Origin: Saprospiraceae bacterium | GTDB lineage: Bacteria; Bacteroidota; Bacteroidia; Chitinophagales; Saprospiraceae | Assembly (NCBI GenBank): GCA_036741235.1 | Contig: DAINSQ010000004.1 | Span: forward strand, 4,200-68,199 | Length of the DNA: 64,000 bases | Reading direction: 5' to 3' | Part shown: in pieces, positions 1 to 64,000 of the stretch | Layout of the letters: the number at the start of each line of letters is the position of its first letter | How positions within the stretch are numbered: the first letter of the stretch is position 1 | Made by a program: the position numbers and the translations under genes | The notes under the pieces: generated by a model | The model's input: only the letters and a program-made list of their open reading frames with translations | Told to the model about the DNA's origin: nothing | Database searches by the model: none

Positions 1-1
1 G

Positions 2-961
2 GCCAAACAAGTGTATGAATGGCTTTGGAAAAAAGGCGCTTTTTCTTTTGAAGAAATGACCAACCTCTCCAAAAACCTGCGGCAGACCCTTGAGGAGCAT
101 TTTATTATCCGCCCAATCGCGATCGACAAAGTGCAGCACAGCGCCGACGGTACCATCAAAACCCGCTTCCGGCTGCACGACGGGCACCTCATCGAATCGG
201 TGCTCATTCCCGTGCCCGACGACAACCGCTATACGGTGTGCGTATCCTGCCAGGTAGGCTGCAGCCTTACTTGCACTTTCTGTGCCACCGGCCGCATGAA
301 ACGCTTGCGCAACCTCGACCCTGCGGAGATATACGACCAGGTGCTGCTGGTCAACCGCCAATCACTCGAAACTTACGGCCATCCCCTCACCAACATCGTA
401 TTCATGGGTATGGGCGAACCGCTTTTGGCCTATAGCAATGTAATGCAAGGTATTGAGCGTATCACCTCGCCCGAGGGCCTCGGCATGTCGGCCAAACGCA
501 TCACCGTGAGTACCGCCGGTATCGCCAAGATGATCAAAAAGCTAGCCGACGACAACGCGCAGATCAAGCTGGCGCTGTCGCTGCACGCCGCCGACGATGC
601 CAAACGCAACGAGATTATGCCCATCAACGAGCAGAACAATCTGGCAGCGCTTGTAGAAGCACTCCGCTATTTTTACAATAAGACCAAAAATCCAATCAGC
701 TACGAATACATCGCTTTTCAGGATTTTAACGATAGCCTGGCCGACGCTGCCAACCTGCTTCGCTTGTGCAAACACTTTCCTGTGAAGATAAACATCATAG
801 AATACAACCCCATCGATGGGGCGCCTTTCCACAAAGCTTCGGAACACCGCATCGACGATTTTGCGCGTTATCTGCGCAGCCACGGCGTGATGGTCACCGT
901 GCGCCGCAGCCGCGGCCGCGATATTGACGCTGCTTGCGGGCAATTGGCCAACAAGGGCTGA
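2..961 (+). CDS. rlmN: 23S rRNA (adenine2503-C2)-methyltransferase RlmN, 5'-truncated by window edge
   Basis: The reading frame is open to the window edge (AKQVYEWLWKKG...). It has the radical-SAM CxxxCxxC motif (CSLTCTFCATG) and a C-terminal DIDAACGQL typical of the RlmN/Cfr family. Confidence 0.9.
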   Translation, partial: AKQVYEWLWKKGAFSFEEMTNLSKNLRQTLEEHFIIRPIAIDKVQHSADGTIKTRFRLHDGHLIESVLIPVPDDNRYTVCVSCQVGCSLTCTFCATGRMKRLRNLDPAEIYDQVLLVNRQSLETYGHPLTNIVFMGMGEPLLAYSNVMQGIERITSPEGLGMSAKRITVSTAGIAKMIKKLADDNAQIKLALSLHAADDAKRNEIMPINEQNNLAALVEALRYFYNKTKNPISYEYIAFQDFNDSLADAANLLRLCKHFPVKINIIEYNPIDGAPFHKASEHRIDDFARYLRSHGVMVTVRRSRGRDIDAACGQLANKG

Positions 962-987
962 TCCTCAATTATTAAAAAAATAAGGCG

Positions 988-995
988 TATCTTTG
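988..995 (+). promoter_or_regulatory. Bacteroidota-type -7 box (TATCTTTG, consensus TAnnTTTG) upstream of mfd
   Basis: Exact match to TAnnTTTG, 35 nt upstream of the mfd ATG. A 7-bp hairpin (CAACCTC/GAGGTTG, 997-1019) lies between the box and the start codon. Confidence 0.4.
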
Positions 996-1029
996 CCAAC
1001 CTCCTTATTGAAGAGGTTGTTTAGGTCGA

Positions 1030-4000
1030 ATGGCAGCAAGTAACCTGGATCAACTCCTCGCCTTGTATCGCGAGGACAAGCGCACGCAGCAAATCCTCGC
1101 TGCACTCAACGCTCCATCGCCGGCCCGCCTGCAATTGCAGGGAACGGTTGGCGCGCTGGATTGCTTTGTCTTCGCAGGAACCTTTCAGGCTCAGGCCAGG
1201 CACTACCTGATCATTGCCTCCGATAAAGAAGAGGCCGCTTACCTGCAGAACACCCTCGCCGGCCTGCTCGATAAAAAGCCGGTGCGGTTTTTTCCCGATT
1301 CTTTTAAACGCCCCCAATACTTCGAAGCGCTCGATACCGCCAATGTGCTGCAGCGCACCGAAACCATCAACAAAATAACGACCTCGGGCGCCGCCGGCGA
1401 AATCATCGTGACCTACCCCGAAGCGCTGTTTGAAAAAGTGGTGGCCCCCTATGCCCTGGAAAAAACGCGCATCGACATCAACATTAAAGAAAAACTGGAC
1501 GTAGATTATCTCATTGAAGTATTGGTAGAATACGGCTTCCGGCGCGAAGAATTCGTCTACGAACCCGGCCAGTTTTCGGTGCGCGGCGGCATCATTGATA
1601 TTTTTTCCTATGGAAACGAATACCCCTACCGGGTTGAACTATTTGACGAAGACGTAGAAAGCATCCGCGTTTTTGACCCGCTTACCCAACTTTCCCTGCG
1701 CAACATTGCCAAGGTGTCGATAGTGCCAAATATCAATACCCAGTTTTCCAACGAAGATAAAGTCTCGCTTTTCCAGGTCTTGCCGGAGGAAACCGTCGTG
1801 TGGGCAAGTGATCTCCAAACGCTGCTCGACCGCTTGCAGCAATGCGTGGAAAAAGCCGCCGAATTTGCCAAAGAAATCAGCATTCTCGACAAATCGGAAT
1901 TGGCAGAGATCTTCCGCGACCGCGCTTTTATCCGGCCCGTTGAGGTAATGGAGGATCTACAACGCCAATCTATCATTTGCTTTAACGACGGACCGCAGCC
2001 TATTGAACTGAAAGACAAGATTATATACACTGCCCGCCCCCAGCCCAGCTTCAACAAAAACTTCGAACTGTTGATCAACAACCTGCGCGACAACGAGGCG
2101 AAGCAGATGGTCAACTACCTGTTTACCGACAACCCCAAACAAGTAGAGCGTTTCTACGCTATCTTTTCCGACCTCCACGCCGGCGTGTTTTTCCACCCCG
2201 TCACTACCGCCATCCATGAAGGGTTTGTCGACCTGGACTTAAACGTGGTCTGCTATACCGATCACCAGATTTTCGAGCGCTTTCACCGCTACAAACTTCG
2301 CCAGGGTTTTACCCGCGACCAGGCCGTCAACCTCAAAATGCTGCGCGAGTTGCAGCCGGGCGACTATGTTACCCACATCGATCACGGCATCGGGCGATTT
2401 TCGGGCTTGCAGAAAATGGATATCAACGGGCACGTACAGGAATGCGTCCGGCTGGTGTATAAAAACAACGACTTGCTGTACGTGAGCATCAACTCGCTAC
2501 ACAAGATCTCAAAATACCTGGGCAAAGACGGCGCCGAGCCCCAACTCAGCAAACTGGGATCGGAAGCCTGGAAAAACCTCAAAAAAGCCACCAAAAAGAA
2601 ACTCAAAGATATCGCCGGCGAACTCATCAAGCTGTACGCCAAGCGCAAAGCCTCGGAAGGTTATGCTTTTTCGCCCGACGGCTATTTGCAGAACGAACTC
2701 GAAGCCTCATTTATCTATGAAGATACCCCCGATCAACTCAAGGCCACCAATGACGTAAAGGCCGATATGATGAAAAGTTACCCCATGGATCGCCTCATTT
2801 GCGGCGATGTGGGTTTCGGCAAAACGGAGGTGGCTATCCGGGCTGCTTTTAAAGCCGTTTGCGACGGCAAGCAGGTGGCGGTGCTCGTGCCAACTACAAT
2901 CCTGGCCCTGCAACACTACCGCACTTTTTCGGAGCGATTGCAGGAATTCAGCATAAAAATTGACTACCTCAACCGCTTCCGCACGACCAAAGCGCGCAAT
3001 GAAGTTTTCAAAAACCTCAAAGAAGGCAAAATTGAAATCGTCATCGGCACACATGCCTTACTCAATAAAGAGGTTCAGTTTAAGGATCTTGGGCTGTTGA
3101 TCGTCGATGAAGAGCAAAAATTCGGCGTCTCGGCAAAAGAAAAATTGCGCAACATCAAAGTCAATGTCGATACGTTGACGCTGACGGCCACGCCCATCCC
3201 GCGCACCCTGCAGTTTTCGCTGATGGCCGCCCGCGATCTGTCGATAATCCGTACCCCGCCGCCCAACCGGCAACCCATACACACGGAAGTGCGCGTCTTT
3301 AGCGAAACCATCATCAAAGACGCTATCTACTACGAAGTCAACCGCGGCGGACAGGTTTTCTTTGTACACAATCGCATTCAGAACCTGGCCGATGCCGCCA
3401 TGCTCGTCCAGCGGCTTTGCCCCGACGTAGACGTGGCCGTGGCTCACGGTCAGATGGAAGCCGAAAAACTGGAGCAAACGCTCATCGATTTTATTGACAA
3501 ACGCCACGAAGTCTTGGTGTGTACCAATATCATCGAAACCGGTCTGGATATTCCCAATGCCAATACCATTTTGATCAGCAACGCCCACCAGTTCGGCCTC
3601 AGCGACTTGCACCAGCTGCGCGGCAGGGTGGGGCGTTCCAACAAACGCGCCTTCTGCTATCTGTTCAGCCCGCCACCCTCCGTACTCACTCCCGAAGCCC
3701 GCAAGCGACTTCGCATCATTGAAGAGTTTTCCGACCTGGGCAGCGGCTTTGAAATTGCCATGCGCGACCTCGACCTGCGGGGCGCCGGCAACCTGCTGGG
3801 CGGCGAGCAAAGCGGTTTTATTGCCGAAATAGGCTACGAAACCTACCAGAAAATCCTGGAAGAAGCCATCCAGGAACTCAAAGAACAGGATTTCAAAGAG
3901 GTCTTCAAGGAAGAATTGGAAAAGGAAAACCGCTTCGTGCGCGACGTGCAAATCGACACCGATGTAGAAATGCTCATCCCCACGGAATACGTGAGCAATA

Positions 4001-4413
4001 CCCAGGAACGGCTGAGTTTGTATACCGAACTCGACGCTATAGAAACCGAGGAAAACCTCGTTCAATTCGAGGATATGATGCGCGACCGCTTTGGCAGGCT
4101 GCCGGCAGAAGTCATCGAGCTATTCGACGGCCTGCGCCTGCGCTGGATTGCCAAATCGCTGGGCTTCGAAAGACTGGTGCTGAAAGAAAACAAACTGCGC
4201 TGCTATTTTGTGGAAAACCCGCAATCGGCTTATTACGAAAGCCGCTATTTTCAAAATGTGCTCCAGTTTATTACTACTGAAGGCCCCAAATTCGGCATCA
4301 CGCTTAAACAGTCGCCGCGGAACCTCATTCTGGTGAAAGACAATGTAGCCGGTTTACGCGATGCGCACGCGTTATTGGTGGCGATAGCTGAAAATTTGGC
4401 TGCGAAAGTTTGA
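1030..4413 (+). CDS. mfd: transcription-repair coupling factor Mfd
   Basis: 1127 aa. SF2 helicase Walker A (GDVGFGKTEVA), DEEQKFGV box, QLRGRVGRS motif VI; length and domain order are typical of TRCF. Confidence 0.95.
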   Translation: MAASNLDQLLALYREDKRTQQILAALNAPSPARLQLQGTVGALDCFVFAGTFQAQARHYLIIASDKEEAAYLQNTLAGLLDKKPVRFFPDSFKRPQYFEALDTANVLQRTETINKITTSGAAGEIIVTYPEALFEKVVAPYALEKTRIDINIKEKLDVDYLIEVLVEYGFRREEFVYEPGQFSVRGGIIDIFSYGNEYPYRVELFDEDVESIRVFDPLTQLSLRNIAKVSIVPNINTQFSNEDKVSLFQVLPEETVVWASDLQTLLDRLQQCVEKAAEFAKEISILDKSELAEIFRDRAFIRPVEVMEDLQRQSIICFNDGPQPIELKDKIIYTARPQPSFNKNFELLINNLRDNEAKQMVNYLFTDNPKQVERFYAIFSDLHAGVFFHPVTTAIHEGFVDLDLNVVCYTDHQIFERFHRYKLRQGFTRDQAVNLKMLRELQPGDYVTHIDHGIGRFSGLQKMDINGHVQECVRLVYKNNDLLYVSINSLHKISKYLGKDGAEPQLSKLGSEAWKNLKKATKKKLKDIAGELIKLYAKRKASEGYAFSPDGYLQNELEASFIYEDTPDQLKATNDVKADMMKSYPMDRLICGDVGFGKTEVAIRAAFKAVCDGKQVAVLVPTTILALQHYRTFSERLQEFSIKIDYLNRFRTTKARNEVFKNLKEGKIEIVIGTHALLNKEVQFKDLGLLIVDEEQKFGVSAKEKLRNIKVNVDTLTLTATPIPRTLQFSLMAARDLSIIRTPPPNRQPIHTEVRVFSETIIKDAIYYEVNRGGQVFFVHNRIQNLADAAMLVQRLCPDVDVAVAHGQMEAEKLEQTLIDFIDKRHEVLVCTNIIETGLDIPNANTILISNAHQFGLSDLHQLRGRVGRSNKRAFCYLFSPPPSVLTPEARKRLRIIEEFSDLGSGFEIAMRDLDLRGAGNLLGGEQSGFIAEIGYETYQKILEEAIQELKEQDFKEVFKEELEKENRFVRDVQIDTDVEMLIPTEYVSNTQERLSLYTELDAIETEENLVQFEDMMRDRFGRLPAEVIELFDGLRLRWIAKSLGFERLVLKENKLRCYFVENPQSAYYESRYFQNVLQFITTEGPKFGITLKQSPRNLILVKDNVAGLRDAHALLVAIAENLAAKV

Positions 4414-4421
4414 TGCCAATC

Positions 4422-5714
4422 CTATTGTCCTTTTATAAACCTCCCCTGCCTAACCTCTTTTTCATTTTGGATAAATACAAAATATAACCCCGGCGACCAA
4501 TTATTAACATCAACGTTAACTGTACTGTCGAGGGCTTGAATACGCTGCCTCCAACGGAAAATACCCCTTGCGTCGGTAATCAATACCTCTCCCACTCCAG
4601 ATAGCTCAGAATCGATATAAAGCATTGTTGAAACCGGATTTGGGTATACCCGGAGCGGGGTGAAATAAGCATTGCTATGCCCCTGCAGGCCCGTTACTAC
4701 CGGTTCGGCAGAAGATATGTGCATGCTGTCACAGGAGACAATAAAATAATCTGCTGCAGAAGGGTGTGCCTCCTGCCAGGCAGCGTATATTTCATTGATG
4801 GTTTTCCATTCAAAATCGCCGGCCTCACGATATGGTTCCAGGTTGCGTATCAATGCTGCTACTTTACTTACATAACCGGGGGACATAAAGTGGCGGAAAT
4901 TCATCATCACTTTTATACTAAAAAAGGTGTCTTGCGGCCAATTGCGGCTTTTCATTTCTTGAATCAAATTAATCACGCGGTTTGACAGGAGGTCGACCGT
5001 GGTGGTATCCCATAACACAAACCCATCGTTGCAGCCGCCGCCCAGGCACACAAGCGGCTGGCCTGGGTTGTGCATGCCAAACCCCGCAATAGTAGGCGCC
5101 GACGGTCGCCAAATCCCAAATGCCTCATAGTCGTTGATATGCCCTGGAGAACCGCCTCCCCAAATGATTTGCGGCTGCCAGCTGTAATGCGGGTAAGTAT
5201 GCCCTGGCTGCGGCGTCTGCCATTGGGTCCAATCCTGGCTCACTGCCGGAGAATTAAAATTGCGCCAAATAAACCCGCCCATTACCCTGCGTGGATAAGC
5301 CAACCCGCAACTGTCGAGCAAATACGCCAAATCGGCATAATTATAAGGATTATACGCCGGCCCCGGCAACGGTACGAAGTGGTTGTGGGGTTCTACGTCT
5401 ATTTGGGACTGCTCGTCGGCCCATTGCAGGAGGTCCGTTTCATTAACTGCAGCAGCCTCATGGGCCAGATTGGCATTGATGATGTTACTTTCCACCATCA
5501 TTACATATGCGGCATCGAGGGAAACTACCGTATCGCAAAGCGATTTTACTACCCCCCGTATACTGGCATAGTGTGCCGCATTGCCGTAATTCAATCCATG
5601 ATAGACTTGATCATTCGTCTCATTGTGAGAAGCCAGGTACAGATAAACAGGTGTCTGCGCTGAAACTGTCAAGGTCAATAAAATGCCAATGACCAGGCTA
5701 GCGTTTTTTTTCAT
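4422..5714 (-). CDS. secreted hypothetical protein with T9SS (Por) C-terminal sorting domain
   Basis: Signal peptide MKKNASLVIGILLTLTVSAQ. The C-terminal ~80 aa (VYPNPVSTMLYIDSE...GLYFVFI...GRFIKGQ) match the type-A T9SS CTD pattern. The catalytic part is unassigned. Confidence 0.75.
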   Translation of the reverse strand: MKKNASLVIGILLTLTVSAQTPVYLYLASHNETNDQVYHGLNYGNAAHYASIRGVVKSLCDTVVSLDAAYVMMVESNIINANLAHEAAAVNETDLLQWADEQSQIDVEPHNHFVPLPGPAYNPYNYADLAYLLDSCGLAYPRRVMGGFIWRNFNSPAVSQDWTQWQTPQPGHTYPHYSWQPQIIWGGGSPGHINDYEAFGIWRPSAPTIAGFGMHNPGQPLVCLGGGCNDGFVLWDTTTVDLLSNRVINLIQEMKSRNWPQDTFFSIKVMMNFRHFMSPGYVSKVAALIRNLEPYREAGDFEWKTINEIYAAWQEAHPSAADYFIVSCDSMHISSAEPVVTGLQGHSNAYFTPLRVYPNPVSTMLYIDSELSGVGEVLITDARGIFRWRQRIQALDSTVNVDVNNWSPGLYFVFIQNEKEVRQGRFIKGQ

Positions 5715-5782
5715 ACCATCAGTTTGACCGTATGACTTTTAACCCGTCCTATGGTTTAATCGCAATATTTGACGATTGAGTT

Positions 5783-5794
5783 AAGGTGACAAGG
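5783..5794 (-). repeat. inverted copy (AAGGTGACAAGG) of the 8-bp tandem repeat unit at 5846-5896
   Basis: It is the reverse complement of 1.5 CACCTTGT units, located 52 nt from the array. Confidence 0.7.
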
Positions 5795-5845
5795 TCATCC
5801 GGATTATTCGGTTATTTGAAAGATTCGAACAACCAGATCATCAAC

Positions 5846-5896
5846 ACCCTGTCACCCTGTCACCTTGTCACCTTGTCACCTTGTCACCTTGTCACT
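5846..5896 (-). repeat. tandem array of about 6.4 copies of an 8-bp unit (CACCCTGT x2, CACCTTGT x4, CAC)
   Basis: Read directly. The array abuts and overlaps the stop codon (5892-5894) of the minus-strand gene 5892-6941. Confidence 0.9.
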
Positions 5897-6941
5897 TCTT
5901 ATTACCATCCCCCGTCTCCACCTTAATCGTCACCGGTTGCTGGCCGCCCTGTCCGCCGCTGCGCGTAAGCAACTTAAGCAAATCAAACCAGAACGGAGCG
6001 CCCTGAGAAATAGCGAGCGCCGTAACTGCCCATCCCAATAACTTCAGCAGCCAATCCCATACGCTTACGCCTTTGTAATCCGATTCCTTCCAGCCTAATC
6101 CCAGCGGCGTGGCGGCGCCTTCCAGATCCTCCTGAATAAGCATGTTCAACTGGCCTTTCAGTGAATCGAGGTTGGCTGATATCTCCTCCTGGCTTGCTGA
6201 ATCGGGGTTAACACCCGGAGATTGATACTTGCTGTAGCTGTCGGAAGCCACAAAATCAGTAGCAATTTGAAGTACTTCCTGCCGTGCAGAGGAATTCTGC
6301 GAAAGCGAGCGATAAATCGCAAAGGTATCGGCATCAAAAGCTACCGCTATTAAAAATCCAATAGTGACGATGATATACTGCACATTGCGCTTATACCAGG
6401 AAGAAGTAAGCGACATCATTTCGTCAAAATAAGTAGCGATGGCCTGCTCGGCTTTGTTGATCTCCTGCCGGAAATCATCGGTAATATCGCGGGTATTCAG
6501 CGCCATCTGGGCTTGTAATGTTTCCAGGTGTCCGCGCAGGTCTTTATCTTTTACCCCCGATAAATCAATGCCGCCGTTGCCTCCGCCCGCCGAAGGCGCA
6601 TCGAGCGAACGTTCGCCCGCGCCGGCTTCGCTGGAGGCATTGTTTTCTAACATATCTTTAACTACTGTTACAAACTGCGTGGGACTCAAATAGGCTGGAA
6701 GTTTCCCGCCGAAAAATCCCTTGGTGAGGTATTTTTGGTAAACCTTGCTGTTTTTAAACATGTCAGTGAGTGCCTTCTGCGCCTCTTTGGAGTCCAATTC
6801 CAACATGCTGGCCGCCGATTTCAATAGTAATTTTCCTCTTAGCGAGGTGAAATTGGCGAAAATTTCCTGGACGATAGATGCCAGGATACTCAGCAAGAAA
6901 TACACAAAAATCAGACCGATAACAATTTCCAATGCTTTCAT
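5892..6941 (-). CDS. hypothetical membrane protein (about 3 TM segments)
   Basis: 349-aa ORF with hydrophobic helices at the N-terminus (IVIGLIFVYFLLSILASIV), the middle (YIIVTIGFLIAVAF) and the C-terminus (LLKLLGWAVTALAI). No recognisable catalytic motif. Confidence 0.65.
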   Translation of the reverse strand: MKALEIVIGLIFVYFLLSILASIVQEIFANFTSLRGKLLLKSAASMLELDSKEAQKALTDMFKNSKVYQKYLTKGFFGGKLPAYLSPTQFVTVVKDMLENNASSEAGAGERSLDAPSAGGGNGGIDLSGVKDKDLRGHLETLQAQMALNTRDITDDFRQEINKAEQAIATYFDEMMSLTSSWYKRNVQYIIVTIGFLIAVAFDADTFAIYRSLSQNSSARQEVLQIATDFVASDSYSKYQSPGVNPDSASQEEISANLDSLKGQLNMLIQEDLEGAATPLGLGWKESDYKGVSVWDWLLKLLGWAVTALAISQGAPFWFDLLKLLTRSGGQGGQQPVTIKVETGDGNKK

Positions 6942-7099
6942 GAATAGTGGGTTTGTTGGATAAGTGACTAAGATAGCGTAAATTTGGATATAATTTACTT
7001 ACCCTGGTGTAAATCATCACATACTATTTTGACGAAAACTTACCTGTAGTCGACTTCCCCCGGAAGTGCGTTTTTTTCATTCATTCAGAATATTCGAAC

Positions 7100-10000
7100 A
7101 TGCGATCTGTGTTATTGATTTGTTGTTTTATTGTTTTAACAACAGGTATTTTCTCCCAAAATTATTGGACCCCCATTGCTGAAAACCAAATACCGCTTAA
7201 CGGCCCCCGCCGGATTACGCCCGATAAATATGCTCCATTGGCGCTCGACACTGCCCTGATGCTGCAAATATTACGCGAGGCGCCCCATGAAAGGCAAGTA
7301 TCCCCTTATGCCAGTCTCGCCATGTTGGAGGTACCCGTTCCAAATGGCGAAATGCAAACCTTCCGTATTGTTCGATACGACATGATGGAACCCGGGTTAG
7401 CCGACCGCTATCCCGGGATTATGACTTTTTTGGGCGTCGGTACGGGGCGAGAACCGCAGTATATACGCCTCGACTGGACGGCCAGGGGCTTTCACGCTAC
7501 TTTTACTACGCCACGCGGCAAGGTTTACATTGATCCCTATTGCTTTGACAATGTGCTGCACTATGTGAGTTATTATACGACTGACTATCCCGAACCTGCT
7601 ACCCCTTTTGAGTGCCATTTTTCAAAGGAGAATAATCTTGGAATAAACGAACCTTCCGATGGCGAATTAAAAGCCGGCGATTGCGTCTTCCGGTCTTATC
7701 GGCTGGCCATGGCCACTACGGGCGAATACTCCAATTACCACGGCGCCGACAACCCCTCCGAATCTGCACTCGTCCTGTCGGCAGTAGTAACAGCCGTCAA
7801 CCGGGTCAACGAAGTATACGAACGCGATGCTACCATCAGAATGATCCTGATAGCCAATACCGACGATGTTTTTTATTATAATCCGGCCACTGACCCCTAC
7901 ACCAATAGCAGTGGAGGTACCATGCTGGGCGAAAATCAGACCACTCTTGATGCCGTAATCGGCACCGCCAATTACGATATGGGCCATGTGTTCAGCACCG
8001 GCGGCGGCGGCGTGGCCAACCTCAACGCACCCTGCGATCCCAATTTGAAAGCCAGGGGCGTCACAGGTTTGGGCAATCCGATCGGCGATCCGTTTTACAT
8101 TGATTATGTAGCCCATGAAATGGGACACCAGTTTGGCGCCAACCACACGCAAAATAACGACTGCAACCGCGTCCCCGCCACAGCCATGGAACCTGGCAGC
8201 GCCTCTACCATCATGGGGTATGCAGGTATTTGCAGCCCCAACGTTCAAAGCAATAGCGACGATTATTTCCACGCCATCAGCTTACAGGAAATCGGCAACT
8301 TCGTAGCCTTTGGCAGCGGCAATTCCTGCGATACCCCGCTGCCGTTTGTCAATAACCCACCCACGGTAGGCGCCGGCAATGACCGCATTATCCCGGTTTC
8401 AACGCCGTTTATGCTCACCGCTTCGGCCAATGACCCCGACGGACACCCGCTCACTTATTGTTGGGAACAATGGGATAATGAAGCAGGCGACATGCCGCCA
8501 CAAACTACCAACACGCAAGGCCCCATGTTCCGCACTTTTGACCCCAACAGCTCGGCTACCCGCTATTTTCCTCGTTTGCAAGACCTGGTCAATAATGTCT
8601 CCCCCACCTGGGAAGTACTGCCATCGGTGGGCCGCGATATGGAATTCAGAGTCACGGTACGCGATAATAACGGCGCAGCAGGTTGCACGGCAGAAGACAA
8701 CATGACAGTAACTACGGCAGCAGGTATCGGCCCCTTCCTGGTTACCGCCCCAAATACGGGAAGTACAGTGTGGACAGAAGGGCAATTTGAACAAGTTACC
8801 TGGAATGTAGTCAATACGACGACAGCGCCGGTAAGTTGCAGCCTTGTTGACATATTCCTGTCTTATGACGGCGGCTTTACCTACCCTGCCCAATTAGCCA
8901 ATAACCTGCCTAATAACGGCGTCGCTTCGGTATTGGTACCAGCAGGAACTACCACAACAGCGAGGGTGATGGTCAAAGCCGAAGGCAATATCTTTTTTGA
9001 TATTTCAAATGCCAATTTTACTATCGTTGCAGGCGCCGCCGACTTCTCCGTCGGCGCAACCCCGGTCAGTATTACAGCCTGCCCGCCCAATGACGCAGTG
9101 TATACCATTAATACAGGATCTTTTGGCGGCTTTTCAGGAAATGTGACTTTGTCGCTTACTGGCGCGCCGATGGGAACAACGCATACTTTCAGCGTCAACC
9201 CCGTCATTGCCGGCAATTCGAGCACTCTGACCATTGGCAATCTGGCAGCCCTGGCGCCCGGCGCTTACAACATGGAAGTATGGGGTTCCGGCAGCACGGG
9301 ACTTAGATCCATTGCTATCGAGCTAAATGTATCAGAATACCCTGGTATACCCTCCGGCATTACCCCTGCTAACGGAGCTACAGACCATACCATCGTACCT
9401 GTTTTTACATGGTCTACTTCATCAAATACAATCCAATACTCGGTTGAGCTTTCTTCCAGCCCTGTATTTTCCACTATTTCTGCAAGCACAACCACTGCCG
9501 GCACGACCTGGTCGCCGGAACTTGAACTGCAACCGCTGACTACCTATTATTGGAGGGTGCGAGGTATGAACACCTGCGGCAATGGCAACTGGTCGGCGGT
9601 TTCGTCATTTACTACCGTTCCCTGTTTTACTTATACTAGCGCCAACGTGCCGGTAACTATTCCATCTTCAGGTTCGCCAACAGTGACCTCCACCCTGAAT
9701 ATCACCGACGCAGGCATTGCGACCGACCTCAACGTCGTCAACCTTAGCGGCACGCATACCTGGATAAACGACCTGGCCATCGACCTCATCGGCCCCGACA
9801 ATACCACAGTCACCCTGTTTGCCCAAATTTGCGACGACGAGGACAATTTCAACATCAACTTCAGCGATCAGGCGGCATCTTCCAACTATCCCTGCCCGCC
9901 CACCGACGGCGGCGCCTACCGCCCTCAAAATCCGCTAAGTCCATTCAACAATAAGTCGATTACAGGTATATGGACCCTGCGAGTCCGCGATTTATTCAAC

Positions 10001-10606
10001 CAGGACGGCGGCCAGCTACAGAGTTGGGGCATCAGGGTATGCCCCTCGGGTTCTTCATTGTTACCCGTTGAATGGCTGTCTTTTTACGTGCTGGCACTTG
10101 AAGATCATGGGAGTATCCGGCTCAATTGGGCTACTGCAGCCGAGTTTAACAATGCCGGTTTTCAGATAGAGCGAAAAACAGATAATGAATCTGAATTTGC
10201 GACTATTGCGTGGATAGACAGCAAAGGCAACGAAGGAGTGTCTCAGCACTACGAATGGACTGACCTGTCCGCACAGCGCGGATTGCGTTACTACTACCGA
10301 TTGCGACAACTCGACTACGACGGCAAAGAAAGTTATTCGCCAGTACGCACTGCCGAATTGACATCCAGTGACGACGAATGCCGGCTCACCTGGCTGCCGG
10401 CCCAAAACATGTTATTACTGGGCTGCCCTGAAAGAACTACATCCCCGGCCACTTGCATCATATATAATATGCAAGGGCAACAGTTGTCTTCAATAAATAT
10501 TGGCACTGATACGCACTCATTAAATCTGGATGAATTGCCCTCCGGCGTTTATCTGGCGGTAATAATAACAGGCGCCCATCGGGCATCAATGCGAATCGCT
10601 AAATAA
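7100..10606 (+). CDS. secreted reprolysin-like (metzincin) zinc metalloprotease with proprotein-convertase P-domain and T9SS C-terminal domain
   Basis: Signal peptide, then HEMGHQFGANH (HExxHxxGxxH, nt 8111-8146). P-domain-like segment ...TGIWTLRVRDLFNQDGGQLQSWGIRVC. C-terminal Por-type tail (CIIYNMQGQQL...GVYLAVII). Confidence 0.85.
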   Translation: MRSVLLICCFIVLTTGIFSQNYWTPIAENQIPLNGPRRITPDKYAPLALDTALMLQILREAPHERQVSPYASLAMLEVPVPNGEMQTFRIVRYDMMEPGLADRYPGIMTFLGVGTGREPQYIRLDWTARGFHATFTTPRGKVYIDPYCFDNVLHYVSYYTTDYPEPATPFECHFSKENNLGINEPSDGELKAGDCVFRSYRLAMATTGEYSNYHGADNPSESALVLSAVVTAVNRVNEVYERDATIRMILIANTDDVFYYNPATDPYTNSSGGTMLGENQTTLDAVIGTANYDMGHVFSTGGGGVANLNAPCDPNLKARGVTGLGNPIGDPFYIDYVAHEMGHQFGANHTQNNDCNRVPATAMEPGSASTIMGYAGICSPNVQSNSDDYFHAISLQEIGNFVAFGSGNSCDTPLPFVNNPPTVGAGNDRIIPVSTPFMLTASANDPDGHPLTYCWEQWDNEAGDMPPQTTNTQGPMFRTFDPNSSATRYFPRLQDLVNNVSPTWEVLPSVGRDMEFRVTVRDNNGAAGCTAEDNMTVTTAAGIGPFLVTAPNTGSTVWTEGQFEQVTWNVVNTTTAPVSCSLVDIFLSYDGGFTYPAQLANNLPNNGVASVLVPAGTTTTARVMVKAEGNIFFDISNANFTIVAGAADFSVGATPVSITACPPNDAVYTINTGSFGGFSGNVTLSLTGAPMGTTHTFSVNPVIAGNSSTLTIGNLAALAPGAYNMEVWGSGSTGLRSIAIELNVSEYPGIPSGITPANGATDHTIVPVFTWSTSSNTIQYSVELSSSPVFSTISASTTTAGTTWSPELELQPLTTYYWRVRGMNTCGNGNWSAVSSFTTVPCFTYTSANVPVTIPSSGSPTVTSTLNITDAGIATDLNVVNLSGTHTWINDLAIDLIGPDNTTVTLFAQICDDEDNFNINFSDQAASSNYPCPPTDGGAYRPQNPLSPFNNKSITGIWTLRVRDLFNQDGGQLQSWGIRVCPSGSSLLPVEWLSFYVLALEDHGSIRLNWATAAEFNNAGFQIERKTDNESEFATIAWIDSKGNEGVSQHYEWTDLSAQRGLRYYYRLRQLDYDGKESYSPVRTAELTSSDDECRLTWLPAQNMLLLGCPERTTSPATCIIYNMQGQQLSSINIGTDTHSLNLDELPSGVYLAVIITGAHRASMRIAK

Positions 10607-10686
10607 ATATTGTATTTTTCACCAGGCCTTAACCGGTGATTTATTATCATTGTAAATCGCGATGACTGTTATAATAAGAACAAGCC

Positions 10687-11928
10687 ATGGAGATTTTTAC
10701 CATCATTGCCATTTTGACCGTTCTTTCAGCCTCATTTGCATACATCAACACCCGGTTTTTGAAACTGCCTTTTACCATAGGGTTGATGACTATTGCTATA
10801 TCCTTTACCCTTATCATTCTGCTTTTAGGCTGGGTCAATCACGAGATACTGGAAGATTCAAAGGCGCTTATCCAGGCAATAGACTTTAAGACCGTCCTTC
10901 TGGATGTAATGCTCAGTTTTTTATTATTTGCCGGAGCGCTTCACACCAAATTGGAATACCTGAAAAAAAATCGATGGCCCATCGCACTCTTTGCAACATT
11001 GGGAATGGTGGTATCGGCTTTCATTGTGGGAATACTGATGTACTTCCTCATGCTCGCATTTAATTATCCGGTGGAATTTATTTACTGCCTGCTTTTCGGC
11101 GCGCTTATATCGCCTACTGATCCCATCGCTGTTTTAGGAATATTAACAAAAGCTAACGCACCCAAGCAACTGGAAACAAAAATCGTCGGCGAATCGCTGT
11201 TTAATGACGGCATAGGCGTGGTGCTGTTTTTGGTCATATTTGGCATGGCCAAAGAAGGCGTTGAAGCCATCACCTTTTCTCATGTTGCGACTTTACTACT
11301 CGAAGAAGTGGGAGGCGGCATTGTACTAGGTTTATTGGCAGGCTGGCTGGGTTTTCGCCTCATGAAAACAATCAACCACTATGAGACGGAAGTCATGATT
11401 ACCCTTGCCCTGGTAATGGGCGTATACGAATTGGCCAGCTATCTGCATTTTTCAGGGCCTTTAGCGGTTGTTGTGGCGGGTCTGTTCATCGGCAATGCAT
11501 CTCCTGTCGTCGCCTGGTCAGAAACCACTCAAACCTATGTTGACAAATTCTGGGAACTGATAGATGTTTTTTTAAATGCCATCCTGTTCGTGCTGATCGG
11601 ATTTGAACTGCTAATTATTACTTTCAATACGACCTACGTAACACTGGGCTTGCTCGCCATTCCCGCTACGCTATTAGCTCGTTATCTCGCTCTGGTTGGC
11701 CCTATTGCTATCTTCCGCAAAAAACTGGGTTTTGTACCCGGCACAGGGCTTCTCATGACCTGGGGTGGGATCAGAGGCGGTATTTCAATTGCTTTAGCGC
11801 TTTCTCTTGAACAGCAAATGGGGAGGGATTTATTTCTAACCGTAACTTACATTATTGTGATTTTCTCTATTCTCGGCCAGGGTTTGACTATCGGGCCCTT
11901 GGTAAAGAGAATAGTAAAACGAGCATAG
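10687..11928 (+). CDS. cation:proton antiporter (CPA1 / NhaP-type Na+/H+ exchanger)
   Basis: 413 aa, polytopic. Conserved ISPTDPIAV and GESLFNDG motifs of CPA1 exchangers. Confidence 0.85.
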   Translation: MEIFTIIAILTVLSASFAYINTRFLKLPFTIGLMTIAISFTLIILLLGWVNHEILEDSKALIQAIDFKTVLLDVMLSFLLFAGALHTKLEYLKKNRWPIALFATLGMVVSAFIVGILMYFLMLAFNYPVEFIYCLLFGALISPTDPIAVLGILTKANAPKQLETKIVGESLFNDGIGVVLFLVIFGMAKEGVEAITFSHVATLLLEEVGGGIVLGLLAGWLGFRLMKTINHYETEVMITLALVMGVYELASYLHFSGPLAVVVAGLFIGNASPVVAWSETTQTYVDKFWELIDVFLNAILFVLIGFELLIITFNTTYVTLGLLAIPATLLARYLALVGPIAIFRKKLGFVPGTGLLMTWGGIRGGISIALALSLEQQMGRDLFLTVTYIIVIFSILGQGLTIGPLVKRIVKRA

Positions 11929-11929
11929 T

Positions 11930-12556
11930 TTAATACGCAATCGCCACGCGCCGGCGCAGGTATAAGTCTTCCTCCGCACACTCAAGCATCAAATCGGCCA
12001 CATCGGCAAAGCGAATAGCGGTTGCATTGGGGAGCGCCTTTTCTGCCTGGTGGCGATATTGCCCTGTGCGTTCTCCCGCCTGCATCATCGGCGGGCAGAT
12101 AAACGTCCAATCCAGCCCGCTGTTTGTCAATAACTCATAGGAAAGATAATGCGCGGCTGAAATTTCTTTGAGAAAATCGGGAAAATCCGGCATATCGCGT
12201 ACCAGGTGCGTATCGTCGGCTTCCAGGATACCGGCGCCGCCAATACCCAGCAATCGCTTGACGCCCGATTGCTTGGCCGCCTCAATAAGGCGTTGCATAC
12301 CCTGATACAATACGTTGAGCCCCCCGCTGCGAGGGCCTATGGCCGACAAAACTGCGTCGTGACCGGCCATGGCGGCATCAAGATTATCGCTCAACATGAT
12401 ATCCCCCTGAATCAATTGAAATTCAGGATTCATAATATCCATTTCCTTGCGCGAATAAGCCGTCACCTTATGGCCGGCTTCAAGTGCAAACTGAACCAGA
12501 TAGCTCCCCGTGTGTCCACTTGCCCCTACAATAAATAGTTTTTTTGAAATGCTCAT
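11930..12556 (-). CDS. NAD(P)H-binding atypical SDR / NmrA-like oxidoreductase
   Basis: Rossmann motif FIVGASGHTGSYLV right after the internal ATG at 12554-12556. The ORF-track start at 12661 is probably an artefactual extension, because a -7 box lies inside it. Confidence 0.75.
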   Translation of the reverse strand: MSISKKLFIVGASGHTGSYLVQFALEAGHKVTAYSRKEMDIMNPEFQLIQGDIMLSDNLDAAMAGHDAVLSAIGPRSGGLNVLYQGMQRLIEAAKQSGVKRLLGIGGAGILEADDTHLVRDMPDFPDFLKEISAAHYLSYELLTNSGLDWTFICPPMMQAGERTGQYRHQAEKALPNATAIRFADVADLMLECAEEDLYLRRRVAIAY

Positions 12557-12574
12557 GTGTCTGGCGACTTTATG

Positions 12575-12582
12575 CAAATATA
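12575..12582 (-). promoter_or_regulatory. Bacteroidota-type -7 box (TATATTTG on minus strand)
   Basis: Plus-strand CAAATATA is the reverse complement of TAtaTTTG, 18 nt upstream of the ATG at 12556. Confidence 0.45.
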
Positions 12583-12705
12583 AGGATTTATGAGGGGGAA
12601 TCTCAAGTTGACCGGTATTGAACCGCATAAAGCCGAAATTATTTTTACCTTTACGCGACAATTCTTCAATGCGGTTTTATCAAATCCATCTGATTATTCT
12701 CTTGT

Positions 12706-13650
12706 ATGGCAACTCCAAAATTAGAGGTTAAGCTCTTTTCTGGTATCGCATCGCGTTATCTGGCAGAGGCAATTGCAAAAGACTATGGCCAAAACCTGGG
12801 TGATATCGTTGTAAATCGCTTCAGCGACGGCGAAATGCAACCCGTGATCAATGAATCGGTCAGGGGAGCCTATTTGTTTTTTATTCAATCAACTTTTCCG
12901 CCTACCGACAACCTGATGGAAATGCTACTGATGATTGATGCCGCCAAACGCGCTTCGGCAGGCTATATCACGGCAGTAATCCCCTACTTCGGATATGCCC
13001 GGCAGGATCGCAAAGACAAACCCAGGGTACCCATCTCCGCCAAACTTATCGCCAACCTGCTGCAGGCTGCCGGCGTTAACCGTATTATGACCATGGACCT
13101 GCACGCCGATCAAATCCAGGGCTTTTTCGATATCCCGGTTGACCACCTCAAAAGCGAGGCCATCTATATCCCTTACTTGAAAGAACAGGATCTCTCCAAT
13201 GTTATTTTTGCCTCTCCTGATGTCGGCGGCGTCAAACGCGCGCGTACCTATGCCAAATACTTCGCCAAAGACCTGGTTATCTGTGACAAGTACCGCAAAA
13301 AGGCTAACGAAGTATCCGAAATGACCGTCATAGGCGATGTAAAAGGCGCCGATGTAATCCTTGTTGACGACTTGGTGGATACCGCAGGCACCCTCTGCAG
13401 GGCCGCGCAAATTATTATGGAAAAAGGCGCCAACAGCGTACGCGCCCTATGCACCCACCCCATCCTGTCGGGAAAAGCATATGAGAATATTGATTCTTCC
13501 ATGTTGCATGAACTGATTGTGTGCGATACAATACCGCTGCGCCAACAATCTCCAAAAATTAATGTGCTGTCTACTTCCAAGTTGTTTGCACGCGCCATTC
13601 GAAATATGCACGAACACCGTTCAATTTCTGCACTGTTTGTTGATGGATAA
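12706..13650 (+). CDS. prs: ribose-phosphate pyrophosphokinase
   Basis: 314 aa. Motifs FSDGE, YARQDRK, DLHADQIQGFF and the PRPP-binding loop VDDLVDTAGT. Confidence 0.95.
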   Translation: MATPKLEVKLFSGIASRYLAEAIAKDYGQNLGDIVVNRFSDGEMQPVINESVRGAYLFFIQSTFPPTDNLMEMLLMIDAAKRASAGYITAVIPYFGYARQDRKDKPRVPISAKLIANLLQAAGVNRIMTMDLHADQIQGFFDIPVDHLKSEAIYIPYLKEQDLSNVIFASPDVGGVKRARTYAKYFAKDLVICDKYRKKANEVSEMTVIGDVKGADVILVDDLVDTAGTLCRAAQIIMEKGANSVRALCTHPILSGKAYENIDSSMLHELIVCDTIPLRQQSPKINVLSTSKLFARAIRNMHEHRSISALFVDG

Positions 13651-13662
13651 TCAAAAAAACGC

Positions 13663-13670
13663 TATCTTTG
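13663..13670 (+). promoter_or_regulatory. Bacteroidota-type -7 box (TATCTTTG) upstream of rplY
   Basis: Exact TAnnTTTG match, 37 nt upstream of the ATG at 13707. Confidence 0.4.
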
Positions 13671-13706
13671 CGCGCATTTTTTTAACTAAATAAAATTTCG
13701 CTTACC

Positions 13707-14291
13707 ATGGAAGTAGTTGCAATCAAGGGGCAGGGCCGCGAAGGCCTGGGAAAAAAAGCCGCCAAGGCAGCCCGCAACAATGGCCGTATCCCCTGCGTAA
13801 TGTACGGAGGCGGTGAAGCAGTTCATTTTACGACGTCCCCCACAGAAGTTAAAAACCTGGTATATTCAGGTGATTTCAAGCTTGCGGAAATTGAAGTCGA
13901 CGGTGTATCGCACAAATGTATCCTCAAAGCTATCCAGTTCCACCCGGTTAATGAGGCCATTTTGCACATCGACTTTCTGCGCCTCATCGGTGGCCACCCT
14001 GTAAAAGTTGAGGTGCCCCTCCGCTTTAAAGGTACTGCCTCCGGCGTGAAAGCAGGCGGTAAGCTCCTCCAAACCGTCCGCAAAGTAAAAATCAAAACTA
14101 CTCCGGAACACCTGGTAGACGAATTGTCGGTAGACATCAGCCACCTCGAATTGGGCCAGTCTATCCGTATTCGCGATATCAAGCCCACCGAAGGCGTTGA
14201 GATCATCAACTCCCCGGGTATTCCTATCGCTACTATCGAAATTCCGCGCGCACTGCGTAGCGCAGCTACCACCGCCGAAAAGAAGAAATAA
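13707..14291 (+). CDS. rplY: 50S ribosomal protein L25 / general stress protein Ctc (long form)
   Basis: 194 aa. The N-terminal LGKKAAKAARNNGRIPCVMYGGG... pattern and the C-terminal Ctc extension are typical of L25/Ctc. Confidence 0.9.
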   Translation: MEVVAIKGQGREGLGKKAAKAARNNGRIPCVMYGGGEAVHFTTSPTEVKNLVYSGDFKLAEIEVDGVSHKCILKAIQFHPVNEAILHIDFLRLIGGHPVKVEVPLRFKGTASGVKAGGKLLQTVRKVKIKTTPEHLVDELSVDISHLELGQSIRIRDIKPTEGVEIINSPGIPIATIEIPRALRSAATTAEKKK

Positions 14292-14295
14292 TCAC

Positions 14296-14335
14296 AGGGG
14301 CGTCTCGTTTGACCGGGGCGCCCTCTCTATTTTTT
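14296..14335 (+). terminator. possible rho-independent terminator after rplY
   Basis: AGGGGCG ... CGCCCT stem (one bulge) followed by CTCTATTTTTT. The structure is modest. Confidence 0.4.
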
Positions 14336-14344
14336 CCCGCATAA

Positions 14345-15118
14345 GTGCAGCACCTCCGCGTCAGCTTAGTCCAGGCCGATCTCCACTGGGAAAACAAAGC
14401 CGCCAATCTAGATGCCCTCTCCAGGCGCATAACTCCGCTTTACGGCCATACCGACCTCATTGTTTTACCCGAAATGTTTACTACGGGGTTCTCTATGCAT
14501 CCCGAAACCCTGGCAGAACCTACCCAGGGCGCTACGCTCGCATGGATGATGCAACACGCAGCCAACAGTAACGCAGTGGTAACTGGAAGTTTTATAGCCC
14601 TTGAAGACAACAAGCACTACAATCGCCTGGTGTGGATGCAACCCGACGGCGTATATTTCACCTACGACAAACGCCACCTGTTCACCTTGGCCGGCGAACA
14701 CTACCATTATACCCCCGGCAATAACCGCCTTGTAGTGGAGTGGAAAGGCTGGAAAATTATGCCTTTGATCTGCTACGACCTCCGATTCCCCGTGTGGAGC
14801 CGAAATAACGTCAACTACGACCTGCTGCTCTATGTTGCTAATTTCCCCGAACGTCGCAACCACGCATGGAAATCGCTACTTGTAGCCAGAGCCATCGAAA
14901 ATCAAACTTATACCATTGGCGATAACCGCGAAGGCGCCGACGGCAACGATATCTATCACTAAGGCGACTCCATGCTGGTCGATTATCAAGGCTTTGTTTT
15001 GTACCAATTAGCACACCACGAAGGCGTCTTTACTACTACGCTAAATCGCAATTTGCAGCTTGATTTTAGAAAAAAATTCAATTTTTTAGCCGATCAGGAT
15101 TTTTTTTCAATATACTGA
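14345..15118 (+). pseudogene. carbon-nitrogen hydrolase (nitrilase superfamily, omega-amidase/YafV-like) interrupted by one in-frame TAA at 14960-14962
   Basis: GTG start. Catalytic-Cys region LICYDLRFP is present. The ORF stops after ...GADGNDIYH, but the same frame continues GDSMLVDYQGF...FLADQDFFSIY to a TGA at 15116-15118. Total 257 codons, the usual family length. Confidence 0.7.
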
Positions 15119-15349
15119 TTGTCAAAAAGTTAAACCAAATTGTGGAAAACTTTTTCCGTAATTAGTTGCGCTTTTTGTTAGAAATACAAATTTAATTCTA
15201 TACTTTCGCACTGTTACAACATTTGAGCCGAAGCAAAAACTCAACTTAATCCCACCCTGAACATATCCGTAAGCTTCGGCGCCAAAGCTTGTCTGTGTTA
15301 TCTTCAATTGCTCACAGAAAGCTATATGGTTGGATAAAACTCATGGGAA

Positions 15350-15979
15350 ATGTCAGATTCACACAGTTGCAGGGGTATCATGTTACTCCTCTTATTCTTT
15401 GCACTCACTAGCTCTGTTATTGCAAACACCCCTTCAGGGGGCGACAGCACCACGGTAGAAAGCACCGCCAGTAAAGCGCTCTTGCGCACTGAAATTGTCA
15501 ATTACGCCAAGGAACTACTCGGCACACGTTATCGCTACGCAGGCCGTACACCGGCAGGTTTCGATTGCTCAGGCCTCACTTATTATGTGATGCGCCATTT
15601 CGAAGTTGGCCTTTCCAACTGCTCCCGCGCACAAATCAATGATGGCATTAAGGTTACGCTTGACAACGTCAAAGCCGGCGACCTGATTTTCTTCAAGCGC
15701 TACCGCAACCGCATTTCGCACGTAGCTATGGTAGTTGAAAAAAATGAAGAGGGCGTCTTTATTATCCACAGTACATCCCGCGGCGTTGTTATTGACAACC
15801 TGTCAAAGTCGAAATACTGGCGCCCGAAAGTATGCGGGGCTCGCGACGTATTGGCCAATAGAGACCTCCCGGTAGCAGAATTGCTTGCGCGCCGCGCAGA
15901 AGAGATAAAAGCAGCTCAGCAGGAAAAGCTCAAAACTCTGGCGCCTCAGGCGTTTTATATGTTGTACGCGGCGCGTTAA
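15350..15979 (+). CDS. NlpC/P60 (C40) family cell-wall peptidase, secreted
   Basis: Catalytic Cys in GFDCSGLTYYV and His in ISHVAMVV. N-terminal hydrophobic leader (MLLLLFFALTSSVIA); the start could be 15350 or the internal Met at 15380. Confidence 0.85.
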   Translation: MSDSHSCRGIMLLLLFFALTSSVIANTPSGGDSTTVESTASKALLRTEIVNYAKELLGTRYRYAGRTPAGFDCSGLTYYVMRHFEVGLSNCSRAQINDGIKVTLDNVKAGDLIFFKRYRNRISHVAMVVEKNEEGVFIIHSTSRGVVIDNLSKSKYWRPKVCGARDVLANRDLPVAELLARRAEEIKAAQQEKLKTLAPQAFYMLYAAR

Positions 15980-16015
15980 GCCGCCACTTGCACTCCGATC
16001 GCTTATCAACACTCG

Positions 16016-16046
16016 AGGGCGCTCTCCGTTATCCGGAGAGCGCCCT
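16016..16046 (+). terminator. strong 13-bp hairpin downstream of the NlpC/P60 gene
   Basis: AGGGCGCTCTCCG-TTATC-CGGAGAGCGCCCT, a perfect stem. No clear U-tract follows. Confidence 0.55.
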
Positions 16047-16098
16047 CTGTATAAATGCCTTCCCCTGCCGCCTTGTCGCCCAATTAATAAAAACTTAC

Positions 16099-16106
16099 TA
16101 TTTTTG
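16099..16106 (+). promoter_or_regulatory. Bacteroidota-type -7 box (TATTTTTG) upstream of adk
   Basis: TAnnTTTG match, 66 nt upstream of the adk ATG. Confidence 0.35.
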
Positions 16107-16171
16107 CCCCACTACATATGAACGCCCTTTCGAAACATATCAGGATTAATTGTACAAAACGCATTTAGACA

Positions 16172-16744
16172 ATGATTAATCTTATCCTCTTTGGCCCTCC
16201 CGGTTCGGGAAAAGGTACGCAGGCAACTCAACTGGTTGACCGCTATCGCGTATTGCACATTTCTACAGGTGATCTGTTTCGTTATGAAATGGGCAATAAT
16301 ACGCCGCTAGGACTAAAAGCCAAAAGCTATATCGAGAAGGGCGAACTTGTCCCCGACGAGGTAACAATCGGTATGCTCCAAAATAAAGTTGACGCACACC
16401 CGGAAGCGGAGGGCTATATATTTGACGGATTTCCTCGCACTATTCCTCAAGCGGAAGCCCTCGACGCTTTCCTGGCAGGCCGAGGCCAATCTATATCAAG
16501 GCTGATCATGCTGGATGTGCCCGATGAGGAGATTATCAAACGTATTTTGGGCCGGGGCGCTACCTCTGGCCGCGCCGATGACCTGGATGCCGACATTATT
16601 CAAAACAGGATCGATGTGTATAAACAACAAACATCTCCGGTATTCGATTTTTATGCGCAAACAGGCAAATCAGTTAAGGTAGACGGGGTAGGCGGTATTG
16701 ACGATATCTTCAACCGCCTGTGCGCCGTTATTGACACCATCTAG
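16172..16744 (+). CDS. adk: adenylate kinase (short, zinc-less lid)
   Basis: P-loop GPPGSGKGTQ, motifs ISTGDLFR and DGFPRT, 190 aa. Confidence 0.95.
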   Translation: MINLILFGPPGSGKGTQATQLVDRYRVLHISTGDLFRYEMGNNTPLGLKAKSYIEKGELVPDEVTIGMLQNKVDAHPEAEGYIFDGFPRTIPQAEALDAFLAGRGQSISRLIMLDVPDEEIIKRILGRGATSGRADDLDADIIQNRIDVYKQQTSPVFDFYAQTGKSVKVDGVGGIDDIFNRLCAVIDTI

Positions 16745-16751
16745 CCTTTTT

Positions 16752-18644
16752 TTATTTTTCTACCCTGAACTGGGCGATGGGCTTACCGCTTGCTTTTACT
16801 ATTAGCAAATAGCGGCCCGGCGGCGCTTTTGACAGGTTGATTGACTTGTTGTAAGGGCCCGGAGCCTGCTGCGTATAGCTCAATCTCGCAAGCTCCTTGA
16901 GTTGCGAATTGATGAGCACTACAACTACATCAGCCGCCTTTTCGAGATTATAATTGATCTTTACAGTACCATCTTTGGGGTCGGGGTCCACTTGGGGAAA
17001 TACCGACCAGTCATTGTCGTCTTTGTCTTCAAATTCAACGCGGGGGTCGTAGTATTTTACTTTGCCGTTGCCATACATACTTTTGAGCCGGTAACGTACA
17101 TTTTTCAGTTGCTGGTCGTCGCGAATACCCTTATCTTCAAATGTATAATCATTCTGCGCTTTGCCCTTTCCGGGAATTTTGCCAATCGACTGGTACTGCT
17201 TGCCGCCGTCCATTGAGCGCAGTAATTCGAAATTCATCGGAGTATTTTCGTTGTAAGTGGTCCAGCCCAATTTTATGACATCGCCGGCGCGCTCGGCCTC
17301 GAGGTCAAAAACTTCGGTAGATTCGCGGGCGGCCAGGATCTCCTCGCTGTCTTCCTCGGGCTCCTGCTGGGCCTGCGGCGGCGAAGCCTTGCGGTTTTTT
17401 ATGGTCACTACGTCGCCATTACTCGGATTCCAGATGATCAATCCCAAGGGCGGTTCAAAAATATTTTTGTGGTTGATCTCGCGCACGTTTTCCGCACCAT
17501 CTGTTTTTATCGTGCGTACTTCGATCTTCTGCTGATCTACAAAAACCCAGTTAAATTGGTTGAAACTACCGCTATTGCGGGTCCAGGACTTATTGTCGTC
17601 TGCTTCGCGTAACGGAGCGCCCCAACATCCTTCTCCGGCATATACGGTGCCGTTTTCGTCGTCGCGGATAAACCCCTCTTCACTGCCCGGTTCCCGGGAG
17701 GGACGGATGGGCCAGGTCCACTTGCCCACGTGCGAATCGGATTCAAAGGCAAGTTGAACGCGGTATTTGTAAAAATAGGTAGCCCAGTTGAGCAGCAATT
17801 CGTCGCGCTCGGCTTTTGACTTGGTATGGGGGCGAATAGCGTGGTGATATTGCACCATACGCCAGGCAACGGCAGCGCCGTTGGTTTTGAGGTCGTGCTC
17901 CAGCCATTCGCGCTGCGCGCCGCCTGAAGGAATGAGTGAATTGAGCGTATAAAGCCGCAACAGGTTGCCGCCAAAATTCATCGCATAGTAGATATCGGGA
18001 TTTTTTACGTCGAACATTTCCACAAGCGATTTATTCGAAGACTCGTGATTGCCCCGAGCGACCAACACGGGAAACAAGCGGCCGTCGCTGCCGATAGTAG
18101 CCTGCCAGTCGTCTAGCCAAAAACGCCATTCCGTTGCGGTATCTTCTGCGGTCATGTCGCCGTTGAACAACACAATATGCGGGCGGAGTTTGCTCACCAG
18201 TTTATTGGCATCAAGCCTTGCTTCGCGGTGGTTGCGCGAATCGCCGCCTGCAATAATTGACAAGCGCGCGGTTGGGCTGTCAGGCGCCGTTTGAAATGAC
18301 ATACGGCGGCTTACCCCTTCGCTGTCTTTGATCACAAAGTAGTATACCGTGTTGGGCTGAAGTCCGCTCAAACGAACGTACTGGTTGTTCATACCCTTGG
18401 CAATAAGCGACACGTCGGGTCGCTTGGAATATTTATACGCCGCATATTGTTGGGCGCGATCCGAAACATCGTAGTACAATACCGGGTCGCTGCCCGATAG
18501 CTGGTCCCATCCAATTACCATGGTAGTGGCAGGATCTTCGCGCCAGGTTGCGCGATAACGACCGGTTGCCGCTTTCGCATAGCTTGCGATCAGCAAAATC
18601 CCTCCCAGAAGTAGCAATGTCAGCTTTGTATTTTGCATCTGCAT
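16752..18644 (-). CDS. secreted metallophosphoesterase (purple-acid-phosphatase-like) with C-terminal T9SS-type domain
   Basis: Calcineurin-like motifs GDSRNH, FNGDMT, GNHE, YHHAIRPH. Signal peptide follows the Met at 18644 (MQMQNTKLTLLLLGGILLIASYAKA). C-terminal beta-sandwich tail (...GRYLLIVKASGKPIAQFRVEK). Confidence 0.8.
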   Translation of the reverse strand: MQMQNTKLTLLLLGGILLIASYAKAATGRYRATWREDPATTMVIGWDQLSGSDPVLYYDVSDRAQQYAAYKYSKRPDVSLIAKGMNNQYVRLSGLQPNTVYYFVIKDSEGVSRRMSFQTAPDSPTARLSIIAGGDSRNHREARLDANKLVSKLRPHIVLFNGDMTAEDTATEWRFWLDDWQATIGSDGRLFPVLVARGNHESSNKSLVEMFDVKNPDIYYAMNFGGNLLRLYTLNSLIPSGGAQREWLEHDLKTNGAAVAWRMVQYHHAIRPHTKSKAERDELLLNWATYFYKYRVQLAFESDSHVGKWTWPIRPSREPGSEEGFIRDDENGTVYAGEGCWGAPLREADDNKSWTRNSGSFNQFNWVFVDQQKIEVRTIKTDGAENVREINHKNIFEPPLGLIIWNPSNGDVVTIKNRKASPPQAQQEPEEDSEEILAARESTEVFDLEAERAGDVIKLGWTTYNENTPMNFELLRSMDGGKQYQSIGKIPGKGKAQNDYTFEDKGIRDDQQLKNVRYRLKSMYGNGKVKYYDPRVEFEDKDDNDWSVFPQVDPDPKDGTVKINYNLEKAADVVVVLINSQLKELARLSYTQQAPGPYNKSINLSKAPPGRYLLIVKASGKPIAQFRVEK

Positions 18645-18834
18645 GTGTGGGCTTTTAACTGGAGACCGGGCAGCTTGTGAACCCAATTCCAAAACGATTA
18701 TGAATTGCTGAACATTATGCGTGTAGCCATATTTGGTGTGTTACCACCTTGATGTCGGCTTAAATTAAAGCTTTTTGAACGGGATTTATTGTACCTTTAA
18801 GCCACATTTATTTTTTTAAAACACTAATTCGCCG

Positions 18835-20103
18835 ATGATACAAGATACGCATCTTTTTAACTTGCTTCACCAGGAGTTAGATAGACAACGCAAAGGAATT
18901 GAACTGATTGCCTCCGAGAATTTTACGAGCCAGGCCGTTCTCGATGCCATGGGGTCTTGCCTGACGAATAAATACGCTGAGGGTTATCCCGGTCGCCGGT
19001 ATTACGGCGGCTGCGAGGTTGTGGATACAATCGAACAACTTGCAATCGATCGCCTGAAAGAATTGTTTGGCGCTTCATGGGCCAATGTTCAGCCCCACTC
19101 GGGCGCTCAGGCCAATGCAGCCGTTTTCCTGGCCGTTTTACAACCCGGCGATAGCATCCTGGGGTTCGACCTATCGCACGGCGGCCACCTCTCTCACGGC
19201 TCGCCAGTTAACTTTTCAGGAAAAATATTTAGCGCGCACTTCTACGGCGTAGAACAGGAATCCGGTTTAATAGATATGGATAAAGTTGCCGCCAAAGCCC
19301 GCGAAGTGAAGCCCAAGCTGATTATCTGCGGCGCTTCGGCGTATGCGCGCGATTGGGACTATGCCCGCTTCCGCGCCATTGCCGATGAAGTTGGCGCCTT
19401 GCTGCTGGCCGATATTGCCCACCCCGCCGGCCTCATCGCCGCCAAATTGCTCAACGACCCCATGCCCCACTGCCACATCGTTACTTCTACTACGCATAAA
19501 ACCCTGCGCGGCCCCCGCGGCGGTATTATCATGATGGGAAATAATTTTGACAATCCGTGGGGGCGCACAACCAAAAAAGGGGAACCCATCAAAATGTCGG
19601 CAATACTCGATAGCGGAGTATTCCCCGGCATGCAGGGCGGCCCGCTTGAACACGTCATAGCCGCTAAAGCCGTGGCCTTCTTCGAAGCCTTGCAACCCGA
19701 TTTCAGACAATACGCTCAACAAGTAATCCGCAATGCCCAGGTGATGGCCCAGGCATTTATCGACAAAGGCTACCACGTGATCAGTAATGGTACCGACAAT
19801 CACCTCATGCTCATCGATCTGCGCTCGAAAAATGTAACCGGCAAGCAAGCCGAAAATGCCCTGGTGCGCGCCGATATTACGGTCAACAAAAACATGGTCC
19901 CCTTCGATACACAATCGCCAATGATTACCTCCGGTATCCGCGTGGGCGCCGCCGCCATCACCAGCCGCGGATTTAAGGAAAACGATTGCCTTAAGGTCGT
20001 AGATTGGATGGACGCCATCCTGTCTGATGTAGAAAATGAATCATTGAACAACCGGATTCGACATGAAGTGAACCTGTTTATGCAGCAGTTCCCATTATAC
20101 TAA
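18835..20103 (+). CDS. glyA: serine hydroxymethyltransferase
   Basis: 422 aa. PLP-lysine motif [14 protein letters not shown] and the N-terminal ELIASENF motif. Confidence 0.97.
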
Positions 20104-20124
20104 GGGACGCAATCCGTTTCAGGT

Positions 20125-21186
20125 ATGGGTAAAGTAAAAAAAACACCGCCAGGAGCTCAACGCGCAGGCCGGGAGCAGGCCGAAGAAGAAACTTCCAGTG
20201 AAAATATCGCATTGGAACGGGGCGTTAATTATGTGTTGGCTATTGCCATCGACAAATATGCCGCACCCAACAAACCCCTTTACAATTGCGAACGCGACGC
20301 TGAGGACATTACCCGCATTCTGACTACCAAGTACACGTTTGCTCCCGAAAATGTGAAAAAATTGTATAACGAAAATGCAACCTACGATAATATACTGGTC
20401 GCATTGGATGAGTACTCTCGCCGGCTGGAAGAAAAAGACAGTCTGTTGATCATTTATTCGGGCCACGGCGAAAACCGCAATGGCATAGGCTTTTGGATTC
20501 CCGTAGAAGCTAAAAATTTTACCGATTACCTGCCGCTTAGCCTCATTCGCGATTATCTCGAGCCCGTCAAAGCGAGGCATATTTTTGTGGTATCCGACTC
20601 GTGTTTTGCAGGGCGTTTTTTTATGAGTACTCGCAGCGGCGCCGACTTTACAAAATACACCGAAAAACACCCCTCCCGCTATGCCCTCACTGCCGGCAGA
20701 GATGAACCCGTATTGGACGGAAAACCCGGCCAGAACTCGCCGTTTGCCGATGCTTTTAAATCTGTTTTGAGCAATAATTCCGATCCCATTGGCGCGGTAA
20801 TGCTGAGCGAAAAAGTTTTACTGGACGTTTCCAAAAAAGTCGAAGGCTTTCAAACACCCCGCCACGGCGAACTCAATATCGATGGCAATAAGCACGGACA
20901 GTTTTTCTTCCATCCCAAAAAAGGTATGGGCGCCGAAGAACACCTGGCTACCGCCCAGTTGATTTTACAACTGGCAGACCACGTGTACGACCCTGGCTTG
21001 TACCGTTCGGCAGAAAAGCATATCATTTTTGCTATCGAAAATGCCCGACTGGATAATATCAGTCTACCCGAGGCGCTTTATTGGCAGGCCAAAGCGATGC
21101 AAAGCGCCGGCGATTACGAAGCAGCGATGCAATTATATTCCGAATTTATCGCTCAAAATAAACAGACGCCGAACCCCGCTCCATAG
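20125..21186 (+). CDS. caspase-family (peptidase C14) protein, catalytic dyad intact, C-terminal TPR-like helices
   Basis: His in LLIIYSGHG and Cys in FVVSDSCFAG at the spacing expected for a p20 fold. No signal peptide. Lies 21 nt after glyA. Confidence 0.8.
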   Translation: MGKVKKTPPGAQRAGREQAEEETSSENIALERGVNYVLAIAIDKYAAPNKPLYNCERDAEDITRILTTKYTFAPENVKKLYNENATYDNILVALDEYSRRLEEKDSLLIIYSGHGENRNGIGFWIPVEAKNFTDYLPLSLIRDYLEPVKARHIFVVSDSCFAGRFFMSTRSGADFTKYTEKHPSRYALTAGRDEPVLDGKPGQNSPFADAFKSVLSNNSDPIGAVMLSEKVLLDVSKKVEGFQTPRHGELNIDGNKHGQFFFHPKKGMGAEEHLATAQLILQLADHVYDPGLYRSAEKHIIFAIENARLDNISLPEALYWQAKAMQSAGDYEAAMQLYSEFIAQNKQTPNPAP

Positions 21187-21202
21187 TCCAAAAACTTAGT
21201 TT

Positions 21203-24154
21203 ATGAATAAAGAATTATTGGCAGACGCATATTATCAGTATATCCTTGCAGCTATACAGGCAGGTAAAACTCAGGATGCCGAGGCGAAATACAAGGAAAT
21301 GGGACGTTTTTTTGACGGCCACGCCAAGTTTGCTTCGCTTCATAGTTTAATTGCGCCCGTTCAAATAAATCATGAAAAATCAAAGGTATTTGTGCTTGCA
21401 ATAGGTATTGATCAATACCAAAGTTCAGACTATTCTCCATTGAGAGGTTGCGTTAACGACGCAGGGTTGTTTGTGGAATTAATTAAATCAAAAAGAAAAA
21501 ATGTATATGTCACTTTTATAAAAGATACCGAAGCTACTAAAGCCAATATTATGCTGGCTTTCGAGGAGCTAGACAAAAAGGCCAAACCCGTCGACACCAT
21601 TGCGGTCTATTTTTCCGGCCATGCGCATATTAAAGGATATTGGGATACATATAGCCTGGCTACTTATGATTCAAATATTGTCTCTGAAAAGAATAATCCT
21701 ATTGTAATATACGGAGATGAACTCCACGACGCTATCCAAAAAATTGACGCAATCAATAAATTTTTGATCGTTGATACCCATTCAGATTACGATTTTATGG
21801 CTAAAGCCGTCGAATTGGGAAACTATACGGTATTGTTTGGTTGCGACGACGGAGAAACTGCCCACGAAAGTCAATTTGACGGAAAAACACACGGCGTTTT
21901 TACCTACGCATTTGCAACGGTTATTAAACAATACTCAAGCGAAGTATTGATAACCGGCGATTTACACGAACAAGTGGTAAAATATATCAAGGATAGAAAT
22001 TTCAATCAAACGCCTAAAATGGTTGGCGATATTACGCCGCTGTTTTTTCCGCAAAAAACTATTCAGCCTGCTGAAATTATTAATATCACAAAAAACAACC
22101 ATGCGCCGCTTTCGGAAAGGGATTATTATCGCTTGTCTCAAATAATACAAAAGTCGCCCTTGACTGGTAATTTATTTATTCCCGCTTTAAAAAAAATGGG
22201 ATATCACCTTATCCAAAAAGGAGAACTAGACAAAGGTCTTGACGCTTTTGAATCTTATCAAAAAAACATAGGAATTATCAATGATGAAAATGATGGGCTT
22301 ATACCACTAATCAGAATATGCGACAGACTCGGTCAATACGGCAAAGCGGCAAATTATTTAAAAAGCTGGTTAGAATTTCATCCTGGATTAAATGCCAAAA
22401 ACCCGATTCAGGCTTTGTATGATAAATATTCAACTTATGCCGACGGCGTCCATAAAAAATATGCGCTGGTGGTCGGTATTAATCAATATATAAATTGCCC
22501 TACCCTCCAATCGGCACGTAAAGATGCTGAAAATTGGTATACCTATTTAGTGGAAGATCTTCAAATACCAAAAGAAAATATAACCCTGTTACTGGATAAA
22601 ACAGCTACTCGAAAAACAATATTATCAGAATTTGAAAAATTCGCCGGGCTGGCAAACGAATACCCGGTATTATTCTTCTTTGCGGGGTACGGCTCGGCTT
22701 ATTCCAAAACCTCAGAATCATCTACGAGGGATCTGGGTTGTGACACGCTGAAAGATGATAATAACGCCGCGCCTTTTATCCCAGCCATATTAAGTGTGGA
22801 CGCGCGGCAGGAGGGCGTCCCCGATATCTTGTTTTCAGAACTGTACTCTTTGTCAGCTAATAACAAATCCAGGTTTCTAACCTGTGTGTTAGACATTGGG
22901 TTTGACGAAGTCGCTAACGGCAGGGGTATCAAAGCGGGGGTATTAAATACCAGGGGAATCATATCAGGCGCCTCCGGGCTGAGGACAATAGCCGGGTTTA
23001 TACAGGGAATTGGCAATCTCACCATCCTGCCCGGCACCATCAATTCCGGTAATTTTTCAGAAGCGGCCAGACTATCATGCCAGGAGAATGAACAGGCCGG
23101 GCTTTTTTCTTCAAACCTGTTGGCCGTTCTCAGGGCAAACCCACATGCGATATACCGAATGAGCCAACTGGAAAAGGAGGTGCTGAGAAAAAAAACGCAG
23201 GTGACGGGCCACTATATCCAGACTCCAGTTTTCATCGGCGCCCCGGATTTTGTTGTCTTTGGCTTATACAACCTGGGAGAAGAAGAGATCGCCCAAATAA
23301 AAGACGCGCCTGTTGGCCAACTAAAAACCTTGCTGGAGCAACAAATGGGCGCCAACTGGGGTGAATTCCCTGATAACCCGGTCGTACTGGCAATCGCCGA
23401 AGCGCTGTTGGGCAACATTGAAAAAGCATTGGCCATGCTGAGCGCCGCCGTAGCCGACGAAGTCAGGGAACACCATCGCCATGTTAAAGCCAACTATCAC
23501 CTGGGAAGAATATTGGTTGAAAACAGCAGCGATGACGACAAGGAAAACTGGAGCCAGGCCCTTAATGCAATGCGCGCAGCTACTCAGGCTAACCCCGGTT
23601 TTACTCCGGCGTATTACTACCTGGGAAAAGCTATCCGCCAGGTGAGCATCATTGAGGGTCGCTCGGAGGCGGTCAAAGCTTTTCAAAAATACCAACAAAG
23701 CAACTATATCATCGGCCATCAGGAAGAGGTAGATCAATATCTCGACTCACTCGATGATGAACGCCTTCGCAATCGATATATGAATGAAGGCATCATACAC
23801 CTCGATAAAAATGAATTGACGGAAGCAGAACATTGCTTCCAGGAAGCCCGTCTGCTCGGCGAAAATTCAGCATTTTATTATATGGCGGAAATATATAACA
23901 GGCAGGGCGACTTCCTGCGCGCCCTCAACTCCTATAACCAGGCCCAAATATTAGGAGTAGGAATGGAAGACCTCGCCTTCAAGATGGGCGATATGGTGTG
24001 GAATTTTTTGAAAAATTCCGATGTAATCGCCAACGTACTGGAAGATCTTAAAGCATACAACGAGAATCCAGGTATCCTGAAAAACAGCGGCACCGAATCA
24101 TTACTCGATCATCTGTCGAAAATTCAGGCGCACCTCTCAAAACTCAAACTATAG
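21203..24154 (+). CDS. tandem pseudo-caspase / TPR-like repeat protein
   Basis: Two caspase-like p20 segments. The first (VFVLAIGIDQY..VYFSGHA..FLIVDTHSD) has His present and Cys absent. The second (KYALVVGINQY..FFFAGYGS..CVLDIGFDE) has His replaced by Tyr and Cys absent. Helical TPR-like repeats sit at the N-terminus, between the domains and over the C-terminal ~280 aa. No signal peptide. Confidence 0.7.
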   Translation: MNKELLADAYYQYILAAIQAGKTQDAEAKYKEMGRFFDGHAKFASLHSLIAPVQINHEKSKVFVLAIGIDQYQSSDYSPLRGCVNDAGLFVELIKSKRKNVYVTFIKDTEATKANIMLAFEELDKKAKPVDTIAVYFSGHAHIKGYWDTYSLATYDSNIVSEKNNPIVIYGDELHDAIQKIDAINKFLIVDTHSDYDFMAKAVELGNYTVLFGCDDGETAHESQFDGKTHGVFTYAFATVIKQYSSEVLITGDLHEQVVKYIKDRNFNQTPKMVGDITPLFFPQKTIQPAEIINITKNNHAPLSERDYYRLSQIIQKSPLTGNLFIPALKKMGYHLIQKGELDKGLDAFESYQKNIGIINDENDGLIPLIRICDRLGQYGKAANYLKSWLEFHPGLNAKNPIQALYDKYSTYADGVHKKYALVVGINQYINCPTLQSARKDAENWYTYLVEDLQIPKENITLLLDKTATRKTILSEFEKFAGLANEYPVLFFFAGYGSAYSKTSESSTRDLGCDTLKDDNNAAPFIPAILSVDARQEGVPDILFSELYSLSANNKSRFLTCVLDIGFDEVANGRGIKAGVLNTRGIISGASGLRTIAGFIQGIGNLTILPGTINSGNFSEAARLSCQENEQAGLFSSNLLAVLRANPHAIYRMSQLEKEVLRKKTQVTGHYIQTPVFIGAPDFVVFGLYNLGEEEIAQIKDAPVGQLKTLLEQQMGANWGEFPDNPVVLAIAEALLGNIEKALAMLSAAVADEVREHHRHVKANYHLGRILVENSSDDDKENWSQALNAMRAATQANPGFTPAYYYLGKAIRQVSIIEGRSEAVKAFQKYQQSNYIIGHQEEVDQYLDSLDDERLRNRYMNEGIIHLDKNELTEAEHCFQEARLLGENSAFYYMAEIYNRQGDFLRALNSYNQAQILGVGMEDLAFKMGDMVWNFLKNSDVIANVLEDLKAYNENPGILKNSGTESLLDHLSKIQAHLSKLKL

Positions 24155-26083
24155 CGATACTACTTTTTTAACTGCCTTACCCCTGTTGGTCTCTATCTGA
24201 AGTAGGAATACTCCTTTACCCGGCAAGCGCAACGGATTCACCGGATTGGGGTAGTGGGCCAGCCGGCGGCCATCAATGCTGTAAATGGTGACAGCCCGGA
24301 GCTGAGCGCCCCACACGTCAACGGAGCATATGCCATTGGCGGTTGGGTTGGGCGTGATACGCACCTGAATATTGGCGGCCGGATGCTGCACATTTACCGT
24401 ACCATCTACAAAGTAATCTTCTACCTGGGCGCTGCCCACCATCACCGGCGACTTGTCGGCGCTGTTGAACATACTCCGGAATGTCTCAATTTCAGGTGTG
24501 CTGGCGTCAAACAATTCAGCCATCCAACGGGGAGGTAAAGATTGATAATAGACGGCAGCATATGCCGACAACTTCCCCTGATACCCCTCGATTCCAATTC
24601 GGTAATGCACTACGTCCGAACCGCTGCCTTCAACGCCGTTTTTGCGATTGAAGTCGGGATCATTGGCTGCCTGGCCTTCAATACGAGTAGTATCGTATAC
24701 CGGATGAGATACGCTAAATCCCTCGGGAGGAATGCGATTGTCTTTTAGATTGTTATACGCCCTTTCGAGTATGGAAGTAAACTGCCCATTGACATCTGCA
24801 GGCACGATCTCGTAAATCTGCGCCTGGTCGGGGCGATTGATCAATTGATAGTGAGGCTCAACGCCGCTACCCTGGCCTTCTACTTCAAAGTCGGGACGAA
24901 GGCGGCCCGACTGGAAAACGGTGTCGCCGGCTTCATTCACAACAGTAAACGACACAAAAGCACGTCGACTCGGATAACCCGAGGGGAATTTATGGCCCGC
25001 CTTATTGATAAGCTTGAGCGCAAAAGTTATAGAATCTGCAGTTTCTTCCTCCACTTCCAGGCTCATTTGCAGCGTTTTTTCCTGCAACATAGACAGCGTA
25101 GCGGCAATCGTGGCGTCAAAATGCTCGGCCTCTGCATCGATACCCAAGGTTTGACGGTGTTCCTTCATGAGCTTGAGCATCATGGTATTGGCGCCCGCCA
25201 ATTCATGCAACCCATAGGGCGTACGCGGGTCGAGAAATAGATAATTGGCCGAAATCACCACGGGATCTTCAATGCGAGGCATATGACATCCCTGACAACT
25301 CACCCCTTGCTCTGGATACGAGGAGTTGAGCCATTCGTGATAAGTAGCCTGCTCTACATAAGATGTGCCAAGCGGGTTGCCCTCGTAGTCAAACGGGTGT
25401 GTAACCAGTGTGTGGCAGGGGGCGCAAATACCCGCATCGTTGATATGGTCGCGATAAAGCGGTTTGAAACCTACGAATTCTTCCATAGGCGCGCCGAAGG
25501 GACCAGGATAAGGGCCGAAAATGACGCGCGTTGTGTCAAAATATATCTCTCCGGAGAAAGTAGTTCCCAGATTTTGATCGCTGATTTTATGACAAGTCGA
25601 GCAGGTTACACCGTCGATGCCGATGGAATCCTGCAACATATCGTCAATGAGGTAAGGGCCTTGCCCACGCAAAAAGGCAGTGTAATGCCCATTAGGCGCA
25701 TGGCAGGTCACGCATTTGCTCTGAATGGCTGTACTATGCTGAGGATACAGCAGGATTTCATGACTCACTTTGGCCCTCCAGAAAGGATCTTTGGCGCTAT
25801 TGGCCATCATGGTGGCGCGCCAGTCGTCGTACATATTTACGTCGTTGCCTGCCAAATCAACCATAGCATAACCATTGGGGTCGAGGCCGTGGCAGCCTTT
25901 GCAGGCCGCTGATGTTGGAAAGATAACAGTAGAATCGATGGGCAACAATAAATTGGGCCCCATAGCTTTGAATGCCGCAATTTCTGCTTCGGTATGAAAT
26001 CGCTTGGGCGCCGCATCGGGCAGATTGCCGGCTATGTAGATGGTTCCTAGTATAAGCGCGCCAATAAACAAATGCTTGGACAT
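24149..26083 (-). CDS. secreted pentaheme c-type cytochrome with T9SS C-terminal sorting domain
   Basis: Five CxxCH motifs (CKGCH, CVTCH, CSTCH, CAPCH, CQGCH) in the first ~280 aa. Leader MSKHLFIGALILGTIYIAG from the in-frame ATG at 26083. C-terminal Por tail (ITPNPTANGICSVDVWG...GVFLLQIETNRGKAVKKVVSL). Confidence 0.8.
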   Translation of the reverse strand: MSKHLFIGALILGTIYIAGNLPDAAPKRFHTEAEIAAFKAMGPNLLLPIDSTVIFPTSAACKGCHGLDPNGYAMVDLAGNDVNMYDDWRATMMANSAKDPFWRAKVSHEILLYPQHSTAIQSKCVTCHAPNGHYTAFLRGQGPYLIDDMLQDSIGIDGVTCSTCHKISDQNLGTTFSGEIYFDTTRVIFGPYPGPFGAPMEEFVGFKPLYRDHINDAGICAPCHTLVTHPFDYEGNPLGTSYVEQATYHEWLNSSYPEQGVSCQGCHMPRIEDPVVISANYLFLDPRTPYGLHELAGANTMMLKLMKEHRQTLGIDAEAEHFDATIAATLSMLQEKTLQMSLEVEEETADSITFALKLINKAGHKFPSGYPSRRAFVSFTVVNEAGDTVFQSGRLRPDFEVEGQGSGVEPHYQLINRPDQAQIYEIVPADVNGQFTSILERAYNNLKDNRIPPEGFSVSHPVYDTTRIEGQAANDPDFNRKNGVEGSGSDVVHYRIGIEGYQGKLSAYAAVYYQSLPPRWMAELFDASTPEIETFRSMFNSADKSPVMVGSAQVEDYFVDGTVNVQHPAANIQVRITPNPTANGICSVDVWGAQLRAVTIYSIDGRRLAHYPNPVNPLRLPGKGVFLLQIETNRGKAVKKVVSL

Positions 26084-26265
26084 AGCAGTTTTTTTTGCAT
26101 ACAAGGTGATATAGGGTCAAAAACCACCTGTCGCCTTGTCACGTAAAAATGCAAATTCATTTTCATTGCGGAACAACTTGTCTCTATATTTTTAAGCGTT
26201 CCGTCGTGAAGATTGCGCTGACAGTGCCTGTGCCATATTACCAGATGCCAATTTACATGAACAAT

Positions 26266-26281
26266 ACGAACGAATGTTCGT
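26266..26281. promoter_or_regulatory. inverted repeat ACGAAC-GAAT-GTTCGT, candidate operator upstream of paaA
   Basis: 6-bp arms with a 4-bp spacer, 18 nt upstream of the -7 box. Confidence 0.3.
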
Positions 26282-26298
26282 TTCTTTATAAAAAGAAG

Positions 26299-26306
26299 TA
26301 TATTTG
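26299..26306 (+). promoter_or_regulatory. Bacteroidota-type -7 box (TATATTTG) upstream of paaA
   Basis: Exact TAnnTTTG match, 17 nt upstream of the ATG at 26323. It lies inside the artefactual N-terminal extension of the ORF-track entry. Confidence 0.5.
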
Positions 26307-26322
26307 TATCGCAAAAAAAGCC

Positions 26323-27285
26323 ATGGCAGCTATGAACGAGTTGACCTTAGAGCAGGAATTCCAGGCCAAGATTGATGCTGATATCAAGATCGAGCCTAAA
26401 GACTGGATGCCCGACGCCTATCGCAAAACGCTAATCAGGCAGATCTCCCAGCACGCCCATTCTGAAATCGTCGGTATGTTGCCAGAAGGCAATTGGATAT
26501 CGAGGGCGCCGTCGCTGCGGCGAAAAGTCGCCCTGCTGGCCAAAGTTCAAGATGAAGGCGGCCACGGGCTATACCTCTACAGCGCTACCGAAACGCTGGG
26601 CGTTGACCGCGAGGATCTGATAGACGATCTGCACAGCGGCAAAGCCAAATACAGCAGCATTTTTAACTATCCTTCACTCAATTGGGCCGACATCGGCGCT
26701 ATTGGCTGGCTGGTTGACGGCGCTGCCATCATGAACCAGGTAGCCCTCTGCCGTACTTCCTACGGCCCTTATGCCCGCGCCATGGTGCGCATTTGCAAAG
26801 AGGAAAGTTTTCACCAGCGCCAGGGCTACGAAATATTGCTCACGCTGTGCCGCGGCACGGAAGTGCAAAAACGCATGGCCCAGGATGCCATCAACCGCTG
26901 GTGGTGGCCCTCACTGATGATGTTCGGCCCTCCCGACACCGATTCGCCCAACTCTGAGCAATCTATGAAATGGCGCATCAAACGCCAGTCGAATGATGAA
27001 TTGCGCCAGCGTTTCATTGATATGACGGTGCCACAAGCTGACTTCCTTGGATTGGTACTGCCCGACCCGCTGTTGAAATGGAATGAAGACCGAGGTCACT
27101 ACGACTTTGGCCCCATCAACTGGGAAGAATTTAAAAACGTGCTCAAAGGAAACGGCCAATGTAACCGGCAGCGCATGAAAGATCGCATCAAGGCCCATGA
27201 GGAAGGCGCCTGGGTGCGCGATGCAGCCATGGCTTACGCCGAAAAGCGCCGCCAACGTCAGGAACAAAAGACAAGCGTAGCTTAG
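26323..27285 (+). CDS. paaA: 1,2-phenylacetyl-CoA epoxidase subunit A
   Basis: 320 aa from [13 protein letters not shown]. Di-iron ferritin-like motifs ([16 protein letters not shown]), followed by paaB and paaC. Confidence 0.9.
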
Positions 27286-27305
27286 TTTATCAAACCATCA
27301 GCACC

Positions 27306-27590
27306 ATGAAAAACAACTGGCCACTGTGGGAAATCTTCATCCGCAGCAAAAACGGACTTAACCACAAACACGTTGGTAGCCTGCACGCCTCCGATGCAGC
27401 AATGGCTATCGAAAACGCGCGCGATGTCTATACCCGCCGCAACGAAGGCGTTAGCATTTGGGTCGTAGAATCCAAATATATCACGGCATCAAGCCCTGAA
27501 GACAGCGAGGCGTTCTTCGATCCGGCCAACGACAAAGTATACAGGCATCCCACTTTTTACGATTTGCCCGACGAGGTAAAACACATTTGA
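27306..27590 (+). CDS. paaB: 1,2-phenylacetyl-CoA epoxidase subunit B
   Basis: 94 aa. WPLWEIFIRSKNGLNHKHVGSLHA... is the typical PaaB sequence and size. Confidence 0.9.
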   Translation: MKNNWPLWEIFIRSKNGLNHKHVGSLHASDAAMAIENARDVYTRRNEGVSIWVVESKYITASSPEDSEAFFDPANDKVYRHPTFYDLPDEVKHI

Positions 27591-27633
27591 TCAAACTCAG
27601 CCTTTTAACCAAACCATATAACCAAACAACGCC

Positions 27634-28401
27634 ATGACCACCGCGAATTTGCCACAAGCCCGCTTCAATTATTTATTGCGATTGGGCGATAATGCCTTGA
27701 TATTAGGCCAGCGCTTGTCGGAATGGTGTGGTCATGGCCCGGTGTTGGAGCAAGATATAGCGATTACCAATATTGCGCTCGACCTCATCGGACAGGCCCG
27801 GTCGATCTATGCCTACGCCGCCGAACTCGAAGGCAAAGGCCGCAGCGAAGACGATATCGCTTTCCTGCGCGACGCCTGGGATTTTTACAACGTTCAACTC
27901 GTTGAACAACCCAACGAAGACTGGGCATACGCTATCGTACGCCAGTTTTTATTCGATTCCTGCAATTTTTACCTATACCAATCGCTCACCCACAGCAGCG
28001 ACGAACACATCAGGGCTATCGCTGAAAAATCGCTCAAGGAAATCACTTACCACCTCCGCTATAGCTCGGAGTGGATGATTCGCCTGGGCGACGGCACCGA
28101 GTTGAGCCGCCAGAAAATGCAAACCGCGCTGGACGACCTCTGGATGTACTCGGGTGAAATGATGATGATGGATGAACTCGATATGTTGATGCGCGATCTG
28201 GGCATCGGCGCCGATTTCGATGCCATCAAGCCCCAGGTAGACGCCAAGCGCCGCGAAGTTATCAGCGAAGCAACGCTCCAAATTCCCGGCAACCCGTGGA
28301 TGCAATCAGGCGGAAAACAAGGCCGCCACACCGAATTTCTCGGCCACATACTCGCCGATATGCAGTTTATGCAGCGGGCTTATCCTGGTATGACCTGGTG
28401 A
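27634..28401 (+). CDS. paaC: 1,2-phenylacetyl-CoA epoxidase subunit C
   Basis: 255 aa. YLLRLGDNALILGQRLSEWCGHGPVLEQDIA... is the typical PaaC N-terminus. Confidence 0.88.
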   Translation: MTTANLPQARFNYLLRLGDNALILGQRLSEWCGHGPVLEQDIAITNIALDLIGQARSIYAYAAELEGKGRSEDDIAFLRDAWDFYNVQLVEQPNEDWAYAIVRQFLFDSCNFYLYQSLTHSSDEHIRAIAEKSLKEITYHLRYSSEWMIRLGDGTELSRQKMQTALDDLWMYSGEMMMMDELDMLMRDLGIGADFDAIKPQVDAKRREVISEATLQIPGNPWMQSGGKQGRHTEFLGHILADMQFMQRAYPGMTW

Positions 28402-28412
28402 GGATTTGAGAT

Positions 28413-29186
28413 ATGGAATGGTACCACTACCTCCTTGCCATCGCCGGCAGCGCATTGGCGGGCGCTATCAATACCCTGGCCGGCAACGGCTCTGCAATAA
28501 CGCTCACTATACTTACTGAGCTGCTGGGGCTGCCCGGTAATGTGGCCAACGGCACCAACCGCATCGGTATCTTTACCCAAAGTGCGGCCAGCACGTATGT
28601 ATTTTATCGCAGCGGCAGGCTACAGTTATCTCAAAGCGGTAAAGGCATTGCACTCACTACACTAGGCGCCCTTGTCGGCATTTGGGCGGCCACGGTAGTG
28701 AGCAGCGATCAATTCAAAACTGTATTTCGCTTTTTATTGGTAGCCATGCTGGTTGTTATGCTGGTGAAACCTGAAAAATGGTTGCGCGAAACGGATACCA
28801 CCCGACACATATCGCCCTGGATCACCATACCTGTTTTCCTCGCGCTCGGTTTTTACGGCGGTTTTATTCAAATGGGAATGGGAATTTTCTTCCTGGCAGC
28901 TATGGTACTGGGCGCACGTTACAGCCTCACCGACAGCAACGCAGTGAAATCTGCCGTGGTGGGCTTGTATACCTTTCTGGCGATCCTGATCTTTGCCTGG
29001 AATGGGCAAGTAGATTGGGATCTCGGGGCCCTGATGGCCGTAGGTCAAACTGCCGGCGGTTATTTCACAGCCCGATTCGCAACGACCAGCCCAAAAGCGA
29101 ATGTTTGGGCACACCGCGTATTAATAGCCGTCGTAACCTTAGCTGTCGCTAAAATGTTTAATCTACATACCTTATTGCTTCGCTGA
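28413..29186 (+). CDS. TSUP (TauE/SafE) family anion-exporter-like membrane protein
   Basis: 257 aa, about 8 TM segments. The N-terminal GAINTLAGNGSAITL and NGTNRIG motifs are typical of the family. Lies 11 nt after paaC. Confidence 0.75.
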   Translation: MEWYHYLLAIAGSALAGAINTLAGNGSAITLTILTELLGLPGNVANGTNRIGIFTQSAASTYVFYRSGRLQLSQSGKGIALTTLGALVGIWAATVVSSDQFKTVFRFLLVAMLVVMLVKPEKWLRETDTTRHISPWITIPVFLALGFYGGFIQMGMGIFFLAAMVLGARYSLTDSNAVKSAVVGLYTFLAILIFAWNGQVDWDLGALMAVGQTAGGYFTARFATTSPKANVWAHRVLIAVVTLAVAKMFNLHTLLLR

Positions 29187-29791
29187 TGGTTAATTTTAAA
29201 GAACTCATTTCCGTTTCACTGATTCTGTTCTCTGTAATAGACATTGTGGGTTCGCTGCCCATACTGTTGGACCTCAAAAAGCGCGGCATCCAGATTGAGG
29301 CCGGCAAAGCTTCGCTGGCGGCTTTGGTATTAATGACTATTTTTCTATACGCAGGCGAAGCCCTCATTCGATTATTCGGTATTGATGTGCAGTCTTTTGC
29401 CGTGGCCGGGGCGATTGTATTGTTTCTTATCGGCATGGAAATGATTCTTGGCATTCGCATTTTTCGCGACAGCGAGGCAGCCAACTCGGGTTCTATTGTT
29501 CCGGTAGCCTTTCCGCTTATCGCAGGGGCAGGAGCCATGACCACCATTATTTCGCTGAAAGCAAAATACGAGGTTGTTAATATTCAGATTGGCATTGTAC
29601 TGAATATCGTTTTTGTATATCTGGTATTGCGTTCTTCCAACTGGCTTGGAGGGCTATTGGGGGTTGGCGGCGCCAGCGTATTGCGCAAAATTTTCGGCAT
29701 CATCCTGCTGGCCATTGCCATCAAACTATTCAAAGACAATTTTCACTTGATCGTTGCGCCGCCGGCAGCCGGAGCTACTTTGCCAAAATAA
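29186..29791 (+). CDS. MarC family (UPF0056) integral membrane protein
   Basis: 201 aa, 6 TM segments. The N-terminal FSVIDIVGSLPILL motif is present. The start ATG overlaps the TSUP stop codon (TGATG). Confidence 0.75.
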   Translation: MVNFKELISVSLILFSVIDIVGSLPILLDLKKRGIQIEAGKASLAALVLMTIFLYAGEALIRLFGIDVQSFAVAGAIVLFLIGMEMILGIRIFRDSEAANSGSIVPVAFPLIAGAGAMTTIISLKAKYEVVNIQIGIVLNIVFVYLVLRSSNWLGGLLGVGGASVLRKIFGIILLAIAIKLFKDNFHLIVAPPAAGATLPK

Positions 29792-30323
29792 CCGCCATAT
29801 CGGCTTCAAATGATACCTGGGTACTTTCCACAATGCGGCCAAGTTCCTTGCCGTCGCGTTGGAAAATAAAAGTAGGCACCAACTCGATATTAAAGGCCCG
29901 TTCTTCGTGATTTGGGCTTTGTTTATAGCGATCGGGGTGATTGTCGAGGCTGATTATTTGAATGTTGGTCTCTTTATAGCCCAGGAAATCGGCTATTTTG
30001 AAAAAGCGCGGCACTTCCCGCTGGCTGTCTTCGCACCATGTGCCCATAAAAACAAGCACTTTGACGCCTTTGAGCCGGCTTTTAACGGGCTCGAGCGCTT
30101 GTTCATTGACGCGGTAATTGCCGTATTCGGCATTAAACCACTTGGCATAGGTACCGCGTGTAAGACCTTCTCTGTTGATTTGCCCCAACAATATGGGTTC
30201 GTTTTCGTGCGACATCACTTCCTGGTTCATAGTGGACGCAGTTGACATACCTTGTTTTTTTGTGCCGGCACAGGCTGTCAGGCCGACGGCCAATATCGAT
30301 ACTGCGATAAAGTTGAAGTTCAT
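29775..30323 (-). CDS. thioredoxin-fold lipoprotein (TlpA-like, CxxS active site)
   Basis: Lipobox LTAC after the signal peptide. Motif FMGTWCEDSQREVP. The 3' end overlaps the MarC 3' end by 17 nt (convergent genes). Confidence 0.75.
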   Translation of the reverse strand: MNFNFIAVSILAVGLTACAGTKKQGMSTASTMNQEVMSHENEPILLGQINREGLTRGTYAKWFNAEYGNYRVNEQALEPVKSRLKGVKVLVFMGTWCEDSQREVPRFFKIADFLGYKETNIQIISLDNHPDRYKQSPNHEERAFNIELVPTFIFQRDGKELGRIVESTQVSFEADMAVILAK

Positions 30324-30355
30324 AACCGTTTATTTTTATTGTGGCAAAATTGGCG

Positions 30356-31663
30356 CTATTCTTCGTATTCAAAAAGTGTTGCGCCGGGAAAAGCCAGGAT
30401 GTAATCAAAACCGTAGAGGTCTTGTCCAACAGCATCAGTTGATAAATTCGGGTGTTTTTTTACGATTTTTTCCATCGTATCTTTTCCCTTGAATAACAAG
30501 GGTTGGTCTTTGTATTTTTTAAATTGGGTAAAAACAGCTTTAGTAATCTCCGTTGGATCATCGATCAACAAGTAGCGATTGGCGGCATAAGCATTTACGC
30601 AGCTTTTATAGCCGTTCACCAGACTTTCAAATTGGCCGGTGCCATTTTTGTATGCTTCATTCGAATAATAGGATGCGGGGATGTTAAACCCGAAGTTCAC
30701 CAACTTAACAGACAATACCTTGCCCTTTGTATAAGGTATTTCATGGGCCAGTTTCCAGCCTTCATATTCGGGGAAATTAGCGCCTTCGGGTTTGTATATA
30801 CGGGTATGGGATGCGCCCGCCCAGATAATACTTTTACCGTTTTTGATGATATTGCCAAAAAAGGCGTCGTCGGTGAGATTGCTTACAATTCGCGCCACCC
30901 TGAGCTCCATAAATAGCGGAAATCCCGCATCTTCTCCTTGTTCCTCTATTTTCATGAACGCATTGTAAGAGGTTTTGAAGTTTTCAAATACATTTCGAAC
31001 ATAGTTTTTATCAATAAAGGGGCGATCTGTAATCAGGACGTCGGCCGGCGCTGTTTGAATGACAGAATCCATAAACGACAGGATTTCGGGCGTAATCCGC
31101 CCCGCAGCCTTTATACGGGGAACCAACTCCTTGTCGCCGACCTGATTGAAGAAGGGTATGAATATTTGTCGAAGCGAATAGCTGAAATCCTGTTCAATAT
31201 CAGAGCAAGCTACCGTAAGTTTTTGCTCAGGGTGTTGACTATTCCAATCGCGCAATCGGTTTAAAAAGCGCATATTTTCTTTAGTATCAAAAAAAGCGCG
31301 CAAGTAAGGCATGAGTTTTTCACCATCCGAAGTATCGCTGTTGATATAAGCATTGATATAGGACGTAGCTGAATAAGGTAGTTCCAGTACAAGCGTGTGG
31401 AAGCCGTATTTAGTGAGGTAAAATACCAGATCTTCGGTATACGATTGCAGGGTATTCATCCAGTGGCTTTCACCAATGAGCACCACTTTTTTGTCTTTTA
31501 CAGCCGCATTAATCCATCGGTAATCATTGGCGGCAACTGCCTTCGCGCCAACCGATATTCTCGCCTTTGGCGTCAGGTTATGATCGAAAAAATCACAATC
31601 GCCAGCTTCCTGACTGTTAGCAAAAAAGGGAGCGAGCAATAAGAAAAGTGTGATCCTGAGCAT
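30356..31663 (-). CDS. secreted hypothetical protein, possibly erythromycin-esterase/ChaN/Tiki-superfamily-like
   Basis: Signal peptide MLRITLFLLLAPFFANSQ. The motifs VVLIGESHW and IIWAGASHT resemble the two His-containing motifs of Ere/ChaN-like proteins, which is weak evidence. The gene is AT-rich. Confidence 0.6.
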   Translation of the reverse strand: MLRITLFLLLAPFFANSQEAGDCDFFDHNLTPKARISVGAKAVAANDYRWINAAVKDKKVVLIGESHWMNTLQSYTEDLVFYLTKYGFHTLVLELPYSATSYINAYINSDTSDGEKLMPYLRAFFDTKENMRFLNRLRDWNSQHPEQKLTVACSDIEQDFSYSLRQIFIPFFNQVGDKELVPRIKAAGRITPEILSFMDSVIQTAPADVLITDRPFIDKNYVRNVFENFKTSYNAFMKIEEQGEDAGFPLFMELRVARIVSNLTDDAFFGNIIKNGKSIIWAGASHTRIYKPEGANFPEYEGWKLAHEIPYTKGKVLSVKLVNFGFNIPASYYSNEAYKNGTGQFESLVNGYKSCVNAYAANRYLLIDDPTEITKAVFTQFKKYKDQPLLFKGKDTMEKIVKKHPNLSTDAVGQDLYGFDYILAFPGATLFEYEE

Positions 31664-31701
31664 ATTATTTCTGAATAATAAAGTGATGTAATTCCTGTAG
31701 G

Positions 31702-32826
31702 CTAACTCAAATCCTTCCTGTACACTCTAAACCGCTTGTGCAACTGGGCGCCCATCTTTTCGTATTCGGCCAGCATTCGCGTATTCGTTTCGAGTACAAG
31801 GTGGGTTTCCAGGGTTTCAATGCCGGCCTGCCTGGCGCTTTCTATCATTTTCCAACCCATCAGAATATCGATACCGCGCCCCCGGTATTGTTCATCAATA
31901 GCGCCCAACATCAGGTCGAGTTGTTTGGTTGTTTTGGCTGCGCGCCAAATGTGAAATAGCCCTAGAGGAAATAACCTGCCTCTGGCCCTCTGAATGCCTT
32001 TGGTCATATTCGGCAATCCAACGATAAAAGCAATGAGCTTGTTATTTTCGTCGAGCACTACTTTCACAAAGCGGGGGTCAAGCAACATCAGGTAGCGGTC
32101 TACCATCTCTTTTATCTCTTGATCGTCAAGAGGTTGAAAACCGTAAATGTCTTTGTAAGTATCATTAATGAGATAAAAGACAGGCCCGATATAAGGCTTG
32201 AGCTCGCTGGTTTTCTGAAATTCTATCAATTTAAAATTAGTATTTCGCTTTACACGCTCGTAAATGCGAGGGTAAAAGTCGGGGACGCCCTTTCGCAAAT
32301 CAATAATAAAATCGAGGCAGTCAATTTTTTTTTCATAACCTTCAGCTTCTATCAATGCCGGCAAATAGGGCAAATTGCAGGGGGTGACAAGAATGGGCAA
32401 TTTATCAAATCCATCTATCAGCAGCCCCTCGGGATCTTTATCAGAAAAACCAAAAGGGCCTACGATTTCAGTCATGCCTTTTCTCCTGCCCCATTCCTCT
32501 ACCGTATTCAGCAACGCGCGGGCTACCTCAGGATCGTCGTAGCACTCGAAATGTTCAAATCTTACGGTTTTTTCGCCTTTGCGCTCGTTATAGGGGTGGT
32601 TGATGATACCCATGATACGGCCTACCGGCTTATCGGCTTTGTATGCCAGCCATAGACAGGTATCGCAAAAGGAAAAAGCTTTGTTTTTTTCGGGATTGTA
32701 ATAGGTCCACTCATCCATATATATCGGCGGCAACCAATTACTGTGTTTTCGGTGAATCTGCTCGGGCAGATAAATATAAGCGCGCAAATCGCTGCGACTA
32801 CCCACTGCTTTGATTGTTACCGTCAT
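31702..32826 (-). CDS. GNAT-superfamily acyl-CoA N-acyltransferase (long, ~370-aa form)
   Basis: 374 aa. Motif-A-like QYRGRGIDILM near the C-terminus. Its start overlaps the stop of the upstream PAP2 gene (ATGA). Confidence 0.6.
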   Translation of the reverse strand: MTVTIKAVGSRSDLRAYIYLPEQIHRKHSNWLPPIYMDEWTYYNPEKNKAFSFCDTCLWLAYKADKPVGRIMGIINHPYNERKGEKTVRFEHFECYDDPEVARALLNTVEEWGRRKGMTEIVGPFGFSDKDPEGLLIDGFDKLPILVTPCNLPYLPALIEAEGYEKKIDCLDFIIDLRKGVPDFYPRIYERVKRNTNFKLIEFQKTSELKPYIGPVFYLINDTYKDIYGFQPLDDQEIKEMVDRYLMLLDPRFVKVVLDENNKLIAFIVGLPNMTKGIQRARGRLFPLGLFHIWRAAKTTKQLDLMLGAIDEQYRGRGIDILMGWKMIESARQAGIETLETHLVLETNTRMLAEYEKMGAQLHKRFRVYRKDLS

Positions 32827-33467
32827 GGCTTTTCATTTTGCCCGGCGGCCAAAGGGATCAGCTTTGCCGTCGCATTTGCGCAAAGGTACGCGATAGGAAC
32901 TGCGGCAACAATATCCACTGTGTAATGAATATGTTGCAACAACAAGGTTATGACCATCAATACAACTACCCCTCCCGCTATCCGTTTTTCGGTCTTTCCC
33001 GGCAAACATTTGTATATCAAAAATGCGGTAGCCGTATGTCCCGAAAAAAAGAGGTCTTTCGTAACCGCAATACCGCCATAAAACACCGGTACAAAAGGAT
33101 CGACCAGAGGTACTAAATCAACCGGCGGATCAAGCGGCGTTATCCACAAGGTGAAAACACGCACAATCAACAGCAGGGTATAACCAGTGAGAAAATGGAT
33201 CAATACCGCCGGAGTAAGCAGACATCTGGCTATAGTATAAATAACCGGCACATAGATCAGAACAAATATCGGCCCTGACAAATCCATAGCGGGCAGTGCA
33301 TTTAACACTGGGTCAAACAGCAGAGCGCCAGGCCGGGCCTGCAAATAAGCGAAAAATGCAGGTATTTGCGCCGCGCAATACAACAACAGCGCCAGCGTAC
33401 CCACGCTCACGACGATGAAGCCGCGCCGCTTTAATGCAACGCGCCACCGTGCTTTTACTTCCTCCAA
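32823..33467 (-). CDS. PAP2_C / sphingomyelin-synthase-like phosphotransferase membrane protein
   Basis: 214 aa, about 6 TM segments. Lipid-phosphate-phosphatase C2/C3 motifs FFSGHTATAF and HYTVDIVAA. Confidence 0.65.
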   Translation of the reverse strand: MEEVKARWRVALKRRGFIVVSVGTLALLLYCAAQIPAFFAYLQARPGALLFDPVLNALPAMDLSGPIFVLIYVPVIYTIARCLLTPAVLIHFLTGYTLLLIVRVFTLWITPLDPPVDLVPLVDPFVPVFYGGIAVTKDLFFSGHTATAFLIYKCLPGKTEKRIAGGVVVLMVITLLLQHIHYTVDIVAAVPIAYLCANATAKLIPLAAGQNEKP

Positions 33468-33468
33468 T

Positions 33469-35679
33469 TTACTCTCCCTTCAAGTGTGTTTCCAGATAAT
33501 CGAAATACGTTTTCTGCAAAAGCGTATAACTCTGAAAATCATAGGCAACACTGTGATCTCCCGGAGGATAAATCCGAAGGTCTACGTCTTTGCCGGCGTC
33601 GAGCAGGGCGCGAAGCAATTGGAAGGTATTGGCAACATGCACGTTGTCATCCATCAAAGAATGAACAAGCAGCATTTTGCCTTTCAGGTTTTTTGCATAA
33701 GTGATAGGCGCCGAGTTTTTGTATTTTTCATCGTTTTCGGGCAATAACCCCATGTAGCGTTCGGCATAGATATTGTCGTAGAGCCGCTGGTCTGTCACCG
33801 GCGCCGCTACAATACCCACTCGAAATACATCGGGGTGGGTGAGCATGGTATAACTGGAGGTATACCCCCCATAACTATGGCCCTGGATCGCCATTCGAGA
33901 GCCGTCAATCCAGGAGAATTTATTGACGAGATATTTGGCTGTTTCTGCAAAATCGAGGCTTTCATACACGCCCAGTTTCTCATACACCACCTCCATGAAT
34001 TTTTGCCCATACCCGCCACTGCCGCGGTTATTGACGCTCGCCACAACATAGCCCTGTTGCGACAAGTATTGCTCCCATGCGCTGGCGCCAAATTCATTGT
34101 ATACCGATTGCGCCCCCGGGCCGCCGTATATAGACATCACCAACGGATATTTTTTCTGCTCGTCAAAATCGAGTGGCTTTACGAGATAGATATCAATGGC
34201 CTGGCCGTCGCTGGTGGCAATCTGCATCAATTCACGGGGCACATAGGCGTTGGTTTGAAGGAATTTAGCCGTATTTTCATTGGCTTCCAATACCTTTATC
34301 AATCTGCCGTCGGTGGCCCGCAGTTCTACCTGTTTGTGGCGATTAACGCTTGAGTGGTTGTCGATGTAGTATATGCCGTTGGGCGACATATTGATGCGGT
34401 GGCGGCCTTCTGCCTCGGTGAGGCGTCGCTTGCCGCTGCCGTCAACGCCAATTGCGTACAATTGCCGCTCCAGCGGCGAAGCTTCCGTTGAGGTATAATA
34501 AATGATACCATTTTGCGTGTCTACGTTTTCCACACGAACTACATCCCAATTACCTTTAGTGACCTGATTGATTAATTTGCCGTCATAGTTGTAACGGTAG
34601 AGGTGGTTGTAGCCATCGCGGCCCGAAATCCAGTAAAATTCTTCGCCTGCCTTTGGGAAATAACAATAGTGAAGAATGCCTGCAAAGAAATCAAATACAT
34701 CGATCCAGCCGTCTTCGTCTTTTTCTTCCATAATCTTGCGGGCGGCGCCGGTAGCGGCGTCAGCCATATACAGACTCATGTGGTTTTGCTTGCGGTTGAG
34801 GTGCATTACCGCGAGCTGACCTGGCTTAGAGGTCCAATAGATACGGGGAATATAGCCTCCTGCCAGATCTACATTCACCCACTTCGTCTTACGCGTTTTC
34901 ATGTCGATTATGCCGATGCGAACAGGCGGCGCGGGGTCGCCTACACGGGGATACGGTATCTTGGAATATTCGGCATGCGAGCCGGTGAAATCGGTCATCT
35001 GGTAAATCGGAATCTGGCGCTCGTCAGTCTGCCAAAACGCAATATACCGGCTGTCGGGCGACCAATCCCAAGCCTGCACCAGGCCGAATTCTTCTTCATA
35101 TACCCAGCCGTAACGGCCATTGTAGAAGTTGGTTTGCGCGTCTTTGGTGAGCTGCTGTTCTTTCTTTTTAGCGAGATCGTAAACATAGAGGTTGCCGCCG
35201 CGCTCGTATGCAGCCAGTTGGCCGTTGGGCGAAAGTTGCGCCGTACGGGCATCTTTGGCGACCAATTGCAGCTGCTTATCGGCCAGATTGTAGAGATAAT
35301 AATCAGCCTCTCCCGAGTTGCGCCAAACAGGCCGGAAATTGGTGCGAAACATCAGGTATTTGAAATCTGCCGACCAGTTGAACTGATTGTAATTGAAGGC
35401 CTTGTCTGACCCGGGAAACTTCAATCCCTCGGCGGAAAAAGCCGTCTCTTCCTGTCCGGTGGCAGGGTCATAGGTCTTGATGACGCCCGACGTGCCCGAT
35501 GGAATAAACGAAAACCTGGCGCCGCCGTCAATCCAGTTTACACTGGCAGGGCCGTTGCGCCCCGACAACACACCGCCGCGCTGCAAGGCTTCGGTCAGGC
35601 TCTGAAATCGCTGTTGCTGCTGGGCTAGCAAAAAAAATGGAAAACACAAAATGATGGTTAGGGATAGCAAAAGTCGCAT
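33469..35679 (-). CDS. dipeptidyl-peptidase IV (S9B prolyl oligopeptidase family)
   Basis: Nucleophile elbow QGHSYGGY, DDNVH and GDHS motifs, N-terminal beta-propeller region. Signal peptide from the Met at 35679 (MRLLLSLTIILCFPFFLLAQ). Confidence 0.9.
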   Translation of the reverse strand: MRLLLSLTIILCFPFFLLAQQQQRFQSLTEALQRGGVLSGRNGPASVNWIDGGARFSFIPSGTSGVIKTYDPATGQEETAFSAEGLKFPGSDKAFNYNQFNWSADFKYLMFRTNFRPVWRNSGEADYYLYNLADKQLQLVAKDARTAQLSPNGQLAAYERGGNLYVYDLAKKKEQQLTKDAQTNFYNGRYGWVYEEEFGLVQAWDWSPDSRYIAFWQTDERQIPIYQMTDFTGSHAEYSKIPYPRVGDPAPPVRIGIIDMKTRKTKWVNVDLAGGYIPRIYWTSKPGQLAVMHLNRKQNHMSLYMADAATGAARKIMEEKDEDGWIDVFDFFAGILHYCYFPKAGEEFYWISGRDGYNHLYRYNYDGKLINQVTKGNWDVVRVENVDTQNGIIYYTSTEASPLERQLYAIGVDGSGKRRLTEAEGRHRINMSPNGIYYIDNHSSVNRHKQVELRATDGRLIKVLEANENTAKFLQTNAYVPRELMQIATSDGQAIDIYLVKPLDFDEQKKYPLVMSIYGGPGAQSVYNEFGASAWEQYLSQQGYVVASVNNRGSGGYGQKFMEVVYEKLGVYESLDFAETAKYLVNKFSWIDGSRMAIQGHSYGGYTSSYTMLTHPDVFRVGIVAAPVTDQRLYDNIYAERYMGLLPENDEKYKNSAPITYAKNLKGKMLLVHSLMDDNVHVANTFQLLRALLDAGKDVDLRIYPPGDHSVAYDFQSYTLLQKTYFDYLETHLKGE

Positions 35680-35798
35680 TGATAAGGGTTTTGTTGCAAA
35701 AATCATAACTGCTAAAGTACGGGATGAATCCCGGCTTTCGCTGTATTTTAACAATTGTTAACACCGCGACTGTTGCTATCTCTAACCTTGTCTTTTCT

Positions 35799-38700
35799 TT
35801 ATCTCACAATTCCCACATCTCCTTTATCTTCAAAGCTTACCAACTGACCACAGCGGAAGACTATAGCCTTTAAGTGCCATACATAGACGCCGGGATTCAT
35901 GGCCTTGCCCCGGTAATCGCCATCCCAACCGGCAGTATAGTCATCTGAACTATACAACATATTACCCCAACGGTCGAAAACATTGAGCTGGAATTCTTCT
36001 ACCTGTACGCCCTCGCCTGTAAATACCTGAAAAAGGTCGTTGATGCCGTCGCTGTTAGGAGAGAAGGCATTGGGAATATAAAAAATGCCGAGTTTACCCC
36101 TCACTTCCGGCACTACTGATACCGACTGGCCGACGGCCTCGCAGTCATTGCTCACTTGCAGGTTGTATACCCCTGCGGCAGTAACTATCCGTGTTGCTGT
36201 AGTGTCGCCATTATCCCAAAGATAACTGATTTGACCTACCAGCCCCGATAGTATGTTGACGCCTATTTCGACCTGCAACTCATTGCATGGCAAGATAAAT
36301 TCCTCGGTACTCAGGCGCAGCGATTCAAGGGTAGGTACGGCAACAGTATTTTCGCTTTCGCAACCGTTGGCATCTCTGACGACAACGAGATAGTCGCCTG
36401 CCTCGACCGCTGAAAAATCAGCTTCCTGCTGAAAGGTATTACCATCTATGGAATATTCAAACGGCCCATTGCCGTTAACATTGGCTACCCTAATGGCGCC
36501 AGTGCCGCTATTGGGACAACTTGCCGTGCTGCTCGCACTGAAGTCCGGCGCAGGCAATGCCGATACGCTCACTATTATTACAGAATCGCACCCCTGCTGG
36601 TCAGACAGTGTAATGGTTTGAGTTTCTCCAGCATTGATGGTTATTCCGTTAAAATCAATCGAGGCGCCCTCGCAAGCCTGAAAAGCTAATTGTGTGGTAT
36701 CTACTACCAAAGCGCTCACGCTAACACGGACAATAGAATCGCATCCCGCCTGTCCCTGTCCGGCAAGCACAAATTCAGCAGTATCGCCGGCTTGCAAGGT
36801 AGTGCCCTGGTAAGTGATGGTTTCTCCGGGACAAGTTAAGAGCTGCAAATCCGAGGTGTCGGGGAATAGCTCAACCACCGTCACCGTCACAATCGAATCG
36901 CAACCGACACTGTTGGTAAGCGTCACGCTGGTCTGGCTTCCTGGTAACAGGGTTTGCCCATTGTAAGTTACCGTAGTGCCCGTACAGGCTTCCAATTGCT
37001 CAATTCCGGTACTGGTAGGCAACGCGGAGACCGTGACGGTTACCACTGAGTCGCAACCGACGCTATTGGCGAAAGTGAAGTCGACCTGATCGCCAACATT
37101 TAAAGTAATTCCATTGTATACTAAAGGCTCACCGGGACAACTCTGTAAGGAAACACTGCCTGTACTGGTGGGCAACGCCGACACCGTTACAGTGACTATC
37201 GAATCGCAGCCCAGACTGTTGGCAAGTGTGAATGCAACCTGGTCGCCTACCCCGAGTGCTGTACCATTGTAATCAATGGTCGTGCCTGGACAAGTTTGCA
37301 GGGCCAAACTGGTAGCATCAGTAGGCAAGGCTGTCACAGATACAGTAACCACCGAATCGCAACCCAGGCTGTTGGTAAACGTAAAAGGTATTTGATCGCC
37401 CACAGTCAATGCAGTGCCATTATAGTCTATCGTGGTACCAGGACAGGTCTGCAGGGTTAAACTGGATGCGTCTGTTGGCAAGGCCAATACGCTTACCGAT
37501 ATGATGGAATCACAACCGTATTGATTGGTGTAAATAAAATCCTGCTGATCGCCTACAGCAAGGCTGATGCCCTCGTATGTAACCTGATCGCCGGGGCAAG
37601 CGCTCAAATCAACGACCATAGTTTGCGAAGGAAGCATAGTAATTGCCACATTTTCGAGCGAATCGCAGCCCGACAGCGCTTGGTGTTGTATGCTGAAGGT
37701 AGTATCCATTGCGTAGGTTTGCCCCTGGTATACAACAGATTCACCCTCACAGAAACTCAAAACAGTATTGCTGCTGATCAGCGGGCACAGCTTGAGTAAC
37801 CAATCGACGGCAATACCTCCGGGACAGCCTGACAACGTTGAATCAACCTGAACGTATATTGGCTGATAGTTGGAAGGCAGTGACAAAGTATCTAATACCA
37901 TCGTATAATCGTTGGCAGTGGCGTTAACCCAGATATAGCTGCCGTTGTCTGCCAGGAGCAAAGTATCGACTTGCAGGGCAGGATCGGAAATAAAGATCCC
38001 TCCGCCGTTAAACAACGTATCGCTGAGGTCGATGATGCCGTTGTCATTGACATCCACATAAATCGACCCGCTGATCGTACCGTAACCGGGAAAAAGATCG
38101 AGGTTGAGGTCGGCAGAAGTCAATTGACAGCCCAACGCGTCGGTCACTTCAAGGGTATAATTGCCGCTTTGCATAGGCGCCAGGTTGAGCATAGTGCCTT
38201 CCGGGGCGGCAATAGCATTACCGTTGAGGTACCACTGATAACTCACAGCGCCCAAAATTGGCGGCACACAAATGGTATCGGGCAGACACCGGGTATGGCA
38301 CCCTGAAGGAACTTGCTTAACATTGGGGCCTTTCTGGACGTTTACCGTATTACTCTGCGCCTGGCAGCCAAAACTATTGACCGCCACGGCGTAATAATTG
38401 CCGGCCAGGGTATTGATAATACTTGGCCCCGTTTGACCTGTACTCCAAAAGTAATTCACCCCGCTTTCCGGCGTGTCTACTGAAAAAGTGATGGGCGTGC
38501 TTTCGCACAATAATCCGGTAGGTTGGGTGCTAATCTGTAAGTCCACGGGGTTGGGATTTACATTCACCACAAAAGGACCTACAACGGCGCTACACCCATT
38601 AATCTGATTAACAACAGTAAGAGATATATCGTGTTGCCCTTCCGACAGCAAATTGCCCCTGTCTTCTGAAAATTCAGCTACCTGGCCGCTCTGTCCCGTT

Positions 38701-41700
38701 GACCATTGATAAGAATAGCCCAAACCGCCGCCGATAGCCTCCAGATAAACCGGTTCGCCATAACAAACCTGCAATGTATCATAATAAAAAGCCACCTGTT
38801 GGCCGGATTCGTCAAGTTCGTAAGCCCTGATATCAGAATAAGGAGCCGCAATCATCTGTAAATTGACGGGATTGGGGCTATAGGTACAACCCTGGGCATT
38901 GGTTACAGTAACCCGATAAGCCCCTGGAGATCCGGCGAGCAAATTGGAAGTTACTGCACCGTTGCTCCACGACCAGCTAACGCCGCCAGCCGGCGCTGTG
39001 AGGGTAACAGAATCGCCCTCGCAAAAAATACTGGCCGGGGCAACACTGATGTTGCCCGATAAGTTGTTGGCCGTGACGGTCACCGGCTGGTCTACCACAG
39101 CCGTGCAGCCCTGAATATCCTCTGCGCTCAATTGAACGACATAAACAAAAGAACTCTCATACGCGTGATAAGTACTGGCCAGTGTAGAAGTATTGGCATC
39201 GCCGCTGAACGGATCGCCAAAATCCCAATTTAAAGAAGCAATATCCGGAGGTACGTTGGCCTGAAATTGCAGCGGGGTCCCCTCGCAGTTCTCAACCGGC
39301 GGCGTAAAGCTGATTACCGGCGGGCTGAATACTTCCACGGGTTTTGAAATGACGGCCTGGCATCCCGTCGAACTAGTGACAGTCAACACCGCATTATACG
39401 TGCCGGGAGTATTGTAAACATGCGTTGGATTTTGCAAACCTGAAAAATTCGCGGCGCCGCTGGCCGGGTCGCCAAAATCCCATTGCCAGGATGCAATAGA
39501 AACAAAAGGCAGGTACGTAGACCTATCGTTGAATTGAGCGGCAGCGCCAGGACAAGCCGGGTAAACGATAAAGTCTGCCGCTAATGCCACGGTATCAACG
39601 CGCAAAGTACCACAACTCACAATACTGCCTCCAATATTATAATTGGCCAGCAAAATTACTTCATGAAAACCGGCAGTAGCATAGAGGTGGTTGGGATTAT
39701 CCAGCGTCGAGCTGTTGTTGGCGCCACTTTCGGGATCGTCAAAATTCCAGAATGCCGAACCAGGAATAAACAGCGGGCTGGTTATTTGGTAAGTACGGTC
39801 ATTGCAATCAAATCCAGGAATAATATCAAACGGCGTGATTAAGGCCGGATCACAGGCGCTGCCGCCGCCAGGCAATCCGCCTCCGGCCCCGCCACTGCCG
39901 CAATCGCCGAATACCTCCAATGCATTGGAAGCAGATATACAGCCGTTGACATCCGTCACCTCCACTGTGTATACGCCTGCTATTGATGCCAACAGAGACG
40001 CGGCATTAACGCCGAGCGCCATGCCGTCGCGATACCACTCGTAACTGCTGGCCGTTTGGTTGCCAATAGTGTATAAAGTAGGTTGTTCTACGTTGAGACA
40101 ACGCACTCCCGGCGTACTCAAACGAACCGATGGGGCCGGTAATACGTCTATCTGAAATGTTTCTTCACCTACACATCCAAACGCGTCAGTGACAATCACC
40201 TGGTAATAACCGGGGCCCACCGATGGCGTAGCCGCATTACTGATCACATCGCCATCCTGATCGCGCCAGATATAGCCGGCAAATGCAACACTTGTCTGTA
40301 CCTGCGCAGTCACATTATCGCAGAGCGATCCCGGATGCACAATCGTTGGGGTCGGCAGTGCCAGCACGTTCACATTATATGTGCTGGTTTGGTTGCAAAT
40401 ATCCAATTCCACGGTGGCGGGGCCGGCCCTGTGCCACAACACTTCTATTTGTGCCGCCGTTGGATCGCTGATAATCGTGCCGGCATCACTGGGAGAAATA
40501 CTCCATTCATATTGTAACTGAGGTAAAACCTGTGCGCTATACTGGGCGGTGCTTTCCATACAGACGTCATTATCCCCTGAAATGGTCGGAGCTTGTACTT
40601 GCTGAATATTCAACATCACAGGAGTAGAAGCGCAACCCTGGGCGCTGGTTTGCACCACAGAAAGACTGTTGTTATTGGGAGAAGCCCAGGTCACGCTTAT
40701 TCGCCTGCCCGCGCGGGTACTGGGCACGCCATTGTTAACAACCTGCCAGGAGAAATTATTGGTTGGGAAAGCAGTTGCTACTTCATAAAGATAAGGCTGG
40801 TTGGCGCAAATCTGCGTCGGGCCGATGATGGAATCTACAGGGGGGGTAACATCGGGTACGGCTACGCGAACAAATGCAGAGTCGACGCAATATTCGTTGG
40901 GCATATCCGGAAATGCCACTACCAGGTATTGCCCCTGGGGTACACTCCAGGGAACGGTTGCAGTGCTGACGGGCGCTGCCGATGTCCAGGCAATATTGCC
41001 GCCGGCGCCCTGAAGCTCCCACGACGACACCACCGGGTCGTTATTAATTGCGCTTCTGGCCGTATAGTTACTAGAGCTGCCAGGACAAGCTTCAACAGCG
41101 CCAGTAACCCTGAAGATGGGTTTTACATTCACCTCCAGCGTATCGCTGCCGCCGCACCCCAAATAACAGTGATCAATTTGGACTGCCACCCATTGCGTTT
41201 CGTCAAACGGTGTATCGTCCGCCCAATTGACCGACACTTCGTTGGCGCCTTGTCCTGCAACTATCGTCCCATATTGCGATACGCTCCATACAATATCGGC
41301 GCCATCATATGCCGGAACGCTATATAGAACACTATTACTGCGGCATGCTTTAGCAGGGCCTTCTATTTGCACATCATCTGATAAAATAGGCGCCTCAATT
41401 CTGGTGGGGCGCAAACAGGGACCGGCGCCGACGCAATTGGTCACGGATAGTTCTATCTCCCCCACATATCCGCTATTCCAGGTAATAGTAATATAGGGAT
41501 CAGCAGGTCCGCCACCGTCGATAACGGCGCCATTGGGGCTAACATTCCAATCGTATGCGGCGCAAACTTCCGCAGTCGTATAGGTGACGGTAGCGCCCGG
41601 GCAAACCGCCCCGTCGCAGGTGATAGGTGGTTGACTGGTATCTTCCACTACCACCACCGCATAAGCCGTGTCCAGACAATTGCAGTCGCTGCCGGCTATC

Positions 41701-42554
41701 ATTGTTACATTAAATGTACCGGCTTGCGCGTAAATATGGTTGGGGCTTACCTCGGTTGAAGTACTAAAATCGCCGAAATCCCACAAATAAGTGTTGGCAT
41801 TCGAGGTAGTATTTGTAAACTGTAAATTTTCTCCCTTGCAAATTCGAATAGTATCATTGGATGCAGCCGGACTCGTTGTAAAGCCAGCCACCGGCGGCGC
41901 CAGCACTTCTGCGCAGAGATAGAAAAAGCTGGTACATTGAGGAAAGGTGCCGCCGATACCTTCAAAGGCATAAGCGGCTACTAACTCGCCAATACCTGGC
42001 GAAGCCCAGGTAACCCGTACCTGATCGCCCACATATTGCACGTCTGAAACATTGGAAAAATCGGCATACAAAAAAAAGACGCCGGGATAAGGCGGCGACA
42101 ATAGTGGGTAGGAAAGCGTATAGGTCACGGTAGTCTGCGCGCAAAGCCTGTCGCAGTCCAGGCTGTCAGCCGGATCCGTATCAGGGCATTGCGGCGCATC
42201 GGAATACAAAAGTTCAGGTACGGGCGCGCCATCGGAAACAAACACATTCAACGTTGCCGGGAACGTTAGATCGGATGTTTCTATAATAGCATTTATGACA
42301 TAAGTGCCGGGAGTATCAAAACAAATCTCCTGGGAAAAACCCTGTGAGGAATATTGTACGCCATTGTTCAAAAACCAGATAACATGCGCGTTGGCAGGAC
42401 TGCCTCCGCCGGTGAGTACAACGGAATACGTCGCACACTCGCCAGTACAAACAGATGTCGGCCCGTTAATGACCATCAGCGGCGGATTTTGGGCGTTGAG
42501 CTGAAATTGGGAAAGCATGGCGCATACAAAAAAACAAAGAGTAGAAATACGCAT
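35799..42554 (-). CDS. giant (2251 aa) cell-surface adhesin with PKD/Ig-like repeats and type-B T9SS (gliding-motility CHU_C-like) C-terminal domain
   Basis: Signal peptide MRISTLCFFVCAMLSQFQLNAQ. Several PKD-like units (WDFGD...NPxHxY). Eight ~50-aa Cys-pair repeats. C-terminal FYIPNAFSPNSDGINDLFQVF...WDGDYRGK...VYVWHL is the type-B sorting domain signature. Confidence 0.9.
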   Translation of the reverse strand: MRISTLCFFVCAMLSQFQLNAQNPPLMVINGPTSVCTGECATYSVVLTGGGSPANAHVIWFLNNGVQYSSQGFSQEICFDTPGTYVINAIIETSDLTFPATLNVFVSDGAPVPELLYSDAPQCPDTDPADSLDCDRLCAQTTVTYTLSYPLLSPPYPGVFFLYADFSNVSDVQYVGDQVRVTWASPGIGELVAAYAFEGIGGTFPQCTSFFYLCAEVLAPPVAGFTTSPAASNDTIRICKGENLQFTNTTSNANTYLWDFGDFSTSTEVSPNHIYAQAGTFNVTMIAGSDCNCLDTAYAVVVVEDTSQPPITCDGAVCPGATVTYTTAEVCAAYDWNVSPNGAVIDGGGPADPYITITWNSGYVGEIELSVTNCVGAGPCLRPTRIEAPILSDDVQIEGPAKACRSNSVLYSVPAYDGADIVWSVSQYGTIVAGQGANEVSVNWADDTPFDETQWVAVQIDHCYLGCGGSDTLEVNVKPIFRVTGAVEACPGSSSNYTARSAINNDPVVSSWELQGAGGNIAWTSAAPVSTATVPWSVPQGQYLVVAFPDMPNEYCVDSAFVRVAVPDVTPPVDSIIGPTQICANQPYLYEVATAFPTNNFSWQVVNNGVPSTRAGRRISVTWASPNNNSLSVVQTSAQGCASTPVMLNIQQVQAPTISGDNDVCMESTAQYSAQVLPQLQYEWSISPSDAGTIISDPTAAQIEVLWHRAGPATVELDICNQTSTYNVNVLALPTPTIVHPGSLCDNVTAQVQTSVAFAGYIWRDQDGDVISNAATPSVGPGYYQVIVTDAFGCVGEETFQIDVLPAPSVRLSTPGVRCLNVEQPTLYTIGNQTASSYEWYRDGMALGVNAASLLASIAGVYTVEVTDVNGCISASNALEVFGDCGSGGAGGGLPGGGSACDPALITPFDIIPGFDCNDRTYQITSPLFIPGSAFWNFDDPESGANNSSTLDNPNHLYATAGFHEVILLANYNIGGSIVSCGTLRVDTVALAADFIVYPACPGAAAQFNDRSTYLPFVSIASWQWDFGDPASGAANFSGLQNPTHVYNTPGTYNAVLTVTSSTGCQAVISKPVEVFSPPVISFTPPVENCEGTPLQFQANVPPDIASLNWDFGDPFSGDANTSTLASTYHAYESSFVYVVQLSAEDIQGCTAVVDQPVTVTANNLSGNISVAPASIFCEGDSVTLTAPAGGVSWSWSNGAVTSNLLAGSPGAYRVTVTNAQGCTYSPNPVNLQMIAAPYSDIRAYELDESGQQVAFYYDTLQVCYGEPVYLEAIGGGLGYSYQWSTGQSGQVAEFSEDRGNLLSEGQHDISLTVVNQINGCSAVVGPFVVNVNPNPVDLQISTQPTGLLCESTPITFSVDTPESGVNYFWSTGQTGPSIINTLAGNYYAVAVNSFGCQAQSNTVNVQKGPNVKQVPSGCHTRCLPDTICVPPILGAVSYQWYLNGNAIAAPEGTMLNLAPMQSGNYTLEVTDALGCQLTSADLNLDLFPGYGTISGSIYVDVNDNGIIDLSDTLFNGGGIFISDPALQVDTLLLADNGSYIWVNATANDYTMVLDTLSLPSNYQPIYVQVDSTLSGCPGGIAVDWLLKLCPLISSNTVLSFCEGESVVYQGQTYAMDTTFSIQHQALSGCDSLENVAITMLPSQTMVVDLSACPGDQVTYEGISLAVGDQQDFIYTNQYGCDSIISVSVLALPTDASSLTLQTCPGTTIDYNGTALTVGDQIPFTFTNSLGCDSVVTVSVTALPTDATSLALQTCPGTTIDYNGTALGVGDQVAFTLANSLGCDSIVTVTVSALPTSTGSVSLQSCPGEPLVYNGITLNVGDQVDFTFANSVGCDSVVTVTVSALPTSTGIEQLEACTGTTVTYNGQTLLPGSQTSVTLTNSVGCDSIVTVTVVELFPDTSDLQLLTCPGETITYQGTTLQAGDTAEFVLAGQGQAGCDSIVRVSVSALVVDTTQLAFQACEGASIDFNGITINAGETQTITLSDQQGCDSVIIVSVSALPAPDFSASSTASCPNSGTGAIRVANVNGNGPFEYSIDGNTFQQEADFSAVEAGDYLVVVRDANGCESENTVAVPTLESLRLSTEEFILPCNELQVEIGVNILSGLVGQISYLWDNGDTTATRIVTAAGVYNLQVSNDCEAVGQSVSVVPEVRGKLGIFYIPNAFSPNSDGINDLFQVFTGEGVQVEEFQLNVFDRWGNMLYSSDDYTAGWDGDYRGKAMNPGVYVWHLKAIVFRCGQLVSFEDKGDVGIVR
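36550..37775 (-). repeat. eight tandem ~50-aa coding repeats (consensus ..L.TCPG..I.Y.G..L.VGDQ..F...NS.GCDS.V.V.V.ALP)
   Basis: Read from the translation of the adhesin. The DNA copies are clearly diverged at many third positions. Confidence 0.85.
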
Positions 42555-42591
42555 GGGCTTACGTGTTTTCGGGAAAATAATCAAATTCAAC

Positions 42592-42599
42592 CAAATCTA
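42592..42599 (-). promoter_or_regulatory. Bacteroidota-type -7 box (TAGATTTG on minus strand) for the adhesin gene
   Basis: Plus-strand CAAATCTA, 38 nt upstream of the ATG at 42554. It argues against the ORF-track start at 42590. Confidence 0.45.
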
Positions 42600-42806
42600 T
42601 TAATGATTACGCGTACAGCAGCAATTTTGGACGCGACTTCACTCGATCATTCATCAAGCTGAAAAGTAATAAAATATGCTGATTAGATTCAATAACACAA
42701 TTACTTTGCTGCCTGATATTGTGAAAATACCAAAAAATACTTTCAATTTACCCCAACTGGTTTTTCTGGCAGTACGTCTTATTATGTTATAACAATCACT
42801 CGACCT

Positions 42807-44078
42807 ATGAAAAACCTTACGCCATTCATCCTGCTCTGTTGTTTGTCAGCCTTCGCATTTTCCAACGCCGTCGCGCAATGGGTTCCGCTTAACTCCGGTA
42901 CTACGCAAAAGCTAAACGGCATTCATATGCTCAACGCCAACTATGGCGCCGCCGTAGGTCAAAATGGCGTTGTGCTGCTGACTACCGACAACGGCAATAC
43001 CTGGACCAATATTGGAGATGTCACGCTAACTGATTTGAGGGCAGTTCTAGTGTTGGGTATCGATACCTTATTGGTAGCGGAAGACGACTTCAATTTTGGA
43101 AAAGTATACCTCTCGGTAGATGCCGGAGAACACTGGGAAGATGTTACCGCCGGCGCTGCGTTGGCAGTGGGTGGCGAACGCGTTTTTTCTCTCAACAGCC
43201 AATCTGTGGCATACAGTGATAATGGCATCGACAATTGGATACCGACCAACATAGTATTGGGAGGGACAACCATTCCCGACCAATTGCACTTCCCAACGGC
43301 TCAAACCGGTTATGTTTTTGCCAATATCAGCGGTTTTGCCACATACTCTAACTACAGCTACCGAAGCGATGATGGCGGATTGAGCTGGCAGCCGCTTTTC
43401 CCTTTCGATTTCCCCAATGCAGGCGCATATACAGCCGCCTGTTTCGTCAATGCCGATACCGGTTATTTTTTTATGAATCAATATCTCAGCTTTTTACCCG
43501 GCCCTGTCAACCAGTTGGTCAGAACCTCGGGTTATTACTATGACAATACAGACGGGGTAAACAGCTGGCGTTTTAATGCAGCGGTTGTCAATGCCAATAT
43601 GCCCGCTTTCATTAATGACGCTTTTTTTGAAGACGATATGAGAGGATATGCCGCTGGAGAAAACGGCGCCTTGTACGTTAGCTCCGATGGCGGCGCCAGT
43701 TGGGAACCTGACCACCTTGCCAATACGCCGTTAAATGCCATTGCCGGAGTCGATCATCGCGCAGCGTTTGTAGTGGGCGACGATGGCGTCATCCTGCGCA
43801 ATAGCCTCATTACCAGTACACCCACTCCTCCTTCGCCAGCACTCGCATTATCCGTTTATCCCAATCCGTCATACGGCTTACTTACCATTCAAGGGGCAAA
43901 AATGGATAACGCCAGGGAAATAACTATCTCAAACGCTACCGGCGTTTTGGCTGGCACATGGACGTCAATTATAGGCCAAACCATCGACATCAGCGGGCTA
44001 ACAGCGGGCGTGTATTATTTGAATGTAACATTCAGCCAGGGCGAGCGCCGGCAGGGTAAGTTTATTGTTGCCCGTTAA
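42807..44078 (+). CDS. secreted BNR/Asp-box beta-propeller (Ycf48-like) protein with T9SS C-terminal domain
   Basis: Signal peptide. Repeated SxDxGxxW boxes (TTDNGNTW, SVDAGEHW, SDDGGLSW, SSDGGASW). C-terminal LSVYPNPSYGLLTIQG...GVYYLNV tail. Confidence 0.85.
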   Translation: MKNLTPFILLCCLSAFAFSNAVAQWVPLNSGTTQKLNGIHMLNANYGAAVGQNGVVLLTTDNGNTWTNIGDVTLTDLRAVLVLGIDTLLVAEDDFNFGKVYLSVDAGEHWEDVTAGAALAVGGERVFSLNSQSVAYSDNGIDNWIPTNIVLGGTTIPDQLHFPTAQTGYVFANISGFATYSNYSYRSDDGGLSWQPLFPFDFPNAGAYTAACFVNADTGYFFMNQYLSFLPGPVNQLVRTSGYYYDNTDGVNSWRFNAAVVNANMPAFINDAFFEDDMRGYAAGENGALYVSSDGGASWEPDHLANTPLNAIAGVDHRAAFVVGDDGVILRNSLITSTPTPPSPALALSVYPNPSYGLLTIQGAKMDNAREITISNATGVLAGTWTSIIGQTIDISGLTAGVYYLNVTFSQGERRQGKFIVAR

Positions 44079-44159
44079 ATATCCGGTTACTACCATGCGA
44101 TAATATTTGCAAAGGCCAGGATATTTTATTAATATAGCGGCGGCAAAAATCTACACACC

Positions 44160-45548
44160 ATGCAAAACGAATGGACCCGCCGCGATTGGCTGAAGACCCT
44201 CGGCCTTTTTTCTGCCGGCGCCATGCTGCCCGTCGACGCCTTCAGCAAAATATCGGAATACTCCTACGAATTACCGCTACAAGCTTACCCCCCTTTAGCT
44301 AAGCCGCTGACGGCCATAGTATTGGGCGCAGGCAACCGGGGTAATGTTTATGGTAATTATGCCGTCGAATTTCCCGCCGAGCTCGATATCATTGGCGTGG
44401 CAGAACCCATCGCCCTGCGCAACGAACGATTTGCAAAAAAACATCAGATCGCCGATAATAACCGGTTTGTCACCTGGGAACACGTCTTTGAAAGGCCCAA
44501 ATTTGCCGACGCGGTCATTATAACTACGCCTGACCATCTGCACTACGGCCCCGCTATGAAAGCGCTGGAAATGGGTTACGATTTATTGCTTGAAAAACCT
44601 ATAGCACAGAGCTGGCAAGAATGCAAAGATATTCTCAACCAGGCAAAAAAATACAATCGCATCGTGGGCGTTTGCCATGTGTTGCGTTATTCTCCCTACT
44701 ATCGAAAAATCAAAGAAATCATAGAATCCGGCGTTTTGGGCGATATCGTCAGCGTACAACATCTGGAACCCATCCAGTACGTGCATATGTCGCACTCCTA
44801 TGTGCGTGGCAACTGGCGTAAGACTGCTGAAACCAACCCTATTCTGCTGGCCAAATCCTGCCACGACCTTGATATCATACGCTGGTGGCTCGGAAAAAGC
44901 TGCACGTATGTCAGTTCTTTTGGGTCGCTGAAATGGTTCCGCAAGGAAAATGCCCCCGCCGGCAGTACCATGCGTTGTACCGACGGCTGCGCCGTTGAAG
45001 CCTCCTGCCCCTATTCCGCGCTTCGTATTTACTACCGCAATAAAACCTGGCTCCACCACTTCGACCTGCCCGAAGACAAATCGCAATGGGCGGATGCCAT
45101 TATGAAAAATCTTAAAGAAGGACCATACGGCCGTTGCGTATATCAATGCGACAACGATGTGCTTGATCACCAGGTCGTAGCCATGGAATTCGAAGGCGGC
45201 ACGACCGTTAATTTCAGCATGGAGGCCTTCACCAACTACGCAGGCCGCCGCACCCGCATAATGGGCAGCATGGGCGACCTGGTGGGCGATGAAACGGATA
45301 TCTACCTGGCCAATTTCAAAACCGGCGAATTGACAAAGTGGAACGTCAACGAAAATACCCAGATCAAATCAGGCCATGGCGGCGGCGACTGGGGCCTCGC
45401 CCGCGATTGGGTGCAGGCCGTATCCCATAGAGACCCTTCACTACTTACTTCTACACTGGACGCCGCTATGGAAAGCCACCTCATCGGCTTTACCGCCGAA
45501 AAAAGCCGGCAGTTGCGCACTGTAGAAAAAGTTGACATGAATAATTGA
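44160..45548 (+). CDS. Gfo/Idh/MocA family oxidoreductase with twin-arginine (Tat) signal
   Basis: TRRDWLKTLGLFSAGAM Tat-like leader, Rossmann segment AIVLGAGNRGN, EKP motif (LLLEKPIA). Confidence 0.85.
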   Translation: MQNEWTRRDWLKTLGLFSAGAMLPVDAFSKISEYSYELPLQAYPPLAKPLTAIVLGAGNRGNVYGNYAVEFPAELDIIGVAEPIALRNERFAKKHQIADNNRFVTWEHVFERPKFADAVIITTPDHLHYGPAMKALEMGYDLLLEKPIAQSWQECKDILNQAKKYNRIVGVCHVLRYSPYYRKIKEIIESGVLGDIVSVQHLEPIQYVHMSHSYVRGNWRKTAETNPILLAKSCHDLDIIRWWLGKSCTYVSSFGSLKWFRKENAPAGSTMRCTDGCAVEASCPYSALRIYYRNKTWLHHFDLPEDKSQWADAIMKNLKEGPYGRCVYQCDNDVLDHQVVAMEFEGGTTVNFSMEAFTNYAGRRTRIMGSMGDLVGDETDIYLANFKTGELTKWNVNENTQIKSGHGGGDWGLARDWVQAVSHRDPSLLTSTLDAAMESHLIGFTAEKSRQLRTVEKVDMNN

Positions 45549-45573
45549 ACCATCACTGTATTAACTCGATAGT

Positions 45574-46725
45574 ATGCCTGAAAAATTGCGTATGGGCATG
45601 GTGGGCGGCGGTATCGGCGCGTTCATCGGCGGCGTACACCGCATGGCCGCCAACCTCGATGGCGAAATAGAATTGGTTTGCGGCGCTTTTAGCAGCGACC
45701 CTGCAAAGTCAAAAGCCTCCGGCGAAGCGCTTTATCTGCCCTCCGACCGCGTATACGGCTCTTTCCAGGAAATGATAGAAAAGGAAAAGCAACTGCCGGA
45801 AAATAAACGCATGCAATTCGTTTCTATCGTTACCCCCAACCACATGCACTTCGCTCCGGCGAAATTGGCGCTTGAAAACGGCTTCCATGTGGTTTGCGAC
45901 AAACCGCTCTGTCTCAATATGGAAGAGGCCTACGAATTGCAGCGCATCGTAGAACAAACCGGACTACTATTCGCCCTTACCCATAACTATACGGGGTACC
46001 CCATGGTGAAACAGGCCCGGCATATGATTCAACAGGGGCAATTGGGCGCTTTGCGCAAAATTGTGGTGGAATATCCTCAGGGCTGGTTATCTACCAAAAT
46101 CGAAGATGCCGACCAAAAACAAGCCGCCTGGCGCACCGACCCCCAGCGCTCGGGCATTGCCGGCGCTATGGGCGATATCGGCACCCACGCCGAAAACCTG
46201 GCGGAATACATCACCGGCCTCAAAATAACTCAACTCTGCGCCGACCTGAGCACTTTCGTGTCCGGCCGCCGGCTCGACGACGACGGCAATGTGCTGCTCC
46301 ATTTTGAAAACGGCGCCAAAGGCATACTGCACGCCAGCCAAATATCGGCAGGCGAAGAAAACAACCTCAATATTCGCATTTACGGCGAAAAAGCAGGCCT
46401 CGAATGGCGACAAATGGAACCCAATACCCTCATTGTTAAATGGCTGGAAGCGCCAACTCAAATATTGCGAACCGGCGTAGGCCCCCTGTGCCGGTCTGCC
46501 CAGGCGCATACCCGCATCCCCTCCGGCCATCCTGAAGGGTACCTCGAAGCCTTCGCCAATATTTATCGCAATTTCGCCTTCTGCCTGCGCGCCAGATTGG
46601 AAGGCAAGGCGCCCGATCCCGTCTACCAAGACTTCCCCTCAATACACGACGGCGTAAGGGGCATGCTTTTTATTCAAAAAGTGGTTGAATCAAGCGCTTC
46701 CTCTCATAAATGGACAGATTGCTGA
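45574..46725 (+). CDS. Gfo/Idh/MocA family oxidoreductase (no leader)
   Basis: [16 protein letters not shown] Rossmann segment, VCDKPL (EKP-type) motif, 383 aa. Confidence 0.85.
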
Positions 46726-46854
46726 TAAGACTCCCGCTTGCTCCTGAATAATATACGACCTTTTTGTCTAGTATTTGTCATTTAAATTACTAAAAAATTA
46801 TTCGAAAAATTTCTATCTTTAACATTCATCATTTCATCATCAAAAACCGCTAAT

Positions 46855-49800
46855 ATGAAGAACTGCTACTTGTCTAAGCTGTGGGCTTTAGCGATAGCAT
46901 TGTTGGCATGGACGGCAACGACCAATGCCCAGATCGTTAAAATCACTGTGAATGCCCCGGCTGGAATTGCAGGCGACTATCAGGCCCTCCAGGCCGCTTA
47001 CTCACCGGCCCTAACCGGAACCACAGGCGACGTTGTTTATGCCAACCCCGCCGACGGCTGTACGGCCCCTACCAATAGCCTGACCGGATCAGTTGCCCTG
47101 ATGGACAGGGGAACTTGTCCATTCGCTACCAAGGCCGTCGTTGCCCAACAGGCAGGCGCCATAGGCGTTATCGTGTGCAATAACACGCCTCTCTTCCCGC
47201 ACAAAGCTATCGTGATGGGCGGCACGCCTTCCGAGACAATCAACATCCCCGTGGTGATGTTGTCCTGGGCCGATTGCGAACTTATCAAAGCCGAATTGGC
47301 AAACGGCGCTGTAAACGTAACGTTCTCTCCCGATCCCATCCCCGCCGAGGCAGGCGAGGTTTGCGATACGGCAATACCCATCGGCCCCGGCACGCATACG
47401 GTTGCCCCCATTGACGGCGGCTTCGGCGCTGTGTTTATCAGCGGCGTATTGGATAACAACTCCAACGCCAAGTGGTATTCCTATACGCCTACTGTCAACA
47501 ACATCGCAACGGTTAGCTCCTGCGGCCAGCCCGTCGACTCGCGCGTGGCTGTCATTTCCGGCGTTGACTGCGCCAACCTCGTACTCGTCGATCTAAATGA
47601 CGACTGCGATCCGGACAACAACGACTTTGCCTCCGAAGTGAGCTTCCTCGCCGTAGCCGGCCAACAGTATTTTATCTACTGGGACGACCGCTGGGACCAC
47701 AATGGGTTTGAATTTACACTCTCTGAAAACACGACGCTGCCTCAAGCGCTTGTGACCTTTAACGTTGACATGGCGCTCGAGACGGTAAGCCCCGACGGCG
47801 TCAGAGTAGCCTACGGTACTTCGAGCAACCCGGTACTGACCGAGATAATTCTCGCCGATGGCGACGGCGACGGCGTTTATTCCGGCTCCGCCAATATTAC
47901 GCTGTTGGATACACTAGGTTATGTGTTCGTGAATGGACTGGTAGCTCCCGGCAATCAGGAAAGCGTACCCAACGAATGCGGCGTGCCTTCTATTTTCGGC
48001 TTTAATTTCCGCCCATTTATTGTAGGTGACCCTAACGGTACCAATATTCCATCGGTTTGCTTTAGCAGCTGCGGCGATTGCGTCTTCGTTGTTGACGACT
48101 GCGAAAACCCGCTTATCCTCATTGAGGACGATGCTGAAGGATATGCAGCCGGCAACGCACAAGGCCAACCAGGCGCAGATCACTGGGGCTCATGGCCCGG
48201 CGCTGCCAGCTCGGTAGTTGTTAATGCTGAACAGGCTGAAAGCGGCGCGCAATCATTCAAAGTATCCGGCGCTATTACGGGACAGGATGCTTTGTTGCTT
48301 CTTGGCGACAAAACCCAGGATCACTACGCTGTTGCCTGGAATATGTACATCCCTACCGGTAAACGGGCTTATTTCAACGTTCAACACCAGGCGCCCACCG
48401 CTTCTGCCGGCTTCTGGGCAATGGATGCCTTCTTCGGCGACGAAGGCGACGGTACGGCTTTCCTGCAGATCTACCCCAATAACGTAGCTGCCGAAACGCC
48501 GCGTTTCTCTTATCCCAACGATACCTGGTTTTTCGTATACCTTTTTGTCGACCTCGACAACGACGAGGCTCGCCTGATTGTTGATGAAACCACTGTAGCC
48601 GCATGGCAGTTCAGCTTCGGTATCACCAACGGCGGCGCCGCTTCACCGCTCAACCAACTCAACGGCATCAACTTCTATCCGCGTGATGCCAACGATGAGT
48701 ACTATGTGGACAACGTTCAGTTTGTCCAAATACCCGATGCAGGCGTAGGCCAATACTGCTACACGGCAGTTGACATCCAGCCGGGTGTTCATGCAGTGCC
48801 CGAACTTACTTGCTTCGGCGGCGCCTATGACCTTGGCAGCAACGGCGAGGGTATAGCAACCTACTGGTTTAAGTATACGCCTACTCAGGACGGCGTCATC
48901 AGCATTTCATCCTGCAACGGCGGCGCTGATTCACGCGGATGGATTTTTAAAGGCGACTGCCACGGCCTGGAAATACTGGGCGTCAACGACGATATGTGCG
49001 AACTGGCCCCCGGCGGCGACGCTTATGCTTCTTACCGCGAAGCTATCGTTGAAGCGGGCGAGACCTATTACATTATGTGGGACGACGCCTGGGAAAATAC
49101 CGGCTTTGATTTCGAACTCAGCTTCTCTACCGATGCTCCCGCTGAAGGCGATTTCTGCCAAACTGCTATCGCCGTTGATCCGGGCGAGCATTCTATCGAA
49201 GAATTCACCGGCGATGCAGCCGTTGCCGGCCCCACGATCGGTACCAGCACGCTGTCGGAAACACCCTATGCACAGTCTGAGTGGTTCTCATTTACGCCCA
49301 CCACAGATGGTACAATGACGATCACTTCCTGCGACGGCGCAGCCAGCGATACCCGCCTCTGGGTATACACCGGCGATTGCTCCTCGCTCAACAGCTTGAC
49401 GGTTGTTGCGGAAAGCGACGACGGCTGTACGGGCGGCGCGGGCCCCTCGCAAGTCACGGATGTACCCGTCACTGCCGGCACTACTTACCTCATCGAGTGG
49501 AACGACCGCTTCTCTGAAGACGCTTTCTTGTGGGAATTGATATTCAACCCGCTGTCGGTTGACGTGACCTTCCAGGTTGATATGGCGCTTTCTACAGTTG
49601 ATCCGGGCGGCGTATTCCTCGCCGGTTCGTTCAGCGACTTCCAGAACCTGCCGATGAGCGACGGCAATGGCGACGGCGTTTACACCGCTACCGTGGCTAT
49701 CCCGCAAAATACGACGGTGACCTACAAGTTCAAAAACGGCCCCGATGGCTGGGAATCAATCAACACCAGCGTTGGCGGCGTGAACTGTACCACCGGCGGC

Positions 49801-50160
49801 TTCGGCGACCGCTTCTACAACACCGGCACGGCCGACGTTACGCTGCCAGTTGTATGCTTCGCTTATTGCGTAACTTGTAACGTAGTTGACGTTGATGAGT
49901 CTACACTCCAGAATGGCGTGAAGATATTCCCCAACCCGGTTACAGATGTGTTGAATATCAACTACAACTTCTCGGAAACGGTACAGCAATTCAACGTACG
50001 CATTTACAACGCACAGGGCGCTTTGGTATTCGACCGCTATATGGGCCAATCGCTCAACGGCAACCTCGAAATCGACGCCCGCCAGTTCCCCGCCGGCGCT
50101 TACATGGTTCAACTCATGGACGGCGCTTCGCAGGTAACCCGGAAAATTATTATCGAATAA
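46855..50160 (+). CDS. secreted multidomain protein with PA (protease-associated) domain, repeated PPC-like and CBM-like modules, and a T9SS C-terminal domain
   Basis: Signal peptide. PA-domain segment GSVALMDRGTCPFATKAVVAQQAGAIGVIVCNN. Three ..C.TAI...PG.H.. modules. Two VTF.VDMAL.TV.P.GV modules. C-terminal VKIFPNPVTDVLNINY...GAYMVQL tail. Confidence 0.8.
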   Translation: MKNCYLSKLWALAIALLAWTATTNAQIVKITVNAPAGIAGDYQALQAAYSPALTGTTGDVVYANPADGCTAPTNSLTGSVALMDRGTCPFATKAVVAQQAGAIGVIVCNNTPLFPHKAIVMGGTPSETINIPVVMLSWADCELIKAELANGAVNVTFSPDPIPAEAGEVCDTAIPIGPGTHTVAPIDGGFGAVFISGVLDNNSNAKWYSYTPTVNNIATVSSCGQPVDSRVAVISGVDCANLVLVDLNDDCDPDNNDFASEVSFLAVAGQQYFIYWDDRWDHNGFEFTLSENTTLPQALVTFNVDMALETVSPDGVRVAYGTSSNPVLTEIILADGDGDGVYSGSANITLLDTLGYVFVNGLVAPGNQESVPNECGVPSIFGFNFRPFIVGDPNGTNIPSVCFSSCGDCVFVVDDCENPLILIEDDAEGYAAGNAQGQPGADHWGSWPGAASSVVVNAEQAESGAQSFKVSGAITGQDALLLLGDKTQDHYAVAWNMYIPTGKRAYFNVQHQAPTASAGFWAMDAFFGDEGDGTAFLQIYPNNVAAETPRFSYPNDTWFFVYLFVDLDNDEARLIVDETTVAAWQFSFGITNGGAASPLNQLNGINFYPRDANDEYYVDNVQFVQIPDAGVGQYCYTAVDIQPGVHAVPELTCFGGAYDLGSNGEGIATYWFKYTPTQDGVISISSCNGGADSRGWIFKGDCHGLEILGVNDDMCELAPGGDAYASYREAIVEAGETYYIMWDDAWENTGFDFELSFSTDAPAEGDFCQTAIAVDPGEHSIEEFTGDAAVAGPTIGTSTLSETPYAQSEWFSFTPTTDGTMTITSCDGAASDTRLWVYTGDCSSLNSLTVVAESDDGCTGGAGPSQVTDVPVTAGTTYLIEWNDRFSEDAFLWELIFNPLSVDVTFQVDMALSTVDPGGVFLAGSFSDFQNLPMSDGNGDGVYTATVAIPQNTTVTYKFKNGPDGWESINTSVGGVNCTTGGFGDRFYNTGTADVTLPVVCFAYCVTCNVVDVDESTLQNGVKIFPNPVTDVLNINYNFSETVQQFNVRIYNAQGALVFDRYMGQSLNGNLEIDARQFPAGAYMVQLMDGASQVTRKIIIE

Positions 50161-50218
50161 CGCTTGAAATTGCCCGGCAATACCGGCTTATTTTTCAGCG
50201 TTTATCTTAAAGTGCATG

Positions 50219-50255
50219 AGGCATCCCGAAAAAATTCGGGATGCCTTATGTTTTT
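50219..50255 (+). terminator. rho-independent terminator
   Basis: AGGCATCCCGAA-AAAA-TTCGGGATGCCT, a 12-bp perfect stem, followed by TATGTTTTT. Confidence 0.8.
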
Positions 50256-50257
50256 AC

Positions 50258-50265
50258 TAAATTTG
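50258..50265 (+). promoter_or_regulatory. Bacteroidota-type -7 box (TAAATTTG) upstream of the Ddl-fusion gene
   Basis: Exact TAnnTTTG match, 30 nt upstream of the ATG at 50295. It supports that start over the ORF-track start at 50241. Confidence 0.5.
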
Positions 50266-50294
50266 CGGGTTATTCAAGCTACCTGCTAAACTAT

Positions 50295-53200
50295 ATGAAG
50301 CTAAGAGTCGGCATTTTCTTTGGAGGCCCTTCCCGCGAACGCGAAATTTCTTTCGCCGGCGGACGCACCGTTTATGATAATCTCAATAAATCGCTCTTCG
50401 AGCCGGTGCCTATTTTTGTAGATAGTCAGAAGAATTTTATTCTACTCGACTGGCAGTACATCTATAAAGGTACTATTAGAGACTTCTATCCCCCAATCGA
50501 TCAGATTCCCCCCTCGCCCAATGAATTCCAGATCTATTCGGAAAGTTTGGGCGAAATAAGCAGGGAAGAACAAGACCGCATGATCGCAGAGGTGGGCCGG
50601 CGAATAGACCCGCGTGAACTACCCACGCTGATCCATATAGCATTCCTGGCATTACACGGATTATACGGCGAAGACGGCCAGATTCAGCGCGAACTCGAAA
50701 CCCTGCATATTCCCTATACCGGCAGCGGCATGCGCGCCAGCGAAATCGGTATGGACAAAGCCCTGCAAAAGCGTCTGATGGCTGAAAAAGGCTTCTCCGA
50801 GCCGACAGTTATGACGCTCAAACGCGAAGACTGGCTGAAAGCCGATATTGAAGCGCTATTTTACCAAGCTATCGACAAGGTCGGGTTTCCCATGGTGATC
50901 CGCCCCGCCAACCAGGGCTCTTCGATCGGCGTATCGATAGCCGACGAAAAACTGGGCGTCGAAGGCTTCGAGCAGGCTATTAACCGCGCTTTCTTTCGCG
51001 AAATAATTCCGGTTAGCGAATGGACCGACCGCGACCACTTCGAACGCGTGGAGTATACCCGCCTGCTGAGCGATATCCGCGATGGATTGGGTTTCCCCAT
51101 TTCGGTTACTTTTCACAACCAGAAACATACGATTTATCACCCGGAAGCGCTCCTGAATTACCTCAACGACCAATCAGCGCAGATTGATAACGGCTTTTTT
51201 ATTCTGGAGAGTTTCCAGGATGAACGCGAGGTAATTATAGAGTCGTTTATTCACGGCAAGGAATTCTCTTGTATCGTGATCCGCAAGGAAGACGGCAGCG
51301 CTGCGGCCTTGCCTCCTACCGAAATAGTGAAGGGCAAAGAAGTATTCGACTATCGATCGAAATACATGCCCGGCCTTTCGCGCAAAGTAACTCCCATCAA
51401 TCTGCCTTCTGCCCAAATCAACGCCATCCGCGGAGAATGCGAACGCCTCTTCCTGGAACTGGGCTTTGCCACTTATGCCCGCATTGACGGCTTCATCACC
51501 CAGGATAACCAGATCTTCCTCAACGACCCCAATACTACATCGGGCATGCTGCCCTCTTCTTTCTTCTTTCACCAGGCAGCAGAGATCGGCCTGAACCCGT
51601 CGCAATATCTCACATATATCATCAGGGTTTCCTTGCAGGAACGCCTCGTCGAACATCCTGAAGAAGGCGCATGGAAAGGCTACTTGCGCATACTCGACGA
51701 ATCTATTCAATCGCTTAAAGTCTCCCAGTCCAGTCGCAAACGCATCGGCGTGATCCTGGGCGGTTATTCTTTTGAAAGGCATATTTCGGTAGAAAGCGGG
51801 CGCAATATTTTTGAAAAACTATCTAGCTCCGATAAATACGAACCAATTCCTATATTCCTGACTGGCGAAACCGGACATTTTGAATTGTACCAATTGCCCA
51901 TCAACCTCTTGTTGAAAGACAATGCCGACGATATTCGCGACAGGATACTTGGCTGGCAAGAGCACCCCCTTATAGACCAGATAAAACTCCAGTGTGCAGA
52001 TATTACCCGAAAATACGCTTCGCACGACGTTGTATTTGCGCCGCGCAAGATTTCGCTGGAGGAACTACCAGCTATGGTTGACGGCGTTTTCATCGCATTA
52101 CATGGGCGCCCCGGCGAAGACGGCCAATTACAGATGTACCTCGACGCCATGCACATCCCCTACAACGGCTCGGGCGTGGCCTCTTCGAAAGTTACGATCG
52201 ATAAACACCGTACGCTCCAGACCCTCAAGAAAAACGGATTTCCGGTTGCCGACCAGTTGATCATAAAAAGAGAAGAATACAAAGCCGGCGCAGAAACCTG
52301 CTATAAACACATTGAAGACCAGTTTGGTTATCCATTGGTGGCCAAACCTGTTGACGACGGTTGTAGCTCGGCAGTAAAGGTGATTCGCAACCGGACAGAA
52401 CTCGAGGCATTTGTGCAGCTGATGTTCCGCCCCTTCAGCGAGGAAGGTCTTGAGCAGCGAAAGTTGTTGCAACTCAAACCCAAAGAAGAATTTCCCAGAA
52501 AAGATGAAATTCTGTTTGAAAACCTCATTTCCCGAAACGGCGCCGGCCACTTCCTGGAGATTACCGGCGGCCTGCTAACCCATTACAATATGGACGGCAC
52601 GCTGCGCTACGAGGTGTTCGAACCCTCCGAAACACTGGCCACCGGCGAAGTACTGTCGCTCGAAGAAAAATTCCTGGCCGGCGAAGGACAAAATATCACC
52701 CCCGCCAGGTTTAGTCCCAATAAATCAGTATACCAAAAAATCGCCGCCCAGGTAAAAGGCGATTTGGAACGAGCCGCCAGAATTCTCGACGTACAAGGAT
52801 ATGCACGCATCGATGCCTTTGTACGCATCTTCGATAACCAACGCGCCGAAACGCTGGTAATCGAAGTGAATTCACTGCCGGGCATGACTCCGGCTACCTG
52901 TATTTTTCACCAGGCGGCGATTAACGGTTACAAGCCTTATGATTTTATTGATAAAATTCTGAGTTTCGCTTTTGCGCGAAAAGCCCGCTTGGGCGGTATC
53001 GCTCCGGCGCCCGCCGCTAATGCGCAGGAAGAGGTCAACGCTTTTACCAGCCTGCTCCCCGAAGAACCAACCCCCGTAGCCGAAATTAACCAATACCGGC
53101 AGGAGTTGGCAGCAGCAGAACAGTCTAAACCCCATGCGTCAAGCCAGGGCGATAATACTGCCAAAAACGAACCCTATTTTGGAATGGAAAAACCACCTAC

Positions 53201-54044
53201 CCCCCTTCAACAATGGGTGATTAGCACGCGGGAGTTTTTTACCTCACCCTATTTTTTGCGCAACCTTGGCGTATTACTCGGCTTTTTATTTGTGTTTATT
53301 ACGCTGCTGTCCTTTGCACTGCGTCTCTATACCCGGCATGGCGAATCGCTGACTGTACCCAAGTATGAAGGTATGCATGTAGACGAGGCTATACGCAAAG
53401 CCAAAAGCCGCAGTTTTTCGGTGGTGGTGCTCGACTCCATCTACGAAATTGATAAAGTACCTGGCACAGTTTTCCAACAAGATCCCAAACCTTCATCGCG
53501 TGTTAAGCAAAACCGAACCATCTATTTATCAATTTACAGCAAAACTCCACCTGAAATTGAATTGCCCACCCTGGTAGGCAGCTACAATTTCGAACAATAC
53601 GCCAAAAAATTGAGTATCCTCAAACTAAAGGCCGTTATTAAAGAACGGGTATTCGACAGCGTGCAGGAAGAAAATACCATCCAATATTTCTTTTATGATG
53701 GTCAGAAAATTACCGATAACGACTTGCGCAAAGGCGTAAAAGTGCCACAGGGCAGTACACTCGAATTTGTTGTTACACAACGTCATACCGGCATGGTGGC
53801 AATACCCAATTTGGTATGCCAGCAATACAAAGCGGCACATTTCCTCATTACCAGCATGAACCTGAGCGTAGGCGCAGTTTATGGCGAAGTATTTGACGAC
53901 GCATATGTGTGGAAACAGGAACCGGAATACATAGAGGGCCAAATGATCAGGATTGGCGAACAAATCAATATTTATCTCACCAATACCAGACCGCAAGGCT
54001 GCCCCGAAGAGGAGATTTTGGATGTGGATCAGCAGGAACAATAA
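50295..54044 (+). CDS. fusion protein: two D-alanine--D-alanine-ligase-like ATP-grasp modules, a linker, a TM helix and three PASTA domains
   Basis: Module 1: MKLRVGIFFGGPSREREIS, ALHGLYGEDGQIQ, RPANQGSSIGV, ARIDGF, LNDPNTTSG. Module 2: RIGVILGGYSFERHIS, ALHGRPGEDGQLQ, KPVDDGCSSAV, ARIDAF, IEVNSLPGMT. TM helix LGVLLGFLFVFITLLSFAL (about nt 53262-53330). Three PASTA-like units begin VPKYEGMHVDEA, LPTLVGSYNFEQ and IPNLVCQQYKAA. Confidence 0.8.
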   Translation: MKLRVGIFFGGPSREREISFAGGRTVYDNLNKSLFEPVPIFVDSQKNFILLDWQYIYKGTIRDFYPPIDQIPPSPNEFQIYSESLGEISREEQDRMIAEVGRRIDPRELPTLIHIAFLALHGLYGEDGQIQRELETLHIPYTGSGMRASEIGMDKALQKRLMAEKGFSEPTVMTLKREDWLKADIEALFYQAIDKVGFPMVIRPANQGSSIGVSIADEKLGVEGFEQAINRAFFREIIPVSEWTDRDHFERVEYTRLLSDIRDGLGFPISVTFHNQKHTIYHPEALLNYLNDQSAQIDNGFFILESFQDEREVIIESFIHGKEFSCIVIRKEDGSAAALPPTEIVKGKEVFDYRSKYMPGLSRKVTPINLPSAQINAIRGECERLFLELGFATYARIDGFITQDNQIFLNDPNTTSGMLPSSFFFHQAAEIGLNPSQYLTYIIRVSLQERLVEHPEEGAWKGYLRILDESIQSLKVSQSSRKRIGVILGGYSFERHISVESGRNIFEKLSSSDKYEPIPIFLTGETGHFELYQLPINLLLKDNADDIRDRILGWQEHPLIDQIKLQCADITRKYASHDVVFAPRKISLEELPAMVDGVFIALHGRPGEDGQLQMYLDAMHIPYNGSGVASSKVTIDKHRTLQTLKKNGFPVADQLIIKREEYKAGAETCYKHIEDQFGYPLVAKPVDDGCSSAVKVIRNRTELEAFVQLMFRPFSEEGLEQRKLLQLKPKEEFPRKDEILFENLISRNGAGHFLEITGGLLTHYNMDGTLRYEVFEPSETLATGEVLSLEEKFLAGEGQNITPARFSPNKSVYQKIAAQVKGDLERAARILDVQGYARIDAFVRIFDNQRAETLVIEVNSLPGMTPATCIFHQAAINGYKPYDFIDKILSFAFARKARLGGIAPAPAANAQEEVNAFTSLLPEEPTPVAEINQYRQELAAAEQSKPHASSQGDNTAKNEPYFGMEKPPTPLQQWVISTREFFTSPYFLRNLGVLLGFLFVFITLLSFALRLYTRHGESLTVPKYEGMHVDEAIRKAKSRSFSVVVLDSIYEIDKVPGTVFQQDPKPSSRVKQNRTIYLSIYSKTPPEIELPTLVGSYNFEQYAKKLSILKLKAVIKERVFDSVQEENTIQYFFYDGQKITDNDLRKGVKVPQGSTLEFVVTQRHTGMVAIPNLVCQQYKAAHFLITSMNLSVGAVYGEVFDDAYVWKQEPEYIEGQMIRIGEQINIYLTNTRPQGCPEEEILDVDQQEQ

Positions 54045-54085
54045 TAGTCTGCACCGTATTTTGCCGGTCGCCGGCCATGGACAAC

Positions 54086-54130
54086 TGCCGGGAATGTGAA
54101 CAAACAACAATTCCCGGCAATCGTCGTTTT
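54086..54130 (+). terminator. rho-independent terminator after the Ddl-fusion gene
   Basis: TGCCGGGAAT-(14 nt)-ATTCCCGGCA, a 10-bp perfect stem, followed by ATCGTCGTTTT. Confidence 0.6.
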
Positions 54131-54157
54131 CAAAAAATATCAAAAGCAACTACGATA

Positions 54158-56704
54158 ATGAAAAAATGGTACGCCGCACTCTGGGCATTGTGCATGTATT
54201 CGTTGGCAGGTGCGCAGCAACTCACCCCCCTTACCGAAAACCCCGTTTTGAAACAACATTTCCAGCTCGCCGATCAGTTGCAACCCGGCATTTGGCGCTA
54301 TAACCCGGGCGAAGGACAAGAGAAAAACGCCTGCCCTCTTACTGAGGCAGGTGTGAGTTATGTAGAAGCCGGCAAACGAGCCGATCAGCGCATTTTTGTA
54401 ACGCCCAGCAGCGATACCACGGCCATACTGCTTTGCGATGGTTGCGATATGCTGCAATACGGCGCCGCCGTTATTGTTAAAGATTCGCTTTACTATACCG
54501 CCAACGCCGATGTACTAGCGGGGCGGGATACCCTGAAGGTCAAATTGTGCAAACCCGACGCCTCCGTCTGCTACGATTCAATCACCTATTATTTTGTAGC
54601 GAAACGTGCCGGCCGTAATTATTTCCCGCCGCGGGTGAATATCGCACAAGAGCAATTTGTCAACCTCGAAGCCGATAAAACGCTTTTGCCGGGTGAACTC
54701 GCCTGCAATACCTTTGTAGATTGTCCCGATAATTACCAGGGACGCGCCCAGCGATTCTGGTTTACCGATTATTCCACCCCCGACCACCGTTTTGTTTACG
54801 AAGCCTCGCGTTATGCCGGCGTCGACTCGGTATGCCTGGCTTTATGCGATGAATACGCCGTGTGCGATACGTTCCACTACGCTATCCGTATTAGCAGCGA
54901 TACGGTGGGACTGCCCTTTATGGACGATTTCTCTTACCCCGGCCCCCTGCCTTCTATCGACCACTGGCTCGATATTGACCCATTTATTAATACGACTATG
55001 GGCGAAATGCCCCCTTCTATCGGGGTCGCAACCTTTGACGGCATCGACGGCCGTGGCAGCGCATACGGCGGACAATACGGCCCCTCCGACTACCTGACGT
55101 CGAGATATCTCAACCTGCAAGGCGCCGGCGGCAACCTGACCCTCACTTTTTGGGCGCAACGCCGCGGGTTGGTTGATCGGCCTGAGATTCAGGACTCTCT
55201 CGTTCTCGAATTTAAAAATTCCTTCGGCATCTGGCAGATCGCTTTGTCGCTCAAAGGTATTCCAGGCAGTCAAACTAACGACGCGCCCGAACCCTTCCGC
55301 TTCTACGACGTGCCCGTACCTCAAGAATTCAGGTATAAAGGCTTCCAGTTCCGGTTCCGAAATTACTCCGACCGGCTGGGTATCAACGACAATTGGCATC
55401 TCGACTATGTGCGCCTTGACGCCGTGAATATCGATTCTATTTTTAGCGATATCGCTTTTACCCAACAACCCAATTTTATTTTAAAGAATTACACCAGTAT
55501 GCCCTGGCGGCATTTCGAAGGTCGCGAAGCAGAAGAACTGGGCGACAACATTGCTGCGGGCATTTACAACCATGCCGGCCAATCGCTCAATGCCAGCCCC
55601 TCGTCGGTAAGCCTGGTAGAACTCAATTCGGGATTTAATGTTTTTGGCTCGGCTGTAACGCTGTTTAACGGCCTGGAGGCCAATATACCCAATGGCGAGC
55701 CGGTTAGTCGATCCTATCAATTACTGGACGATCCGACCGGTTTCCCCGAGGTGTGGCCCAATTACCTCCTCACTATGGAAGGCCCCACTTTTGACGATGC
55801 CGACCGCCTCGATTTTGAATTAAAATATACCCTCAATAATACTTCGCAAATCAATCAGCCCGGATTCGAGGCGGTACAACGCAACGACCAGGTGACGCAG
55901 ACGACCGTTTTCGACAACTACTTCGCCTACGACGACGGCACCGCCGAGGCGGGGCTCGTTACTTCAGAAGGCACTCAGGTGGCGATGAAGTATACTGCCG
56001 GCGTCGACGATTCCCTGCGCGCTGTGCGTATTCATTTCCCGCATACCTCCGCCGATGTGAGCGATCAAACATTCCGGCTGCGCGTTTGGGTGGGGCAACT
56101 CGACAATTCGCCCGAATATTCGATGAATTTACTGCCCTATTATGCCGATTCGTTTTTCGATACCCTGCAAGGCTTTACTACTTATCCGCTGGTTGACGCC
56201 AACGGCAATAATGCGCCGATGTTTATTCCCGCCGGCGATTTTTATGTGGGCTGGCAACAAATTACTTCTTGCGAGTTCACGCGCTGCGTGCCCATTGGTT
56301 ACGACAAAAACAGGCCTAATGTCAAGGAGTTTATTTTCCGAAACAGCGGACAGGGATGGGAACCGCTTTCCGAATTTACGCCCGGCGGCGCTTTGATGAT
56401 CAGACCGGTGGTAGGAGGTATCACTCCCGGCGCTACACCCGTAGATGAACCGACCCCAGAAACAGGGTTTCAGTGGACTATCTACCCCAATCCTGCCGCC
56501 GATGCAGTATTTGTCCAGTTGAACGACGGCTTGTACGAACAATTTGACTTCAGGTTGTTTAATAGTAATGGCCAGCTTGTGCAACAGGGCCCATTGTCGC
56601 CGCAAATACCTGTAACGAGCCTGCCCAACGGCGTTTACTGGATGGCCGTACGCCACCGTGATACGCAACAGATTGAGCATCGCAAACTGGTTATTGTGCA
56701 TTAA
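54158..56704 (+). CDS. secreted hypothetical protein (848 aa) with T9SS C-terminal sorting domain
   Basis: Signal peptide MKKWYAALWALCMYSLAGAQQ from the ATG at 54158. C-terminal WTIYPNPAADAVFVQL...GVYWMAV tail. The ORF-track start at 53909 overlaps the upstream gene and its terminator. Confidence 0.8.
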   Translation: MKKWYAALWALCMYSLAGAQQLTPLTENPVLKQHFQLADQLQPGIWRYNPGEGQEKNACPLTEAGVSYVEAGKRADQRIFVTPSSDTTAILLCDGCDMLQYGAAVIVKDSLYYTANADVLAGRDTLKVKLCKPDASVCYDSITYYFVAKRAGRNYFPPRVNIAQEQFVNLEADKTLLPGELACNTFVDCPDNYQGRAQRFWFTDYSTPDHRFVYEASRYAGVDSVCLALCDEYAVCDTFHYAIRISSDTVGLPFMDDFSYPGPLPSIDHWLDIDPFINTTMGEMPPSIGVATFDGIDGRGSAYGGQYGPSDYLTSRYLNLQGAGGNLTLTFWAQRRGLVDRPEIQDSLVLEFKNSFGIWQIALSLKGIPGSQTNDAPEPFRFYDVPVPQEFRYKGFQFRFRNYSDRLGINDNWHLDYVRLDAVNIDSIFSDIAFTQQPNFILKNYTSMPWRHFEGREAEELGDNIAAGIYNHAGQSLNASPSSVSLVELNSGFNVFGSAVTLFNGLEANIPNGEPVSRSYQLLDDPTGFPEVWPNYLLTMEGPTFDDADRLDFELKYTLNNTSQINQPGFEAVQRNDQVTQTTVFDNYFAYDDGTAEAGLVTSEGTQVAMKYTAGVDDSLRAVRIHFPHTSADVSDQTFRLRVWVGQLDNSPEYSMNLLPYYADSFFDTLQGFTTYPLVDANGNNAPMFIPAGDFYVGWQQITSCEFTRCVPIGYDKNRPNVKEFIFRNSGQGWEPLSEFTPGGALMIRPVVGGITPGATPVDEPTPETGFQWTIYPNPAADAVFVQLNDGLYEQFDFRLFNSNGQLVQQGPLSPQIPVTSLPNGVYWMAVRHRDTQQIEHRKLVIVH

Positions 56705-56718
56705 AAACACCTACACAC

Positions 56719-57021
56719 ATGGATATTACCGTTCAGGAATTAAAAGAAAGAATGGACAAAGGCGAGGCCGTCCACCTGATTGATGTTCGCGAGCCTTACG
56801 AGCACGAAGAATTCAATATCGGCGGGTTGTTGTGCCCACTGGGTGATGTGATGCGCGCCATCGAAGAAATGGAGGATCACAAATCCGACGAGATTATAGT
56901 TTATTGTCGCTCAGGCAGGCGCAGCGATACGGCCAAACAACTTATGCAACAAGCCGGCTACCAAAATGTGCGCAACCTCCTGGGAGGCATGTTGGCCTGG
57001 CAAGAGGCGTTTGTGAAGTAA
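56719..57021 (+). CDS. rhodanese-like single-domain sulfurtransferase
   Basis: 100 aa. Active-site loop VYCRSGRRS and the C-terminal GGMLAWQ motif. Confidence 0.85.
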   Translation: MDITVQELKERMDKGEAVHLIDVREPYEHEEFNIGGLLCPLGDVMRAIEEMEDHKSDEIIVYCRSGRRSDTAKQLMQQAGYQNVRNLLGGMLAWQEAFVK

Positions 57022-57027
57022 TTGGGG

Positions 57028-57078
57028 GGGATTTGAGGATTTGATCTGCGATAACCGAATCCACAATCCCGGTATTTT
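57028..57078. terminator. bidirectional terminator-like hairpin between convergent genes
   Basis: GGGATTTGAGGATT ... AATCCACAATCCC, imperfect with one small internal bulge, followed by GGTATTTTA. Confidence 0.45.
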
Positions 57079-57087
57079 ATATGCCAA

Positions 57088-57777
57088 TTACTGCTTTTTC
57101 TTCACAATCGCTTCTACTCCTTTCGCTTCCAATTCCTTTTTCAGTGCCTGGGCCTCGGATTGGGAAGAAAAGCGGTCTACCAGGGCAACAGCCAGGGCGC
57201 CACGGTTGAAAGACTCCACAGTGGCGTTGTTATAGCCGAGTTTATGCAGGCGGGCAACCTGATTCTCCGCATTGGTTTTACTCTTAAAAGAGCCCGCAAT
57301 CACCAGATAGTCGCCGCTGTTGGAAGAAGAAGCAGTGCGGCTGGGAGCAGGTTCTTCCTCATACCCTTCATCGCGCGAAGCCGTTGATTTGGCGGTAGAT
57401 TTCGTAGTAGTGGTTGAAGCCGGTTTAGTATCCGGTTTGGGTTTAGTTGCGGTTGCCGGCTTTTTTGTCGTTTCCGACGACGATTTGCTGCCCGGTTTTG
57501 TCGATTTAGCGCTTTCCGTTGCGGGTTCCTCTTCGTAATCCGTAGCCGTCATTTGATCGTCGTCAAGGTCTTCTTCTTTGGTATAAGAACTCAGCGAAGT
57601 ATCTGCGTAATCGCTATAGGTGCTTGCGCCAATCGTATCCTGATAGGGCGTTTCAATCAGCGTTTCTTCCGGGGGCGTATCATTGCTCATCAGCTTAACG
57701 GTTTTGTAAACCAGAAATCCCAGGGCGGCCAGACAAACGCCCACAATGCCGATGGTGAGGTAGTCAACTCTTGACAT
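57088..57777 (-). CDS. SPOR-domain (peptidoglycan-binding) membrane-anchored protein
   Basis: N-terminal TM helix (LTIGIVGVCLAALGFLVY). Low-complexity S/T/K/P linker. C-terminal SPOR-like segment DYLVIAGSFKSKTNAENQVARLHKLGY...ALVDRFSSQSEAQALKKEL. Confidence 0.75.
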   Translation of the reverse strand: MSRVDYLTIGIVGVCLAALGFLVYKTVKLMSNDTPPEETLIETPYQDTIGASTYSDYADTSLSSYTKEEDLDDDQMTATDYEEEPATESAKSTKPGSKSSSETTKKPATATKPKPDTKPASTTTTKSTAKSTASRDEGYEEEPAPSRTASSSNSGDYLVIAGSFKSKTNAENQVARLHKLGYNNATVESFNRGALAVALVDRFSSQSEAQALKKELEAKGVEAIVKKKQ

Positions 57778-57823
57778 GTCTTGTTTATTTTGTGGTTAAA
57801 GCAAGTGCGTATGCGATTGGTTT

Positions 57824-58321
57824 TCAAAAAGGCAACTTCCCGTGTTGACGCTCGTAGTCGCTGATGTAAGCGGCCACAATATCATTCACAATATCTTTCA
57901 GGTGCGATTTTTCAATTTTTGCAATTGACTTGAGTTTGCCGAGCATATCATTATCAAATACCAGGGTAATGCGACGGGTAGAGAAGGGGTGAATTTCTAC
58001 GCCGCTGGGCGTGATCGTGTTTCTGATCAGCAGATCGAGGCCGCCGGCCGGCCTCGGCGCCGGCGCGGGAATATCGCCGGAGGTTGGCTGCGCTGCTTTT
58101 CGGGCTTCCACTTGCTCTTCGAAAGCATCTTCAAAAGCCGTGTGCAAAAAAGAAGCCAGCGCAGACGAAAAATCCTTGTTTCCAGCTTTTTTAACAGCAG
58201 CATCCCCTTGTTTACCTTGAGCCAATTCAGCATCTGCCGGCAAGGTGTCCTTGTCGGAAAAGATGTCTGCGGTATCGCCAAACAGACTTTCCAGGCCGGC
58301 GGTGAATCTTTTTTTGCTCAA
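57824..58321 (-). CDS. small protein with basic/disordered N-terminus and ribbon-helix-helix-like C-terminus (candidate ParG-like partner of ParA)
   Basis: 165 aa, TTG start. N-terminal MSKKRFTAGLESLFGD. C-terminal RITLVFDNDMLGKLKSIAKIEKSHLKDIVNDIVAAYISDY fits a beta-alpha-alpha RHH pattern. Located 80 nt downstream of parA-like gene. Confidence 0.5.
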   Translation of the reverse strand: MSKKRFTAGLESLFGDTADIFSDKDTLPADAELAQGKQGDAAVKKAGNKDFSSALASFLHTAFEDAFEEQVEARKAAQPTSGDIPAPAPRPAGGLDLLIRNTITPSGVEIHPFSTRRITLVFDNDMLGKLKSIAKIEKSHLKDIVNDIVAAYISDYERQHGKLPF

Positions 58322-58401
58322 TGCAACGCGGTTTTATTCAAAACTAAAGAAAATAAACCACAAAAGCCAATTTCAACAATAATTTTGCATATAACGATAC
58401 T

Positions 58402-59157
58402 TCAGGCAGCTGAAGTACGTTTGATGATCTCTTTGCACAACGCCAGATAATCATCGGCGCCGGCGCTGTTGCGGTCATAGGCAAAAATATCCTTGCGGTG
58501 CGAGGGCGCCTCGGCCAGTGTTACGTTATCGCGAATGAAAGTTTCAAACAACAACTCGCCGAAAAATTTTCGGATCGTCTCTACTACATCGCGGTTGAGT
58601 ACCTTGCGACTGTCGTACATCGTAGCTATTACCCCGCCAATATCCAGCTTTTTGTTGAGTCGAAGCTTTACCTTCTGGATCACTTGCTTGATCTTGGCCA
58701 AACCCTGCATAGCAAGAAATTGCGTTTGGAGGGGAATGTAGATAGTATCGCTGGCCGTCAACGCGTTGAGGGTAAGCAACCCAAGCGAAGGAGGGCAATC
58801 AATGAAGATGTAATCGTATGATTCGCGAAATGGTTCCAGCAATTCTTTGAGAATATACTCCCTGCCCGCTTCGTTGAGCAATTCCATCTCTATGCCCGAC
58901 AGATCGAGCACAGAGCCCACCACGTCTAGCCCGGGTTTTGCCGTATACGGGGCCAGATCGCCTTCTCCGCGCATGGCCTCGTACATGGTCACTTGTAATC
59001 GGGGTAGCCCCAGCGACAAGCTCAGATTAGCCTGGGGGTCCAGATCTATGAGCAATACTTTTTTGCCTAATTCTACTAATCCCGCACCAATATTAACGGC
59101 ACAGGTCGTTTTTCCTACGCCGCCTTTATGGTTGAGCAATGAAATGATATGTCCCAT
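58402..59157 (-). CDS. ParA/Soj-family deviant Walker A ATPase
   Basis: MGHIISLLNHKGGVGKTT (the KGGxGK[ST] motif with the signature Lys), DLDPQ, IFIDCPPS. The ATG at 59157 is preferred over the GTG at 59175. Confidence 0.88.
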   Translation of the reverse strand: MGHIISLLNHKGGVGKTTCAVNIGAGLVELGKKVLLIDLDPQANLSLSLGLPRLQVTMYEAMRGEGDLAPYTAKPGLDVVGSVLDLSGIEMELLNEAGREYILKELLEPFRESYDYIFIDCPPSLGLLTLNALTASDTIYIPLQTQFLAMQGLAKIKQVIQKVKLRLNKKLDIGGVIATMYDSRKVLNRDVVETIRKFFGELLFETFIRDNVTLAEAPSHRKDIFAYDRNSAGADDYLALCKEIIKRTSAA

Positions 59158-59167
59158 ATGTTTTTTT

Positions 59168-59209
59168 GCTTCCACAAGCGCAAGCCGGCAAGGCTATACT
59201 TGTGGAAGC
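59168..59209. promoter_or_regulatory. 11-bp perfect inverted repeat (GCTTCCACAAG-N20-CTTGTGGAAGC), candidate operator or centromere-like site
   Basis: Read directly. It sits between the -7 box (59209-59216) and the parA-like start codon. Confidence 0.45.
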
Positions 59210-59216
59210 AAAAATA
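59209..59216 (-). promoter_or_regulatory. Bacteroidota-type -7 box (TATTTTTG on minus strand) for the parA-like operon
   Basis: Plus-strand CAAAAATA, 52 nt upstream of the ATG at 59157. Confidence 0.4.
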
Positions 59217-59268
59217 ACTTTTTTCGCTGTATTTCTATACACTCTTCCTCACGCACCCTCTCCCTTAC

Positions 59269-60831
59269 CTATTCACTGCCTGCTTTGAGGTTGAGTTCTT
59301 TTCGCGGCAATTTAGCGTCGCGCTGCGAGGTATGCCACACGAAAGAAGCAATGATCGTGGCGGCCTGCTTTAGGTCTTCCTCCGATAGATGGTCCAGGTT
59401 GTCCATGTTGGAATGGTGCGTACGGGTAGAGTAGGCCATTTCATCCTGGATAAACTGAAAGCCCGGTATGCCTGCTGCGTCGAATGCCAGGTGGTCGGTA
59501 CCGCCGGTATTCGACAGGGTGAGGGTGGTAGCGCCGAGGTCTTTGAAGGCATCGAGCCAGGCCCGGAAGATTGGACCTACGGCTTGATTTCCCTGCTGGT
59601 AAACGCCCCTGATTTTGCCGGTGCCGTTATCGAGGTTGTAGTAGGCCGAAACTTTGTCCTGCTCGGGTTTTAGCGATTGGGCATTGCCCATATTGTCAGT
59701 ATCAGCAAAATGTTGTTTGACATAACCGCGGGAGCCGTAAAGCCCCTGCTCCTCGCCCGTCCACAACGCCAGTCGCAAAGTACGGCGGGGCTGAACGCCG
59801 CTTTCTTTGATCGTTTCGAGCAAAATGCGGGCGGCCTCCACCATCACTGCCGAGCCTGCGGCATTGTCGGTAGCGCCGGTAGCGGTGTGCCAGGAGTCGA
59901 AGTGAGCGCCAAACATAACGATCTCATCTTTGAGGTCCGTACCGGGTATTTCGGCAATAACGTTGTGCTCCATACCCTGATCGGGGTTGTGATAAGCCGA
60001 TTCAATTTGCATGCTGAGCGACACGGGGATACCCCTTTTGAGCAGGCGGAACAGCCGGTTGTAATGCTCAACGCTCATAGTCACCTGGGGGATGATCTCG
60101 GCTTTTTCTTCCCAGGCGCGTCCTTCCAATGCGCGGGCGCCCGACAGGAAAACGGTTCCCAGATCGCCTTTATAGCTGCGGTCGATAATAGCCAGCGGTT
60201 TTTCCTCACCCAGCAGTTTCCAGAGTTTATCGTTGAAGCCGCCGCGGCTGCCCTGCCAGTTGCGCATGGGCCGCGGTACCGGCATTGGCGAGTTAGCAAG
60301 GTTGAGCAATTCATCGGCCTCATAGCGGGTAGCCGGCGCGTCAAACCATTCCTTTACCACGCGCAGGGTATCAAAAAATACAAACTTGCCACCCAATTTG
60401 CCCTTGTACTTGTCCAGGTCTTCTTCCGTTTCAGCTTCCAGGTAGATAACTTCGCCTTTTACCAGGCCCTTGGTGGAGGGCGACCACGCTTTGGGATAAG
60501 CCAGCACGGGGAAATAATTGGGCGACGTGGCGTGCATCTCAAAGTGCTTGAGCTCCCATCCGCGGCCAAACGGCCCCCAGGTTTCAGTATGCACGTTGGC
60601 CATACCCCAGTTTTTCAGGGTTTCAACCGCCCAGCCGGTGGCTTTATCCAGCATGGGCGACCCCGTAAGGCGCGGGCCGTATACGTCGGTCATCAGTGCC
60701 GCAATTTCCATGACCTGGCTCTGCTCCAGGCCGTGCTTGCGAATCAGTTTGTTGATCTCTTCGTCAACTTTTTCCTGCCCCCACATTGGCAAGGCAACTA
60801 TCAACAATAGCAGTGTAAACCATTTTGACAT
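59269..60831 (-). CDS. secreted M28 family aminopeptidase
   Basis: Signal peptide MSKWFTLLLLIVALPMWGQ. Zinc-ligand motifs HFDSWH, GATDNAAGSAV, GEEQGLYGS, TDHLAFD. Confidence 0.88.
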   Translation of the reverse strand: MSKWFTLLLLIVALPMWGQEKVDEEINKLIRKHGLEQSQVMEIAALMTDVYGPRLTGSPMLDKATGWAVETLKNWGMANVHTETWGPFGRGWELKHFEMHATSPNYFPVLAYPKAWSPSTKGLVKGEVIYLEAETEEDLDKYKGKLGGKFVFFDTLRVVKEWFDAPATRYEADELLNLANSPMPVPRPMRNWQGSRGGFNDKLWKLLGEEKPLAIIDRSYKGDLGTVFLSGARALEGRAWEEKAEIIPQVTMSVEHYNRLFRLLKRGIPVSLSMQIESAYHNPDQGMEHNVIAEIPGTDLKDEIVMFGAHFDSWHTATGATDNAAGSAVMVEAARILLETIKESGVQPRRTLRLALWTGEEQGLYGSRGYVKQHFADTDNMGNAQSLKPEQDKVSAYYNLDNGTGKIRGVYQQGNQAVGPIFRAWLDAFKDLGATTLTLSNTGGTDHLAFDAAGIPGFQFIQDEMAYSTRTHHSNMDNLDHLSEEDLKQAATIIASFVWHTSQRDAKLPRKELNLKAGSE

Positions 60832-60849
60832 AGTCTGGATGTTTTTGTG

Positions 60850-60980
60850 AAAGGTTGATGAATGTTGATGAAAGGTTATGAAAGGTTATGAAAGGTTATG
60901 AAAGGTTATGAGGGGCTATGAAGGCAACAATATAACCTTTCATAACCCCTCATAACCCCTCATAACCCCTCATAACCCCT
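60850..60980 (-). repeat. palindromic array of 10-bp tandem repeats (left arm AAAGGTTATG-type x about 7, right arm CATAACCCCT x4 plus TATAACCTTT)
   Basis: Read directly. It fills most of the intergenic region between the stop of 61013-62332 and the start of 59269-60831, both on the minus strand. Confidence 0.9.
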
Positions 60981-61012
60981 CAAATGATGATAGGCAGGAA
61001 TAAAGTACAAAG

Positions 61013-62332
61013 TTATAAAGCCCGGCGAACTCCCACATTAATTCCGGAGATAAAATAGCGCTGATCCACCTCGAAATGGCTGCGGGTAAGCGAACGGGGA
61101 TAAATCCGGAAGCCGGGTTCAAATAGCAATTGCCAGCCGGGTTTCACATGATACAGGATACCCATACTCGCATACCAACCTACGCCGATGCGGTGTCGGA
61201 ATGCTTGACCTGCTGCATTTTCAGCGGCGTCAAACCCGATGGGGCGTTGTAAATCTTCTGGCGACATGAACTGTCCCTTGGCGTCAAGTAGCATATTGAT
61301 ATGGGCGCCGGCATTGAGCGCAAAAGTCAATTTGCCAAAATCCATTTCATACCCGGCGAGTAAGGGTATATCGAGCCATTGGTACCGGTTGTCGGCCTTG
61401 TATTCAGCGCCGTTAACCACTATTGTATCCGTTCGGATCAAGTGACCGTCAGAACCGTAAATATCAGTAATGATAATGCGTTGCTCGTTGGGGTTGAAAA
61501 AGCTGAAATTTTCATTCACCTGGCCGTAATGCAAACCCGTTTTGAGAACAAATCCGCTTTCTGAAACCAGTGCAAGACGCAACGCAGCGCTTACCGCAAA
61601 ATCGGCGCTCTCTGTTTGCTGCCTCAGGCGGGCATAATCAAGGGCTTCAGCTTGCCGGGGCCGGAATTCGCGCATAGGCAATTCAGGCGCGGCCACAACC
61701 TCCAGATGAAAACGCCAGGTGCTTCCGCCAAACCGGGCGCACTTGATATACTGAGGCAAAGGCAGCGGCGGTGAGTCGAATGTCAAGGTTGGCAAAAGGT
61801 CCGGCGGCGACCATCTCGATTTATTGCCGGTTGCCGGAGCGGCGGCAGCAGCGTCGACAACAATGGCTTTTTCTTCGCTTACAGGATCACCTTCCGTTTG
61901 AGCAGCTAAACCCTGAACAGCTAATTCAGTTGTTAGCGAAGTTACTCCCGTTTGTACATTTGCCGGCGACTGAACAGCCGTATTGGCATATATGGGCGTC
62001 GGCGGGACTGCGACGGCAGGCATGGCGGCGGGGGAACCGGGTTCGGCAAAGGCATTTTTGTCTTGCGAAATTGCTACTGGCGATAAGTAGAAGTTGCCCA
62101 AAACGGGATCGCCGGCAGGCACAGGCTGTTGATACAGCCACCATGCAGCTGCCAATGCAAGAGTGAGTATGGCAGCGCTGCCCGTCAAAACCAGGCGACC
62201 GGCCCACCAACGGGGGGCGGGCCGATTTTCACGAGCCTTGGCTATGCGTTCCCACATGTAGGGTGGCGCCGGCACACTGTGATTTGCCAGTTTCTGTTTG
62301 AATATATCGTCTACCTCAAGGCGACGTTTCAT
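61013..62332 (-). CDS. putative anti-sigma factor / membrane protein with a large beta-rich C-terminal domain
   Basis: Its start overlaps the ECF sigma gene stop by 4 nt. Short cytoplasmic N-terminus, one TM helix (LVLTGSAAILTLALAAAWWLY), Pro/Ala-rich linker, and a ~230-aa beta-strand-rich C-terminal region. Confidence 0.55.
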   Translation of the reverse strand: MKRRLEVDDIFKQKLANHSVPAPPYMWERIAKARENRPAPRWWAGRLVLTGSAAILTLALAAAWWLYQQPVPAGDPVLGNFYLSPVAISQDKNAFAEPGSPAAMPAVAVPPTPIYANTAVQSPANVQTGVTSLTTELAVQGLAAQTEGDPVSEEKAIVVDAAAAAPATGNKSRWSPPDLLPTLTFDSPPLPLPQYIKCARFGGSTWRFHLEVVAAPELPMREFRPRQAEALDYARLRQQTESADFAVSAALRLALVSESGFVLKTGLHYGQVNENFSFFNPNEQRIIITDIYGSDGHLIRTDTIVVNGAEYKADNRYQWLDIPLLAGYEMDFGKLTFALNAGAHINMLLDAKGQFMSPEDLQRPIGFDAAENAAGQAFRHRIGVGWYASMGILYHVKPGWQLLFEPGFRIYPRSLTRSHFEVDQRYFISGINVGVRRAL

Positions 62333-62865
62333 ACTGCAATTTTTTGCGTTTCTTCAATTAATGTCTGTAGCATTTTGCGCGCTTTGACGAGTTGCGACCG
62401 CGAAGTGCTCTCCTGAATGTCCAGCATTTCTGCTATCTCCTTATGGCTATAGCCCTCAATAGCGTATAGGTTAAACACCACCCGATAGCCATGCGGCAAC
62501 GAGGCGATCAACGCAAGCAACTCTTCCTCGCTGAGATGATCGTAAATAGTAGGCTCAATAGCGGGATCAGGCAGATTATCCGTACCGATTTGCTCGTTGA
62601 CGAAACTCTTGCGGCTGTAATTCTTCAATGCGGTATTAACCACAATCTTCCGGATCCATCCTTCGAAAGATCCTTTTGATTCAAACTGACCAATATTGTC
62701 GAATACCTTGATAAAGGCATCCTGCAAAATATCTTCGGCTTCCATTCGGTGACGGGCATAACGCAGGCATATTGCGAACATTTTGCCCGCATAGCGCTGG
62801 AAAACCTCTTGCTGGCAAAGCCGGTCTTCCCGCATACAGCCCTTGATCATTTCGCTTTCCGTCAC
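62329..62865 (-). CDS. ECF-type RNA polymerase sigma-70 family factor
   Basis: 178 aa. Region 2 (EDILQDAFIKVF) and the region 4 HTH (YRVVFNLYAIEGYSHKEIAEMLDIQESTSRSQLVKARKML). Confidence 0.9.
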   Translation of the reverse strand: MTESEMIKGCMREDRLCQQEVFQRYAGKMFAICLRYARHRMEAEDILQDAFIKVFDNIGQFESKGSFEGWIRKIVVNTALKNYSRKSFVNEQIGTDNLPDPAIEPTIYDHLSEEELLALIASLPHGYRVVFNLYAIEGYSHKEIAEMLDIQESTSRSQLVKARKMLQTLIEETQKIAV

Positions 62866-63073
62866 AGATATGGCGTTAGTTGACTTCTATTGTATAACGA
62901 TCTGAACGTTGATATGTTGACCCTCGTCTATAATCGCTCCGCTCTTTTTCTGCCCGGGCTGCTATTCTCTTGAGGCTGGATAAGGCCCAATCGCTGCCCG
63001 GTTGCAGAAATTATTTTCCAAATTATACTTTTTCTTGCAATTATGCCGCTATCTTAAGACATTAACCAAAAAA

Positions 63074-63526
63074 ATGGCGATTTCTATGAATGAATCAGCC
63101 GATGTGCGCAAAGCCAGGCAAATTGTTGATCAAATGTACGAAAACGATGCTTTCAGCCAGTGGTTGGGTATTGAACGGCTTGAGGTATTCCCCGGTAATT
63201 GTGTGCTGCGCATGGCGATCAGACCGGAAATGCTTAACGGCTTCCATATTTCTCACGGCGGCATTGCCTATGCCTTCGCCGATAGCGCCCTGGCTTTCGC
63301 TTCCAATTCCCGAGGTATGCAGGCCGTTTCAGTAGAGACATCCATTTCTCACACCGCTCCGCTGCATGCCGGCGATGTGATTACCGCAATTGCCACCGAA
63401 GAACATCTGGGTCATAAAATCGCTATTTACCGCGTAGAAGTAGTGAATCAACACGATCACCGCATCGCTATATTCAAAGGAACTGTCTACCGCACGTCGA
63501 AACCGTGGTCGATCACAGCAGAATAA
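63074..63526 (+). CDS. paaI: hydroxyphenylacetyl-CoA thioesterase PaaI (hotdog fold)
   Basis: 150 aa from MAISMNES. The segments FSQWLGIE, NGFHISHGGIAYAFADSALAFA and the hotdog pattern are typical of PaaI-family thioesterases. Confidence 0.75.
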   Translation: MAISMNESADVRKARQIVDQMYENDAFSQWLGIERLEVFPGNCVLRMAIRPEMLNGFHISHGGIAYAFADSALAFASNSRGMQAVSVETSISHTAPLHAGDVITAIATEEHLGHKIAIYRVEVVNQHDHRIAIFKGTVYRTSKPWSITAE

Positions 63527-63552
63527 TATTTTTTCACAAAAACAATCAACCA

Positions 63553-64000
63553 ATGAAAAATGTAATCCTGAGTTTGGCGTTTATCCTGTCAACGGGCGCT
63601 GTTGCCACTGCACAAAGCGTCGATCCTGTCAAGTATTTTGAGTTTCTCAACAATGAGCATGTAGCCATAGTATCTAAAAGCCTTGAATACGTGCAATACT
63701 CGGTGCACAGCGACGATTTGGCGGAAGTGGAGCGCAAACGCGTAGAGTTGATTAGCCAAATTGGCATCGCCACCGTTAATGTCAACAACCAGCCCGCCGA
63801 CAAAACAACTGCGCCGCTTAAAGCCGATATGCTCAATGTGCTCAATGCCTATAAAGAAGCTTTTCGTAATGAATTCACCACGCTGTTGCAATTAAAAATG
63901 GAAAGCGACAACTCCTACGAGGCGATGCAGAAGTACCTCGACGCCCAGGATACCGTGGAAAAGAAACTGGCCCAGGCCGCCGACAAGTTCCTGCAAGCGC
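63553..64000 (+). CDS. secreted hypothetical protein, 3'-truncated by window edge
   Basis: ATG at 63553, signal peptide MKNVILSLAFILSTGAVATAQS. The frame is open to the end of the window. It is not in the supplied ORF track because no stop codon is reached. Confidence 0.6.
   Translation, partial: MKNVILSLAFILSTGAVATAQSVDPVKYFEFLNNEHVAIVSKSLEYVQYSVHSDDLAEVERKRVELISQIGIATVNVNNQPADKTTAPLKADMLNVLNAYKEAFRNEFTTLLQLKMESDNSYEAMQKYLDAQDTVEKKLAQAADKFLQA

What the first reader, a model, noticed from the sequence alone, without database searches (positions are those of the whole stretch)
20125..24154. Active caspase encoded next to a scaffold of two dead caspase folds plus TPR-like repeats: candidate regulated-proteolysis or defence-like module
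Gene A (20125-21186, 353 aa, no signal peptide) keeps the C14 His-Cys dyad (IIYSGHG and VVSDSCFAG). Gene B starts 16 nt downstream (21203-24154, 983 aa, no signal peptide) and contains two more p20-like folds. The nucleophile Cys is missing from both (FLIVDTHSD and CVLDIGFDE), and the His is also lost in the second (FFFAGYGS). Helical TPR-like repeats lie before, between and after these folds. Gene A ends and gene B begins with TPR-like helices, as if a CHAT-like caspase+TPR protein had been split and its protease domain triplicated and then inactivated. A live protease paired with dead paralogues resembles the logic of caspase-8/cFLIP and of sensor/effector pairs in prokaryotic immunity. I am not aware of a characterised bacterial system with this architecture. 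No NTPase, nuclease, TIR or other known defence domain is adjacent. The pair sits only 21 nt after glyA with no visible terminator, so the trigger and physiological role are open.
Basis: partly seen in the sequence, partly recalled or inferred. Interest (0 to 1): 0.75.

Follow-up and report, generated by a model that had tools for sequence, protein, structure and literature searches.

The report
Split live-plus-two-dead caspase protease complex
Two adjacent genes encode one working caspase-like protease and a scaffold with two dead caspase copies; together they are a rare two-piece version of a widespread but unstudied 1,200-residue bacterial protein that probably acts as a tightly regulated protease switch in bacterial conflict or cell-death pathways.

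Summary
Gene A (20125-21186) is a C14 caspase with an intact dyad, His114 and Cys160. Gene B (21203-24154) has two caspase folds without the nucleophile (His193 and Gly566 in its place). The second fold also lacks the His (Tyr496). TPR-like helices lie before, between and after the folds.

The pair is not an isolated oddity. A+B is collinear with a large, uncharacterised family of single-chain proteins of about 1,200 aa. Their order is live caspase, TPR, dead caspase, helices, dead caspase, TPR. At least 303 clusters at 50% identity exist, in Cyanobacteria, Chloroflexota, Actinomycetota, Myxococcota, Proteobacteria and Bacteroidota.

The window holds the rare split form, found here only in Saprospiraceae-like genomes. 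The break maps to about six residues inside the TPR linker of a fused sister protein. A's protease domain belongs to a different caspase clade and was probably swapped in.

The dead domains are under purifying selection (dN/dS about 0.07). They keep the acidic S1-pocket Asp pair. The second carries a conserved, disordered Arg loop where caspases are normally processed.

Relatives sit beside further active caspases fused to effector-like domains, and beside CHAT and CHAT-NACHT proteins.

Best reading: a two-subunit, regulated, Arg/Lys-specific protease, probably part of a conflict or cell-death protease cascade. Its function is untested.

The parts
20125..21186 (+). Gene A: 353-aa cytoplasmic C14 caspase-like protease, the catalytic subunit
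   Evidence: ORF. Pfam Peptidase_C14 at residues 36-240, E 5.5e-14. Orthologues of 50-82% identity always sit directly upstream of a B orthologue. dN/dS 0.07.
20230..20844 (+). A caspase domain (aa 36-240), of the clade found fused to EACC1, WD40 or FGE-sulfatase. It is not the family's own domain 1.
   Evidence: 37% identity (E 4e-38) to the C14+PF19964 protein P0053. 64% identity to the caspase domain of a caspase-WD40 protein. 35-39% identity to caspase-FGE-sulfatase paralogues in L011. Only 26% identity (E 1e-7) to domain 1 of the fused relative P0008. The domain-1 HMM scores 278-478 bits on fused members but only about 40 bits on A.
20464..20466 (+). Catalytic His114 of A (IIYSGHG)
   Evidence: Aligned to the catalytic His of Yca1, metacaspase-4 and GSU0716. 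Position.
20602..20604 (+). Catalytic Cys160 of A (SDSCFAG). Asp158 occupies the S1-pocket Asp position.
   Evidence: The role of this Asp in the S1 pocket comes from TbMCA2 Asp211 (PMC4357240, PMC6426788).
20923..21168 (+). A tail (aa 267-348): first half of the split TPR-like linker
   Evidence: Matches the HMM of the family's domain 1-domain 2 linker, E 1e-13. Aligns to residues 277-353 of the fused sister protein P0183. Weak Pfam TPR matches at 315-349.
21203..24154 (+). Gene B: 983-aa scaffold with two pseudo-caspase domains and helical repeats
   Evidence: ORF. Pfam C14 twice plus TPRs. Orthologues of 36-64% identity. AF2 model with pLDDT 83.9 and pTM 0.69. dN/dS 0.095.
21203..21367 (+). 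B head (aa 1-55): second half of the split TPR-like linker
   Evidence: A tail joined to B head matches linker HMM positions 6-134 without a break, E 1.8e-17. B residue 1 aligns to P0183 residue 360. Helices 3-19, 23-37 and 41-50 in the model.
21377..22057 (+). Pseudo-caspase 1 (aa 59-285). His140 is kept and the nucleophile position holds His193. The S1-type Asp86 and Asp191 are kept.
   Evidence: Family domain-2 HMM, E 4e-55. Alignment to Yca1. Column counts at the Cys position: His 54, Val 10, Cys 9 of 115. dN/dS 0.069.
22058..22447 (+). Middle helical (TPR-like) region (aa 286-415)
   Evidence: Helices in the AF2 model. Pfam TPR_14 at 369-395. Least constrained part, dN/dS 0.21.
22448..23272 (+). 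Pseudo-caspase 2 (aa 416-690). Tyr496 is at the His position and Gly566 at the Cys position. Asp441 and Asp564 are kept.
   Evidence: Family domain-3 HMM, E 2.3e-37. hhalign of domain 1 against domain 3 gives 99.4%. Column counts: His position Asn 46, Tyr 19; Cys position Gly 62, Ser 24. dN/dS 0.066.
22910..23002 (+). Conserved, predicted-disordered Arg loop of pseudo-caspase 2 (aa 570-600; Arg574, Arg584, Arg594). It lies at the canonical p20/p10 inter-subunit linker position and is a candidate cleavage or pseudosubstrate loop.
   Evidence: The column of Arg574 is Arg in 102 of 115 fused relatives, and a second Arg column in 99 of 115. pLDDT is below 50 at 583-598 in B and 919-928 in P0070. 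Its role is inferred.
23288..23752 (+). Conserved C-terminal helical module (aa 696-850), with ANYHLGRILVE and YYYLGKAIRQ motifs
   Evidence: Family C-terminal HMM, E 4.4e-28. Motifs conserved across phyla. dN/dS 0.058 for aa 691-983.
23753..24151 (+). Extra C-terminal TPR extension (aa 851-983), specific to the Saprospiraceae clade
   Evidence: Pfam TPR_16 and TPR_2 at 859-914. Present in the split forms, P0008, P0183 and L012, and absent from most fused members.

Best explanation
A and B are the two subunits of a split member of an old, widespread, uncharacterised family. Family members are usually one cytoplasmic chain of about 1,200 aa. The order is active metacaspase-like caspase, TPR linker, pseudo-caspase 1, helical region, pseudo-caspase 2, conserved C-terminal TPR-like module.

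Shown here:
- A+B is collinear with the single-chain proteins.
- The break maps to about six residues inside the TPR linker.
- The dyad is intact in A and lost in both folds of B.
- The dead domains are under strong purifying selection and keep the two S1-pocket Asp residues.
- A conserved, disordered Arg loop lies at the inter-subunit-linker position of pseudo-caspase 2.
- The A-B adjacency is conserved in four genomic contexts.

Inferred:
1. A's helical tail stacks on B's helical head and rebuilds the linker, so A is held non-covalently on B.
2. A cleaves after Arg or Lys, like metacaspases and orthocaspases.
3. The two dead folds act as partner and peptide-binding domains that control A. 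They may supply the dimer-like partner surface that caspase folds need. They may also hold Arg-containing segments, including the Arg574 loop, as pseudosubstrate or licensing cleavage site.
4. The conserved C-terminal helical module binds the trigger or a partner protein.
5. The output is proteolysis of other proteins in a conflict or programmed-death type cascade. In most relatives the gene lies beside one or more further active caspases fused to effector-like domains, or beside CHAT or CHAT-NACHT proteins.

In this window no such partner is adjacent. The pair is probably co-transcribed with glyA.
For: - Collinearity with fused proteins P0007, P0008 and P0009 and with fused genes from Chloroflexota, Gammaproteobacteria, Actinomycetota, Myxococcota and Cyanobacteria.
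- Family size: 589 proteins at E<=1e-20, the best 120 nearly all about 1,000-1,350 aa. 303 representatives at E<=1e-30, nearly all with the B profile starting at residue about 360-400.
- Fission point: the linker HMM matches A tail plus B head without a break. In the fused sister P0183, A 267-343 aligns to 277-353 and B 1 aligns to 360.
- Catalytic columns: domain 1 His 115/115 and Cys 115/115. Domains 2 and 3 are degenerate. hhalign confirms the equivalences.
- Fold: AF2 models with pLDDT 86.3 and pTM 0.74 (fused P0070) and pLDDT 83.9 (B). Foldseek finds MALT1 and metacaspases.
- Selection: dN/dS 0.066-0.069 for the dead domains against 0.071 for A.
- S1 Asp pair kept. Published precedent: pseudo-orthocaspases keep these Asp residues and could still bind basic peptides (PMC6426788).
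- Arg loop conserved and disordered.
- Adjacency kept with 11-16 nt spacers beside glyA, in a caspase island, upstream of a CHAT-NACHT gene, and in L023 with a wider 189-nt spacer.
- Companion active 'DCCHS' caspases lie next to fused members in nine loci. One is covered end to end by PADLOC's 'caspase' model.
- Precedent for caspase-activated death effectors: PMC12642450. Precedent for inactive caspase domains as regulators in conflict systems of multicellular bacteria: PMC7159879.
Against: - There is no biochemical or genetic data for any member.
- The A:B contact is inferred from the fused homologues only. No complex model could be run, and the coordinates of the fused model were not available, so domain packing was not inspected.
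- A's protease domain is of a different clade from the family's domain 1. It may therefore not use the same interface with the dead domains.
- The window shows no companion caspase, effector, NTPase or mobile-element gene. Its neighbours are metabolic genes: glyA, a purple-acid-phosphatase-like gene, a multihaem cytochrome and the paa genes.
- PADLOC gives only a generic caspase match, with no system assignment.
- The defence or cell-death role rests on gene neighbourhoods in about a dozen loci, not on a statistical survey.
Confidence: 0.6

Rival explanations
1. B is mainly an inhibitor of A, in a cFLIP-like or antitoxin-like arrangement. A is a potentially toxic protease. B's dead folds bind it, or offer an uncleavable or slowly cleaved Arg loop as pseudosubstrate, and keep it silent until B is removed or remodelled. 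There is no sensing by B beyond that and no downstream cascade.
For: - Dead paralogue next to live protease, tight operon, both under purifying selection.
- S1 Asp residues kept in the dead folds, and a conserved Arg loop.
- Published ideas that inactive caspase domains act as dominant-negative regulators (PMC7159879).
- No other partner gene in this window.
Against: - In most of the family the live and dead folds are one chain, so a simple two-gene toxin/antidote logic cannot be the ancestral state.
- The large, highly conserved C-terminal helical module would have no role.
- Fused members almost always have a further active caspase next door.
Confidence: 0.2
2. The pair is a housekeeping or developmental protease. 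It would do regulated protein processing linked to filamentous growth or metabolism, expressed with glyA, with no role in conflict or cell death.
For: - 21-nt spacing after glyA with no terminator-like site, kept in L001, L005, L008 and L009.
- Metabolic neighbours.
- Named sources include filamentous or developmentally complex bacteria such as Kouleothrix, Haliscomenobacter and filamentous cyanobacteria (their growth habit is from general knowledge). Caspase homologues there have been linked to functions other than death (PMC3501461).
Against: - The glyA linkage is limited to one narrow clade. More distant split pairs (36-39% identity) lie in a caspase island or upstream of CHAT-NACHT.
- GC3 of A (0.51) and B (0.44) is well below that of the neighbours (0.55-0.66), which suggests a foreign or differently evolving insert.
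- Fused members lie near transposase, T4SS coupling protein, PIN and SIR2 genes.
Confidence: 0.15
3. A and B are functionally unrelated neighbours, and B is a decaying relic of a caspase gene.
For: B has lost all catalytic residues. One orthologue (L009) is broken into two ORFs.
Against: - B is an intact 983-codon ORF with dN/dS about 0.1.
- Its adjacency to A is conserved down to 36% identity.
- A's tail and B's head are two halves of one module.
- The broken L009 copy comes from a contig labelled 'tig', which may be a long-read assembly with indel errors.
Confidence: 0.03

Closest known systems
Separase and the CRISPR-associated TPR-CHAT protease Csx29 (Craspase)
   Same: One polypeptide combines TPR-like helical repeats, a catalytically dead caspase fold and a live caspase fold. 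The protease is silent until a partner or trigger remodels it (PMC10028731; PMC4626109).
   Different: - Those enzymes are CHAT or C50 clan-CD proteases. Here all three folds are C14 (metacaspase-like). Pfam CHAT does not match A or B, and Foldseek's best matches are MALT1 and metacaspases.
- The order is live first, then two dead folds, with helical regions between them.
- There is no CRISPR or securin-like context.
- Whether the dead and live folds pack as in separase could not be checked.
Bacterial pseudo-orthocaspases (Klemencic et al. 2019)
   Same: p20-like folds with a substituted His-Cys dyad. They keep the two acidic S1-pocket Asp residues and are thought to bind basic peptides without cleaving them (PMC6426788).
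   Different: - Those described are single-domain proteins, commonly with a Tyr-Ser pair, and are discussed in relation to photosynthesis.
- Here two dead folds sit in tandem in one protein that is fused, or encoded next, to a live caspase.
[quoted passage not shown]
Caspase-8 / cFLIP(L) heterodimer
   Same: A live caspase paired with a dead paralogue that can activate or restrain it.
   Different: An animal system with separate genes, death-effector domains and Asp specificity. It is an analogy of logic only. No homology beyond the shared fold was tested.
Protease-effector modules and protease cascades of prokaryotic immunity (caspase plus alpha/beta-hydrolase, EACC1 and related modules)
   Same: - Relatives of the pair lie beside caspase plus DUF7379 alpha/beta-hydrolase, caspase plus subtilase, TPR-CHAT and CHAT-NACHT genes.
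- A's protease domain is closest to the EACC1-associated caspase type.
- Such modules are latent death effectors released by cleavage after Arg (PMC12642450; PMC7159879).
   Different: - A scores 56.6 bits against a cut-off of 140 for NCBIfam caspase_w_EACC1, and it has no EACC1 domain.
- No effector gene is adjacent in this window.
- The triple-fold protein is not described in those papers.

Membership tests
Peptidase C14 (caspase / metacaspase / orthocaspase fold, clan CD) | Caspase-hemoglobinase alpha/beta fold recognised by sequence profile and by structure | tested here: met
   Pfam PF00656 in A (5.5e-14) and twice in B (4.3e-22). The AF2 model of B matches MALT1, metacaspase 9 and 4, Yca1 and GSU0716 with probability 1.0. 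hhalign between the three domain types gives 99.4-99.9%. A was not modelled itself.
Peptidase C14 (active enzyme) | His-Cys catalytic dyad at the conserved positions | tested here: met
   Met for A only: His114 and Cys160. Not met for either fold of B: His140/His193 and Tyr496/Gly566.
Unnamed family of single-chain triple-caspase-fold TPR proteins (about 1,200 aa) | Collinear order: domain 1, TPR linker, domain 2, helices, domain 3, conserved C-terminal module | tested here: met
   A+B aligns end to end with fused members. B matches the domain-2, domain-3 and C-terminal HMMs (4e-55, 2e-37, 4e-28). A tail plus B head matches the linker HMM.
Unnamed family of single-chain triple-caspase-fold TPR proteins (about 1,200 aa) | Family-type first domain (motifs YFACHG..ADTCHS..WGGGHGVFT) | tested here: not met
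   The domain-1 HMM gives 278-478 bits on fused members but about 40 bits on A. A is closer to caspases of other architectures. The protease module of the split lineage is therefore probably a replacement.
CHAT domain proteases (PF12770; HetF, Csx29, SAVED-CHAT) | Match to the CHAT profile | tested here: not met
   No CHAT match for A or B at E<=1. Only 'faint' precomputed hits in fused relatives. True CHAT proteins in neighbouring genes score 174-178 bits.
Separase/Csx29-type pseudo-caspase plus active-caspase unit | Dead and live caspase folds packed against each other as a pseudo-dimer | not testable with these tools
   The fused-homologue model has pTM 0.74, but no coordinates or contact maps were returned. 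No multimer prediction was available.
Pseudo-orthocaspases | p20-like fold with substituted dyad but conserved acidic S1-pocket residues (equivalents of TbMCA2 Asp95 and Asp211) | tested here: met
   Both folds of B have a substituted dyad and keep Asp86/Asp191 and Asp441/Asp564. These columns are invariant or nearly invariant in the family. The definition is from PMC6426788. They differ in being tandem domains of a larger protein.
NCBIfam NF047832 caspase, EACC1-associated type | Score above the curated cut-off (140 bits) and association with an EACC1 domain | tested here: not met
   A scores 56.6 bits and B 45.7 bits. There is no EACC1 domain in A or B. A is only a relative of that clade.
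Known anti-phage defence systems (PADLOC-DB v2) | Match to system-specific component models and presence of the system's other genes | tested here: inconclusive
   Only the generic model 'caspase' PDLC02987 matches, and only over part of the profile: A 2.2e-11, B 4.4e-28. The same model covers a companion caspase of a fused relative end to end, 1.4e-66. No other defence gene lies next to the pair in the window.

The most novel reading that the evidence does not exclude
The triple-fold family, fused or split, is a previously unrecognised bacterial caspase-activation platform. The two dead caspase folds would work as Arg-peptide receptors. They would read a proteolytic or invader-derived signal, or hold a bait loop. 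They would then license the single live caspase to start a caspase-to-caspase cascade through the neighbouring 'DCCHS' caspase-effector proteins. That would be a one- or two-chain counterpart of the initiator caspase/cFLIP platforms of animals, present mainly in filamentous and developmentally complex bacteria.
Probability: 0.2. Interest if true: 0.8.

Novelty: new variant of a known kind. Interest (0 to 1): 0.6.

Why it matters
Bacterial caspase-like proteases are emerging as switches of immunity and cell death. Examples are Craspase, protease-activated effector modules and gasdermin activation. How stand-alone C14 caspases are kept silent and then triggered is largely unknown.

This work shows that a large, cross-phylum family couples one live caspase to two conserved dead copies and a conserved helical module. 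It is currently annotated only as 'caspase family protein'.

The window holds a natural split version. The catalytic subunit and the regulatory scaffold can therefore be expressed, mutated and mixed separately. That is a ready-made experimental handle on what pseudo-caspase domains do. It also documents a gene fission combined with replacement of the protease module.

Tried and rejected
- Promoter and terminator scans of 18500-24600 gave counts no higher than shuffles: 13 against 10.2 and 11 against 8.4. They say nothing either way, and Bacteroidota promoters are not covered.
- Single-sequence phmmer against the PDB gave only marginal matches (E 0.005-0.8). They were useful only for the His alignment.
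- NCBIfam has no family-level model for either protein.
It was repeated with 60 sequences.
I used a natural fusion (P0070) as a proxy, but no coordinates were returned. The question of whether A docks on a dead domain through the caspase dimer interface therefore stays open.
- Foldseek on whole multidomain models does not report which domain matched, and separase and Csx29 were not among the top 50.
- I considered a sequencing artefact or a recoded stop between A and B. I rejected it because the frames differ, a stop sits just before B's ATG, and the split is conserved in orthologues of 36-64% identity.
- I considered that A is simply the family's domain 1 after divergence. I rejected it in favour of module replacement, because A is 35-64% identical to caspases of other architectures but only about 25% identical to domain 1 of its closest fused relatives. 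Its tail, in contrast, is clearly orthologous to the family linker.
- Literature searches for a described triple- or tandem-caspase bacterial protein found none. The library lacks most subscription journals, so this is not proof of absence.

Full report
**1. The observation**

The two ORFs are exactly as described.
- A spans 20125-21186 (353 aa) and B spans 21203-24154 (983 aa), both on the + strand.
- A starts 21 nt after glyA (18835-20103), and B starts 16 nt after A.
- A and B are in different frames, and a stop codon lies immediately before B's ATG. The two-gene state is real.

- Pfam finds one Peptidase_C14 domain in A (residues 36-240, E 5.5e-14) and two stretches in B (E 4.3e-22).
- It also finds TPR matches in A's tail and at three places in B.

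The quoted motifs are present.
- A has His114 and Cys160.
- B's first fold keeps His140 but has His193 where the Cys should be.
- B's second fold has Tyr496 at the His position and Gly566 at the Cys position.

Three independent results support these equivalences.
- A phmmer alignment places B's SGHA on the catalytic SGHG of yeast Yca1.
- Profile-profile alignments between the three domain types give 99.4-99.9% probability. They place the catalytic Cys column of domain 1 on a non-conserved column in domain 2 and on Gly in domain 3.
- Column counts in 115 relatives agree.

An AlphaFold2 model of B (pLDDT 83.9, pTM 0.69) contains two alpha/beta domains separated by helices. Its best PDB matches are MALT1 paracaspase, plant and yeast metacaspases and GSU0716. 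The remaining matches are TPR proteins.

**2. What the pair really is**

Homology searches changed the picture.

B has full-length orthologues of 36-64% identity in Saprospiraceae-like genomes. It also has longer relatives, P0007 (1,229 aa), P0008 (1,317 aa, Haliscomenobacter) and P0009.
- Joining A and B in silico gives a sequence collinear with these single-chain proteins. The A|B junction falls in a helical linker.
- A scan of species-representative genomes found the same single-chain gene in six further groups:
  - Roseiflexaceae (Chloroflexota)
  - Granulosicoccus (Gammaproteobacteria)
  - Agromyces (Actinomycetota)
  - Kofleriaceae (Myxococcota)
  - a cyanobacterium
  - Haliscomenobacter

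The family is large.
- A profile search returned 589 proteins at E<=1e-20. The best 120 are nearly all about 1,000-1,350 aa and score 866-1,494 bits.
- Their sources call them only 'caspase family protein' or 'TPR repeat protein'. Named sources include Microcoleus, Nostoc, Leptolyngbya, Laspinema, Kalymmatonema, Kouleothrix, Ornithinimicrobium and Burkholderiaceae.
- An exhaustive search of 1.84 billion cluster representatives with a B profile gave 303 hits at E<=1e-30.
- In nearly all of the best 150, the B profile starts at residue about 360-400 of a protein of about 1,200 aa, which means a fused protein.
- Only the Saprospiraceae-type proteins P0001, P0005 and P0006 clearly start at residue 1. 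Three others may be fragments.

The live-dead-dead architecture is therefore ancient and usually a single chain. The window carries a rare split form.

**3. The fission point and a swapped protease module**

The fission point is well defined.
- An HMM of the family's domain 1-domain 2 linker matches A residues 267-348 (E 1e-13).
- It matches A's tail joined to B's head without a break over HMM positions 6-134 (E 1.8e-17).
- The closest fused relative, P0183 (1,363 aa), aligns with B over its full length at 36% identity, starting at P0183 residue 360.
- P0183 also aligns with A's tail, residues 267-343 onto 277-353.
- The break therefore maps to about six residues between two TPR-like hairpins.

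A's protease domain is not the family's domain 1.
- The domain-1 HMM scores 278-478 bits on every fused member but about 40 bits on A.
- A is only 26% identical (E 1e-7) to domain 1 of P0008.
- A is 37% identical (E 4e-38) to a caspase fused to PF19964.
- A is 64% identical to the caspase domain of a caspase-WD40 protein.
- A is 35-39% identical to four tandem caspase-FGE-sulfatase genes that lie next to P0008.

The simplest history is that the split lineage replaced the original first domain with a caspase of this promiscuous clade. It kept the linker, and the gene was cut inside the linker. This history is inferred.

**4. Are the dead domains functional?**

Several results say they are.
- Between two orthologous loci with unsaturated dS (L001 and L005), dN/dS is 0.071 for A, 0.069 for pseudo-caspase 1, 0.066 for pseudo-caspase 2 and 0.058 for the C-terminal region. 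The middle helical region is the least constrained, at 0.21.
- In 115 fused members, domain 1 has His and Cys in 115 of 115.
- Domain 2 keeps His in 83. At the Cys position it has His in 54, Val in 10 and Cys in only 9.
- Domain 3 has Asn, Tyr or others at the His position, and Gly in 62 or Ser in 24 at the Cys position.
- Both dead domains keep the two Asp residues that correspond to TbMCA2 Asp95 and Asp211. In B these are Asp86/Asp191 and Asp441/Asp564.
- Those Asp residues form the acidic S1 pocket for Arg or Lys. [quoted passage not shown]
- Domains 2 and 3 are closer to each other (E 3.6e-36) than either is to domain 1. They probably arose by an internal duplication.

Another conserved feature lies right after the lost Cys of domain 3, where caspases carry the p20/p10 inter-subunit linker.
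- One Arg column is Arg in 102 of 115 members and a second in 99 of 115. Conserved Asp, Arg and Pro lie between them.
- This segment has pLDDT below 50 in both models.
- In B it is the stretch NGR(574)GIKAGVLNTR(584)GIISGASGLR(594).
- A conserved but disordered basic loop at that position is what one would expect of a cleavage site or pseudosubstrate for an Arg-specific caspase. This reading is inferred.

**5. Context**

In the window the neighbours are metabolic or unrelated genes.
- Upstream lie a purple-acid-phosphatase-like gene and glyA.
- Downstream lies a convergent multihaem-cytochrome-like gene whose end overlaps B's stop by 6 nt, followed by paaA, paaB and paaC.
- No other ORF in the 64 kb matches any of the caspase-domain HMMs.
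- GC3 is 0.51 for A and 0.44 for B, against 0.55-0.66 for the neighbours. This fits an insert of foreign or differently evolving DNA. There is no room for flanking repeats.

The A-B adjacency is conserved in four settings.
- glyA-A-B in L001, L005, L008 and L009, with B 60-64% identical.
- L004, with B 36% identical. The gene order, flanked by LytTR two-component genes, is:
  - caspase plus DUF7379/PGAP1 alpha/beta-hydrolase (1,114 aa)
  - TPR-CHAT (800 aa)
  - A
  - B
  - caspase plus subtilase (890 aa)
- L021 and L022, with A 54% and B 39% identical. The pair is followed on the same strand by a 1,455-aa CHAT-NACHT protein.
- L023, where A is followed by a partial B-like gene.

Fused members almost always have a further active caspase next door.
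- These companions are 665-1,114 aa and share a 'DCCHS' motif.
- Their C-terminal regions fall into several unrelated groups, including DUF7379 hydrolase.
- PADLOC's model named 'caspase' covers one such companion end to end, E 1.4e-66.
- Nearby genes include SIR2, a transposase, PIN and a T4SS coupling protein.

Published work gives this context meaning.
- Caspase plus alpha/beta-hydrolase modules are latent death effectors released by cleavage after Arg (PMC12642450).
- Inactive caspase domains in conflict systems of multicellular bacteria have been proposed to act as dominant-negative or peptide-binding units (PMC7159879).

**6. Mechanism proposed**

What is shown: a split, conserved, selected pair with one live and two dead C14 folds, helical modules and an Arg loop.

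What is inferred:
- A's tail and B's head rebuild the TPR linker and tether A to B.
- A cuts after Arg or Lys.
- The dead folds provide the partner surface and the Arg-peptide binding that gate A. The Arg574 loop would serve as licensing site or pseudosubstrate.
- The conserved C-terminal module binds the trigger or a partner.
- The output is proteolysis within a conflict or cell-death cascade.

I put about 0.9 on the split-family identification. I put about 0.5 on the gating mechanism. I put less on the defence role for this particular window, where no partner gene is adjacent.

**7. Comparison with known systems**

- The closest known design is TPR plus pseudo-caspase plus active caspase, as in separase and Csx29 (PMC10028731). 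Those are CHAT or C50 proteins. CHAT does not match A or B, the number and order of folds differ, and the best structural matches are C14 enzymes.
- The dead folds meet the published description of pseudo-orthocaspases. However, they are tandem domains of a larger protein. The survey that defined pseudo-orthocaspases set aside the 'few proteins' with multiple p20 domains.
- Catalogues of prokaryotic caspase homologues list caspase-TPR architectures without noticing the extra dead folds.
- I found no paper describing this family.
- I therefore rate it a new variant of a known kind. It is a widespread, unnamed family, and the window holds an unusual split, module-swapped member.

**8. Verdict**

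- The split-protein idea is right.
- The CHAT label and the order of events are wrong.
- The pair is not unique, but it represents a large uncharacterised family.
- Interest is moderate to high (0.6). The natural split offers a direct way to test what pseudo-caspase domains do. Against that, no function has been shown, and the general theme of a dead caspase regulating a live one is already known.

Noticed in passing
window 20125-24154 compared with 16752-20103 and 24149-28401: A and B have clearly lower GC3 (0.51 and 0.44) than all neighbouring genes (0.55-0.66). This suggests a horizontally acquired or differently evolving insert downstream of glyA. The intergenic gaps are too short to hold flanking repeats.
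   Followed up: partly
window 24149-26104 (- strand): A 651-aa protein with several CxxCH motifs and weak cytochrome c7 and MtrC-like matches converges on B. Its 3' end overlaps B's stop codon by 6 nt.
   Followed up: partly
window 26149-28401 (+ strand): Phenylacetate-CoA oxygenase genes, with strong Pfam PaaA_PaaC matches for paaA and paaC. The listed paaA ORF has an N-terminal extension of about 80 residues before the Pfam domain, so the true start is probably further downstream.
   Followed up: no
L009 10001-12954: The B orthologue of this Saprospiraceae MAG is broken into a 592-aa ORF plus a second ORF carrying the C-terminal module. It is either a pseudogene or an indel error; the contig is labelled 'tig', so it may come from a long-read assembly.
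   Followed up: no
Alignment A3 (115 fused family members), columns of P0070 residues 547 and 902: A minority of fused members have Cys at the nucleophile position of domain 2 (9 of 115) or domain 3 (7 of 115). Some members may therefore have more than one live protease domain, or may record intermediate stages of inactivation.
   Followed up: no
L011 1320-9864 (- strand), next to the fused gene at 9959-13912: Four tandem caspase paralogues of 606-682 aa lie beside the Haliscomenobacter triple-fold gene. The two that were scanned are caspase-FGE-sulfatase fusions. All four are the closest non-orthologous relatives of window protein A among the loci (35-39% identity).
   Followed up: partly
L021 8071-12438 and L022 6991-11358: A 1,455-aa protein with an N-terminal CHAT domain and a NACHT (STAND) NTPase lies directly downstream of a divergent A-B pair on the same strand. 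This links the pair to NLR-like machinery in that genome.
   Followed up: partly
L017 4646-6826; similar genes in L018, L019, L014, L016, L011, L012: A companion active caspase with a 'DCCHS' motif and a variable C-terminal half sits next to almost every fused family member. PADLOC's model 'caspase' (PDLC02987) covers the L017 protein end to end. I could not determine which defence system or candidate system that model belongs to.
   Followed up: partly
P0070 residues 169-180 (fused model); A residues 164-172: The live domain also has a disordered loop with a nearly invariant Arg (GRR) just after its catalytic Cys. A has TRSG at the matching place. These are candidate autoprocessing sites of the active protease.
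   Followed up: no

Follow-up and report, generated by a model that had tools for sequence, protein, structure and literature searches.

D-Alanine:D-alanine ligases (Ddl) recur as dimers in solved structures (PMC6899670), and the bifunctional MurC-Ddl fusion (Chlamydia type, NCBIfam NF011171) is a precedent for a Ddl fused to another wall-synthesis function. PASTA repeats are carried by Ser/Thr kinases such as PknB, PrkC and StkP, which comprise a cytoplasmic catalytic domain, one transmembrane (TM) helix and an extracytoplasmic PASTA string and are documented to sense or locate precursors of the wall (PMC6448482), and by class B PBPs such as S. pneumoniae PBP2x and S. aureus PBP1, where they lie at the C-terminus of a peptidoglycan-synthesis enzyme. 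The window (the whole stretch of 64,000 nt from a Saprospiraceae bacterium that was analysed) contains a complete gene on the + strand (50295..54044, 1249 codons plus stop) whose product has two Ddl modules, a tether and a TM helix, followed by three PASTA repeats (Ddl-Ddl-TM-PASTAx3). We found no published study of such a protein in the literature. With moderate confidence, we propose that it acts as a pseudo-dimeric Ddl, enzymatically active and held at the inner membrane by a periplasmic ectodomain that binds peptidoglycan.

The stop-to-stop frame of this gene extends over 50220-54044, and its longest ORF begins with ATG 50241. ATG 50295 appears to be the better start, since nearly all relatives open with MK(L/I)(R/K)VGIFFGG and since a candidate -7 promoter box, TAAATTTG (50258..50265, + strand), is located 3' of ATG 50241 and 30 nt 5' of ATG 50295. 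The box matches the Bacteroidota -7 promoter consensus TAnnTTTG. A GC-rich hairpin read off the sequence (GGCATCCCG...CGGGATGCC, 50220..50245, + strand) lies 3' of the upstream T9SS-cargo gene and is likely its terminator, suggesting a separate transcription of the ligase-PASTA gene, while a second hairpin (CCGGGAAT...ATTCCCGG, 54088..54117, + strand) is found in the 113-nt spacer 5' of the downstream gene. The GC content of 0.49, compared to 0.50 for the window, marks the gene as native. The product of the downstream gene (54158..56704, + strand) is secreted; it has a signal peptide at the N-terminus and a T9SS sorting domain at the C-terminus, the only domain detected in it by a Pfam search. 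In fused, split and PASTA-only relatives alike, a T9SS-cargo gene of this type is conserved 3' of the gene that carries PASTA. The conserved downstream block also includes a rhodanese-domain gene (56719..57021, + strand) and a convergent gene (57088..57777, - strand) for a protein with a SPOR domain, a peptidoglycan-binding domain family.

The original prediction described a single ORF with two complete Ddl-type ATP-grasp modules; Pfam, AlphaFold2 and Foldseek all bear this out, and the Ddl motifs it quoted are all present in the sequence. Module 1 (50295..51659, + strand, aa 1-455) is DdlA-like by Pfam, alignment and structure model. A helical connector (51660..51725, + strand, aa 456-477; column conservation 0.45), whose helix spans 458-480 in the AlphaFold2 model, leads to module 2 (51726..52985, + strand, aa 478-897; Pfam and alignment). 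The Pfam families Dala_Dala_lig_N and Dala_Dala_lig_C were found twice (aa 4-443 and aa 482-890), with 81 and 116 bits for module 1 alone and 80 and 74 bits for module 2 alone (cut-offs 34.6 and 24, respectively), and the whole protein reached 344-359 bits with NCBIfam Ddl subfamily models (cut-offs 243-262). In the AlphaFold2 model of aa 1-900 (pLDDT 87.5, pTM 0.87) only two omega loops fall below 50, and Foldseek comparison with DdlA, DdlB, S. aureus Ddl and T. thermophilus Ddl gave TM-scores to target of 0.79-0.90, with a maximum of 0.90 for E. coli DdlB (2DLN). The modules, which share 26% identity, would together form a tandem D-alanine:D-alanine ligase packed as one rigid body and most likely mimic the usual Ddl homodimer in a single chain, a likeness to 2DLN for which pTM is the only basis.

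Each catalytic residue is conserved in 118-120 of 120 family members. The triad of module 1, E15/S209/Y357, is the canonical one of dipeptide ligases (DdlB Glu15/Ser150/Tyr216), and the module retains E15, K155, E316, E323, K356, R396, D398 and N413. The ATP/Mg and transition-state residues of DdlB (K97, K144, E180, E187, K215, R255, D257, E270, N272) are all kept in module 2, and in module 1 all except two that show conservative, invariant changes, R203 for K144 and D411 for E270. Module 2 retains the ATP/Mg residues E494, K637, K684, E742, E755, K792, R838, D840, E857 and N859; its triad positions read E494/C690/F793, so that the dipeptide-ligase triad is complete in module 1 only, and module 2 further departs from DdlB by T868 for S281 and L787 for Y210. 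Both oddities noticed beforehand in module 1 are real, namely D411 and a large insertion (~70 aa relative to DdlB, aa ~233-305), but the substrate-pocket changes (C690, F793, T868) lie in module 2 and not in module 1. With its canonical substrate triad, module 1 is predicted to synthesize D-Ala-D-Ala. In module 2 the ATP/Mg machinery is intact, but Cys for Ser150 and Phe for Tyr216 probably give it an altered second-substrate selectivity or a supporting role.

A further step would be a ligase with two products, in which module 1 (Tyr type) forms D-Ala-D-Ala and module 2 (Phe/Cys type) a depsipeptide or another D-Ala-D-X, so that one protein would provide two kinds of stem-peptide ends. F793 and C690 are fixed in >240 sequences, the Y216F DdlB structure 1IOW is among the structural matches, and in Ddl of lactic acid bacteria Phe versus Tyr at the DdlB-216 position decides between depsipeptide and dipeptide (PMC5996685). 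However, this Phe/Tyr rule comes from a different Ddl lineage, the NCBIfam D-Ala-D-Lac and D-Ala-D-Ser models score far under their cut-offs, and inspection of the neighbourhood revealed no D-lactate dehydrogenase or D,D-dipeptidase partner gene near the ligase-PASTA gene. Furthermore, Park, Lin and Walsh are said to have found in 1996 that Y216F DdlB still forms D-Ala-D-Ala. We consider a dual product unlikely.

The Pro/Ala/Glu-rich linker and the one TM helix that had been predicted were both recovered. The linker corresponds to an Ala/Pro/Glu/Gln-rich tether (52986..53207, + strand, aa 898-971) with a column conservation of 0.14 and a length of 31-125 aa across orthologues. It is followed by an amphipathic juxtamembrane helix (aa 973-983) with a conserved FLxSxxFLxN motif and a TM helix (aa 985-1014, hydrophobic core ~989-1011) that ends in a conserved YTxHG motif (together 53208..53336, + strand). 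This element, which also opens free-standing PASTA proteins, contains the one hydrophobic segment of the entire 1249-aa protein (aa ~986-1013), and sequence analysis detected no signal peptide. Three PASTA-like repeats follow as anticipated, all of them identified by the model and Foldseek. Repeat 1 (53343..53543, + strand, aa 1017-1083) scores 45-56 bits with PF03793 (match at aa 1020-1080; gathering cut-off 23.2 bits), whereas repeat 2 (53544..53786, + strand, aa 1084-1164) and repeat 3 (53787..54002, + strand, aa 1165-1236) remain below the cut-off with ~14 bits each, yet cover profile positions 1/2-62 of 64. Repeat 2 has an extra strand, a short helix and a conserved EENTI(L/Q) motif, while repeat 3 is bracketed by an invariant Cys pair, C1175/C1236, a putative disulfide that would fit a periplasmic location. 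The AlphaFold2 model of aa 972-1249 (pLDDT 90) shows the TM helix and three beta-alpha-beta repeats, and the ectodomain aligns over ~220 columns with ectodomains that have three and four PASTA repeats, those of S. aureus PrkC (3PY9, 3M9G) and M. tuberculosis PknB (5E12, 2KUI), at a Foldseek probability of 1.0. The single TM helix, the missing signal peptide and the invariant Cys pair together predict, by topology logic only, an extracytoplasmic, periplasmic PASTA ectodomain; the charges flanking the helix (R979/E980/R989 before, R1010/R1014 after) do not clearly obey the positive-inside rule.

Our survey of the fusion's distribution identified full-length orthologues in >120 protein clusters from independent sources and in 45 of the 80 species genomes sampled, among them isolates of seven Neolewinella species and four cultured Lewinella strains. 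The architecture is conserved in one Gram-negative group, the Saprospiraceae/Lewinellaceae. A frameshift, read-through or chimeric assembly joining two or three genes could be imagined because split relatives exist, some with frameshift-like overlapping frames (L023, L044, L080). The uninterrupted architecture in so many clusters and in 45 independent species genomes, including isolates, refutes such an artefact, to which we assign practically no probability; in total, the fusion is conserved across >100 species, and profile searches recognise both modules as Ddl and the C-terminal repeats as PASTA.

All catalytic residues are intact in both modules of 42 of the 48 complete fused orthologues. 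In the order of DdlB positions 15, 97, 144, 150, 180, 215, 216, 255, 257, 270 and 272, these 42 orthologues from species genomes identically read E K R S E K Y R D D N in module 1 and E K K C E K F R D E N in module 2, pointing to purifying selection on both active sites. The 80 unfused metagenomic relatives read EKKSEKYRDDN in module 1 (80/80) and EKKCEKFRDEN in module 2 (78/80). The protein in the window fits exactly the combined signature E-K-(K/R)-S-E-K-Y-R-D-D-N and E-K-K-C-E-K-F-R-D-E-N, which together with the two modules defines, in the present analysis, the tandem Ddl of Bacteroidota, an unnamed class. Without catalysis, constraint of this degree would be difficult to account for, which argues against a mainly non-enzymatic protein. 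In that case the Ddl-like modules of an envelope protein anchored by PASTA would bind D-Ala, D-Ala-D-Ala, ATP or a Mur ligase in the cytoplasm or serve as a scaffold for them, and a separate ddl would supply the dipeptide. We see only a small chance for this, even though the architecture persists without catalysis in some lineages: in 6 of the 80 species genomes a full-length protein at the syntenic locus has lost most catalytic residues in both modules, and in such orthologues (L027, L032, L038, L056, P0124-P0146, including Phaeodactylibacter luteus WP_147165960.1 and Haliscomenobacter sp.) the TM helix and PASTA repeats are still 35-55% identical.

Split versions also occur at the syntenic locus, and in at least 14 of the 80 species genomes the PASTA gene stands there alone, and at least 3 kb upstream of it are free of Ddl-like ORFs. 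The ligase-PASTA link is therefore labile. Degenerate and PASTA-only loci imply that the PASTA protein functions without a linked active ligase; these genomes must have another Ddl, and the protein in the window need not be the sole Ddl of its host. An unfused Ddl-Ddl of ~900 aa is widespread in uncultured Bacteroidia and is often located directly 5' of a free TM-PASTA gene (~280 aa). This order was seen in L007/L008 (with a 1-nt gap), L170, L022, L026 and L035 and in 36 of 80 metagenome loci, while in about half of the sampled loci the PASTA gene is not adjacent to the unfused tandem Ddl. This bears out the statement in the original prediction that some Bacteroidota encode a free TM-PASTA protein beside ddl; in those lineages the ddl is already a tandem Ddl-Ddl. 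Homology of the free PASTA proteins extends over the full length of the fusion's C-terminus, juxtamembrane helix included; a search for such homologues returned 604 clusters at E<1e-30. Judged from these sequences, the tandem Ddl predates the fusion, and the Saprospiraceae/Lewinellaceae protein is the merged form of the gene pair: an old tandem Ddl, a form of Ddl in its own right that is common in part of the Bacteroidota, would have merged with the gene that follows it in sister lineages, encoding ~280 aa with three PASTA repeats, via a floppy, variable tether.

The same relatives bear on the question whether the protein is a transmembrane allosteric sensor, in which ligand binding or oligomerisation of the PASTA repeats toggles the ligase, as proposed for PASTA kinases, and dipeptide supply would track the state of the wall. 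The order of catalytic domain, TM helix and PASTA resembles PknB and PrkC, which are also the proteins that the ectodomain matches best in structure. Conservation extends to the juxtamembrane helix and to the YTxHG motif, and PASTA kinases respond to muropeptides (PMC6448482). An unconserved low-complexity tether of such variable length between module 2 and the juxtamembrane helix would nevertheless be a poor signal carrier, close relatives work with ligase and PASTA as separate or unlinked genes, and a ligase that is already an intramolecular pair does not need dimerisation-driven activation. An allosteric sensor is thus rather unlikely. Still less probable, and in our opinion a long shot, is a two-product machine whose ectodomain reads the wall state and positions the enzyme or tunes its product choice; it would imply a large Gram-negative Bacteroidota clade whose stem peptides have a mixture of chemically different ends, with feedback reaching the enzyme from beyond the membrane.

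The most likely function is that of a tethered, active tandem ligase. Several relatives show either a broken link or decayed ligase modules at the syntenic locus, which points to a tether, not an obligatory signalling wire. The gene product would be a bitopic inner-membrane protein with aa 1-900 in the cytoplasm and enzymatically active, and the PASTA ectodomain is predicted to bind peptidoglycan or lipid-II-type ligands in the periplasm. In this way, the enzyme that forms the dipeptide would be kept at the membrane, close to where precursors are assembled. We infer tethering rather than allosteric control. The terms "peptidoglycan-sensing" and "hard-wired", which the protein had been given at the outset, are readings by homology.

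Canonical Ddl (E. coli DdlB 2DLN, Salmonella DdlA 3I12) share the N, central and C domains and the ATP-grasp residues with each module, whereas the protein in the window is predicted to be membrane-anchored and carries a fixed, unequal pair of modules per chain, with the ~70-aa insertion, K144R and E270D in module 1 and S150C, Y216F and S281T in module 2. The Phe-type Ddl of vancomycin-resistant lactic acid bacteria (Leuconostoc LmDdl2, 1EHI) resembles module 2 by Phe at the omega-loop Tyr position, but is only 17-19% identical and lacks the additional Cys for Ser150. Assignment to Van-type D-Ala-D-Lac/D-Ala-D-Ser ligases was rejected (NCBIfam; best VanG with 240 bits versus 495, D-Ala-D-Lac model with 171 versus 550), and so was a MurC-Ddl identity, as NF011171 gave 173 bits (cut-off 1015) with the Ddl part alone matching and the MurC domain absent. 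The JGI label "UDP-N-acetylmuramate--alanine ligase" on some relatives seems to have been transferred wrongly from the MurC-Ddl family. In the PASTA PBPs (Foldseek ranks 7-25) enzyme and PASTA are both outside, whereas the enzyme described here would be cytoplasmic and act several pathway steps earlier; Pfam found no transpeptidase domain. Compared to the PASTA kinases, it is a biosynthetic ligase with a long unconserved tether in a diderm Bacteroidota host instead of a Gram-positive one, and since no kinase domain is among the Pfam matches, the likeness is one of layout only. Closest is the unfused tandem Ddl with its TM-PASTA partner (P0328/P0296, L007, L170), which at 52-59% identity has the same modules and residue signatures and shares with the fused form the TM-PASTAx3 protein and the downstream T9SS-cargo gene, but consists of two genes, has no tether and keeps Lys at position 144 of module 1.

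The open frame on the plus strand spans 50220-54044, and its longest ORF runs from ATG 50241. Since nearly all relatives begin with MK(L/I)(R/K)VGIFFGG and a putative promoter box lies downstream of the 50241 ATG, we keep the originally predicted start at ATG 50295. The box (TAAATTTG, 50258-50265, plus strand) matches the Bacteroidota -7 promoter consensus and stands directly past a terminator-like hairpin read from the sequence at 50220-50245 (plus strand). In Pfam scans of the encoded protein Dala_Dala_lig_N and Dala_Dala_lig_C were found twice, and both halves, scanned singly, far exceed the cut-offs. NCBIfam assigns the protein to generic D-Ala-D-Ala ligase (Ddl) subfamilies, with Van-type and MurC-Ddl models far under their cut-offs. 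The protein has one hydrophobic segment only, aa ~986-1013; a signal peptide was not found. PASTA repeat 1 is a clear Pfam match, while repeats 2 and 3 match weakly, at 14 bits each, yet over the full profile length. In the AlphaFold2 model of aa 972-1249 (pLDDT 90) a juxtamembrane helix precedes a TM helix of 30 residues, which is followed by three beta-alpha-beta repeats. Foldseek aligned ∼220 columns of this model with PrkC and PknB, in their PASTA ectodomains (probability 1.0). The model of aa 1-900 (pLDDT 87.5, pTM 0.87) is uncertain only in two omega loops, reaches TM-scores of 0.79-0.90 against solved Ddl structures, and shows a two-module Ddl body that is rigid in this prediction. Together, the Pfam, topology, AlphaFold2 and Foldseek data confirm the predicted architecture of two Ddl modules, a tether, one TM helix and three PASTA repeats in one ORF. 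The GC content of the gene is 0.49 compared to 0.50 for the window, and within these 64 kb no second Ddl-like or PASTA-like ORF was found. Elsewhere the window carries two adjoining genes unrelated to the ligase gene (20125-24154, plus strand), which encode proteins of 353 and 983 aa with caspase-like Peptidase_C14 domains and TPR repeats, and its largest ORF, of 2263 aa (35799-42590, minus strand).

For a comparison of the active sites of both modules, 120 relatives were aligned to DdlB and DdlA of E. coli (NC_000913); residues are given in DdlB numbering. E15, K97, E180, E187, K215, R255, D257, N272 and G276 are present in both modules in at least 118 of the 120 sequences. Module 1 retains the Glu15/Ser150/Tyr216 triad of dipeptide ligases and carries two invariant replacements, Lys144 to Arg and Glu270 to Asp; the latter is the D-for-E change noticed in the original prediction, and it is absent from module 2, which keeps both Lys144 and Glu270. 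Module 2 does not match the dipeptide-ligase triad, as Ser150 is replaced by Cys and Tyr216 by Phe (119/120 each); Thr also stands in place of Ser281, and Leu in place of Tyr210. In lactic acid bacteria the residue at the Tyr216 position, Phe or Tyr, sets whether depsipeptides or dipeptides are made (PMC5996685). A ligase with two different products is an alternative to which we give only a small chance. The eleven-residue signatures do not vary among 42 fused orthologues, in which identity of the PASTA region to the query profile is only 38-87%. Of 80 unfused metagenomic relatives, 78-80 carry them too, there with Lys144 in module 1. Being fixed in fused and unfused forms alike, the asymmetry of the modules must be ancient and strongly selected. 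The two modules share 26% identity, module 2 scores 150 bits against module 1 and 90-98 bits against DdlA or DdlB, and the positions of their insertions are common. As judged from these comparisons, an old internal duplication would fit the origin of the modules.

Among 5.8 billion proteins searched, the full-length relatives (1210-1306 aa, 55-88% identical) fall into more than 120 clusters, named 'PASTA domain-containing protein [Saprospiraceae bacterium]' at NCBI, with D-alanine-D-alanine ligase as the JGI name. Many relatives, including P0002, P0043, P0056, P0343 and P0350, bear the JGI name 'UDP-N-acetylmuramate--alanine ligase'; since no MurC domain was found in the window protein, this name appears to be a carry-over from the MurC-Ddl fusion family. 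One genome per species was scanned with a PASTA profile built from a 10-sequence alignment. This gave 80 loci, all from Saprospiraceae, Lewinellaceae, Phaeodactylibacter or unclassified Chitinophagales or Bacteroidia MAGs; seven species of Neolewinella and four strains of Lewinella are represented by isolate genomes. These loci, together with the many clusters, show that the fusion is no artefact of assembly or frameshift. Because the scan samples only genomes with a K[LQ]EENTIL or GSYNYDQY-type motif, the co-occurrence of different forms within a genome is under-sampled. The fused gene is complete with intact active sites at 42 of the 80 loci, interrupted by a contig end or frame break at three further loci, and degenerate in its active sites at six. 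Seven loci have a Ddl-Ddl ORF immediately followed by, or overlapping with, a separate PASTA ORF, one is a fragment, and 21 carry a PASTA gene alone (∼280-350 aa); at 14 of these 21 no Ddl-like ORF was found in at least 3 kb upstream. One MAG (Bacteroidota bacterium P01_H01_bin.139) has two different PASTA-bearing fused genes (loci L081 and L088), 43% identical over 400 aa, which could be true paralogues or reflect a mixed bin.

With the fused gene, a gene pair has reached its end state. Scored on 1.84 billion cluster representatives, a profile for the last 278 residues matched 604 clusters at E<1e-30, comprising fusions of ∼1100-1290 aa and many free proteins of ∼270-300 aa that align from the juxtamembrane helix through the last PASTA repeat. 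At the relatives' loci L007/L008 a 915-aa Ddl-Ddl protein (P0328) is followed after a 1-nt gap by a free TM-PASTA protein (P0296), a T9SS-cargo gene and an RluD-like gene, and the gene order at L170 is the same. More than 470 relatives turned up when metagenomes were scanned with a tandem-Ddl profile. The best 80 of these, closest to P0328, are all unfused (∼895-940 aa); a PASTA gene lies directly downstream at 36 and elsewhere in the locus at 2, none was found within up to 6 kb at 33, and a contig edge ends the locus at 9. That some Bacteroidota encode a free TM-PASTA protein beside ddl, as mentioned with the original prediction, proved right at L007/L008, L170 and the 36 metagenome loci, with the addition that the neighbouring ddl is already a tandem. 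The unfused tandem proteins are labelled 'D-alanine--D-alanine ligase' at NCBI and come from Bacteroidia, Bacteroidota and Sphingobacteriaceae MAGs. One tandem Ddl so named, at L169, lacks a nearby PASTA gene. The free PASTA protein P0190, used as a query, gave only 6 matches, and no ddl was found next to its relative P0293. A Ham1p-like (ITPase/RdgB-type) gene lies directly upstream of the unfused tandem ligase gene at all three loci inspected (L007, L169, L170).

The two parts of the fused proteins are joined by a low-complexity tether of 31-125 aa with a column conservation of 0.14. The juxtamembrane and TM helices are conserved and common to fused and free PASTA proteins, and the PASTA ectodomain has an invariant Cys pair (C1175/C1236). 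Allosteric signalling from the PASTA ectodomain to the ligase seems unlikely to us, as the tether is unconserved and split and unlinked forms are viable; both observations favour tethering or co-localisation.

Downstream of the fused gene lies a conserved block. Its first gene (54158-56704, plus strand) encodes a secreted T9SS-cargo product in which Pfam recognises nothing but the T9SS C-terminal sorting domain; next come a rhodanese gene (56719-57021, plus strand) and a convergent SPOR-domain gene (57088-57777, minus strand). SPOR domains are a family of peptidoglycan-binding domains. Equivalents of the T9SS-cargo gene (∼630-930 aa) occur at L004, L007, L170 and most of L009-L088, overlapping the PASTA-bearing gene at L007 and L170, and the product may cooperate functionally with the PASTA protein. 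The whole block is conserved across Saprospiraceae and Lewinellaceae, where it stands 3' of the PASTA-bearing gene at fused-intact, fused-degenerate (L027, L029, L032), split and PASTA-only loci. At L043 a MatE gene lies upstream, as at the intact loci L004 and L042, but the 277-aa PASTA gene stands alone. The common downstream block and the upstream MatE gene identify all these forms as positional orthologues; that the degenerate forms are paralogues was rejected for L027, L029 and L032, which share the block with intact genes.

In many full-length cluster representatives, among them those of Haliscomenobacter sp. and Phaeodactylibacter luteus (WP_147165960.1), most catalytic residues are lost in both modules, and TM and PASTA regions are 35-55% identical to the query. 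Full-length orthologues with one or both modules eroded (L010, L027, L029, L032, L038, L056; P0124-P0146, P0155, P0175, P0181) are apparent pseudoenzyme derivatives, with conservation maintained in their TM and PASTA parts; several of them occupy the syntenic position of intact genes. Relatives of intermediate length, P0152 (797 aa), P0169 (818 aa), P0167 (698 aa), P0154 (858 aa) and the protein of L056 (872 aa), look like one Ddl-like module with TM-PASTA or strongly eroded tandems. A neighbour-joining tree of the PASTA region mixes intact with degenerate forms, its 250 residues being too weak for counting independent decay events. The degenerate and PASTA-only loci indicate that the PASTA protein has a function independent of a linked active ligase, and that D-Ala-D-Ala in those genomes must come from another gene, for which an unlinked tandem Ddl is an obvious candidate. 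Catalytically dead orthologues would also suit a mainly non-catalytic scaffold, but active sites are invariant in the group of the window protein, and we regard this role as rather improbable there.

On balance we lean towards a predicted pseudo-dimeric Ddl that a wall-binding anchor in the periplasm keeps at the inner membrane. The two-module body would form the pseudo-dimer in the cytoplasm; a Ddl dimer recurs among solved structures (PMC6899670). Dipeptide synthesis would thereby be placed near the membrane steps of precursor assembly. We infer an N-in/C-out topology, since a folded N-terminal enzyme of 980 residues lacking a signal peptide is not exportable and the free homologues resemble signal-anchor proteins. 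At least module 1 is probably an active ligase, and the ectodomain probably binds a peptidoglycan-type ligand. In Gram-positive bacteria, functions of PASTA domains are documented for kinases and PBPs (PMC6448482).

For a specialist in wall synthesis several features will be surprising. In a large group of Gram-negative Bacteroidota Ddl is a fixed tandem of two unequal modules, whose active sites are of Tyr type and of Phe/Cys type. Saprospiraceae and Lewinellaceae have this tandem covalently anchored in the inner membrane via a predicted periplasmic PASTA array. A role for PASTA domains in diderms thereby becomes testable. The single locus, found in fused, split, unlinked and catalytically dead versions, provides a natural series for dissecting it, and cultured Neolewinella and Lewinella carriers make biochemistry feasible. 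The natural gene fusion is 'Rosetta stone' evidence for a physical link between an early cytoplasmic step of wall-precursor synthesis and something that the cell would read in the periplasm.

Ddl is usually regarded as a soluble homodimeric housekeeping enzyme, and PASTA domains as a Gram-positive trait of kinases and PBPs. Our literature search found nothing on a tandem Ddl, a Ddl-PASTA fusion, or PASTA domains in Bacteroidota or diderms, while the proteins themselves already have public database entries with generic names. Both modules place the window protein in the Ddl family by profile, residues and fold, and its PASTA domains are genuine. It is not a PASTA kinase, PBP, Van ligase or MurC-Ddl fusion, and resembles the PASTA kinases in layout only.
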